A DNA stretch of 64,000 nucleotides. Source: Eledone cirrhosa (lineage: Eukaryota). The DNA is taken from assembly GCA_964016885.1 (NCBI GenBank), contig OZ024742.1, forward strand, positions 175,336,001-175,400,000. Reading direction: 5' to 3'. The notes beneath the pieces were generated by a model that had not been told where the DNA came from, did no database searches, and saw only the letters and a list, made by a program, of their open reading frames with translations. Within the stretch, counting starts at the first letter, position 1, and the number at the start of each line of letters is the position of its first letter. Positions 1 to 64,000 of this stretch are shown in pieces. The translations under genes were made by a program, and so were the position numbers.

Positions 1-318
1 TTGACTTTAACTTTGACATTTTCGCTCTGGGCGTCCAGATTTTTCTCTCCCTTCCACTCTCCAAGGATTCCGCAGTCCGTCCGTCCATCCATCCATCCAT
101 CATATATCGAAGGCAACCGGGCAAGCGATAGTATAGGCCTCTGGCTTATGATTTGGTCCGCGTAATAATAATAATGGTGATGCGTGGGGGTGGGGGTGGG
201 TGGCTCTGGCTTATAATAATGGTGGTGATGCGGGGGGGGGCTCTGGCTTATGATTGGTCCACGTATTAAGTATGGTGGCGTGTGGGGGCGGGAGGGAGGG
301 GTGTGGGGTAGCTAGCTG

Positions 319-3300
319 GAAGGTTATGAATGTTTAACAAGCGATTTAACAAAAAGCAAAACTGCAAGATTTGTTCTGTTCAATACGACAAAAACACCGT
401 ATTTAAACCTTAAATAGATAACAAAAAAATACAGATTTCGGATTTTGCGAGATTGGATGTTTGTTTGGACTGTGTACGGAATTGAGCGTGGAAATGGAGA
501 GAAGGATTGTACTTTACGGTTTACATGAGTCCATCATAGAAATAATTGAAGCAAAGTGGATAAACATGAAGGAAAACTTATCTTATATATATATGTGTGT
601 GTGTGTGTGTGTAGCTAAGCGAGAGATAGAGGGGAAGAAAGAGAGGGGGGGGGGGGGGAGATAGTGGCTGACCGCAGCCCCCTCGTGGAGAAGCAGGAGG
701 GTGAAGGGGTGGATCGGCTTTTTGACTTTCAAGTAGCATACTATATATATTTAAAGTAATTTATAAGTAGAATGTGGAGGATTTTGTTTTTTTTTGTTTG
801 AGAATACGATAGAATTAAGGAATTGGACGAATACGATAGAATTAAGATAGAAGGTTATGAATGTTTAACAAGCGATTTAACAAAAAGCAAAACTGCAAGA
901 TTTGTTCTGTTCAATACGACAAAAACACCGTATTTAAACCTTAAATAGATAACAAAAAAATACAGATTTCGGATTTTGCGAGATTGGATGTTTGTTTGGA
1001 CTGTGTACGGAATTGAGCGTGGAAATGGAGAGAAGGATTGTACTTTACGGTTTACATGAGTCCATCATAGAAATAATTGAAGCAAAGTGGATAAACATGA
1101 AGGAAAACTTATCTTATATATATATGTGTGTGTGTGTGTGTGTAGCTAAGCGAGAGATAGAGGGGAAGAAAGAGAGGGGGGGGGGGGGAGATAGTGGCTG
1201 ACCGCAGCCCCCTCGTGGAGAAGCAGGAGGGTGAAGGGGTGGATCGGCTTTTTGACTTTCAAGTAGCATACTATATATATTTAAAGTAATTTATAAGTAG
1301 AATGTGGAGGATTTTGTTTTTTTTTGTTTGAGAATACGATAGAATTAAGGAATTGGACGAATACGATAGAATTAAGATAGAAGGTTATGAATGTTTAACA
1401 AGCGATTTAACAAAAAGCAAAACTGCAAGATTTGTTCTGTTCAATACGACAAAAACACCGTATTTAAACCTTAAATAGATAACAAAAAAATACAGATTTC
1501 GGATTTTGCGAGATTGGATGTTTGTTTGGACTGTGTACGGAATTGAGCGTGGAAATGGAGAGAAGGATTGTACTTTACGGTTTACATGAGTCCATCATAG
1601 AAATAATTGAAGCAAAGTGGATAAACATGAAGGAAAACTTATCTTATATATATATGTGTGTGTGTGTGTGTGTAGCTAAGCGAGAGATAGAGGGGAAGAA
1701 AGAGAGGGGGGGGGGGGGGAGATAGTGGCTGACCGCAGCCCCCTCGTGGAGAAGCAGGAGGGTGAAGGGGTGGATCGGCTTTTTGACTTTCAAGTAGCAT
1801 ACTATATATATTTAAAGTAATTTATAAGTAGAATGTGGAGGATTTTGTTTTTTTTTGTTTGAGAATACGATAGAATTAAGGAATTGGACGAATACGATAG
1901 AATTAAGATAGAAGGTTATGAATGTTTAACAAGCGATTTAACAAAAAGCAAAACTGCAAGATTTGTTCTGTTCAATACGACAAAAACACCGTATTTAAAC
2001 CTTAAATAGATAACAAAAAAATACAGATTTCGGATTTTGCGAGATTGGATGTTTGTTTGGACTGTGTACGGAATTGAGCGTGGAAATGGAGAGAAGGATT
2101 GTACTTTACGGTTTACATGAGTCCATCATAGAAATAATTGAAGCAAAGTGGATAAACATGAAGGAAAACTTATCTTATATATATATGTGTGTGTGTGTGT
2201 GTGTAGCTAAGCGAGAGATAGAGGGGAAGAAAGAGAGGGGGGGGGGGGGGAGATAGTGGCTGACCGCAGCCCCCTCGTGGAGAAGCAGGAGGGTGAAGGG
2301 GTGGATCGGCTTTTTGACTTTCAAGTAGCATACTATATATATTTAAAGTAATTTATAAGTAGAATGTGGAGGATTTTGTTTTTTTTTGTTTGAGAATACG
2401 ATAGAATTAAGGAATTGGACGAATACGATAGAATTAAGATAGAAGGTTATGAATGTTTAACAAGCGATTTAACAAAAAGCAAAACTGCAAGATTTGTTCT
2501 GTTCAATACGACAAAAACACCGTATTTAAACCTTAAATAGATAACAAAAAAATACAGATTTCGGATTTTGCGAGATTGGATGTTTGTTTGGACTGTGTAC
2601 GGAATTGAGCGTGGAAATGGAGAGAAGGATTGTACTTTACGGTTTACATGAGTCCATCATAGAAATAATTGAAGCAAAGTGGATAAACATGAAGGAAAAC
2701 TTATCTTATATATATATGTGTGTGTGTGTGTGTGTAGCTAAGCGAGAGATAGAGGGGAAGAAAGAGAGGGGGGGGGGGGGGAGATAGTGGCTGACCGCAG
2801 CCCCCTCGTGGAGAAGCAGGAGGGTGAAGGGGTGGATCGGCTTTTTGACTTTCAAGTAGCATACTATATATATTTAAAGTAATTTATAAGTAGAATGTGG
2901 AGGATTTTGTTTTTTTTTGTTTGAGAATACGATAGAATTAAGGAATTGGACGAATACGATAGAATTAAGATAGAAGGTTATGAATGTTTAACAAGCGATT
3001 TAACAAAAAGCAAAACTGCAAGATTTGTTCTGTTCAATACGACAAAAACACCGTATTTAAACCTTAAATAGATAACAAAAAAATACAGATTTCGGATTTT
3101 GCGAGATTGGATGTTTGTTTGGACTGTGTACGGAATTGAGCGTGGAAATGGAGAGAAGGATTGTACTTTACGGTTTACATGAGTCCATCATAGAAATAAT
3201 TGAAGCAAAGTGGATAAACATGAAGGAAAACTTATCTTATATATATATGTGTGTGTGTGTGTGTGTAGCTAAGCGAGAGATAGAGGGGAAGAAAGAGAGG

Positions 3301-6300
3301 GGGGGGGGGGGAGATAGTGGCTGACCGCAGCCCCCTCGTGGAGAAGCAGGAGGGTGAAGGGGTGGATCGGCTTTTTGACTTTCAAGTAGCATACTATATA
3401 TATTTAAAGTAATTTATAAGTAGAATGTGGAGGATTTTGTTTTTTTTTGTTTGAGAATACGATAGAATTAAGGAATTGGACGAATACGATAGAATTAAGA
3501 TAGAAGGTTATGAATGTTTAACAAGCGATTTAACAAAAAGCAAAACTGCAAGATTTGTTCTGTTCAATACGACAAAAACACCGTATTTAAACCTTAAATA
3601 GATAACAAAAAAATACAGATTTCGGATTTTGCGAGATTGGATGTTTGTTTGGACTGTGTACGGAATTGAGCGTGGAAATGGAGAGAAGGATTGTACTTTA
3701 CGGTTTACATGAGTCCATCATAGAAATAATTGAAGCAAAGTGGATAAACATGAAGGAAAACTTATCTTATATATATATGTGTGTGTGTGTGTGTGTAGCT
3801 AAGCGAGAGATAGAGGGGAAGAAAGAGAGGGGGGGGGGGGGAGATAGTGGCTGACCGCAGCCCCCTCGTGGAGAAGCAGGAGGGTGAAGGGGTGGATCGG
3901 CTTTTTGACTTTCAAGTAGCATACTATATATATTTAAAGTAATTTATAAGTAGAATGTGGAGGATTTTGTTTTTTTTTGTTTGAGAATACGATAGAATTA
4001 AGGAATTGGACGAATACGATAGAATTAAGATAGAAGGTTATGAATGTTTAACAAGCGATTTAACAAAAAGCAAAACTGCAAGATTTGTTCTGTTCAATAC
4101 GACAAAAACACCGTATTTAAACCTTAAATAGATAACAAAAAAATACAGATTTCGGATTTTGCGAGATTGGATGTTTGTTTGGACTGTGTACGGAATTGAG
4201 CGTGGAAATGGAGAGAAGGATTGTACTTTACGGTTTACATGAGTCCATCATAGAAATAATTGAAGCAAAGTGGATAAACATGAAGGAAAACTTATCTTAT
4301 ATATATATGTGTGTGTGTGTGTGTGTAGCTAAGCGAGAGATAGAGGGGAAGAAAGAGAGGGGGGGGGGGGGAGATAGTGGCTGACCGCAGCCCCCTCGTG
4401 GAGAAGCAGGAGGGTGAAGGGGTGGATCGGCTTTTTGACTTTCAAGTAGCATACTATATATATTTAAAGTAATTTATAAGTAGAATGTGGAGGATTTTGT
4501 TTTTTTTTGTTTGAGAATACGATAGAATTAAGGAATTGGACGAATACGATAGAATTAAGATAGAAGGTTATGAATGTTTAACAAGCGATTTAACAAAAAG
4601 CAAAACTGCAAGATTTGTTCTGTTCAATACGACAAAAACACCGTATTTAAACCTTAAATAGATAACAAAAAAATACAGATTTCGGATTTTGCGAGATTGG
4701 ATGTTTGTTTGGACTGTGTACGGAATTGAGCGTGGAAATGGAGAGAAGGATTGTACTTTACGGTTTACATGAGTCCATCATAGAAATAATTGAAGCAAAG
4801 TGGATAAACATGAAGGAAAACTTATCTTATATATATATGTGTGTGTGTGTGTGTGTAGCTAAGCGAGAGATAGAGGGGAAGAAAGAGAGGGGGGGGGGGG
4901 GAGATAGTGGCTGACCGCAGCCCCCTCGTGGAGAAGCAGGAGGGTGAAGGGGTGGATCGGCTTTTTGACTTTCAAGTAGCATACTATATATATTTAAAGT
5001 AATTTATAAGTAGAATGTGGAGGATTTTGTTTTTTTTTGTTTGAGAATACGATAGAATTAAGGAATTGGACGAATACGATAGAATTAAGATAGAAGGTTA
5101 TGAATGTTTAACAAGCGATTTAACAAAAAGCAAAACTGCAAGATTTGTTCTGTTCAATACGACAAAAACACCGTATTTAAACCTTAAATAGATAACAAAA
5201 AAATACAGATTTCGGATTTTGCGAGATTGGATGTTTGTTTGGACTGTGTACGGAATTGAGCGTGGAAATGGAGAGAAGGATTGTACTTTACGGTTTACAT
5301 GAGTCCATCATAGAAATAATTGAAGCAAAGTGGATAAACATGAAGGAAAACTTATCTTATATATATATGTGTGTGTGTGTGTGTGTAGCTAAGCGAGAGA
5401 TAGAGGGGAAGAAAGAGAGGGGGGGGGGGGGAGATAGTGGCTGACCGCAGCCCCCTCGTGGAGAAGCAGGAGGGTGAAGGGGTGGATCGGCTTTTTGACT
5501 TTCAAGTAGCATACTATATATATTTAAAGTAATTTATAAGTAGAATGTGGAGGATTTTGTTTTTTTTTGTTTGAGAATACGATAGAATTAAGGAATTGGA
5601 CGAATACGATAGAATTAAGATAGAAGGTTATGAATGTTTAACAAGCGATTTAACAAAAAGCAAAACTGCAAGATTTGTTCTGTTCAATACGACAAAAACA
5701 CCGTATTTAAACCTTAAATAGATAACAAAAAAATACAGATTTCGGATTTTGCGAGATTGGATGTTTGTTTGGACTGTGTACGGAATTGAGCGTGGAAATG
5801 GAGAGAAGGATTGTACTTTACGGTTTACATGAGTCCATCATAGAAATAATTGAAGCAAAGTGGATAAACATGAAGGAAAACTTATCTTATATATATATGT
5901 GTGTGTGTGTGTGTGTAGCTAAGCGAGAGATAGAGGGGAAGAAAGAGAGGGGGGGGGGGGGAGATAGTGGCTGACCGCAGCCCCCTCGTGGAGAAGCAGG
6001 AGGGTGAAGGGGTGGATCGGCTTTTTGACTTTCAAGTAGCATACTATATATATTTAAAGTAATTTATAAGTAGAATGTGGAGGATTTTGTTTTTTTTTGT
6101 TTGAGAATACGATAGAATTAAGGAATTGGACGAATACGATAGAATTAAGATAGAAGGTTATGAATGTTTAACAAGCGATTTAACAAAAAGCAAAACTGCA
6201 AGATTTGTTCTGTTCAATACGACAAAAACACCGTATTTAAACCTTAAATAGATAACAAAAAAATACAGATTTCGGATTTTGCGAGATTGGATGTTTGTTT

Positions 6301-9300
6301 GGACTGTGTACGGAATTGAGCGTGGAAATGGAGAGAAGGATTGTACTTTACGGTTTACATGAGTCCATCATAGAAATAATTGAAGCAAAGTGGATAAACA
6401 TGAAGGAAAACTTATCTTATATATATATGTGTGTGTGTGTGTGTGTAGCTAAGCGAGAGATAGAGGGGAAGAAAGAGAGGGGGGGGGGGGGAGATAGTGG
6501 CTGACCGCAGCCCCCTCGTGGAGAAGCAGGAGGGTGAAGGGGTGGATCGGCTTTTTGACTTTCAAGTAGCATACTATATATATTTAAAGTAATTTATAAG
6601 TAGAATGTGGAGGATTTTGTTTTTTTTTGTTTGAGAATACGATAGAATTAAGGAATTGGACGAATACGATAGAATTAAGATAGAAGGTTATGAATGTTTA
6701 ACAAGCGATTTAACAAAAAGCAAAACTGCAAGATTTGTTCTGTTCAATACGACAAAAACACCGTATTTAAACCTTAAATAGATAACAAAAAAATACAGAT
6801 TTCGGATTTTGCGAGATTGGATGTTTGTTTGGACTGTGTACGGAATTGAGCGTGGAAATGGAGAGAAGGATTGTACTTTACGGTTTACATGAGTCCATCA
6901 TAGAAATAATTGAAGCAAAGTGGATAAACATGAAGGAAAACTTATCTTATATATATATGTGTGTGTGTGTGTGTGTAGCTAAGCGAGAGATAGAGGGGAA
7001 GAAAGAGAGGGGGGGGGGGGGGGGAGATAGTGGCTGACCGCAGCCCCCTCGTGGAGAAGCAGGAGGGTGAAGGGGTGGATCGGCTTTTTGACTTTCAAGT
7101 AGCATACTATATATATTTAAAGTAATTTATAAGTAGAATGTGGAGGATTTTGTTTTTTTTTGTTTGAGAATACGATAGAATTAAGGAATTGGACGAATAC
7201 GATAGAATTAAGATAGAAGGTTATGAATGTTTAACAAGCGATTTAACAAAAAGCAAAACTGCAAGATTTGTTCTGTTCAATACGACAAAAACACCGTATT
7301 TAAACCTTAAATAGATAACAAAAAAATACAGATTTCGGATTTTGCGAGATTGGATGTTTGTTTGGACTGTGTACGGAATTGAGCGTGGAAATGGAGAGAA
7401 GGATTGTACTTTACGGTTTACATGAGTCCATCATAGAAATAATTGAAGCAAAGTGGATAAACATGAAGGAAAACTTATCTTATATATATATGTGTGTGTG
7501 TGTGTGTGTAGCTAAGCGAGAGATAGAGGGGAAGAAAGAGAGGGGGGGGGGGGGGAGATAGTGGCTGACCGCAGCCCCCTCGTGGAGAAGCAGGAGGGTG
7601 AAGGGGTGGATCGGCTTTTTGACTTTCAAGTAGCATACTATATATATTTAAAGTAATTTATAAGTAGAATGTGGAGGATTTTGTTTTTTTTTGTTTGAGA
7701 ATACGATAGAATTAAGGAATTGGACGAATACGATAGAATTAAGATAGAAGGTTATGAATGTTTAACAAGCGATTTAACAAAAAGCAAAACTGCAAGATTT
7801 GTTCTGTTCAATACGACAAAAACACCGTATTTAAACCTTAAATAGATAACAAAAAAATACAGATTTCGGATTTTGCGAGATTGGATGTTTGTTTGGACTG
7901 TGTACGGAATTGAGCGTGGAAATGGAGAGAAGGATTGTACTTTACGGTTTACATGAGTCCATCATAGAAATAATTGAAGCAAAGTGGATAAACATGAAGG
8001 AAAACTTATCTTATATATATATGTGTGTGTGTGTGTGTGTAGCTAAGCGAGAGATAGAGGGGAAGAAAGAGAGGGGGGGGGGGGGGGAGATAGTGGCTGA
8101 CCGCAGCCCCCTCGTGGAGAAGCAGGAGGGTGAAGGGGTGGATCGGCTTTTTGACTTTCAAGTAGCATACTATATATATTTAAAGTAATTTATAAGTAGA
8201 ATGTGGAGGATTTTGTTTTTTTTTGTTTGAGAATACGATAGAATTAAGGAATTGGACGAATACGATAGAATTAAGATAGAAGGTTATGAATGTTTAACAA
8301 GCGATTTAACAAAAAGCAAAACTGCAAGATTTGTTCTGTTCAATACGACAAAAACACCGTATTTAAACCTTAAATAGATAACAAAAAAATACAGATTTCG
8401 GATTTTGCGAGATTGGATGTTTGTTTGGACTGTGTACGGAATTGAGCGTGGAAATGGAGAGAAGGATTGTACTTTACGGTTTACATGAGTCCATCATAGA
8501 AATAATTGAAGCAAAGTGGATAAACATGAAGGAAAACTTATCTTATATATATATGTGTGTGTGTGTGTGTGTAGCTAAGCGAGAGATAGAGGGGAAGAAA
8601 GAGGGGGGGGGGGGGAGATAGTGGCTGACCGCAGCCCCCTCGTGGAGAAGCAGGAGGGTGAAGGGGTGGATCGGCTTTTTGACTTTCAAGTAGCATACTA
8701 TATATATTTAAAGTAATTTATAAGTAGAATGTGGAGGATTTTGTTTTTTTTTGTTTGAGAATACGATAGAATTAAGGAATTGGACGAATACGATAGAATT
8801 AAGATAGAAGGTTATGAATGTTTAACAAGCGATTTAACAAAAAGCAAAACTGCAAGATTTGTTCTGTTCAATACGACAAAAACACCGTATTTAAACCTTA
8901 AATAGATAACAAAAAAATACAGATTTCGGATTTTGCGAGATTGGATGTTTGTTTGGACTGTGTACGGAATTGAGCGTGGAAATGGAGAGAAGGATTGTAC
9001 TTTACGGTTTACATGAGTCCATCATAGAAATAATTGAAGCAAAGTGGATAAACATGAAGGAAAACTTATCTTATATATATATGTGTGTGTGTGTGTGTGT
9101 AGCTAAGCGAGAGATAGAGGGGAAGAAAGAGAGGGGGGGGGGGAGATAGTGGCTGACCGCAGCCCCCTCGTGGAGAAGCAGGAGGGTGAAGGGGTGGATC
9201 GGCTTTTTGACTTTCAAGTAGCATACTATATATATTTAAAGTAATTTATAAGTAGAATGTGGAGGATTTTGTTTTTTTTTGTTTGAGAATACGATAGAAT

Positions 9301-12115
9301 TAAGGAATTGGACGAATACGATAGAATTAAGATAGAAGGTTATGAATGTTTAACAAGCGATTTAACAAAAAGCAAAACTGCAAGATTTGTTCTGTTCAAT
9401 ACGACAAAAACACCGTATTTAAACCTTAAATAGATAACAAAAAAATACAGATTTCGGATTTTGCGAGATTGGATGTTTGTTTGGACTGTGTACGGAATTG
9501 AGCGTGGAAATGGAGAGAAGGATTGTACTTTACGGTTTACATGAGTCCATCATAGAAATAATTGAAGCAAAGTGGATAAACATGAAGGAAAACTTATCTT
9601 ATATATATATGTGTGTGTGTGTGTGTGTAGCTAAGCGAGAGATAGAGGGGAAGAAAGAGAGGGGGGGGGGGGGAGATAGTGGCTGACCGCAGCCCCCTCG
9701 TGGAGAAGCAGGAGGGTGAAGGGGTGGATCGGCTTTTTGACTTTCAAGTAGCATACTATATATATTTAAAGTAATTTATAAGTAGAATGTGGAGGATTTT
9801 GTTTTTTTTTGTTTGAGAATACGATAGAATTAAGGAATTGGACGAATACGATAGAATTAAGATAGAAGGTTATGAATGTTTAACAAGCGATTTAACAAAA
9901 AGCAAAACTGCAAGATTTGTTCTGTTCAATACGACAAAAACACCGTATTTAAACCTTAAATAGATAACAAAAAAATACAGATTTCGGATTTTGCGAGATT
10001 GGATGTTTGTTTGGACTGTGTACGGAATTGAGCGTGGAAATGGAGAGAAGGATTGTACTTTACGGTTTACATGAGTCCATCATAGAAATAATTGAAGCAA
10101 AGTGGATAAACATGAAGGAAAACTTATCTTATATATATATGTGTGTGTGTGTGTGTGTAGCTAAGCGAGAGATAGAGGGGAAGAAAGAGAGGGGGGGGGG
10201 GAGATAGTGGCTGACCGCAGCCCCCTCGTGGAGAAGCAGGAGGGTGAAGGGGTGGATCGGCTTTTTGACTTTCAAGTAGCATACTATATATATTTAAAGT
10301 AATTTATAAGTAGAATGTGGAGGATTTTGTTTTTTTTTTGTTTGAGAATACGATAGAATTAAGGAATTGGACGAATACGATAGAATTAAGATAGAAGGTT
10401 ATGAATGTTTAACAAGCGATTTAACAAAAAGCAAAACTGCAAGATTTGTTCTGTTCAATACGACAAAAACACCGTATTTAAACCTTAAATAGATAACAAA
10501 AAAATACAGATTTCGGATTTTGCGAGATTGGATGTTTGTTTGGACTGTGTACGGAATTGAGCGTGGAAATGGAGAGAAGGATTGTACTTTACGGTTTACA
10601 TGAGTCCATCATAGAAATAATTGAAGCAAAGTGGATAAACATGAAGGAAAACTTATCTTATATATATATGTGTGTGTGTGTGTGTGTAGCTAAGCGAGAG
10701 ATAGAGGGGAAGAAAGAGAGGGGGGGGGGGAGATAGTGGCTGACCGCAGCCCCCTCGTGGAGAAGCAGGAGGGTGAAGGGGTGGATCGGCTTTTTGACTT
10801 TCAAGTAGCATACTATATATATTTAAAGTAATTTATAAGTAGAATGTGGAGGATTTTGTTTTTTTTTGTTTGAGAATACGATAGAATTAAGGAATTGGAC
10901 GAATACGATAGAATTAAGATAGAAGGTTATGAATGTTTAACAAGCGATTTAACAAAAAGCAAAACTGCAAGATTTGTTCTGTTCAATACGACAAAAACAC
11001 CGTATTTAAACCTTAAATAGATAACAAAAAAATACAGATTTCGGATTTTGCGAGATTGGATGTTTGTTTGGACTGTGTACGGAATTGAGCGTGGAAATGG
11101 AGAGAAGGATTGTACTTTACGGTTTACATGAGTCCATCATAGAAATAATTGAAGCAAAGTGGATAAACATGAAGGAAAACTTATCTTATATATATATGTG
11201 TGTGTGTGTGTGTGTAGCTAAGCGAGAGATAGAGGGGAAGAAAGAGAGGGGGGGGGGGGAGATAGTGGCTGACCGCAGCCCCCTCGTGGAGAAGCAGGAG
11301 GGTGAAGGGGTGGATCGGCTTTTTGACTTTCAAGTAGCATACTATATATATTTAAAGTAATTTATAAGTAGAATGTGGAGGATTTTGTTTTTTTTTGTTT
11401 GAGAATACGATAGAATTAAGGAATTGGACGAATACGATAGAATTAAGATAGAAGGTTATGAATGTTTAACAAGCGATTTAACAAAAAGCAAAACTGCAAG
11501 ATTTGTTCTGTTCAATACGACAAAAACACCGTATTTAAACCTTAAATAGATAACAAAAAAATACAGATTTCGGATTTTGCGAGATTGGATGTTTGTTTGG
11601 ACTGTGTACGGAATTGAGCGTGGAAATGGAGAGAAGGATTGTACTTTACGGTTTACATGAGTCCATCATAGAAATAATTGAAGCAAAGTGGATAAACATG
11701 AAGGAAAACTTATCTTATATATATATGTGTGTGTGTGTGTGTGTAGCTAAGCGAGAGATAGAGGGGAAGAAAGAGAGGGGGGGGGGGGGGAGATAGTGGC
11801 TGACCGCAGCCCCCTCGTGGAGAAGCAGGAGGGTGAAGGGGTGGATCGGCTTTTTGACTTTCAAGTAGCATACTATATATATTTAAAGTAATTTATAAGT
11901 AGAATGTGGAGGATTTTGTTTTTTTTTGTTTGAGAATACGATAGAATTAAGGAATTGGACGAATACGATAGAATTAAGATAGAAGGTTATGAATGTTTAA
12001 CAAGCGATTTAACAAAAAGCAAAACTGCAAGATTTGTTCTGTTCAATACGACAAAAACACCGTATTTAAACCTTAAATAGATAACAAAAAAATACAGATT
12101 TCGGATTTTGCGAGA
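319..12115. repeat. Tandem satellite array, ~530-bp unit, 22 full copies plus a ~134-bp partial copy
   Basis: Unit starts GAAGGTTATGAATG at 319, 850 and so on. The 22 repeated ORF starts are 528-533 bp apart. Copies appear to differ only in G-run/T-run length and one AG loss near 8600. The array ends at GCGAGA 12115. Confidence 0.99.
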
Positions 12116-12625
12116 CCACACAATCTCTTTCGCCATGACCACAAGGCAGATGAAAACCGCCTGCCCTTCCTCCTCAAGGGAAGATGGCGAGACCATCTGC
12201 ACAATGGACTCAGTCGATAACCGGATCAGTGCTACACGCGACAGCAACTGTTCGACATAGCTCCACGAGTCATCAATGCCCATGCTCTGAACGAGTGCGG
12301 GCACGACGGTTTCGTCGCTATGCGCGCATCTCGGACATGCTCGGATGACGGCACTTCCGTGCCTGTAGAGCTTATCTCGAAACGGCAACTCTCCTCGGTA
12401 GCACTGCCAGGCCAGGGATTTTTGGAAGTTATCAATAGGTCCTGGGCTGAAATTTCTCCGGAACAGAGCAAACAGCTGATCTTCTTCGACGCCCAGGATC
12501 TCTCCGAGAACTTCGTCGCTCTTCCCCCTCCCCCACTAGTCCTCTATAGAACGCAGAGGTGGATGTTCCACCGATACTGGTGCCCAGCTGGCAGAGGGTG
12601 GTGAGTGTTTGGAGACGTTCCAGAT
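12116..12625 (-). mobile_element. L1/Tx1-clade LINE ORF2 C-terminal fragment (zf-RVT region), degenerate
   Basis: Minus strand reads FQKSLAWQCYRGELPFRDKLYRHG..CPRCAHSDETVVPALVQS..AKEIVW, a decayed CxxC-H-C knuckle typical of the L1/Tx1 ORF2 end. GC content is much higher than the flanks. Confidence 0.8.
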
Positions 12626-13398
12626 AGATGAATATTTAGCTATATATAAATATATATATGTATGAATATGAATGTATATATGTGTGTGTGTTTCCCTCTA
12701 ATTTGTGTTTATGTCCTTGTAACATAGCTATTCAAGAATAAAATAAGTATCACACTTGACGGAAATAATACACTGGCCAATATGATTGATTATATCCCTT
12801 CAGGGCAGTGCTCCAGCATTGCCACAGTCTAATGAGTGAAACCTTTAAAAGAATTTCACAATGTCTTGCAGTTTAGATTATTGTAATAAGTGATTATAGA
12901 AAGAGTTGTAGTAAATAAATAGACATACAACAAATCTAAAACAGAAATGATGAGGTGAAGATAATAACCTTACTTTCTTCTATCCCCTTCTTATCCCCCA
13001 TCTTTCCTGAAAAGATGCTGACACATCTTTCAGACAATAATGTTTCAGAAAGTACTGAAATTTCTTTTCTTTCTTTTCGAAAATAATTCTTCTGGAAGAT
13101 TTATATGAAAGCTATCAGCCTAACTAAATATTTTCATTGAAGATATTTTTATATCATCATAATAAGAGGAACATCAATGTTTATTCTTGGTAAGATGAGC
13201 TGTGCATACCTTGTCAGTCAAAGAGGAGGAGAACTGTCAAAATATACTTCTCATATGAATTTCAATATAATACTTGAAAATAAATCTAAAATACTGTTTA
13301 AATTTAAAGAAGAAATCCAGACAAATCATTACTTCAATTTTTTATATTCATTATAATTATTATCATTATTATTATTATTATTATTATTTTTAAATTAA

Positions 13399-13573
13399 GG
13401 GCAGTGGTTTGGCAGTATCGGTAAAGTGTCAGACGCCATGCTTTGCAACGCAGAGTTATGGCCCGTTACTTTCTTAGTTCAAATCCCACCGAGGTTAACT
13501 TTGCAAGGTGGATAAAATAAAGCACCAGTAATGTACTAGGGTAATTGCTGGCCTTGTGCTAAAAGTAGAAACA

Positions 13574-13629
<56 letters not shown>

Positions 13630-14060
13630 CGGTGGATTGGCAGAATCGGTAGAGCATTGGACAACATGCTTTGCAGCATAGTGTTATGACCCTTTATGTT
13701 CTGAGTTAGCTTTACCTTTCATCCTCATGGGGTCGATACAATAAAGCACCAGTAATGCACTTGGGTCGATTTAATCGACTTTACCCATCCCCCAAATTGC
13801 TGGCCTTGTTCTCATAGTGGAAATCAATATTATTATTATTATAAGGGTGGTGTATTGACAGCATTGGTAGAGCATCAGACAAAATGCTTTGTGACATTTA
13901 ATGATGACTTTCTCTGTTCTCAGTTCAAATCTTGACATGGCCTAATGCCTTTCATCCTTTCAGGTTTGGTAAAATAAAATAACAGTTAAAGTGCTAGGGT
14001 TTACATAATTGACTTTCATCTCCACTAAAATTCCTGCACTTGTGCTTAATATAAAACCCA
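13399..14060 (+). mobile_element. Three head-to-tail SINE copies (family A) separated by (ATT)n tails
   Basis: Copies at about 13399-13575, 13631-13828 and 13845-14060 share TGGCAG..ATCGGTA, GTTCAAATCC (box B-like), CCTTTCATCC..GATAAAATAAAG.ACCAG and TTGCTGGCCTTGTG, each in full or in part. Confidence 0.85.
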
Positions 14061-14269
14061 TTATCCTTATTGTTATCACTATTATCATTCTGTTTGTCCT
14101 TGAGGAAATCTTGAATTTAGATTTTAAATAATGTTATATGAAATAGACTTTTTGTTAAGAAATTTAGGTGGAATTTCAACTCAGGATTCAATTTGCTGTA
14201 ACAAACATTGCAAGTTATCTCAGCTAAGTATCTAAAAATTCTGCCTTTGAACTGTCATGGACAAGTAGT

Positions 14270-14402
14270 TTATGTTATTAGCACCTGAATGGATGAAAGG
14301 CAAAGTTGACTGTAACCAGATTTGAACTCAGTGTGTAGTAAACTGGAAACAATGCCATAAACTATTCTATCCACAACTAACAACTCTGCCAATTCACAAC
14401 CT
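14270..14402 (-). mobile_element. SINE family A fragment
   Basis: GGATGAAAGGCAAAGTTGAC..GATTTGAACTCAG is the reverse complement of the family A core. Confidence 0.7.
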
Positions 14403-14544
14403 TAAATTGGTTAGAGAGATTCAAAGTAAGCTTGCAGAGCTCGTATGGAATCATCGTCGTCATTTATGCCTGTTATTCATTCTGGCATAGATGGCTCATT
14501 TTGGACTTGGTTTCTATGGCTTCATGCCCTTCCTAACCATTTCA

Positions 14545-14890
14545 AAGAGTGCACTGGAAGCACTTTGTCATGGCACCAGTACTACCACATTACAGAGTAT
14601 AATTGGTGCATCGTATTGTGGCCTCAACACTAAAACTGGATACAGTTTATTGTGGTACCAGTACAACCACTTACAGAGTGTATTAGTATATTTTTTGTGT
14701 TACCAGTACTAATATTTTGTAGAATGTACCAGATGTATTTTATTGTGGCACTAGTACTACCAATTTCCTGAGAGTAGTGAGTGCATTTTATTGTGGTACC
14801 AGAACTAATACTTTAGAGAATGTACTGGATGCAGTTTATCAGGGTAACAGTACTATCAGTGTACTGGGTTTATTTTATCATGGCATCAGC
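14545..14890. repeat. Diverged ~40-bp minisatellite, about 8 units
   Basis: Recurrent TTATTGTGGYACCAGTACTA..AGAGTGTA motif. Confidence 0.7.
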
Positions 14891-16544
14891 AATAGAGAGC
14901 CCTTTGTATCTTTAACTGAGCATAGAGAGCTCTAATGGAAGTGTGTTATGAAAAGGGATTGTAGTTGAGAGGTGGTTACACAATATGATGTGAAACGTGT
15001 CAAATTCTGTGCTGTTACTTTCAGAATGATGTACTGTATGATAGTGGTCATGTTAACAAATGAAAAACATTAGAGGTAATATAACACTGGGAACTACTCA
15101 ATACACACAACTATCAGAGAAGTTCAGTTTTATATGAAGAATTTGTTTTTTAACTGTTGGAAATAATTAGAGATTGTAAAACTGAAGGTAAATCAGGAAC
15201 CAAAAGAAATTAATCAGAAATGATCAGCTGATAAATAGTTTTTGTCAAAGAGATAGATAGTGAAAATAATGTCGATGACTGGTTCTGTTAGGAGGCCTCA
15301 TTCTTCAGAGAGACATCATTTGATTACTGTAAGAACAATAGAATACAGAGAATTTAAATTCGGTTATTCCTGCGGCCTTGTTATTCACAAGAGTATTCAC
15401 TTTGTGATGTTATTTTGGAGAATAAACTTCACAATTTCAATATTCAGGAAAAATAATATAATACATATTTAAAAAGTATATTCAACAGAGATAGAAAAAT
15501 ATTCTTGAGCAACACATGAAATTTATATTTCACTAGAATAATAGCATTATTTATATATATATTACACAACAGACATGTGCATATAGAAATATAATAGGTG
15601 TCTGGAGCTTTAATATCCCTTTATTTGAAAGTTATTACTTGTTAATATATGTATACTTGTCATCTTAATGGAATTTGAATGATAATTTAGTTATTTCAGA
15701 GAAGAAAAAAGAAAGAGATGAAAATATATATTGCATGCTAACCCTTAACACTCTGTTTCATGTTTTGGGTCTTTTTTTTTAGTATATATTTGTTTCCATA
15801 TTTATCTGTGCTTTTCACCAACTGCATTTTTTTCCAGTAAAATGAATTGTTTTTTGCGATATGTTTTAGAAAATATCTGCTGATAAAATTACTTTTTATT
15901 TATTTCAGTATATGAAACACATTCTTTTCTATTCTTTTCAGCTTTTTCACAGATTTAATTGAATGATTGAAATTTTCTGTTTTGGAAAACACTTTCCTAA
16001 ATTTCTTGTGTGCAGTAATTTCAGCAAAACAGAAAAAGATGTTTTTTTTATGTTTGATTTAAAAGGATATTCATGACAAAACATGTTGAGATTATTTCTT
16101 AGACATAATGTCAATTGTGATGTAAATTGGTGGCATCCACTTTTCTTTAATAGACATTTTAAAATGAAACCCATTTTTTTTTATCATTTTAAATATTTTA
16201 TATTTAATAATTAGTTTTATTTTTGTTTTAATTTTCCATCTATTTGTTTTGGCTTTTTTGTTGTTGTTAATAATATTTGTTATATTGAATGTTGATATTT
16301 TATCTGTAGAAGAAAGAAAACCTAAAACGAAACCAAAAGAAGAAGAATGAAGACAGCCCCACTAAAACATTCAACTGCTGGGATTTTCAACAATTAGCAA
16401 ATATCTTGCTTGTAAATATTTTAAAAGAAAATATATGGAGTGGTTTGAAGAAGCTTGTATTAATCTTTCATTCAAAAACTTACTATATATTTATTCATTG
16501 ATATAAATATTATTTGTTATATATCATACCTATATTTAACAATA

Positions 16545-16930
16545 AGCAGAATCATTAGAGTATCAAACAAAATATCTTTGAGGATTTAGTTATGGCTATA
16601 TATATGCTGAGTTCAAATCATACCCAAGACAATTTTCCTTTTCATCCTTCCACAGTTGTTAAAATAAATTACAAATGAAATACTGATGTCATGCTAATTA
16701 ATTATATACAATCTCAAATTCCTCAACTGTATAAAGTACTAGTGAAGTACTGATGTCAAATTAATTGACTCTACACACTCATTCCCAATAATATACCTGT
16801 CATGTTCATCAAGCTGGATATCACCTTAGTTTTATTGGTACATGAACTGAACCCTTGACAACAAAGTTCTAGGGTGAATTTAATTGATTATAAACACTCT
16901 CAAATTCCTCATACAGTGTCAATATTAGAA
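16545..16930 (+). mobile_element. Degenerate SINE family A with a locally duplicated 3' part
   Basis: GCAGAATCATTAGAG..CTGAGTTCAAATC..CCTTTTCATCCTT..TAAAATAAA; AATTAATT..CTCAAATTCCTCA recurs. Confidence 0.55.
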
Positions 16931-18299
16931 ATCTATAGTCAACACTCGATATTTCAATAACATATTGAACGTTTTAGATGATTAACACTTTGTATTGAAT
17001 GTGACTCAACTTACAACAGGAAGCATTTTATGGCCTACTTCCCTGCTTAAACTAGAGTTAGCCTTGCAGGCACCATGGCAGATTTCCTACTCATCATGGG
17101 GTCCTTTATTGAGGTAGTTTTACAGCTGGATGTCCTTACTGCCAGCACTTTTAAATACCCATACAACATACCAGGATATAGTGTACCTATTAAATATAAC
17201 AGTACAATGTCAGTCCTTATATTTATAAGTCCAGACAGTCAATATGAAGTTCTTTAACAAAATATTAAGTTCAATCTCTACTAAAGTGGATTTTTTCTCA
17301 ATATGAATGGCTGTTAGAACTCATTATCATCTTAATCTTAATCATGGCTAGTAAAACCTGCCAGGTAAAAATATTCGTTCATCATGTACTTACCTTTGTT
17401 ATTATGACATTACTGCATTGTTGAATTACACTTTAAACTAGCTATGTAACTTTCACACCCACACTCTCTCTCTCTTACAGTATTTCTCTCTCAACAGCAA
17501 CTTTTCACACATATATGTAGGAGGGAAAATGGGCAGGAGTGAAAAGTTGTTGTTGAAAGAGAGAGAGAGAGAGAATGTGTGTGTGTAAAAGATAGATAGG
17601 AGGTAGAGTGATGACAGCCTAAATATGAAAGTGCTGACAAACTTGCGCTTTAAAATCTTTTATTAAAGTCTGTTGTCATGACACCACTCTCGCAACTTTT
17701 GCTCCTCCCTTCTTCCCTCCTACATAAATATTTTGATGAACAGACAGATTGAGATCAGCTTGTCTTAAAATATAGATTAGTTTATGCCCATTTTTCCATG
17801 CTAGCATGGCATGGGCAAGATTCTTTGACGATGTATTCTAGAACCAGATGTCAACACCTACTTGTCTATTTTTTTGAAGTGAGGTATTGATCTCCACGCA
17901 TCGATCCACTGAGCTGCACAGTGTCAAATGCCAAAACATAAAAACATGGAGTCGAATACACACACGTGGCCTGTTGGTTGGGGCATTAGGCTGACAAACA
18001 TAATTTTGTGCTTTGATAGAACATTGTATTATTGATCAAGTCACTTCATTCCTTCAGTTCATTCAACTGAAGATTAATATGAGTAGTAGCTGGGAATTAA
18101 CATAGCAACAGATGAGTTTTCTATCCAGAAGAGAGTCTTGTGGTCTCAGTCTCTTTGTGCCACATGAAACAGGGATAATCTCTTGTCTGATGAGCCTCTA
18201 TGTTCAAGAAAAACTATAACTTTTAACATACTCAGTTTAAGCAGTAGATAGAATAAGAGGATTATCTTCACATATACACCAACATATAACATTGCATAT

Positions 18300-18430
18300 T
18301 TGCAGAATCATGAACACGTCAGATAGAATGCTGCATGGTATTCATTCTAATCCTTTGTCCTCTTTGACTTCAAATCCTGCTGAAGTCAAATTTACCTTTC
18401 ATTCTTTCAAGGGCCATAAGAAAATTACCT
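18300..18430 (+). mobile_element. SINE family A fragment
   Basis: GCAGAATCATG..TTCAAATCCTGCTGAAGTCAAATTTACCTTTCATTC. Confidence 0.6.
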
Positions 18431-20089
18431 GTCTAGTTGATTGTTCCTCTATATTTTTTTCTCACTTCGACTCTATTACTCTTGCTCTCTCCTTTTCTGG
18501 GGGAAATTGGCTATATTCACACCAAGAGAAGGGATGCACTCTGCCAGGTTTCAAGTAGCTAAGAAATGACATATATCATGACAAAACACCTATGACTCCA
18601 CCAGCAGTTGCACGTCCATACTTACATACATACTTAAACATATTAAAATCCCACCCTGTTATTTAATGGTAACTAGCAGTCTTACATCATTAATATATTG
18701 AAATATCATATAGAGAATTTGCTTTTCTGAAATTTCAATTCTTTTGTCTGGAAATCAATCATATCAGTCATGTTATACATTGAACTTTACCATCTCATAG
18801 CAACAATTTTCATATCCTGACCATAAACAGTTATAATTCTATAAATATTAGTCAATCATATTCTTGTAAGTATAATATCCCGAATCAGTTATTTAGCTAT
18901 GTGACAGAGATACCTGTGATAAGGTGAAAGCTAAAAGATTTATACAAGTATGATTCTCATAAATATGATTTTTTACTTTTACTCTGATATTCACCACGGA
19001 ATATAATGATGTCTTGTCCATCCTATGGAGAATGAGAAAGTTATAAATTACATTTTGAGACATATAACTTTATTGCGATGGCTTCGACAGCATTAGTGAA
19101 TGTGATCTTTGGTCATTTATTATGTGGAGTTGCATATTATATTGTAATCTATAAGTCTAGATATACTTACATTGCATGACAAACTTGTCTTTAATGTCTC
19201 CTCTTGCCAGGTAGTGTAAACCTACTCATTAAATATATTTGATATAAATTACTACAGAACAGACACTGACTTTGTCACTAAAGACACAAACACAATCACA
19301 AAACCACAGTCACAAATATACACTCATACACATAATAAACACACTAATAAACAGACTTTCACAAACGTCCACTCACTCAATCACATGCTTCCTTGACTTA
19401 ACAGAAAAACAGTTGCAAGCTTATCTTGTATAATCTGTATTTATGTTATAGTGTAAATGTATAAAATAGATTATATTATGTACGCCTGTGAAATGTCTGT
19501 TTAGACTGTTTTGTTATGACATGAAAATAAATTGGTTTGGTTGATATGGTTGTCACCTCTCAGATGCAATGTTTTCATATTTTGGCATAAAAGAAAATAC
19601 CTTCTTTACACTATAAGATCAAACTACACTGAAATGGAGTGAATCTTATGATGTGACTATAAGTGAATTGAAATAGAGATTTTAATGGCGCTATATTGTC
19701 AACAATAACAACAACTATATTTAGCTTCGACACACGGTCAGAAAGCTGAGGTATTAGTCAATTAAAATCGACTTTGGTACTTCACTAGTATGTTATCAAT
19801 CTCAGAAGAAAACCTGGCATATGGGTATCAATGCTTCAGATTAGCTTTGCAATGTACATCCCCTTATTCCAGCCATGTGGCCTATTTTTCCAAAACAATT
19901 TAAACTTACAGTTTAGTAAGCAGATGAATTAAAATTTTTCTTTGACATCACTGAGAAAATGACTAAGACTACATGTTCGATTACACAGTCTACCCAAATT
20001 ATGACGCCCTATCATTGTCCACCACATTGCTATATGCCAATGACATTTAGTAGTTTATTTAGTGATTCCAAAACCACCTCCTCCTCCTT

Positions 20090-21140
20090 CTTGTGATGTT
20101 CATGAGAGCAGAGTCCTGAAACATTCCTTCCAGCAGGAACTGTCAGAAGCAGCTGTCTTCAACTGATCCAGTTAGATCCCCAAGCGAGAGCAGCCAACCT
20201 CACAGATCTTATCTGAACATCTTGCTCAGGGTCTACCCCTGGGTCTCCTGATGGTTGGTTTATCTCATAAAATCTGTCCAGCAATTCCTTTCTGAGATAT
20301 TTTACCACATGTCAGAGCTGTGATCTTTAAATTTGGTGAAGTAGTGGCTCTACCTGGAGTGAGCCTCTGATCTCTGAGCTTCACACTCTATCAAGTAATG
20401 TTACTCCAAAGACGAATCAGAGGAACCCCATTTCAGTCACTTGCATTTGTGATCGTATTCATTCAGTCATTACCCAAGATTTATGAACATGGCCCCAAAC
20501 TCCACCTGCTTCAGTGGAACTCCATTTCACATGTAGAGTGCAATGTGCAGGTTTCCTTTAGAGGATGAGTGTCTCAGTTATCTGAACACAAATACTCAGG
20601 CATACATATAGAGACATGAGGGCAGCAAGAAACTAAGCATTTATCTCATACTCTTGCAGAATCTTCCACACCAGGTCTCGAGGAATGCAATTATATGCCT
20701 TTGTGATGTCTACAAAACACAAATATACCACTTGATAATACTCCTACAATTTCTCAAAAACCTGCTGCTGTGCTGCATCTAGGGCAAAAACTGTATTGTT
20801 CATCTGCTAGATTTGTCTTGACAATTTCCCTGTATCCCTTTGCCAGACTATTAGCATATACTTTACTGGAGAAGCTTAACAAGAGTTCCCTTTCTAATTG
20901 GAACAATCTCTGTTGTCTCATATTTTGAAAATTGAGCTTATCATTCCTGATTGCCTAGGTTCCTTTCCAGAGATCCAGGCCAGCCAGCACACATGAGTCA
21001 GCCAGAGAATACCTTCCCTATTTAAGGATTTTGACATCTCAGGCTGGATTTCATCTTCAATGTCCTTGTCACATTTGAGCTCTTGTGACTTCAGTCTCTG
21101 TGAAAATAGCTGCCACTCCCAAATGCACCTCGTGTACATC
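20090..21140 (-). mobile_element. Heavily decayed RTE-clade LINE, RT and 3' fragments
   Basis: Minus-strand remnants FVDITKAYNCIPRDLVWKILQEY and GVTLLDRV*SSEIRGSLQVEPLL, with many stops. Confidence 0.7.
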
Positions 21141-23179
21141 AGCAGATGCTGTTGTGGTCAGATTTAAGAGAGCTGTTAAAGTATTATGAAGATAAAGCAT
21201 GCTCGCGCTGTAAAATCCTTTGTGTGGGCCGCAGGTGTGCTTGTAAAGGGCTGCATATCTGACATGCCTGTTCTAGAGTATACACATGCAGCATATCCAC
21301 CTCACATTTATCTGTGTTTATTTTAACCTTTTCATTATCATATTTCTAATGAAAGTCTGTCTAAAATTTTCAAATAATTTTGAAAATAATTTGGTGAGAT
21401 CTGTTAATACAACTCTCTTTCTAATTATGAACCTGGTGTTTAGAACATATTTTCACAAATGTTCTTTAAAACTATGATGGAAAGTTTTAATGTAAAAATG
21501 AACATTACAAAACAATGAATTTTGTATCATACAACCAGGGACTGTTTTAGGCAGATTGTTATCAAAAGGATTAATGGAGTAGATAACACCTAGTAACAAT
21601 AAAACATTTGTTTTTCATTTTTATTTGAGAAATAATTTCTTAACATTCTATAGATATATAAATAAAATAACATATTTCATATCTTTCAGCTACATATATG
21701 TTTTTCCAATAATAGCTGTTCATATTGCAATTAGGGTCATATTATTCAGTAGTCTTGTAGTGAATAGGGAACCCAACAATTTTTTTTTTTTTTTTTGTTT
21801 CCGTTTTGCTGTAGTCAGATGAAAGATTGGTGTTATAGAAAGGGCCTGAAATATTTTAAAGCCTAGGAGCCTGAGAATGGGTTGATACATCACTAGTTAC
21901 AATCATATTTCAGTATTATTCTGTTTGAAAACTACCACAATGGGAATTGGATAGTAAATGATAAAAATGCGATAACAATGATGTTGAGGTGTCATCTAGC
22001 ATTACTTTATAGGTTCCTATATTTGGGTATAAAATCCCTTCATCAGAACATTAGTAGAAGAATCTAGTTTGGGGCTGTATATTTTTGGTCATTCTTAAGC
22101 TGCCATTTTTTTCAAATATTGAGGAGGAGAATGAAAAGAAGGAGGAGGAGGTGTACATAATGTAATTTAGATTAGTTTCCCAGCAAGGCTTTGGCCATGC
22201 CATAGCACCTGCAATATTTGATCTTATCAACCCCAGTACTTAGTTTTTACAGCTGGTAATTATTTTAACTCTTAACACCCTGCAATGATTTAATAGTCAC
22301 AGTGCAGTTTTGTACTTTTCAAGAACGTCTTGCTAATATAGTTTCATATTAAAAGATATTAGTTTTTGTTGAAATGCTTCATCATGGAAAATGAGAAGAT
22401 ACAAACATAAACACAGGCATACACACACACACACATGAGAGGTTTCTGCATTTTCTGTTTACCAAATTTCACTCATAAGTCATTGGTCAAACTGAGGCTA
22501 CAATACAAAATATTTGCTGAAGGTAGTATGTAGTTAGAGTGAACCCAAAACCATGTTTTTGGAGAACATTCCTAAACCACACAGCCATGCTTGCTGAGGT
22601 TTTTAACAAAAACAAAAAGAAAACAAAAACATTATTACCACAAATGTATACAGCAAAAATTTTCTACCATTCCATTAACATTCACTCCATCTTTACATCA
22701 TTTTATCTATCCTGAATAACAAATAGAGTTTATTCATTCCAGAAAATTATTTGCACAAGACATGATCATTAGAATAATGTTTAAAGGTTCTTTAAAAAGT
22801 TATGGCTTGTCCAAGCCAGATGGAGAGATTTATAAAGAGAGCTGGCACTTTAAAATGTTGTAGCGATACTGGACAATTATTAGTTCTGTTGTTGAAACAC
22901 AAAAGACTTCTTCTTCGGATATTTAATGACTGTCTAGAAGCATTAATTCTTGACAAACTGATGCAATCAGTCAAATATGCCAACATTGAATTCTGATAAC
23001 AATTATTCTCCATCTCATAAATTTTGACTTTTAACATTTTACATTACATATGTATATTTTCCTAAGCACATGGATACACGCTCACACACACAAATATACA
23101 TACACTCACATAGACAGGCACACATACACATACATGTTTAAATATTTATACACACATATATGCATATTCACACACACAG

Positions 23180-23219
<40 letters not shown>

Positions 23220-23240
23220 TGAGACTAGTAAAATGAGGTA

Positions 23241-23328
23241 TCCTCTTGATAAGTTGGCAGACCTCGCAAGGACTCTATATCTTTGATATATTGTTTTTGT
23301 TTATGCCACGAAACTACGTAGTCGAGGA
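23241..23328 (+). ncRNA. Type I hammerhead ribozyme motif, U3-A8 core variant (copy 1)
   Basis: TCCTC / TTGATAA / GTTGGCA..TGCCAC / GAA / ACTACGTAGT (palindromic stem III) / C / GAGGA. Confidence 0.7.
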
Positions 23329-23831
23329 ATTTAGGAGCAGTTTAGGTATGATACATTTTATTACTAATTATATCTAAATGTTTCTTCTCTCTTCATAATG
23401 TATTTTTAACTCTGATACTGGTTCAGTCTGGTTCAAACTGAATTGGTCTGTCCCAGTCATTCATTGAGCAACATCGGTGAAGTTGGCACCCTTAACTCAC
23501 AGTTGGGTGCGGATGCATTCATGTATATATGTGTGTGTCCGCATGTATCTGTGTGTTTCTAAATATATTAATAACTCCCTCTGGTCGAGCAATCTTTGAA
23601 GTGTGGGGACAACTGGAAAGCTTCCATTACTCATACTTCTCGCCTTCTTCACTACCTCTTCTACGGCCTCGATATGAATACCCCCTCCGCCTCCGTGGTA
23701 TTTTCTTCGTGGTTATAAGAGGCTTAGCTCTGTTTCTCGACCGTTATATCGCGTGACTATCTCCCCCTCCGCCTTTTGGGATTCTTTCTCACGTCGTGTA
23801 GACGCGTTCTTGAGACTAGTAAAATGAGGTA

Positions 23832-23919
23832 TCCTCTTGATAAGTTGGCAGACCTCGCAAGGACTCTATATCTTTGATATATTGTTTTTGTTTATGCCAC
23901 GAAACTACGTAGTCGAGGA
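23832..23919 (+). ncRNA. Type I hammerhead ribozyme motif, U3-A8 core variant (copy 2)
   Basis: Identical to 23241-23328. Confidence 0.7.
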
Positions 23920-24150
23920 ATTTAGGAGCAGTTTAGGTATGATACATTTTATTACTAATTATATCTAAATGTTTCTTCTCTCTTCATAATGTATTTTTAA
24001 CTCTGATACTGGTTCAGTCTGGTTCAAACTGAATTGGTCTGTCCCAGTCATTCATTGAGCAACATCGGTGAAGTTGGCACCCTTAACTCACAGTTGGGTG
24101 CGGATGCATTCATGTATATATGTGTGTGTCCGCATGTATCTATGTGTTTC

Positions 24151-24188
<38 letters not shown>

Positions 24189-24218
24189 ACTATCATATCC
24201 TCACACGAGATACAGAAA

Positions 24219-25527
24219 ATGCCAACAAAAACGGATACAACCCTCATCAACTCAAATGAAGAGATCCTACAGGAACTCAAGAAAATCAACACCAACCTAT
24301 CTTTGCTGGTCGACAAACTTGACTCCACAAATAAGGAAACCGCCACCGGATACAAACCCTCCGAAATCAGCGACAAACTCCAAAACCTTTGCGATACTAT
24401 CCTAACTATGTTCACTACTACCAACCCAGGAAAAACCAACGAAGAACCATGTGAGATTGATTCACACAAAATGAAAATTCGAACAATTCCAAAATGGAAC
24501 AAATCCCTCAGAGACAGAAAGTTCTCATTCTGGAAGATGATACAAAATCACAACAAAGCAGAGATATATGAAAAATGGCTTAACTCAACCCCTCTAACTC
24601 TCCCCCGTAAACTACAAATAAAGTCCATTCCAAATGAACCCGAACCTCAAAGACACCTTAGGGAAAGAATGGCATTGGAAAAAATGAAGACAGAAATTGA
24701 ACTTCTTAAACTGAGGGCCCAAACAAATGAGGAAAAAATCAAAACCATCGATGAAGAGATCCTCCTGGAAATCAACAACACAACTGAAGGCCCCAAGGTA
24801 GAGAAGATCTCCAAATTATGGAAAGGGGACTGCAACAGAGAAGAACTGAAATCCCTTCAACGCTGGGAAAAAAAGTGCCGCTTGGTTCCTACACTATGAA
24901 TCGACTTTTCAAACGGATTACACCTCCAATAACCCGTTCATAAAAATAGGAAAACCCATAACTGAACCGCACAACTTCTCAAACCCCCAAGCCTCTATCA
25001 AACGAAGAAGGAAGCACCACACCGAAGATGAACTTCCCAAACTCGCTACCATAAGAAGGAACAAAAACCCAAGAAATCTTCTCCCCCAGAATGACATTTA
25101 CAACTTTCCCCCTTCAAGGAGACACCATACCAAATCACTCAACTACTACGCGGATGCCTCATCGTCAAACATAGGGAAAAGATACCACCGCCATGATAGA
25201 TGTAGCAACTTCCCCGCTTCAAGGGGACAGCAAGGTAATTACCATTTTCTCAACTCTCGCTTCCACAATACACAACAAACCCATCCCACACGATACAACC
25301 AACAACGTAGGCCACTAATAACACCACAATACAACATGGCACATAGAAACACACACCCATACTCGCAGTACAGGAACACCCCATTCAATCTACAACCACC
25401 AACCCGAACCACATTTTACAACAACAAGGAATATAACAAACACAGGAGACCACTTAACATCAGCAGACAACCCCTCTACCCCAACCATTTTTTAGACACA
25501 GCACACAGATACAGGCAAACAAAATAA
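24219..25527 (+). pseudogene. PLE ORF1: coiled-coil N-half and basic N/Q/R/H-rich C-half, ~435 aa with one frameshift
   Basis: The 226-aa ORF (LRERMALEKMKTEIELLKLRAQTNEEKIKTIDEEI) joins a frame that is stop-free from 24874 to TAA 25527 if one A is removed from the A7 run at 24868-24874. Confidence 0.75.
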
Positions 25528-27809
25528 CACAAGACAGGGAGGAGAAACCGATAGTAATAAAAATTATCAATCTAACTAGTGCAGAACCAACACCCAACCT
25601 TATCAACTTACTCTCCAAAGGTCTTAAATTCACACCGACCCCACTACGTCCTAACTACTATGAAATGAAGGAAGACATCACAGACTTCTGTAGAAAGTTA
25701 CGACTTAGTGAACAACTATTCGACCAGTACAATGAGGATGAATCATTAGCCAGAAATAGAAGCAATTACACCCCTTCAAAAGGTAGAAATAAAATCCTGG
25801 ACGAATTCTGTGAACGCATCACAAACTTCCCTTACCAACACTTGCACAGACAAAAACACAAGCCAAACCTCAACAAGAAAGAATGGGAAGAATTAAATAG
25901 ATTGAAAACCGACAGAACCATTACAATTAAAGAGGCTGATAAAGGGAGTACAGTAGTCCTAATGGAGACATAATTCTATATCAACTTAGCGCTCTCCACT
26001 TTGGAAAACGAAACATACTACGAAAAGGCTGAACACTACAATCAACAAAATTATGAGAAACCTAAAAACTCTAATCAACCAATACAAAGAAGGACTCACT
26101 AACAAGGAATTCAGCTTCATCACAGACTTCACAAGTAAATCCAGCCTTTTCTACGGTATCCCTAAAGTACATAAAAGCGAATCAATAAGTAAGGCATGCA
26201 AGGAAGCCACAGACATAGTCATCAATGTCCCCTCACCCAATGATCTCAAATTAAGACCTATAATAGCAGGCCCCGCTTGCGAAACGCACCGTCTTAGCAA
26301 CTTCATTGATACCCTTCTCAAACCCTTCCTCAAGCACATCAAAAGCTATATAAGGGACGACCTAGATATGCTCAATCACCTCCCTAATATGCCACTTCCT
26401 GAACAAACCCTACTAGTGACGTTCGATGTAGTCAACCTATACTCCAACATCCCCCACAACCTAGGAATAGAAGCTATCCAATTCTGGCTGGATACTTTCC
26501 ACAATGAACTCCCACAACGCATCAAAAAAGAATTCGTGATAGAGGGACTCAAATTTATCTTGGAGAACAATTACTTCGTTTTCAATAACAAACCCTACAG
26601 GCAGAAATCTGGGACCGCTATGGGAACGAAAACAGCCCCGACTTATGCCTACCTAGTCATGGGATACCTGGAAATCACCCTCTACACTAAAGTCCTAAAC
26701 AAATTTGGAAACACCCTCCACTTACACATTGAAAGGAACTGGAAGCGATATCTAGATGACTGCTTCATCCTTTGGCACGAAAACATCGAAAAACTTAAAG
26801 AATTTCACACCCTTATAAATGGGCTCAACACAAATATTAACTTCACGATGGAATACAGCCATCAACAACTTCCCTTCCTCGACATCCTCATTAAGATCCA
26901 TAACAAAAAAATAGAAATAGACATATACTACAAGCCCACAGACTCCAAGCAATATCTCCCCTTCAACTCTTGCCACCCTAGACACGTTAAAATTAATATT
27001 CCCTACAACTTAGCCAAGAGAATCTGTACTATAGTCTCCAATAAAAACATCTGCTACTTACGGCTACAAGAACTAAGGACACACTCATAGGCAGGGACTA
27101 CCCTGCATCACTAATTGACAATGGAATCCAACGTGCCCTAAAACTCAGTACCCAGGACCTTACACACCCTAAAGTAAATCAACCAAAACTAAAAGCTCTT
27201 CCATACATCTCCACACACAACCCCCTCAACAATGAGGCCTTTGACACCATCCTCCAGAACATCCCTGTATTGAAAAAGGACCATAGAATGAACCAAATTC
27301 TACGAACACACGATATCATAAAGAGCAAAAGACAATCCAAGTCAATGAAAAACATCTTAACACATGCCAAAGTACTGCCAACCACAACAACGAAACCCAC
27401 AGTAAAAAAATGCGATAGACCCAACTGTGGCATTTGCATCAACCTAATAGAGGGTTCGGAATTCTATTTCAAAGATGGACAACGTTTTATAGTAAAACAC
27501 AATTTCACATGTGCATCGGAAAATCTAATATATGTATTAACTTGTTCAGGTTGTCGAGAACAATACATAGGCCAGACCAAAAATAGCCTCCGCCAACGCA
27601 TGACTGTCCATAGATCCCAAATTAAAATACGGGAATACAGGAACATACCACTGAGTGAACACATTGATACCTGTGCCGCCCAAAATCATCCCAACTTCAG
27701 AATATTTCCCCTCTACAAATTTAAAGATAATGCCACCCACACCCAGCGCATCAGCAAGGAATATTACTTCATTAACAAATACGGACCCCGTCTAAACACT
27801 TCTCCCTAA
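25488..27809 (+). pseudogene. PLE reverse transcriptase plus GIY-YIG endonuclease ORF (1 stop, 2 frameshifts)
   Basis: IINLT..LLSKGLKFTPTP, IKEADKG, PKVHK..LRPII, TFDVVNLYSNIP, QKSGTAMGT, RYLDDCF, linker CDRPNCGIC, LIYVLTCSGCREQYIGQT..RMTVH..LSEH. Lesions are TAA at 25971 and indels near 26050 and 27078; the second copy has the missing A near 31850. Confidence 0.95.
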
Positions 27810-28134
27810 GACGAACCCACAACATACACACGTCAACATACATACCTACATCAGCACACATCTCTACCCACATATAAACACAATGACATACGTAAACACA
27901 CATGCTCTATGGTGCAACACAAACAAATATATGTGCATATATATGTGTATATATATGTATATATGTATATATATATATGTATATAGTGAATATATGTATG
28001 TGTGTATATATATATAGTGAATATCATTTCACACCTTTTCTTGTTAAGATTTGTGATGTTCTATTAAGAGTACCGATTTTACTGAAAAAATCGAATAATG
28101 TACACCATTTTACCAGGGGGAAAAAAATACTGGT

Positions 28135-28205
<71 letters not shown>

Positions 28206-28489
28206 TATATATACACACACACATACACACGCGTACATCAACATACAAAGAGACTTATATATACACACACACACACACACACGCACTTCTCCGTATAAGA
28301 CAAAAGCAGAAAAATATCTTTTGACATGCTAAAATACCCCCCATTGCTTTCAGACACATTCTTACTGACCATCCCTGCCACCACGAATTACTCTGCTATA
28401 CACACACACACACACACACACTTATCTCAATAGCCATTTGACACACATAGCTGCTAACCAATATCACAACATCGAACACCTTACTACTA

Positions 28490-28564
<75 letters not shown>

Positions 28565-30267
28565 ACACACATATTTGTTGTGAAAGAGTCATTTCTCAAT
28601 CTTGGCGCAAAACCAAATTTTTATTCACATGACCTCTACCGACCAATCAAAATTGTTTTGACCACAAGAATTGTTGCTGGGGCCACTTTTTTAACATAAA
28701 AACAGTCTTGGCGCAAAATCAATTTTTTACACTCACATGACCTCTACCGACCAATCAAAATTGTTTTGACCACAAGAAATTTTGCAACACCAAAGTAACG
28801 CTGGAGCCACTTTTTTAACATAAAAACAGGTAGAATTCCCAAAACTAATCAGATCAGAGCAAACAGCACGGACACTCTATCTCAAAATTATTTTTGAAAA
28901 GCATTTAGAAATGCGCAACCGGTAAAAACTTAAAAACTTAAAACCACAACTGAATACTAACCCATACAATCACTAATACTCTTTTATTCCTAATTAAACC
29001 ATTTTTCAACTGTGAACAATTTGTCAGCATTTTCTATTCCGTTTACCAATATATATATATATATATATACACACACACGCATATACATATCATATATACA
29101 TATCATATATACATATCATATATACATATCACATATACATATCATATATTATCATCGATTGATGTTTGTTTTGCTCACTAGCATGCACACACCCATACAT
29201 ATACATACCATATATATGTAATGTTTAACATTGAAAATATAAGAAAAACATACATTTATGCTTATATAGACACATTCGGATATGAATAAATATATAAATA
29301 TCTGTTGGTATAATGTCTTATATTGAACTTGAATCATCTCTACACCTCATGAGAAAAATATAAATATGGAGAATATCTCTGCTTGTCCTTTATTTAATAC
29401 ATCTTTTCCTGACATCCCCCTTTTAATAGACTCCCTGTCTATTATTCGAAACCTTTTCTTTATTAACTCTTAACACCATTTAGTGATTTAGCAGAAGATA
29501 TCTAAAAATGGTTGTTTATTATGTTTGTTGTATCTTTACTAATAAACAGATTGTTGTGGAACTTTTCAGTATTGAATAAACACGTTAGTTGTTTTTTTTT
29601 TATACAGTCTTATTGCTGTTTTATAATTTTCAAGAATGTCTTTTTAATGTGATTTGTTAATTCAAATGTTTATAGTAACTTTAATGGTGGATAGATCATT
29701 GTGAAAAGTTGCATAAACTAATATAAAGACTTTAATTTTTTATATAATGCAATCAAAGTGCTGCTTCATACATTTCAAGAATGACTTGCAAGTGAGGTAT
29801 TATGTGGTGAGGTATTATGTGCAGTCTTACAGGACATTAAAAATTGAAATAAAAACTGTTGATTTATAAAAGGTTTGATGTAAATGCATGTAGGTATATA
29901 TGAATGAATTACACACAGAACTAAATAAATGTTATAAATACATGAAAAGTAAAAGAGCATGGAAATAATCAACAGATTTTAATGTTTATTTTTCATACTT
30001 GCACAGGTTACACAGGCTATTACATTATGAGGCTTGACAGGTCAGGGACGCCCATTTTGCTCATATGATTCAGGTTTTTATCTTGGTTGAATGTTCTTCC
30101 CAAGAGCAGCCACATTAGAGCATGTACTGGGAATTGTTTCTATGGTAGCAGCGCTGCCACCTTACAAGAAGGGCTGGGTGTATTCTTTTGGGGGGCTCTA
30201 GAATATATATATAATTTTTTGCCGATTTCAGTCCTTTGATTATGGTAATGCTATATATATATATATA

Positions 30268-30757
30268 GGTAAAAGGAAAAGAAAATGCTGACAAATTGTT
30301 CCCAGTGAAAAATAGTTTAATTAGGAATAAATAAAAATTAGTAATATATTGGTTAGTATTCAGTTTTGGTTTTAAGTTTTACCAGTTGCGCATTTCTAAT
30401 GCTTTTCAAAAATAATTTTGAGATAGAGCGCCCGTGATGTTTGCTCTAATCTGATAAGTTTTGGAAATTCTACCTGTTTTATGTAAAAAAAAAGTGGCTC
30501 CAGATGTATGAAAAAATTCTTGTGGTCAAAACAATTTTGATTGGTCGGTAGAGGTCATGTGAATGTTAAAAATTGATTTTGCGCCAAATATAGGTTTGTC
30601 TCAGCTGATTGAGAAGTCACTGAAAAATAAGTCTTTAAAGACAAATATGTGTGTGTGTGTAGTAGTAGTAGTAGTAAAGAGGTTCGTTGTTGTCATAATG
30701 GTCAGCAGGGATGTGTGTGCGAACCGCAGCCTGTTGACAGTTCAAATGCCTATTAAG

Positions 30758-30809
<52 letters not shown>

Positions 30810-33196
30810 CAGAGTAATTCGTTGTAGAGGGATGGTCAGTAGGAATGTGTCTGTACGTGTGTGGGTGATATTTTAACATGTTAAAATATATTTTTCAGCT
30901 CTTGTCTTATACGGAGAAGTGTGTGTGTGTGTCTGTATATGTCTCTTTGTATGTTAATGTACGCGTGTGTATGTGTGTATATATATATGTGTGTGTGTGT
31001 ATATATGTGTGTGTGTGTGTGTGTGTGTGAGAATGTGTGTGGGTGGACCAGTATTGTTGTGATAATGGTAAAAATGGTGTACATTATTCGATATTTTCAG
31101 TAAAAACGATTCTCTCAATAGAACATCAAAAACCTTAATAATAAAAGGTGTGAAATGATATATAGTATTGGCATAATACCAAGGTGTGTGTGAGTGTCCA
31201 GATTGTACGTACTGCAAGGGGAATCCATTAGGCCTTGCCGTATTGGAATACATGTGTACAAATATGTATGTGCCCATCAGTGTGCAATGCATGTGTGCGT
31301 ATATGTATGTATGTGTGTTGGCACGTTTATATCTATAGACATCAAAAGGTATGCACATTTGTGTGTATTTGTGTTGCACCATAGAACATGTGTGTTTACG
31401 TATGTCATTGTGTTTATATGTGGATAGAGATATATTCTGATGTAGGTATGTATGTTGCACTAAAGTACTAAACATATTTGGAAGCACTCTCCACTTACAC
31501 ATAGAAAGGAACTGGAAGCGATATCTACATGACTGCTTCATCCTTTGGCACGAAAACAACGAAAAACTTAAAGAATTTCACACCCTTATAAATGGGCTCA
31601 ACACGATTATTAACTTCACGATGGAATACAGCCATCAACAACTCCCCTTCCTCGACATCCTCATTTAGATCCATAACAAAACAATAGAAACAGACATATA
31701 CTACAAGCCCACAGACTCCAAGCAATATCTTCCTTTCAACTGGTGCCACCCTAGACACGTTAAAATTAATATTCCCTACAACTTAGCCAAGAGAATCTGT
31801 ACTATAGTCTCCAATAAAAACACCTGCTACTTACGGCTACAAGAACTAAAGGACACACTCATAGGCAGGGACTACCCTGTATCACTAATTGACAATGGAA
31901 TCCAACGTGCCCTAAAACTCAGTACCCAGGACCTTAGACACCCTAAAGTAAATCAACCGAAACTAAAAGCTCTTCCATACATCTCCACACACAACCCCCT
32001 CAACAATGAGACCTTTGACACCATCCTCCAGAACATCCCTGTGTTGAAAAAGGACCATAGAATGAACCAAATCCTACGAACACACGATATCATAACGAGC
32101 AAAAGACAATGAAAAACATCCTAACACATGCCAAAGTACTGCCAACCACAAGAAAGAAACCCACAGTAAAAAAATGCGATAGACCCAACTGTGGCATATG
32201 CATCAATCTAATAGAGGGTTCGGGATTCTATTTCAAAGAAGGACAACGTTTTATAGTAAAACACAATTTCACATGCGCATCAGAAAATATATGTATTAAC
32301 TTGCTCAGGTTAATACAGAATAATACAGACAAAAAACAGCCTCCGCCAACGCATGACTGTCCATAGATCCAAAATTAAAATACGGAAATACAGGAAAATA
32401 CCACAGAGTGAACACATTGATACCTGTGCCGCCCAAAATCATCCCAACTTCAGAATCTTTCCCCTCTACAAATTTAAAGATAATGCCACCCACACCCAGC
32501 GCATCAGCAAGGAATCTCACTTTATTAACAAATACGGACCCCGTCTAAACACTTCTCCCTAAGACGAACCAACAACATACACACGTCAACATACATACCT
32601 ACATCAGCATACATCTCTATCCACATATAAACACAATGACATATGTAAACAGATATGTTCTATGGTGGAACACGAACATACACAAATTTGCATACCTTTT
32701 GATGTCTATAGATATAAACGTGCCGACACACACACATACATATACCCACACATGCATTGCACACTGATGGGCACATACATAATTGTACACAAGTATTCCA
32801 ATACGGCAAGGCCTAATGGATTCCCCTTGCAGTACGTACAATCTGGACACTCACACACACCTTGGTATTATGCCAATACTATATATCATTTCACACCTTT
32901 TATTATTAAAGTTTTTGATGTTCTATTGAGAGAATCGTTTTTACTGAAAATATCGAATAATGTACACCATTTTTACCAGTATCACAAATATGCTGGTCCA
33001 CCCACACACACACATTGTCTCACACACACATACACACGCATACATTAACATACAAAGAGACATATACACACACACACACACACACACTTCTCTGTATAAG
33101 ACAAGAGCTGAAAAATATCTTTTAACATGTTAAAATATCCCCCACACACTTACAGACACATTCCTACTGACCATCCGTCTACCACGAATTACTCTG

Positions 33197-33267
<71 letters not shown>

Positions 33268-33759
33268 TCTTAATAGGCATTTGAACTGTCAACAGGCTGC
33301 GGTTCGCATACACATCCCTGCTGACTATTATGACAACAACGAACCTCTTTACTACTACTACTACACACACACACACATATTTGTCTTGAAAGACTTATTT
33401 TTCAGTGACTTCTCAATCAGCCGAGACAAACCTATATTTGGCGCAAAATCAATTTTTAACATTCACATGACCTCTACCGACCAATCAAAATTGTTTTGAC
33501 CACAAGAATTTTTTCATACATCTGGAGCCACTTTTTTTTTTACATAAAACAGGTATAATTTCCAAAACTAATCAGATTAGAGCAATCATCACGGGCGTTC
33601 TATCTCAAAATTATTTTTGAAAAGCATTAGAAATGCGCAACCGGTAAAACTTAAAACCAAAACATAATACTAAACAATACTATTACTAATTTTTTCTTAT
33701 TCCTAATTAAACTATTTTTCACTGGGAACAATTTGTCAGCATTTTCTTTTCCTTTTACC
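30268..33759 (+). mobile_element. Second, 5'-truncated copy of the same PLE (31458-33759) preceded by an inverted copy of its 3' region (30268-31457)
   Basis: 31458 CACTAAAGT corresponds to 26685 of copy 1. 30268-31457 is an imperfect reverse complement of 32587-33759. The RT and EN parts are decayed (RYLHDCF, stops). Confidence 0.93.
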
Positions 33760-33842
33760 AATATATCATAACTCGTGTGTTACACCTCTATTCTGTTAAA
33801 TATATATATATATATTATATATATAGTATATATATAATATAT

Positions 33843-34030
33843 GGAGGAACATGGCCTTGCAATCGAAAGGTTGTGAGTTCAATTCTCAGACCGCGTGATG
33901 TGTTGTTTCCTTGAATAAGACACTTTATTTCACATTACTCCAGTTCACTCAGCTGTAGAAATGAGATGATAGGAATGGGTTCCCTATCATTCCACTGCAA
34001 AGTGATCGTGGAGGGGCCACGGAATAAAAG
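33843..34030 (+). mobile_element. tRNA-headed SINE family B
   Basis: GGAGGAACATGGC..GTGAGTTCAATTC..CCTTGAATAAGACACTT..CTCAGCTGTAGAAATGAG; homologous to the copies at 43680-43908 and 59130-59308. Confidence 0.8.
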
Positions 34031-34885
34031 CATATATATATAATATATATATATATATATAATATATATCTAAAGTCTAAAGTCTGTCTTAAGCCAGAAG
34101 GCTCATTTGGCCGGTGCTTATCCCGGTTTCATGGCATGAAGCGACTGAGTTTACAAGACTCCCCCCTGGAAAGGACATGTAAACAAACAGAGATGGTAAT
34201 GCAACGCGTCTATGTCTTTCGTCTGTGATTTGATCGAACTTAAGTTCACTGATATCACGGATTTGTTTCTCCTCTTCCTCTCTTTCCGTTGCATTACCAC
34301 CTCTGCTTGTTTACATGTCTCGCTCGCTTCACCCTATTCTACGTGTCCCAATAACTGTTTTTAGTTATTGCTCGCACCAACCAGAAGTATATGATCTTTA
34401 ATGCGAAGAAATACCAACGACAGCTGGAAGATCACTGATGACGGACGCCTTATCTTCTGTTCGAATTTTATTCATGTCAGTTAACTCTTCTTCACACTTC
34501 CACTCATTCACTCACTGTTTCTCCCCTTCTCACTTCACCCCGTTCGCGAGGAATACATTTTCCTTCTTTCTTACATTTGGATTCATCTCGAAAGGTCTTT
34601 TTTCTAAGCGCTCATATATTCACCTAGCTTATGCTAACAGAATAACTATGTAGCTTGTTCCCTTCCTCTCTACGGTTAGCTTTCCTCTTTGTTGTTTACT
34701 TGTCTCACTCGCTTTACGTGTTTTAATTGTCCTAATAACTTAATTTAGTTATTATTGCACCGACGTGAGGTATATGATTTTTAATGTAATGAAATATCTA
34801 TGATCGTCGGCAAATCACTGATGAGGGACTCATTTTATAACATGTTGTCCATGTGCAACCTGCAGTATTCTTCTCCCCATTTTTT

Positions 34886-34970
<85 letters not shown>

Positions 34971-35302
34971 TTATATATAGTTATATGTATGTGTTTACGT
35001 ATATATTTGTATGTATGCGGTTGTATATATGGGGGTTTTTGTGTGTATGGATTTACGTATGTTTTTTTTGTATGCGTGTGTTGATTTCTTTTTACGTGCG
35101 TGTGCGTGCACGCATTAGTATACGTATGTACGTAGGTTATGAACCAATACTCTTATTGTAGGGTTTTTTATGTATGTATGTATGTGGATGTTTTTTATGT
35201 ATGTATGTATGTGGTTGTATGCATGTTTATATATACGTGTGTATGTGTATATGTAATTTTGCATGTGTATGTGGATGTGTACGTACGTTTATTTTATATT
35301 TT

Positions 35303-35368
<66 letters not shown>

Positions 35369-35616
35369 CATATGTGTAAGTGTTTTTGTACGAGTATTAA
35401 TTGCATGTTTATGTGTGTGCGTGTGTATATATGTATGTGTATATATATATATTTATGTATATGCACAACTTGTGTATTTCGTTTCATTTTTTCCGTTTAT
35501 CGTTTTCGGTTCCCGGCCGATTAACTCACTCGATATGCAAATTGGGCTACTCAGCTGTAAATATGCATAAGGAAAGTATATATTTTCAGACGTTCAATCA
35601 TCTGGCAGGGAGGTAT

Positions 35617-35659
35617 ACGTTGCTGACGATAGCTAATAAGCTTGAAACTAGTACAGCGT
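35617..35659 (+). ncRNA. Minimal type I hammerhead ribozyme motif
   Basis: ACGTTG / CTGACGA / TAGCT-AATA-AGCTT / GAA / ACTAGT / A / CAGCGT. Confidence 0.75.
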
Positions 35660-36033
35660 TCCTTTGTCAGTGTTGAACAAATGAACAACGATAGTTGCTA
35701 GACACTGTACGGCTTAATTCGGGATGTTTGTTTACAAACACACCGAGCATTATAATAATCCATACGTACATATATATATATATATGTAAGTATGCATGTA
35801 CACGTACATACATATATGTATACAGACGTACAGTAGCATGCACATATATATATATATATATACATATATACATACATATGCATACAGGTACACATACATA
35901 TATGCACGTATCAGTTTAGCGGCGCTTATTATAACGTCCCTTTGTTCGTTTGTAAACAAACTGAACAGCCTGAATTTATGCCATACGGTGTTAAGGCAAC
36001 CACGTCACCTTTTTGTTCAACACTGACACAGGA

Positions 36034-36076
36034 ACGATGTACTAGTTTCAAGCTTGTTAGCTATCATCAGCACCGT
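36034..36076 (-). ncRNA. Minimal type I hammerhead ribozyme motif
   Basis: Reverse complement reads ACGGTG / CTGATGA / TAGCT-AACA-AGCTT / GAA / ACTAGT / A / CATCGT. Confidence 0.75.
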
Positions 36077-36799
36077 TTACCCATCTGCCAGATAGTTGAA
36101 CGTTCGAAAGTATATACTTTCCTTATGAAAATTAACGGCTGAGCAGCCTAATTTGCATATTGAGTGAGTTAAATCGGTCAGGCATACCGAAAACGATAAA
36201 TTGAAACAAAATGAAAACGAAATTTCATTTCTCACTCTTAGTATGGCACTTACTTAAATGTAAGTATGCATGTACACGTACATACATATATGTATACAGA
36301 CGTACAGTAGCATGCACATATATATATATATATACATATATACATACATATGCATACAGGTACACATACATATATGCACGTATCAGTTTAGCGGCGCTTA
36401 TTATAACGTAACTTTTATTGTAAAAAAAAAAAAAAAATTCACTTGTCAGAAAATTTACTTTCACTTTCACGAACGTTAATCTTAACGTATGCCATATATA
36501 TATATATATATATAATATATAATATATATATAATATATATGACATATATATATATAACATATAATATATATGTATATATTGAAAGGATCACAAGGACGGT
36601 TAGTTAGTCCTTCATTACATTTATTGATAGGTGACGCGCTTTTCGCCACTGATCAGCTCAAGGTTCGATCAATCGTCCTTGTTATCGTTTCAATATATTA
36701 CACTCTATATATCTCTACACCTCATCACTGAGGTGAACCTAAACATCGAGTGCTCTCCCGGGTGAACCTGCAGTAACTCCAGGTTACACCCAGTGGATA

Positions 36800-36852
<53 letters not shown>

Positions 36853-36930
36853 TAACATATATATAATATATATTATATATATATATAATATATATAACAT
36901 ATATTCAAGCGTGGAACATGGACGTTAAAA

Positions 36931-36963
<33 letters not shown>

Positions 36964-36970
36964 ATATATA

Positions 36971-37018
<48 letters not shown>

Positions 37019-37238
37019 TAATAATAATAATATATATAAATTAAAGGTACAGAAAACATAGCGAAAAGCCAACAGTATTCCATAATATATAAGTGACTAT
37101 AGCGTCAAAATGGGAAAATAGTTATGTAATATATATATATATAGTATATATATAATATATATATATGATATAATTGAAGTATTTCTGTCAGAAATTACAT
37201 AACTAAATATATATATATATAATATATAAATATATATA

Positions 37239-37325
<87 letters not shown>

Positions 37326-37384
37326 TATATGATATATATATATGCATATATGATATATATATATATCATATATGCATATATATC

Positions 37385-40110
37385 ACCATTTATGCTTTTT
37401 GTACGTTCACGAATATTACTATTACACATCCAACGGAGCATGCAAGCTTCGTTTCTCTCCAGTTTCCGTAGATCCTCTGCGCACAAGGCCCATGCCTCAC
37501 TGCCATGTAACATCGCTGTTCGAATTCAGGCATCATACAGCCTGCCTTTTATTTTTAGAGAGAACCCTTTAGCGGCCAATAGTGGTATAAGCTCTCTGAA
37601 CTTTTTCCATCCCATTCTGACTCTAGCTACAGTACTTTCAGAGCACCCTCCACCACTGCTGATTTTGTCACCCAGGTAGCAGAGGTGTCCACTATTTCTA
37701 TAGAACCATGTGGGCAATGGAATGAGCTAGTATTCTGTGGGCATTTGCTGCTATTTATTGCACCATAGCACCGGCCACATATAAAATCTATATTCTTAGT
37801 TAGCTTACCTGTGATCCCACTACATCTTTTATGCACCCATACTTTGCATTTGGGACTAAAATGGAGTTTCTGCCTTCTCCTTTCCTACACACTGAGCATG
37901 GCCATTTCCCAGATGAGACCAGTGCCTTATTTTCCTTCCTGCATATTAGGACTTCAGTCTTAGACAAGTTAACATTAAGGCCTTTTGATTCTAAGCCATG
38001 CCTCCATGTTTGGAATTTCTTCTCTAGTTCAGCTTTGATTCGGCTATGAGCGCTAGATCATCTGCGTATAGAAGTTCCTATGGGAAACCGGTATTGAACT
38101 CCTCCGTTATAGCTTGGACTGCGATAATAAATAGGAGGGGGCTCAGGAAGGAGCCCTGATGAACACCAACTTTTACGCTAAACTCTTCACTATATTCGTT
38201 GTTAATTCTAACCTTGCTGACTGTTTCTTTATACATGGTTTGTATAGCTCTCACTAGCCATTCATCTACACCTAGTTTTCAAAGAGCCCACCAGATAATG
38301 GAGCGGGCACTCTGTCAAAGGCTTTCTCCCGGTCTACAAAAATAAGTAGAGGGGTTTACTTTTAGCTAGGTACTTCTCCTGTCGTTGTCGTACAATGAAG
38401 AGAGCGTCTGTGGTACTTTTACCTGACACAAACCCGAACTGCATTTCATCTAGATTAATTCGCTCTCTGATTAGTTGCGCTATTACTTTTTCTGTGACCT
38501 TCATGACCTGGTCAATTAATTTAATGCCTCTATAGTTTCCTCTATCTGGGGCGTCTCCTTTACCCGTGTAACAGTTAATGATGATGCTGCTACGCCAGTC
38601 CTTTTGTATGACCCCATTCTGTATAACTTGGTTTACTATCCGGGTGACCATAGTGTGTACCACCGTTCCAGATGCTTTCAGCATTTCAGCAACTATTTCC
38701 GAAGGCCCAGTCGCCTTGCCCGTCGTCATATCTTTGATTGCCTTACTTATTATACTACCTTCAACTTGCACTGCTGGTCCCTCTATTGGATAGATGTGGG
38801 GCAGGCTGTCTTCTTCCATTTATTCTCCTCATTTAGTAACCTTTCGTAGTGACACTTCCAAGCTACCTTCTTATCAGCGTCAGTGATAGCAAGTACACCA
38901 TCATCATTACGGACACACTTCTCCCCGACAATATCACGGTTCTCCTTGACACATTGTCTAGCAATCCTGAACACCTCACGTTTTTGGTCCTCGCGTTGTA
39001 GAACATGCTTGAACTGTCTTTCCTCTGCTTCCCTTCTTGCAAAGTACACTTGTCTCCTAGCTTCCTTCCTGGCTACTTCATAGTCTTCTCTACTTCCCCC
39101 ATCCCGCCATACTTTCCAAGACTGCTTTTTGCCCTTGATCGACTCCTCCACCTTACTGTTCCACCACCAAGTTACTCTCCTCCTGCCTATAGGTCTGCTC
39201 CAGCCACAGATTTCATCTGTCGCCTTCAGCAGGTTAGGTTTCAGGAATTCCTACTGTTCCTCTATATCGTACGACTTTAACTGCTCTTCCTTAAGGTCAA
39301 AAGGATCAAGTAATATGCTTTTAAATTTATTACTGGCTGTGGGGTCCTTTAACTTCCCTATTTTTCTCCTAAGGATAGTCCTCCTCTGTTGTCGAATACG
39401 TCTTGTCCTGACTATGAAGTCGCTAACTATGAGGCTATGTTGGGGTGTGCATTCTTCATCGGGGAGGGATTTAGTGTTTACAACAGACACTCTGTCTCGT
39501 CTTCTGGTAAGGATATAATCTATCTGACTGGCGTGTTCCCCTGATCTATAGGTGATCAAGTGATAGTCTCGTTTTTTGAAGTTTGTGTTACATATAGTTA
39601 GATTATTTGCGTCACAGAATTCCAGGATTCTGGAGCCTTCCTCATTTCTAGTACCAAACCCATAGCCTCCATGGGTTCCGTCATAGCCGTCACAGTGTTG
39701 TGCAAAGTGACCATTTAGATCGCCAGCAATAATTATATAGTCACTGTCGGTTATTTGGGAGGTAATGAGCATTAACGACTCATAGAATCTGTCTTTTATA
39801 ATGCCAGGCAGTCCTGGTTGGGGTGCATACGCAGATATTATTGTCACAGTAGTTCTATTGAGGACAAGTCTTATTTTAATTATTCTGTCGTTCACTCTAT
39901 TTACGTCTATTATCTTATCTACCCATTTTTCTGCTAGCATGATTCCTACTCCACCCAGCCCATTGTCATTTCCCACCCACAAAAGCTTATCGCGTCGTTT
40001 TTTACCCACAATGAATCTAGCAGACCCACCCCTCCACCTGGTCTCTTGAATACAGCAAACATCAACCTCCTTACGTTCAAGCATCTCTACAACCTCATTA
40101 GAGCGACCTA
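37385..40110 (-). mobile_element. RTE-clade LINE (APE endonuclease, RT, PHD finger), disabled, bounded by (TA)n at both ends
   Basis: DVCCIQETRW, SAYAPQ, AGDLNGH, QIDYIL (APE); GNYRGIKL, QFGFVSGKSTTDALF, GVHQGSFLSPLLF, LYADDL (RT); several frameshifts and stops. Confidence 0.95.
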
Positions 40111-40186
<76 letters not shown>

Positions 40187-40621
40187 GGAAATCAGTAAAA
40201 TCGAATCTCTGGCGGTTTGCAAGTAAATTCGGCCTACTTATATGAAGTGATGAGTTAGCAAAGCACTCGATAAGATAGGTCTCAGAGTTATAACATACGT
40301 TTAAATAGCTTGACAAATCGAACATTGTGGTAGGCTAAACTAAAACACAATATATACCAAAGTAACGATAAAACTAATCAGGTTGAGAAAAGTACACCTG
40401 GACAAATCAAACGGGCGTTTGAAGTGTTTCTCTGACTCCTAAATCAAATATCAGACTTACTTGAATGGCAAGGTCGTGGTATTGGTGACTGAACAGAGGA
40501 CTCAGTTTATCAACAGGTTTTCGTTCTGCTTAGAATCAGGAGTGATAAAATATGTTGCCGCTCTTATGGCTGCTAATCGAATCTATAGTTATCACGTGTT
40601 AATTCCGGCAAGGGAAATAAC

Positions 40622-40806
40622 TGTTTCTACTTTTGGCACAAGTCCAGCAATTATCCCAGTGCATTACTGGTACTTTATTTTATCGACCCCGTAAGGATGA
40701 AGGGCAAAGTTAACCTCGGCGGAATTTGAACTCAGAATGGCAAGGGCCGTAACTCTATGCGTCAAAGCATGGCGTCTGACTCTCTACCGATACTGCCAAT
40801 CCACCA
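40622..40806 (-). mobile_element. SINE family A with target-site duplication
   Basis: Flanked by TTCCGGCAAGGGAAATAAC at 40603-40621 and 40808-40826. Confidence 0.9.
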
Positions 40807-41036
40807 TTTCCGGCAAGGGAAATAACGCCTGGTTTTTGGTGGGTCAATTCAAATGCTAGCGAATGGAAATATTTTAATTTCCGCTAATCATCATGATAAG
40901 CTCTCGACTAGATGTTATAAAACTAACACAAATAATTAACCAATCAACAGAATTTTCCAATTAAATTAATTGGTTAATTATTAAATCTAGGAGATCGTTT
41001 TCGTTCCGCAGGTTTTCGTTCTGCTTAGAATCAGGA

Positions 41037-41119
<83 letters not shown>

Positions 41120-41299
41120 TATATATATATATGTATATATATCATATATATATATATGTATATATATCATATATGCATATATGTATATATATCATATATG
41201 CATATATATATATACATTTCATATATATATAATTTTTAATTGAGAGACAATGTGAGGGGGGTAACTTATGATTATCTAAGTTAGCTATAACTTATTAGC

Positions 41300-41915
41300 T
41301 ATAAGTAAACATGGGACTAGATGACTATGTTGGGTCAAATATTCTGTAGGCGAAGGAATTAGCTCTCCGATGTTGACAGCTAATAGTTACCTCCGTTCTA
41401 TCGTTAATCGGTAGAGGTCGTGATAGAGTTATGTAATATGCTTCGGTAAGACCGAGGTGACAAGACGTTCTTCGTCCATTGAACGGTTGGGCCCTAGCCA
41501 AGAAATCTCATGTTAGTGAGTGTTCAATGTTGGTTAATTTAAGGTTTTTAATGAGCCTAGCTAGAGATGTCGAACATCTGTTGTTAGGGTCTCAGAAGGA
41601 AAAAGACTGCGCGTTATAGCGTACCTTAAATGGGTTAGAGGTATATAGGCAATATAGGAGCTGGTATGCGAAGCTGTTTTAACTATGCACCTATAAACTC
41701 TATTGGGTGTCATGCATTGTCTATTTAGTGGGCATGCATTAGGGTAACGGCAGTTGCAGTTACTTCTGCGATTAGTGAGAGTAGGGTTGTTGAAACTATG
41801 CGGTTGGTGCGTGCTAGAAGGATTAGATAAGGGAGGTGTGCTACTAGAGTAGGTATTGGTGTAGTGGCATGGTGTCTTTGATGGGGGTGGTGGTACCACG
41901 GTGTGGGAGTTATAC
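41300..41915 (-). mobile_element. Decayed GIY-YIG fragment of a different PLE family
   Basis: SNCNCRYPNACPLNRQCMTPNRVYRCIVKTASHTSSYI matches the CNCR..CPL..C linker and VY..YI(G) pattern of PLE endonucleases. Confidence 0.7.
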
Positions 41916-42398
41916 TGTCTTATATATATATATATATATATAATAGTCTCTTACAATAAATGTCAAATAAACCTGGCTGCTATTTTTAGTGGTGTAATTT
42001 TGTGAGACACCTTAAGATACCATGTGCGTTATTATATATACCACACTATTCAGTTCCTTAATATACTTAGAAGTGTCTAGGATACTAATTTGTCCTATAT
42101 ATATATAATATATACATATATATAATATATATATATAAGTATATAATATATATATATATATTATATATAATATATAATATATAATATATATATAATATGT
42201 AATATATATATAATATATATAATATATAATATATATAAATATATAATATATATATAATATATATAAATATATAATATATATAAATTATAATATATATAAT
42301 ATATATAATATATAATATATATATATAATATATATAAATGTATAATATATATATATAATATATATAAATGTATAATATATATATATATATATAATATA

Positions 42399-43628
42399 GG
42401 TATTGAAGTTTCCGTTGAAAATTGAAAAAGTCAGAGGAATGAAGAGTGCTCTATGTAAGTTACAGAGCTAAATATTTAATGTATAATAAACAATAAAGTA
42501 TAATTAGCTCATTACCAGAGGTTTCCCGAATAAGACGAATACAAGAAACGTCCGCATTCGTTTGTCAGACAAGGCAATTTAAATCATAGTGAAATATTTT
42601 AAAATATCTCCTCAAGAAAGGCAATAGTTTAACAGGCAAAAAAAAAAACAATTAACAATTTCACATATTTTACTTCCCCCTCACTTGTGTTTTTAACTCC
42701 AGATATTTTCCGTTATCCATCAGCTGCTTTTATGTATATTTATTTGCGTATATTTTGCACCCATTTATTCACACGGCTGGTTTTATACACATATGTGTGC
42801 GTATGTGTGCATATATGGGTATACGTGTTTGTATATGTATACGAACGCATTCGTAGGTGTGCGTGTATGTGTAAATGTGTGTGTGTATGTGTGCATTTAC
42901 GTATACGTGTTTTTTTACATGTATATATATATATATATATGGTAGCGTGTGTGCGTGTGATTGGATGTGCATGTATGTATATATATATATATGTATCATG
43001 TGTATGTATGCGTGTATGTATGTGTGTATGTGTATGTATGCTTTTGTGCATGTTTTTTTGTCTGTACTTATATATATATATTTCTATATATATATATGTA
43101 TGTGTATGAACTTGTTCGCATATATGCATGTTTTCTACTTTTTATTTTTTTTTTTTTTTTTCTAGTGTTACTTTATACCCCTCCCACTTACTTTTTCTTT
43201 GCGCGTGTGTTTATACGCGTGCGTGCTTTCATCCTTGTATGTGTATATATTTCAACCCTGAGTCTGTATGTACGCTAACTCCATTATCTTGCAATTCCTT
43301 TTTCACCATATATATACGTATTTGTGGTCAGACATACACTAATATATTTGCCCTCACGTATGTACTTACGCAGACATTTTTTCACTATACACATGCATTT
43401 GTACATACACACACATGTACATTTATACACATCCCCTTACTTTTGATTTTTTATATATTTCTCTTGTATTACTTTTATTTATATTTTTTGGGCCCGGTAA
43501 ACTTGAGGAGATATTTTTCAAATTGCCTTGTCTGACGAACGAATGTGGACGTTTCTTGTATTCGTCTTATTCAGGAAATCTCTGGTAATGAGGTAATTAT
43601 ACTGTATTGTTTATTATACATTAAATAT
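42399..43628. mobile_element. PLE-terminal relic with inverted arms (about 42470-42616 and 43502-43628)
   Basis: Arms are imperfect reverse complements. The left arm has an extra ~70-bp extension. Flanks are (TA)-rich. Confidence 0.7.
43521..43598 (+). ncRNA. Type I hammerhead-like motif (mutated inverted copy at 42502-42579)
   Basis: AATTGCCTTGT / CTGACGA / ACGAATG.GGACG..CGTCTTATTCAG / GAAATCTCTGGT / A / ATGAGGTAATT; 11-bp stem I with G-U pairs. Confidence 0.6.
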
Positions 43629-43679
43629 ATATAATATATAATATATATATATAAATATATAATATATATAAATATATAG

Positions 43680-43908
43680 TATCGACTTGATCATCTTGAC
43701 CGACCAGTCGCCGCTGGTCACAGCACGTCGTACTGTTTTATCCCTTAGATAACGTGATCCCACTGGCTGGGCGGGCAGGCCGGTACTCATTTCTACAGCT
43801 GAGTAAACAGGAACAAGATGAAATAAAGTGTCTTGCTCAAGGAAACAACACATCACCCGGTCCGAGAATTGCAAGCCCAACGCTCTAACCACAAAGCCAT
43901 GTGCCTTC
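43680..43908 (-). mobile_element. tRNA-headed SINE family B
   Basis: Reverse complement reads GAAGGCACATGGCTTTGTGGTTAGAGCG..CCTTGAGCAAGACACTT. Confidence 0.8.
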
Positions 43909-44279
43909 ATAAATATATAATATATATAATATATAATACATATAGAAATATATAATATATAGAAATATATAATATATATATATATATATATATAATATAT
44001 AGAAATATATAATATATATATATATATATATATAATATATATAGATATATAATATATATTTATTAAAATAAAAGTTAAGCAAAGAATAACGGGATCTTCT
44101 GAAATATATATAATATATATAAATATATAATATATATAAATATATAATATATATAAATATAAGGCGATGACACACGACCGTGACCTCTGGCGTCACGCAG
44201 TAATACAGCGTACCACACCTCCCATGGGTACAAGCTGAAGCATATAGACAATATGCCCCCACACCCTCCCACTGCAAGG

Positions 44280-44526
44280 TGGTCGTGGAGGCAAAAAAGC
44301 ACCCAGCCCACACTGTAAAGTGGACGTGTAGGCGCCACGAAAAAGCACCCAGCACTCACTATAAATGAGGTTGGTGTTAGGAAGGGCATCCAGCTGTAGA
44401 AATCAAGCCAAATCAGTTCCTGTATGAGCAAGGCATGGTCAGCCGACCAGACACTACCCACAACAGGACAACCTGTCTAACCGATGCTAGCATGGAAGAA
44501 CGGACGTAAAACGGTGATGATGATGA
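44280..44526 (+). mobile_element. SINE/RTE-type 3' segment with (GAT)n tail
   Basis: GTTGGTGTTAGGAAGGGCATCCAGCTGTAGAAA..GCTAGCATGGAAGAACGGACGTAAAACGGTGATGATGATGA; related sequence at 36906-36963 (+) and at 59040-59130 and 62890-63055 (-). Confidence 0.7.
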
Positions 44527-45485
44527 TATAATATAAATAGTTTTCAAAATTCACATTCAATAAAAACACCAGGATGTTTTCATTCTGATGACTGAAAGCA
44601 GATTTGTTTGCTTTCAAGAAACCACTGGTAAATGAAATAATTCTCTTATGTTGTTTATTACATAACTAATATATATATATAATATATATATTTAGGTTTG
44701 TTGGTTCACCACTGGATAGAATTGGTCATTCCGTATGGTCGATCTCAATGTAATATTATGGAGAGTACTCAATATAATGCAACGTAATGCAGCTCACCCG
44801 TCTTCGTTTGTGTAGTTGGTGGTGCGGGTACGGAGTTAATTATTATAATAAAATAACAGGAGGCTGGACTTGTGTAAATCCATGAAAGGTTTATCATAGT
44901 ATAATAAACCTTTCAAGGATTTACACAAGTCCAGCCTCCTGTTATTCTATTATAATATTATATAATATATATATAATTGATTCAGAGAGCAAGTCTTAAT
45001 GCTGTGCAATTCTTTTTCTGTGGGGCTGGTTAATCTCTGAATCAATTACAGGAATGCATTCATCATTACTGACCAACATACAATCTGACTTCCTGATGAA
45101 GCCAGTCCAGGATATACCCAAATGGTTACAAACACTGGTGGACAATGCTGGTACCTATGTAAAATATTAACACTGTACTGTACTTCTTTCATTATACTGT
45201 TCAAAATAAAACATGTTTTATGAAATTTGACCAATTATAATTGGTCAAATAACTTTATTAATAATTATTAATAAAGTTATTAACAATTTCAAATAGGGAA
45301 TTTCTTTTCATCAACCCTGTATATATAAGTTATTTGTTTGAAGCATTGTAGGATACAAAAAGTCATTATTTCTTGGAAGCTGCTACTATACAGTGGGGTT
45401 GTAAATATTGAGGCAACAAAATCAAATGAGAAATGAGAGAGGAGGAAGAAAAACAAGAACCAGATATAATGTTAGCTCAGAAATA

Positions 45486-46507
45486 CAGGCTGTCCATAAA
45501 GTCTCTTTACAATACAAAAGCCAATGAATAGACAAATATGTGGAAATTATAACAAAATGATGAGTAGATATTGAAAATTTTTTAATTAATTTAATACACC
45601 TCTATATGGGCAGCATTAGTTGCACATCAGGACGGTACTCAATTTCTTGCCATGCTTGCTGTAGCATAGCCTCATAAATGGGGGCAATGGCCACAGTGAT
45701 CTCTTGCTTTAAATCAATAATCTCCCGCATCTTTGTTTGATACACAATAACTTTAACATAACCCCATAGAAATAAGTTCAGAAGAGTGATATCTGGTGAA
45801 CTAGGTGGTCAGGAAATTGGGCCATCACTTCCAAACCACCAGTCTGGAAATGTTTGATTTAGGAACCCACGAACATGCAGTCCCTAATGTGGTGGTACAC
45901 CATCTTGCTGGAAAATGATGGTTGATTGAAGGTCATCTAGTTGTGGTGCCACATGTTCATCATTTATCATTTGGCTCGAGTGCCTGTAAGATTTGAACTT
46001 AGTAAGTGTACAATCGCAAGTTCTTGTGTAGGACTTTTTGTATTCTTGAATGTAGCAGCTGTAACTGTCTAGCAGTAGTACGGATGGACTTTGTAGAAGA
46101 ACGCTGAAAGGCTTGTCTTACACGATCAATGTTTTTCTCACATGTTCTTGGTCGCCAACTCCTCCCTTTATCCAACACTATTCCTGTCTCCATAGATTTC
46201 TCATGCCATGCACGAATTGACGGATGTGACATTAGATCTCTTCCATACTTAGTTCTGTAGTTTTGCTGAGTCTGCATATCCAATTTTGTTTCAATAAACC
46301 ATTGTGCCTTTTCTTGAGAAGTCGCCATTTTTAGGGGTTCATTTAACAGTACCTCTTTCATCAACAGGATACCTGAAATACACAAATGCAATGTGATTAA
46401 AAACTTTGATAATTACTGAGTACATAGAAGAAATCTGATTAAGATATCTCATCAATTTCCTTTGTAGTATATTTTTTAAATTGTAAAGAGCCTTTATGGG
46501 CACTCTG
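45486..46507 (-). mobile_element. Tc1/mariner-superfamily DNA transposon, internally deleted
   Basis: TA-flanked imperfect TIRs CAGGCTGTCCATAAAGTCTCTTTACAAT and ATTGTAAAGAGCCTTTATGGGCACTCTG; HTH remnant MATSQEKAQ..RPRT..KSIR; catalytic remnants IFQQDG and PPSSPDIT..FLWGYVK. Confidence 0.9.
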
Positions 46508-49125
46508 TATATATTAGTCCCTGTGTATTTCAGATACCCATCCTTTATGAACAGGTCCATAGGGAACATTGGAGGCATACAAAGGTTCTCTCTGACATTC
46601 TTCAAGTTTCACAATATAATTCTTGATAACTAGATTAGTTTTCTGTGTTCATACATTTCCTAATAAGAATAAATACTTTAGTTAAGAGGGCCTTTGGGAA
46701 ATCTGTTAACTTATTTTCTAATCACAATATAAAATATTACATCAATATTTCTGATAATCTGATCTTTTAAATACTTTGATACCATAAAGCATGAAATTGC
46801 CCTTGCTTCTATGATATAAAGTTGTCTATATTAAAGTGTTTATATTTATCTAAAAGTCTTCTATCATAATTTTATTTAATAACCTTTATTATGTTATTTT
46901 CTAAGTAACAGCTTAATAATGAGAATGTTTTTTATATTATTTAATACTTCAAAATTCTTGATTATTTACAAAATTGATTTCAGAATTATTTGGAAATTAT
47001 AGGCAGTGTCTTTCACTAGGAAAGTGGTAATGAATGGGTTAAAGTACAACTAATAATACAGTATTTCTATTACCTGTCACAAGGCATATTTTCACTACAA
47101 TAATTAAATTCTTTTGTAAATGAACTTTGGTCGATTTTCATTATGTGTATTAAAACACATACTGTATGCATGATTTACAGTGCATGTCGATTTTTTTAAA
47201 CTGAATTGTAACAAATGTAATTCTTTTTAGCTATTTTATTATAGAAGTTACATAAAAGAATTTATTCTTCTATCTTATATGATTTAGTTTACATGGCAAT
47301 ATATTCTGTTAATCTGTGACAACACTACTTCATATAATTTAATGTACCCGGATGTGCAATAGTAATATACATGAACAGTGAAGCATAAATGAACTGAGAG
47401 AGAAATTAGGCATAGGAGGGATGAGATGCAGTGTGCATTGGTATGGACATGTGATGCGTATGAAGGATGTCAACTGTATAAAAAGGTGCATAGCGCTCTA
47501 ATTTGTGGAAGCTATAGAGTGAGGTGATAACAGCTGACCTTGCAACATTGCATCTCTCAAAGGCGATGAGACAGGACTGTGATTTCTGGCAGTATGCGGC
47601 AATACTGAAGACCTGTCTTGCCATATGCATGGGCTCAGGCATACATCTAGTATACACCACCATCCCTCCCACTTTGTAATAACCCCACCCAAGCCATAAC
47701 ACCCAACCCCTAGATCTACCTTCCCAATTGTAGTTATTAATAATAAGCCTGAAATTAATGCATATAACATTTCACAACTGTAATATCACTCCTTCATAAG
47801 CAGCCTATGAACTTTTCAGCCCACCCTCGTGTTTCACATGATTTAGTGTACATAGTAATATATTCTGCTGTTGATCTGTTACATAACACTATCTTATATG
47901 ATTTAGTGTACATAGTAATATAAACCTTCTGATAGGAAACGTTATATTAATTACTAATGTAACATATATTATTGAATTATTTCATTGACAGGTATAACAA
48001 TTATAGTTTACAAAAGAAATAAATTATTATAAATTAATTAGAGAAGATAAAGCAAAGAATGAAAAGAGATGAAAAGAGATGTACAAGGTGTGCTGTGGTT
48101 TCTCTCTAAAGATATTTTAGGCAAGCCAAAACATACAGTGCATTGCTACAGGTGTTAGCACAGCTAAGCCTAGGTAAAGAGAGCCACCGACAATGATAAA
48201 ACCTCATTGTTAGTGGCTCAGCTCTCATAGTGGGTGGAAATTTGTTGATGTCTATGGCCACATCCTTAACTGTATGCCACTAAATCTCAAGTACTGGCTC
48301 CACTATAGAGGAATGTGAGCACAGAAGACACTTTAATTATGCAAAAAATATTAATACAATTTCTGCCACATGTTTTGTTTGAGCATATGCAACTAAATGT
48401 CTTCACCTTTTTATCTGGACAGAAACATGGGTGCAAATTTTGGATGGGTGCTTGAATAATTCAAGAGGGTGCTACACTCAGCAATGAATAGAGAACCCTG
48501 TCAGACACTTGGGTTGAATGCCCCCTCAAACAGCCCTGATATGGTTGCGTGGGACTTCCACACTCTTTACCATCCCCTCTGTATGCAATTGGCCAGCTGC
48601 CCCCAAAACATCTCAAATGCCACAGGGTGAAATGTAATTTACCAATAAATCAGGTTTTAATTTAATCAGGTAGTAATTTATTCCATTCAGCTACATATGC
48701 AGTTGTTGCCACCTTCACTGTAACCTCAAGGATGTGAGAAGGAACAAAGAGTTCCTGAGAGATGTGTCTCATATGAGGCATGTACCTCTTGTCCATGGAC
48801 AAAGGGTAAGTCCACAGGGTTACTTCCTATCCACTCTGGACAACATGAATAACTCCAGTTTTAAGAGGGCGTTTATGTTCAACTAGGTGTTGCTAGCGAA
48901 ACAACCAGCAATTAGTGATAATCCATGAAGACCCATGGAATCAAGGGTCTTTCCACATTGACATTCTATATATAGATGTTAGAATATTTCAAGATTGTCT
49001 TTGTAATCTACGCAACAAATGTAATAAACATTATTAGTATAAAGTTTAATACCTCTGAAATAAATTAAGAAAATAAATTCAATTAAATTTCATTGCCATC
49101 TTGTCTTTAAAATATATATATATAT

Positions 49126-49305
49126 AATTGTTTCTACGTTAGGCACAAGGCCAGCAATTACCCAGTGTATTACTGGTACTTTATTTTATCGACCCCGTAA
49201 GGATGAAAGGCAAAGTTAACCTCGGCGGGATTTGAACTCAGAATGGCAAGGGCCGTAACTCTAAAGCATGGCATCCGACACTCTACCAATACTGCCAATC
49301 CACCA
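49126..49305 (-). mobile_element. SINE family A, young-looking copy
   Basis: Closely matches 40622-40806. Confidence 0.85.
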
Positions 49306-49674
49306 TATATATAATGTAATGTGTATGTATGTGTATATATATTTGTAATGTCTGTGTTTATATATATGTAATGTCTGTGTGTGTGTATATATATACATAT
49401 ATAACGAGGGATGTGTGGTAAGGAACCAGATGGACCATAACGCATCACAGTACTCAATACTTAGGGTAGTAAAGTGTGTAATAGGAAAATGTTTACCACC
49501 GACGGCAGAGCTCAAGTCGAAATGGCTTGAGATCTGCCGTCGGAGTTAAACATTTTCATATATATATATGTTATGTGAGTAACTTTTTTTTATTTAACAC
49601 TTTAAATTGTAATTGTTTCTCTATGTACATCCTGTTAGTTTCTAAATTGATATATTTCTATATATCGTTTAAAA

Positions 49675-49719
<45 letters not shown>

Positions 49720-50072
49720 TAAAATATATCAAATTTTGTAGTTACTAGATGTGTATAACCTAAATAAATGTAAATTTTGCTGTTTTAAAATAATTATTAT
49801 TCTATGTGCTTTCCTTTTAATAACTAACAAGTTTTAGTTACATTACTTTTTATATTTTTATGCAACCTGGATCTTTTTAACACCTGCAGTAAGAACTATT
49901 ATTTTAAATGATATCAAACTGTTTGATTGTTCTATATTAATGATAATCATATATTGAAGAATTCAATTATTTAAAAATTACACTTCCAAATATGGTATAA
50001 TTTTAGACTACTATAAAAATATATAATTTCCTTATAGTATTGATTTTTAGGAATTTTTTTTTTTGTCTTCAG

Positions 50073-50144
50073 CAAAGACATGCTCAAATGCAACTTCCCC
50101 CTGAAGCAATTAGACTGGCAGAACTGCAGGATTCTAGTTTATAA
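50073..50144 (+). CDS. Candidate terminal coding exon of an unidentified host gene (QRHAQMQLPPEAIRLAELQDSSL*)
   Basis: Strong acceptor (T-run followed by GTCTTCAG), protein-like 23 codons, AATAAA near 50204. Upstream exons were not found. Confidence 0.35.
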   Translation, partial: QRHAQMQLPPEAIRLAELQDSSL

Positions 50145-51197
50145 TTGGAAATAACAATCAACATCAAGAGTTTCCTCTTTTGAAATTTAATTAAAATCTA
50201 TTGAATAAAAAAGGAAACTGTTATTCATTAAAGAGCTATATGCTTCCATAGACATGAATATGACAATTTAATATAATTTACCTGCACAAATAATTAATGT
50301 GTAGAAATTGCTATTTTAAAGCCATGTTTAAATCCATGTGATTTGTGTGAACAATATAGGGAATGAGAACACTTGCAGCTGGAAGGGGCACATATGTGGA
50401 TATGTGTGTTGACCGTGTGTATGTTTTTATGTACTCTTTTAATGAGAAACTAATTTCTATGTCATTGGTGCAACCAATATTACCCGGACACTGTACACAA
50501 CACCAATAACAAGCCTTGTATAATGCCATCTTTCCTTGTGAACTTGATATGTTTCATATCCATCATAGGGTCATTTGCAAGGCAACATTTTACAGCTGGT
50601 TGCCCTTCCAGGGGTCAAAGCATTTAGTTGCTTCTTACAACATGTAGGGGTATGGTGTGCTTATTCTATACCATACACACATAACATGTTCCCAAAACAC
50701 TTTGACATGTTGTTTTATCTGACTGTAACCTAGAAGTATTTAGTCAGTTGTCTCTATTCACAAGGATTATCACATCAATGTCCTTCTATTATTCATTTTC
50801 TTTCTTTTTCTTTAGGATATTATGCTCCTCGAGCCTCTTCAATTTTTTAAACCCTATTAATACTAAACAACTGGAAACCACCCCTGGTTCTATAATACTA
50901 ACAAACCTTCAAAGTGTTCATATTTATCTAAAAACATTCCATCATAATTTTCTGTAAGAACATGTAGAAATTTATGTACCAAATATATATATATATATAA
51001 GTAGAAGCGGTATTTAATTTGTTGGAAGTCCGACAAATATAAATGTTTATAACTGATTTAGAGCACTCAACAAATAACTGTAGTAAATAATCAATGATAT
51101 TAAATAAATAGAAACTATATTTATTTATCCAGTGAAATTCCAACCGATAAGGTATGATTTCCATGGGTATGTCTCTATTTATAAAACAAACTTTGTA

Positions 51198-51259
51198 TTT
51201 TATCTGATGAAAGCGTACCGATGTGTCTTGGTACCCTTGAAATATCTATATATATAAAA
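51198..51259 (+). ncRNA. Hammerhead-like motif, imperfect at the cleavage junction
   Basis: TTTTAT / CTGATGA / AAGCGTACCGA..TTGGTACCCTT / GAAATATCTATAT / A / TATAAAA; stem I is out of register by 1 nt. Confidence 0.5.
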
Positions 51260-51460
51260 CTGACGATGTCTGTCTGAGTTTGAATCCATAAAACTCGAGA
51301 ACCACTCAACCGACTGTTTACAAACTTTACACATGTAATACTTATGTTTCAGGGAGTGTTCTGAGCAAATACAAATTTCGAATTTACAATGCCCTAGGGA
51401 CCGCATTAGGCGATTTATCGATCTCTCTCTATAATTATTAGTCTTTCTCTTTTTAGATAG

Positions 51461-51900
51461 ATACATATATATAACGTCGCGCCCTTATAATATATGTCTG
51501 TATGTCTGGCTGTCTGCATTACGTCACTTCCTACAATTCGCTCTGCTTCCAGAACGCACCCTTATAATATCTATCTGCATGTCTGGCTGTCTGCATTACG
51601 TCGCTTCCCACAATTCCCTCCCCGTCCAGAACGCGCCTTTATAATATCTGTCTGTATGTCTGTCTGCTGCCTCTGGTTATTCTGCCACCCTTGCTCAAGA
51701 CAAATCTCACACTCATTACCCAAACAGTTGGTAAGTGCACACATCTTCCTCCTCACGTCTTAAGCCATGGTGTTGCTTAATTATGTACCACCAGACCCTT
51801 ACTTCTTTGCCAGCCGTGGTTGTGGCAATACTGAGCTTAGCTAAAGCAGTTATATATTTCAAAATACCTTATCCCATGCAACGCCGGGTACCACTGCTAG
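51461..51900 (+). mobile_element. Non-autonomous Helitron-like element with internal ~78-bp tandem subrepeats
   Basis: 3' end CCCATGCAACGCCGGGTACCACTGCTAG followed by T (GC hairpin plus CTAG); subrepeats at 51482-51665; 5' end uncertain. Confidence 0.65.
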
Positions 51901-51953
51901 TATATAATAAAATAAATATGGTTTGATAAATATAGTTTCCATTTATTTAATAT

Positions 51954-51999
<46 letters not shown>

Positions 52000-52276
52000 T
52001 TATATATATATTGTTATACTTTGGGAGGGTCATGTTGGCAACATGACCCTCCCAAAGTATAACAATATCGGTTTCAACACACGATTTCAGATAAAGAATC
52101 TTGCTAAACAAATTCAGAAACGAAATATATATATATATATATATATATATTAGGGTAAACATTGATGCAATTCAATTCAAGCACTCAACGTACTTTTTCC
52201 ACATAGGAGTGACGGAGTAAATATTGAATAAGGAAAAGCGAAGTAGTTTCAGATGTTCAAGTTCTTTAATAATAAT

Positions 52277-52350
52277 GCTGTGATATATATTTCAGTGACG
52301 ACACTGGTCACACTGTTCTGTGCGCGAGTGTCGTGTCATCATCAGACAGC
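52277..52350 (-). ncRNA. Type I hammerhead ribozyme motif
   Basis: Near-exact reverse complement of 53460-53533, with the core intact. Confidence 0.8.
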
Positions 52351-53459
52351 TTGTTACATAATAAGGTTATGTTTCCGAGGCAATCCAAATTGGATCGACA
52401 TGGGAACGGATGAATTGCGTGTTTTGGGGTTTTTCATCCGCTCCCTTGTGAGTACCAATTCACCCCCACCGGCCTGCGCAAGCGCATGTCCGAAGGAAGT
52501 TGACTATTAGCCACCGCAGATTTCAACGAAATTTGCTTAGTCAGTTCACCCTGTCAGCCAAAACAATGGTCCACCAATGCCTGTACCATATTTTACTGCT
52601 ACCCATCATGGCTGGGGCAGTCAGCCGAGAGCCAGAGGGAGATGGGAGAGTGTTAGTTTTTACAGGTCATAATACTACCCCTCACTAAGCGTTGACGGTA
52701 CGACTGACCATCACCTTATAAGGGAAAATAAACTTATTCTAGGTATCATGGAAATTAGGACTGTGTACCAGATTGACTAATGCCTGGAGCCCTGTAGTTA
52801 TAATGTACGGCACTGTTGTTCAATATGTGGATGGAGTAACTGTGAAACTAGAATGCCTCTCAGAACATATTACTTAAACATCTCTCTCCATATTATTTAC
52901 TCACTTCAGTCTATATCTTTACTCACCTCAATCCGAATTATCACCTGAAAAGAATTTTTTTAATTCTTTTTTTTAATTCTTTAATTTCTAATTTCTGATA
53001 TTTGATTTAGGATTTTAATTTTAATTTCCAACTCCCAATCTTAACTTCCAATGTAAAACCATGATATCTAGAATAAGTTTATTTTCCCTTATAAGGTGAT
53101 GGTCAGTCGTACCGTCAACGCTTAGTGAGGGGTGGTATTATGACCTGTAAAAACAAACACTCTCCCATCTCCCTCTGGCTCTCGGCTGACTGCCACAGCC
53201 GTGATGGGTAGCAGTAAAATATGGTACAGGCATTGGTGGGCCATTGTTTTGGCTGACAGGGTGAACTGACTAAGCAAATTTCGTTGAAATCTGTGGTGGC
53301 TAATGGTCAACTTCCTTCGGACATGCGCTTGCGCAGGCCAGTGGGGGTGAATTGGTACTCACAAGGGAGCGGATGAAAAACCCCAAAACACGCAATTCAT
53401 CCGTTCCCTTGTTGATCCAATTTGGATTGCCTCGGAAACATAACCTTATTATGTAACAA

Positions 53460-53533
53460 GCTGTCTGATGATGACACGACACTCGCACACAGAACAGTGT
53501 GGCCAGTGTCGTCACTGAAATATATATCACAGC
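53460..53533 (+). ncRNA. Type I hammerhead ribozyme motif
   Basis: GCTGT / CTGATGA / TGACACGACACT..AGTGTCGTCACT / GAA / ATATATAT (palindrome) / C / ACAGC. Confidence 0.8.
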
Positions 53534-53614
53534 ATTATTATTAAAGGACTTGAACATCTGAAACTACTTCGCTTTTCCTTATTCAATATATATATATATA
53601 TATTTATATATATT

Positions 53615-53686
<72 letters not shown>

Positions 53687-53690
53687 CATT

Positions 53691-53722
<32 letters not shown>

Positions 53723-55589
53723 TGTACAATGCAAAGTGTCTTTAACCATTGGAGAACAAGGTTAGCAAATATAAAGTTGGTGGCCCCTGGTACTTGCAGA
53801 GTTCCTAGTTTCTTGAGGGCCTCTAGTCCCTCTAGGACTCATAAGTGTTAGCATAGTCTGCCTCATAAATAATACAGCCCTGAATCTTGTTAAAATAACT
53901 ACAGACATGTAGAAATGATAACGTATAGTTGAATATATTATGTCTATGAAAGGCTATGATGTTCACAGCTGGAACAGATCTGATCAAAGGTCTGCAGGAT
54001 CAAGGATAACATGGAAGTAACAACATCAAAAGCTGAAAAGCTATTAAGCCTATACACATGAGCGTTTGTTTGCATAAAATTTGTTACTGCTTACAAGATA
54101 AATAATACTTTTAAATTTATAATAAAAAGCAAACTTGATATGATAAAAGCATTGATTTGAAATGTGACTTTGAAACAAGATTCAGAAGTGTTTACACACT
54201 TGACAAATAAACTTACAATACATATCAGTAGATAGAAATATAATCGTATAATTCTAATATAGACACAGAAAAATGATGCTGCATATATTAAAGCTTCTCT
54301 TTTATTATTCCGCAGTTGACAGCCTAATATTGAAATATACAGTAAAAATGTGTAATCAGCAACATAAAGCTTGACTCAAGATAAACAAGCCAATGAAAAT
54401 TTGATTTTATGAGGAAGCTGAAATGATATATATTTGTTGTAGTATTATATTACTGCATCATCAGTTTAGATTTAATATCCATACCAATTACATCACTACT
54501 CTATTTGGTACACTTAAAATGCTATCAAATAAATTTAATACATGTCATAATATTTGTGATCAAATTTTAATTACTTATATTATTACTCTAATGAGGAATT
54601 TAATCCCTTATTCTGTCTGCAATAGTCAAAGTAGCACCATAATTCTCATCAATATCAAGACAATATCTAGAAGCTATGTTACTAATTTGTTACTACTTTT
54701 GTAGCACTAAAGATGAGGTCTTTGGAATCATTTGTAACTACATTCTTGGTAATTATCTATTATATTGAACTTGTTATATTTCATCATGTTGTTATATTGG
54801 TCATGCTGGAAATGGAATGGTACAAGTAGGGGATTGCAGAGAAAACTCACAGTGGTTGGGGTAATGACAATTATGAATTTTTTAAATGTTTAATCCCAAG
54901 TTGTAACAAATCTTTATAGAAAGAGGGTGGTAACAGTGTATGTGTGTGAAAGAGAGAGAGAGAGAGACAGAGAGGGAAAGAAAGAAGCAGACAAAAGAGT
55001 GGAAGTGGGATAGTGACTACAACAAATATATTTTTATTTTTAATCCCACATTGTAACAAGTCAAGTCTTTATATTAAAGAAGAAGGTAACAGTCTGTGTG
55101 TAAGAGATGGTGGACATGGTGGTAGTGGCACCCCCTCTCATTTTCTAATAATCCTGGTCGATTATATTACATGTGGTTGATGGCTGAGAAAATCTTGTCT
55201 GATCACCCTGGGATAAAACAGGTGAAACTCCAGAGTTACAAGACTTACTATTTAGCCTTGATAAAATGTATGTGTGTGTGTGTGTGTATGTATATATAAC
55301 TTATGAATAAAATATTTTAAATATCATATTGATATTTAAAACTTGATGGCTGTTTTTAATTAAACTGGATTTTCCATGGATTTACCTTAACTTCCTGTAA
55401 TAATTTAGCAGAAAATGTCTGGAACAGGTGTGTTAATTCAAATATTTATAATATCTTTACTAGTGGACAGATCATTGTGAAAATATGTAGTATTAAAATT
55501 ATGTCTGTTCTATTTAATGTGTATATCTTTATACCAAGATAAATTGTTCATACTATTTGCTGGTTACAACTCCTGGCAGACAGAGGTAT

Positions 55590-56110
55590 CAGGTACATCA
55601 AACTATCACACCCAACTCTCTTCCAATTCCTCCAGTTCATCACCCCCTGGATTTGTACTTGGTACATTGTCCCCAAAAAGAAGAAGGGAAAATTTATCTC
55701 AGCAGTATTTGAACTCAGAATGCAGAGAGTTGGAACAAATACCAAGGTATTCAATCTGACATTCTAATGACTATGGCAAGTTTCCTTCACACACAGAAAA
55801 ACTAAACAAAATTGAGAAAAAACTCATATTCTTCTTTGAACTGTATCATCTACGGTCCAATATAACTTAAGACACCAAAGTATTATTGTATCACCATAGA
55901 ACTCTTGTAAAGTGTTACATTTCATAAGATAAAATCCCATTGTGGTATTTGTTCTGGTTCTTTACATTCTAAATTTAAATTCTGCCAAGTCTAACTTTGC
56001 CTTTCATCCATCCAGGTTCGATAAAATAAATCACCAGTTAAGTACTGGGGTTTATTTAATCAACTCATCACCCCAAATTTTCCTGGCTTTGTGCCTAAAT
56101 TAAAAATCAA
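55590..56110. mobile_element. Two decayed SINE family A copies in opposite orientations
   Basis: ATTTGAACTCAGAATG (-, near 55710) and AACTTTGCCTTTCATCC..GATAAAATAAA..CTGGCTTTGTGCC (+, about 55990-56100). Confidence 0.6.
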
Positions 56111-58862
56111 TATTAATTATTAAAAGTTAACCCATCTGATACGAAATCAACTAAAAATGATTATGGTTCTATGATTCAAAGCTGTTTGTTTTAAACTATT
56201 TATATTTATCTAAAAATCTTCCATTGTAAGTTTATGTAAGAGCCATTAAGTTATTTTCTATGAACTAATTTAATAATGAGAAACTTACTTATATCATTAA
56301 ATCACTCCAAATTCTTCATTATTTTCAAAATATTAAAAACTTATAGGCAGTGTCTTTTATTAGAGATATGGCACCAAAAGGGTTAAACAATTATCCTTGC
56401 AGAAACTATACATATTGAATAGAAAGATAATGACTTTTAGAGTATATGTGTAAAGTGATAAAGAAATTTGTTTATAGAATCATCTATTTCATAATTAAAT
56501 ACAAGTTAACATTTTCATTACCATACTTCTATATAATGTTTGGTTATTCTATATAATGTTTGATTATTTTCAAAATTAAATGAAATATTTGGAGAAATTT
56601 AATAAAATAATGAAATTTTTAAAGCTGGTATTTGGAACATCACTTAACAAAGATTTTCTTAAATTTATGATGGGAGCTTATTATATAAATATTAACACTT
56701 TAAAATGGGTAGTGTTGTATCATAAAAGCAGGGCTGTTTGCAGGCAGATTGGTATCAAAAGCATTAAATTGAGAAGCTCACAGTTCAATGCAGTTTAGAA
56801 TTCTTCAAAGGCTGCTGTTAGTAAATATGGCTTTTTAGATGTTATAAGATGATTAATATCAATGGTAGTTTAAGTTGTTACTACCTATTACAATGATGTT
56901 GTTGAAGAATTAATAACAAGAAGACTTTTGTAACATAGAGAAGACATAACAGTATGTGTTCATCTTATCAAGATCAGTGTAGAATATTTTGTGAAAAATC
57001 GCGAGACAACTGTGATAAAAGCCCGCGAGCAAAAATTCACAAACTAAAACTAAGGCCTCTACTGACTTGCGTAGGCAATTTTTCTTTGTCAACTAGAGGC
57101 ACCTTTATGGATGAGAAAATTTAAAAGAATGGAAAGTATACACAGAAATGAGTAAGAGCCAAAGATATGTGTGTGAAAGTGAGAGGAAAGTATATAGATA
57201 GATATATAGGCGACAAGAAATGTTTTAATGTAATTTTTCCAGTTAAAGCAGGGTTTATTTAGCCATTCAGGTCCCATAAAAGACTTCATATTGGCTTTAG
57301 TCATTTTGAGGCAATAGCTTATAGCCAGATGTATTTCCTGGTGCCAACTCCTTTCAGGCACTTTTTATGACATGCAAGGATACAGTGTATCTATCTTTAA
57401 ATGAGATACACACAATAGTTTCCTGAGAAGGTGTGTGACTCAATAAAGTCCATGTTATGTATTCTATTGAATTAATTCAATTTTCACAGCCCAATATTTA
57501 AAATTTCTCCCCAATAAATTATTCAGAGAGTGACATTTACAGCAGCTGGATCTTCTGCTAAAGAAATAATTATTTATCAGAATTTTAAATATTATATAAG
57601 ACTTTCAGTAAAGCAACAAAGCAGAAACATTTGGTTTCAGTAATTTGGTTTTGGTAATTCAGAAAACTTTCTTTTAAATAGGCACAGGCATGGCAGTATG
57701 GTTATGGGTCTAGCTTTATAAACATGTGGCTTCAGGTTCAATTCAAGTAGTGGCATATTGTGCAAGTAGCACTGGTGTGACATTAATAATAATCATCACC
57801 ATTATTGTTCTATGCTTTTGTTGTATATATATACATGTGAGAGAGAGAGCGAGAGAGAGAGACAGAGAAGACTAGGTAATTTGAAATTCTGAAAATATAT
57901 ATATATATATATATATATTTCATTGAATATTCTTTGTGGAATATTCTTTTATATTGAATATTCTTTTATATTTATATACATATGTAGATTAAACGATGTC
58001 AACATGAATAGACCTATTATTTTTATCTAAAGACATTTTTTCCAATTCCAACCCGCCCATCCCCTCAATCTATCTTATTTCTCATTCTTTCTTGGTCCGA
58101 AGCGTTAAGACCTTCCTACTATATCAAGTGTTAACCTAATATATCCCTTCCATATGTACCGTTTGTGTTGTCATTTCTGTTTACCTTATATATATATATA
58201 TATATATAAATACATCTCCCATAATTAGGTTTCATCTATATATATAATACATATATATATTGATTATGTTATTCAAGAAAGAATGCTCAATGAACATTAA
58301 GCTCAGTGCTTAATTTATTACAGATTTAAATGATATACCAAAATATATTTTTCTTATATCACGTTGTGAAGCGAAACTAGTATTATTTACATATATATAG
58401 AACAACAAAAAATAAATGTACTCACTTAAATAAAGAAACATTAATTTTTGACACAATGTGCTTTTATTTTGAGCATCTTGCTTTGACAGATTGTTAGTTA
58501 GTGTACAATGTGAGATTTATATAGATAAGACGAGAAGCTCCCTCTAAAAGCTGAATTCCAGGTGCTGAATCACACACGCAATAACAAATGACAAATGACT
58601 GCAACATGTACCTTGATGTTGTGTTACAGAAGAGCAAGCCAAACAATATATATATATACATATACATATATATATATATATATATACATATACATACATA
58701 CTTGAATATATACTTGTGTATATATATATATAAGTTTGTATATGTGGGTCTTATTAAAATATGTAAACATGATAGATAGAAAATCATTTCTAAGTATCAT
58801 CATAAACCTTGAACATCAACATTTTTATACTGCAATAATATATACACACACATAAACACATA

Positions 58863-58898
<36 letters not shown>

Positions 58899-58989
58899 CC
58901 ATATATATATCATATATATATTGATATATATATTGTATATATATATATTGATATATTCATTATTATATATTCATTTCATTTCATTTTAC

Positions 58990-59305
58990 ATCTGCTTTTT
59001 CCCTGCTTGCAAGGGTGGGACGGGAACTGATTCTGGCTTGATTTCTACAGCTGGATGCCCTTCCTAACACCAACCTCATTTACAGTGAGCGATGGGTGCT
59101 TTTTTGCTGTGGCACCTCCACGACCACTTTGCAGTGGAATGATAGGGACCCCAGTCCCTATCATCTCATTTCTACAGCTGAGTAAACTGGAGCAATGTGA
59201 AATAAAGTGTCTTGCTCAAGGAAACAACACATCACCCTGTCTGAGAATTGAACTCACAACCTTTCGATTGCAAGGCCAATGCTCTAACCACTAAGCCATG
59301 TGCCT

Positions 59306-59308
<3 letters not shown>
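58990..59308 (-). mobile_element. SINE family B (tRNA head ending 59308) joined to an RTE-type 3' segment
   Basis: Reverse complement GGAGGCACATGGCTTAGTGGTTAGAGCATTGG (box A) ..GAGTTCAATTCTC (box B) ..CCTTGAGCAAGACAC..AGGAAGGGCATCCAGC. Confidence 0.85.
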
Positions 59309-59384
<76 letters not shown>

Positions 59385-59690
59385 TGCATGCACACACATG
59401 TACATATAAATATGCACACTATGTACACACACAAACACTACAGAACATAAAAGAACATAGAATATGACCCATATAACCTGGTTGTTCTCACAGTTGGATT
59501 TTCTTCCACCTATTAATCACAAAATATAAAGACCAGATAGCGTTCAATCTTTTATACACATATTAATCAGTGATGCAAACTGGAGGAGTCATATATAGGT
59601 TATTCATGCTTTGCTCTGATACACAAAACAATAGCTGAATACATAGACCAAAGTTCTATAATTCTATACACACACACACACACACACCTA

Positions 59691-59890
59691 TATGAGAGTG
59701 GGCTGAAAAGTTTATAGGTTGACTATGAACAAGTGATGCCAGAACTGTGAAATCTTGCATGCATGAATTGCAACTCTCTTTATTATTAAATGCATTGTTT
59801 CTTTCCAGGAACTATGTTTGAAATAAAACTCATTTGGTTATTCCATGAGAGTATCTTCGTCATCCTATGAACTTTGCAGCCAACCCTTGT
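59691..59890. mobile_element. Mariner-type MITE
   Basis: Imperfect TIRs TATGAGAGTGGGCTGAAAAGTTTATAGG and CCTATGAACTTTGCAGCCAACCCTTGT; a solo TIR occurs at about 47804-47830. Confidence 0.65.
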
Positions 59891-59893
59891 GTG

Positions 59894-59927
<34 letters not shown>

Positions 59928-60337
59928 CTTAGGGTAAACATTGATGTAATTCAATTCAAGCACTCAACGTACTTTTTCCACATAGGAGTGACGGAGTAAA
60001 TATCGAATAAGGAAAAGCGAAGTAGTTTCAAAAACTAACACTCTCCCATCCCCTCTGGCTTTCGGCTGACTGCCACAGTCGGGATGGGTAGCATACACTA
60101 TGGTACATGCCTAGGTGGGTCATTGTTTGGCTGAGAGGGTGAACTGACTAAGCGAATTTCGTTGAAATCTGCGGTAGCTAATGGTCAACTTCCTTCGGAC
60201 ATGCGCCTGCGCAGACCGGTGGTGGTGAATTGGTTCTCACAGGGGAATGGATGAAGAACCCAAAAGCACTCACTTCGTCCGTTCCCATGTTGATTCAATT
60301 TGGATTGCCTCGGAAACATAACCTTATTATGTAACAA

Positions 60338-60411
60338 GCTGTCTGATGAGGTCACGACACTCGCACACCGAACAGTGTGGCCAGTGTCGTCATTGAAATA
60401 TATATCACAGC
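60338..60411 (+). ncRNA. Type I hammerhead ribozyme motif
   Basis: GCTGT / CTGATGA / GGTCACGACACT..AGTGTCGTCATT / GAA / ATATATAT / C / ACAGC. Confidence 0.75.
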
Positions 60412-60414
60412 ATT

Positions 60415-60592
60415 GTGGATTGTCAGTATCGGTGGAGGGTCGGACGCCATGCTTTCCAGCATAGTTACGTCCCTTTACGATCTGAGTTCAAATCCCACCG
60501 AGGTTGACTTTGCCTTTCATCCTTACGGGGTTGATAAAATAAAGTACCAGTAATGCACTGGTAATTGCTGGCCTTGTGCCTAAAGTAGAAAC
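60415..60592 (+). mobile_element. SINE family A nested in the PLE relic
   Basis: Interrupts CAGCATT|ATTATTAAAGGAC, which is uninterrupted at 53530-53549. Confidence 0.9.
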
Positions 60593-61100
60593 AATTATTA
60601 TTAAAGGACTTGAACATCTGAAACTACTTCGCTTTTCCTTATTCTATATATATATATAGTAATGTAGTAAATTGGCAGGCAGAAATCGTAGAACAGCTGA
60701 TGTTGAAATATCTTGCAATGTATTATTATGGCTCCTGTGGTGTTCTGAGTTCAAATCACTCTAGTGTCCGCTCTGCTCTTTATCTTCTGGGTTGTAGAAT
60801 ACAATATCAGTCTAGGTCAAAGGGCAAGTAGAAATGGTCAGGATGTCTTGAGACATATGTACCACACTTAGCATTCTAGTTTCAAATAATTATATGGTCT
60901 ACCAAACTACTACACATAAACTTTCATTCAGTTTAACATCACCATCTTGCCACTGGGTGTCTTCAAATGTGTCCTCACTGTTGCCAGAATCAAAACCTGT
61001 TCGCTGGCTTAAGGATATATCTCTCTGTCACTTCTGCTAATCTTGGAAGCCTTGAAATATATCATAAGCCCTATCCTTTGTCCTGACTATGTGATAATTA

Positions 61101-61161
<61 letters not shown>

Positions 61162-61315
61162 ATTTAAAACTGAACTATCCACAAGTGTTTTTTAGCCTTC
61201 ATATCATGTCCTCCTGTTTTATCTGATGAAAACACAAATATTATTGCATGATGATATTTGTTTTTGAAATGCGCATAATAAAATACATGGAACTCCTTTA
61301 ACCATCTTTTGTTCT

Positions 61316-61382
<67 letters not shown>

Positions 61383-61855
61383 AACATCACACACAAATCT
61401 GTATGCGTTGGTGTATCACAAGCAAGATATTTGTATGTATAGTGGATTGTGTAGTTTTAAACAAGTTTTATATCTCATTTATTGTATTTTATCTTAGTCT
61501 AGCTTCTCGTTCGCAGTTCCCTATACTTCACTTTTCTTTCCTTGTAACCTGAACCACTCATACCCCCCCCCCCCCAAAAAAAAACTACACAGCCCCCTAT
61601 ATTTATGTGTGTAGAAAATATCCATAGGTATGAAAAAGGAAAATGGTGCTCAATTAGAGATGAGAACTGATATATTATTTATTCATATTTATACATGGAA
61701 CAAAAGCACTACATAAGTGCCTGAGGATTAAGTCACAATGTTGATCCCTCTTACAATCTGGAGATATGGTCAATATTGGACCGTGAAAACTTAGGTAGCT
61801 CTGTTCTATGCATGAATATAAATAAATAATATAATATAATATATATATATATAAA

Positions 61856-62608
61856 TATGAATGTATATATAGTGTATTTTGCAATACACTGTATGCTTAA
61901 CTAAAAGCATTTCGAAGACCTTACGCTATTGTTTTAGAGTAGTGACAGTCTCACTTACTTTAAATTTTCAGCAAACAGGGGAGATAAAGCTGACAGAGCT
62001 CTGTTTCGTACTGATTGGTAATTTTCAAAGCCAAGTACTCCACCTGTTTGCTGAAAATCATGAATGTTTGATTCTTATAGAATTCTAGTAATAATCAGGA
62101 ACTGATTATACAGAACGGTTGCAGGTCAGGCAGAAATTGAAAATTAGAATTGGTGCTCTGAAATAGCGATATATGTATGAATGTATATATAGTGTATTTT
62201 GCAATACACTGTATGCTTAATTAAAAGCATCTCGAAGACCTTACATTCATATATATATCGCTATTTCAGAGCACCAATTCTAATTTTCAATTTCTGCCTG
62301 ACCTGCAACCGCTCTGTATAATCAGTTCCTGATTATTACTAGAATTCTATAAGAATCAAAAATTCATGATTTTCAGCAAACAGGTGGAGTACTTGGCTTT
62401 GATAAGTACCAATCAGTACGAACCAGAGCTCTGTCAGCTTTATCTCCCCTGTTTGCTGAAAATTTAAAGTAAGTGAGACAGTCACTACTCTAAAACAATA
62501 GCGTAAGGTCTTCGAAATGCTTTTAATTAAGCATACAGTGTATTGCAAAATACACTATATATACATTCATATATATATCGCTATTTCAGAGCGCCAATTC
62601 TAACTTCC
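61856..62608. repeat. 320-bp unit in partial tandem followed by its inverted copy
   Basis: TATGAATGTATATATAGTG at 61856 and 62176; strand switch at about 62244; mirror ORFs 61879+ and 62548-. Confidence 0.9.
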
Positions 62609-63059
62609 ATATATATATATATATATATACACATGAAACTGTTTCTTAATCCACCATACTTTGAAATTTCAAAAAACGAGAGCTTGTGAGCATAAAAAAA
62701 ACTAGTTTCTTCTATTAACCATTTGATGAAAGGATTTTATCCCTAAATATAGTGACTCATAAAGAACTGCAAGATAACACCCCATCATCATTTTAATATT
62801 TTTTAACATTTACCCCTCCACAATTTTCATCCTTATAGCTTTATATATAAACATATATAGATATATATATACATATATATATATATAATCATCATCATCG
62901 TTTAACATCCATCTTCCATGCTAGCATGGGTTAGACGATTTTGTTCCTTTTGATGCGGGAATGGTTGGGAGACTTTGTCTTGCTCATATAGAAGTGTCTC
63001 TGGCAGGTTTTTTTTATAGCTGGATGCCCTTCCTAACACCAACCACATTTACAGTGTGG

Positions 63060-64000
63060 ATGTTTGTGTGTGTATACATAAGAAATGAAGTTATGCATAT
63101 CCATAATAAATGTAGCAAGACAGAGGACCAGCTCACTGACACTGTACACTTCATAGATGTACTGAAGACGAATGGATACCCAACAGACACAGTTATTTGA
63201 CTTAAGAATCGATGGCGCCACAGGCATAAGACCTCCTTTAACACCTGCATCATTAAATTAACTCATTTCAGCGAAAGCATAAACACAGCTATCTGCAGAA
63301 CTATCCGCAAAGAAGAACTGGACATACAATTAGCACACTCCGGCCCTTCAGTGCGATGATACCTGTCTAAAATGCAATCCAGAAATGGTAAGAATCAATG
63401 CCTGCTGATTAGCTGCCCTATCCGCACTACAGGCATGTGCCAGTGGCACATGTGGTATACCAGATTGAATGCAACAAATGTAAGGAGTTCTACTACATTG
63501 GTAGCATGGCTCGAGCATTCCACACTCTCATTACATAACACCTCAACACACACGCATCCTCATTCAAAAAACACATCAGCAAATGTAGAAACATCAACCA
63601 ACATATGACCGTTACTATTAAATCCAGTGATAGAAATGTGAGCAACTTAAGTATTAGGGAAGCCTTGCTAATATGTAGACTCAACCCATAAACAAATAAT
63701 AGATTAGAACTCAGCGCACATTACGTAACATAAACAGACGCACCCACACCAACCAACACAAACTAAACATCCCATACAAAACAAGAAATTTGATTTTGTG
63801 AAATAATATATTGGCAATTGACGTCATTTTCATGAAAAACGTAACAACCATAAAAAACGATTGAAAACGACTTAGAAAAAAATTAAATCAAAATCAAAAT
63901 TTAATCCCAATGAGAGGAAATTGGAACATTATCCACTGAAAGTTCCTTAAACCCTGAAGAAGCGACTTTTAGGTCCCGAAATATTGGACAGAATAAAAAG
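63060..64000 (+). mobile_element. Decayed PLE 3' fragment (thumb, GIY-YIG, possible HHR remnant)
   Basis: DVLKTNGYP and ECNKCKEFYYIGS..HL..SSFKKH remnants; CTGAAGA..GAAATATTGG at about 63954-63987. Confidence 0.65.

Follow-up and report, generated by a model that had tools for sequence, protein, structure and literature searches.

What kind of element occupies positions 23219..24159 of the forward strand in this window (the whole 64,000-nucleotide stretch of Eledone cirrhosa DNA that was analysed), where two repeats each carry a hammerhead motif and a coding PLE lies next to them? The sequence-only reading had described a retrozyme-like cassette built on two tandem ribozymes. That description has to be revised, as the copy is a truncated concatemer: a single, 5'-truncated arm of 1.59 head-to-tail turns of a 591-nt unit, in which the two 350-nt repeats, differing by one base (23551/24142), are the terminal overlap. 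The 3' end of the insertion is the distal of two fixed sites in the unit (unit position 350). The unit has no coding potential (longest stop-to-stop frame, 86 aa), and a pair of GC-box-like motifs within it (23681..23773) is a candidate internal promoter. The features of the insertion and its unit are listed here.

23219..23809, forward strand: full unit, non-coding; unit position 1 is 23219
23199..23218, no strand: (TA)n target, 5' side
24160..24184, no strand: (TA)n target, 3' side, dividing the insertion from the neighbouring coding PLE
23681..23691 and 23763..23773, forward strand: two identical 11-nt GC-box-like motifs, conserved in an old subfamily
23324..23914, forward strand: 591-nt RNA predicted between the cut sites from the hammerhead layout

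The 591-nt family is dispersed and multicopy, with thousands of genomic copies. A search of the species' own 3.0-Gb genome with the first 202 bases gave 897 candidates, and the 40 that were scored were each 100% identical. An older subfamily with a 587-nt unit gave 1,769 candidates in the same genome (40 scored), and the two subfamilies are about 22% apart. As a sample from some thousands, 136 loci were mapped, comprising 106 young (46 found by ribozyme match and 60 by end pattern) and 30 old loci. At the young loci, over half of the arms (91 of 171) are longer than one unit and run into the next, 33 exceed two units and the longest reaches 4.9; units within one locus are nearly identical.

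Each repeat has the type I hammerhead layout claimed for it, with a UUGAUAA core, a 10-nt palindrome, GUC and a 44-nt loop II.

23241..23328, forward strand: type I hammerhead motif 1 (U3 at 23246, A8 at 23251; predicted cut after 23323)
23832..23919, forward strand: type I hammerhead motif 2 (predicted cut after 23914, 591 nt beyond that of motif 1)
23260..23303, forward strand: loop II, 44 nt, with an internal hairpin that is kept between subfamilies while its sequence differs
23313..23322, forward strand: palindromic stem III, 10 nt, favouring a dimeric fold

In motif 1, stem I is formed by 23241-23245 (5' strand) and 23324-23328 (3' strand), the core lies at 23246-23252, stem II (23253-23259/23304-23309) has 6 bp with one bulge, GAAA occupies 23310-23313 and GUC terminates at 23323. 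Conserved core, Watson-Crick 3-8 pair, GAAA, NUH triplet and three stems are thus all present, and the 591-nt spacing of the cut sites upholds the proposed 591-nt RNA as the predicted unit. Standard searches were expected to overlook such a motif, and an Rfam scan of positions 15000-32000 at E<=1 did so, returning 21 matches to miRNA and snoRNA models and no hammerhead, probably because of the long loop II and the variant core. Only 1 of 57 ribozyme positions (a set chosen by the analyst from the structure) differs between the young and old subfamilies, against 130 of 534 positions elsewhere (Fisher p = 7e-6), which argues for selection on the ribozyme, cleavage itself being a prediction.

Whether the U3-A8 core is the family state or decay in this copy had been set as a test beforehand, and it is the consensus. 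A 29-nt core pattern with U3-A8 has 6,673 exact matches in the genome and its reversed control has none, so the motif is not a chance occurrence; with C3 and a free base 8, the same pattern has 5 matches, all C3-A8, and C3-G8 has 0. The subfamily of the window copy, marked by U at the stem II bulge, accounts for 757 matches, and the 100 among them that were listed are all U3-A8. At the mapped loci, U3-A8 is found in 235 of 237 cores of the young subfamily (106 loci) and 32 of 35 of the old (30 loci), and a genome pattern search for a sister that keeps this stem III and a short stem II region but has the canonical core returned nothing. The core is less surprising than it had seemed. Natural U3-A8 hammerheads have been reported, with in vitro activity cited (Perreault 2011, PMC3088659), and about 1,300 U3-A8 motifs are linked to Schistosoma Cercyon PLEs (Cervera and de la Pena 2014, PMC4209133); PLE-B, a coding PLE of this genome, carries the swap too. 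In openly accessible articles, supplements aside, no hammerhead was found under the description C3U plus G8A, nor any title relevant to a retrozyme in octopus. Going by the accessible text of PMC4209133 and PMC3088659, the family shares with these hammerheads the core covariation (stated there to be active in vitro), a palindromic stem III with a dimer model and a bulged helix II (as in D. virilis), and stem I-II pseudoknots are common among them; unlike them, the motif here belongs to a non-coding tandem unit and is fixed in two subfamilies, and both its stem III and its loop II are longer. In practical terms, thousands of such motifs in this genome escape both CUGANGA descriptors and Rfam.

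Could the repeat simply be the end of a PLE? The neighbour (24180-29060, forward strand) encodes RT and GIY-YIG, frameshifted, and has its own 3' end and a hammerhead-like motif near 28893, with further copies of that motif near 30409 (reverse strand) and 33616 (forward strand). Similarity between it and the insertion is absent, and the idea that the repeat belongs to the adjacent PLE as its terminal pLTR, also set as a test beforehand, is therefore dismissed: the two merely share one (TA)n run. The motif of the neighbour's family is U3-A8 with GCAA rather than GAAA in every copy among those listed when the base was left free; this is a fixed second core change, in either an active variant or a dead ribozyme. 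A second insertion of that family, two-armed (inverted) and 5'-truncated, lies at about 30250-33780. Elsewhere in the window, a strong and steady GC skew (0.39-0.47) extends over 12 kb (positions 1-12000), probably a satellite array, and fragments of APE endonuclease and RT mark a broken LINE at 38334-40237 on the reverse strand.

Two other PLE families of this genome were compared. PLE-A (L041:896-4846, L141-L150) is very young, with a 4,147-nt tandem period, two ends about 59 nt apart, a canonical hammerhead core and an ORF of more than 1,100 aa with an Asn-rich insert, which has no Pfam match at E<=0.1; of its 944 candidates, all 40 scored are 100% identical. PLE-B (L153, L154, L157) has an RT 60% identical to that of the window PLE, and its U3-A8 hammerhead (from L153) has 10,850 exact copies, many of them in small inverted pairs about 100 nt apart. 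More unrelated hammerhead motifs, some U3-A8, occur in the same (TA)n-rich stretches (L197, L224, L232, L239).

It is very improbable that the repeat serves as terminal pseudo-LTR in a coding PLE yet unseen. Xenopus retrozymes do derive from pLTRs (10.64898/2026.07.22.740005, accessible text), the loci examined are 136 among some thousands, and at one of them (L151) an arm is joined head to head to a 5'-truncated young PLE-A. However, the arms that outrun the unit enter another unit and never an ORF, no same-strand continuation of any arm into a PLE ORF was found at the 136 loci, and the unit shows no similarity beyond simple repeats to the adjacent PLE, PLE-A or PLE-B (PLE-A, -B and -C, the three families compared). 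An RT and GIY-YIG ORF between pLTRs, as in an autonomous EN+ PLE, is absent from the 591-nt family. The suggestion of a separate, non-autonomous family is thereby sustained, with no ORF in the unit and none joined in cis at any mapped locus. The L151 junction and a second one, where an arm abuts a PLE-B end (L232), were considered as pointers to the partner PLE and rejected, as later insertion with loss of (TA)n could give both.

We propose instead, with a probability of roughly 0.7, that the 591-nt family is a retrozyme moved in trans by a PLE RT-endonuclease that copies one RNA unit repeatedly, probably a circle. First, the insertions bear a PLE-like footprint, namely 5' truncation, an inverted copy, a tail at one end and a microsatellite target. 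Arms end in 3' at unit position ~185 or ~350, flush on (TA)n, and their 5' ends are scattered across the whole unit.

23404..23568, forward strand: "tail" of 165 nt, spanning from one fixed 3' end to the other (unit positions 185 and 350)

Junctions matching the end patterns number at least 2,400 at ~185 and at least 1,003 at ~350, counted at unequal stringency. Where arms are paired head to head, 56 of 60 pairs have one end of each kind (a duplicated pair, L202, being counted twice), none has two of the same kind, and 4 have one atypical end (L054, L198, L215, L244); unpaired arms divide into 25 and 23 by 3' end, with 3 others. The old subfamily has the identical two 3' ends, and the coding PLEs of this genome share this two-end layout, though their tails are shorter. 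A (TA)n target leaves any target duplication unreadable. In sequencing run X2 (four of six runs were examined, none of the six being catalogued as RNA), loose ends are present at 23403 and 23568, both fixed sites, and runs X1 and X5 each hold one contig of 620-621 nt spanning a single unit, which a circle or a tandem repeat would give alike. A fold-back origin of the inverted arm was rejected because neither arm class is the longer (25 versus 30 of 56). In openly accessible articles, supplements aside, no title or opening of an abstract described twin priming or rolling circles in PLEs.

The near identity of tandem units within a locus is also what an ordinary satellite would show, amplified at the DNA level and carrying a fossil ribozyme. 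We give this account hardly any credence in view of the dispersed insertions, the fixed 3' ends on (TA)n, the random 5' ends and the paired-end rule, to which are added the selective conservation of the ribozyme and the strand-biased A>G changes described below.

Traces of the template itself were sought in 105 insertions, 49 of them two-armed, after copies below 96% identity had been set aside. At sites covered by at least two units, 194 variants are present in all units, 116 in one unit and 2 in some units, and where family-polymorphic sites are covered by both arms, 80 of 82 agree and 2 disagree. On the sense strand, all-unit variants include 22 distinct A>G changes versus 10 T>C, in a unit with 132 A and 213 T, whereas one-unit variants include 8 A>G versus 25 T>C (contrast, p = 5e-4), with polarity set by majority rather than by an outgroup. 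None of the 22 A>G sites is preceded by G, compared with 28 of all 132 A (p = 0.003). ADAR disfavours an edited A preceded by G, and this absence fits its preference; the A>G pattern is what ADAR editing would give. Gene conversion as the source of the uniform arrays was thought unlikely because the 116 one-unit variants persist. Uniform parent arrays, for their part, would also yield uniform daughter arrays. At position 243 of the unit, both arms of one locus (L007) switch in register between two unit types, which is what copying of a dimeric template would produce.

An alternative is that PLE-driven insertion uses a long uncut multimer as template, or linear units joined by template jumps, no circle taking part and the hammerhead being either weak or active in some other context. 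The predicted cut (unit positions 104-108) is crossed by arms 264 times, but none of 170 arm 5' ends lies there; the genome therefore holds no trace of cutting, which would be expected of a closed circle and just as much of an uncut RNA. The alternation in L007 also favours a multimer, and in vitro, according to the accessible text of PMC11167929, hammerhead mutants of a PLE insert normally and the main substrate is unprocessed RNA. Against it, a linear multimer should carry its edits in single units, and the A>G excess is confined to all-unit variants; for this reason repeated reading of one unit is favoured, in the simplest case as a circle. Moreover, arrays would become shorter with every generation through 5' truncation, but 16 of 56 pairs consist of two arms that are each longer than one unit, and the ribozyme is strongly conserved. 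On balance, we regard the uncut template as unlikely.

How might the ribozyme of a circular retrozyme behave? The 93-nt motif has a fold z of -2.6, and its minimum-energy fold (-22.6 kcal/mol) is about 3 kcal more stable than the active one (-19.7). The earlier proposal that it cleaves as a dimer gains support in energetic terms, the palindrome duplex being predicted at -12.9 kcal/mol versus +1.5 for the stem III hairpin. As a circle, the 591-nt unit has a predicted fold z of -6.2 (against 30 shuffles), and a short leader has two predicted pairings.

23234..23239, forward strand: leader UGAGGU, conserved in both subfamilies, for which energies and pair probabilities were computed

The leader is predicted to pair either with loop II (23261-23266), forming a pseudoknot, or with the 5' strand of stem I, forming an inactivating hairpin. 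The loop II pairing (5-6 bp) is conserved between subfamilies, with change on one side only and no two-sided covariation. In the closed unit, stem I has a predicted probability near zero and the leader hairpin of about 0.9, which would protect the circle but may also mean low activity.

In our proposal, the cycle runs as follows. Tandem copies would be transcribed, and a pair of hammerheads, which probably dimerise via the stem III palindrome, would excise the 591-nt RNA. A host ligase would then close it, with the leader hairpin predicted to block the ribozyme, and the RNA would sometimes be A-to-I edited, as the A>G scars suggest. A PLE protein would cut both (TA)n strands, and reverse transcription would be primed at two fixed internal sites, one per DNA end. 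The expected products are arms of several units with random 5' ends, either alone or head to head, and this is the pattern seen in the sequence. A more specific version is that a PLE protein dimer, acting at one DNA break, primes each end at a different fixed site of one RNA circle, which the ribozyme has made and ADAR has edited, and carries out two rolling-circle reverse transcriptions on it, with editing driving the sequence evolution of the family; we put this at somewhat less than an even chance. In the accessible text of PMC11167929, a PLE has two internal RT start sites and cuts both strands in vitro. Mobilisation of animal retrozymes by PLEs via circular RNA is proposed, but not demonstrated, in the accessible text of PMC7229834 and PMC4209133, and 8 of 9 Xenopus retrozyme dimers are given as lacking cleavage in vitro (10.64898/2026.07.22.740005, accessible text).

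At the DNA level, the 591-nt family has the features of animal non-LTR retrozymes, and it appears to work like one. As far as the accessible text of PMC7229834 and 10.64898/2026.07.22.740005 goes, the resemblance includes non-coding tandem units with one type I hammerhead each, low GC, coexistence with PLEs and the mobilisation from circles by PLEs proposed there, and the unit falls within the 51-972 bp range of Li, Clavereau and Pollet 2026 (10.64898/2026.07.22.740005). By the same text, the family differs in its U3-A8 core, its structured 44-nt loop II, its predicted leader pseudoknot and a unit exceeding the 170-400 nt RNAs tested there, as well as, unlike most animal retrozymes, in a ribozyme predicted to be blocked in the circle. 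It also has no pLTR homologue in the three PLE families compared. For metazoan retrozymes, the accessible text of those two papers does not describe two-armed insertions with fixed paired ends, though the supplements may. EN+ PLEs (Craig 2021, PMC8557442; Frangieh 2024, PMC11167929; accessible text) share 5' truncation, partial tandems, an inverted 5' copy, a tail at a single end, (TA)n targeting and two internal RT start sites, but unlike them the family has no ORF, and its tail is 165 nt versus 30-40. In the PLE studied in vitro (PMC11167929, accessible text), the two strands show no difference in start site, whereas here the arms use different sites (56 of 60, none same-site). Plant LTR retrozymes, with two LTRs carrying a type III hammerhead, a unique centre and a 4-bp target duplication, are unlike this family, which has a type I motif, a concatemer and a (TA)n target.

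This young family yields exact predictions: one DNA end primed at unit position 185 and the other at 350, from a single template molecule, with edits copied into every unit. Its main value is mechanistic and lies in a testable route by which such an element may move, and the published in vitro PLE system suits these predictions.
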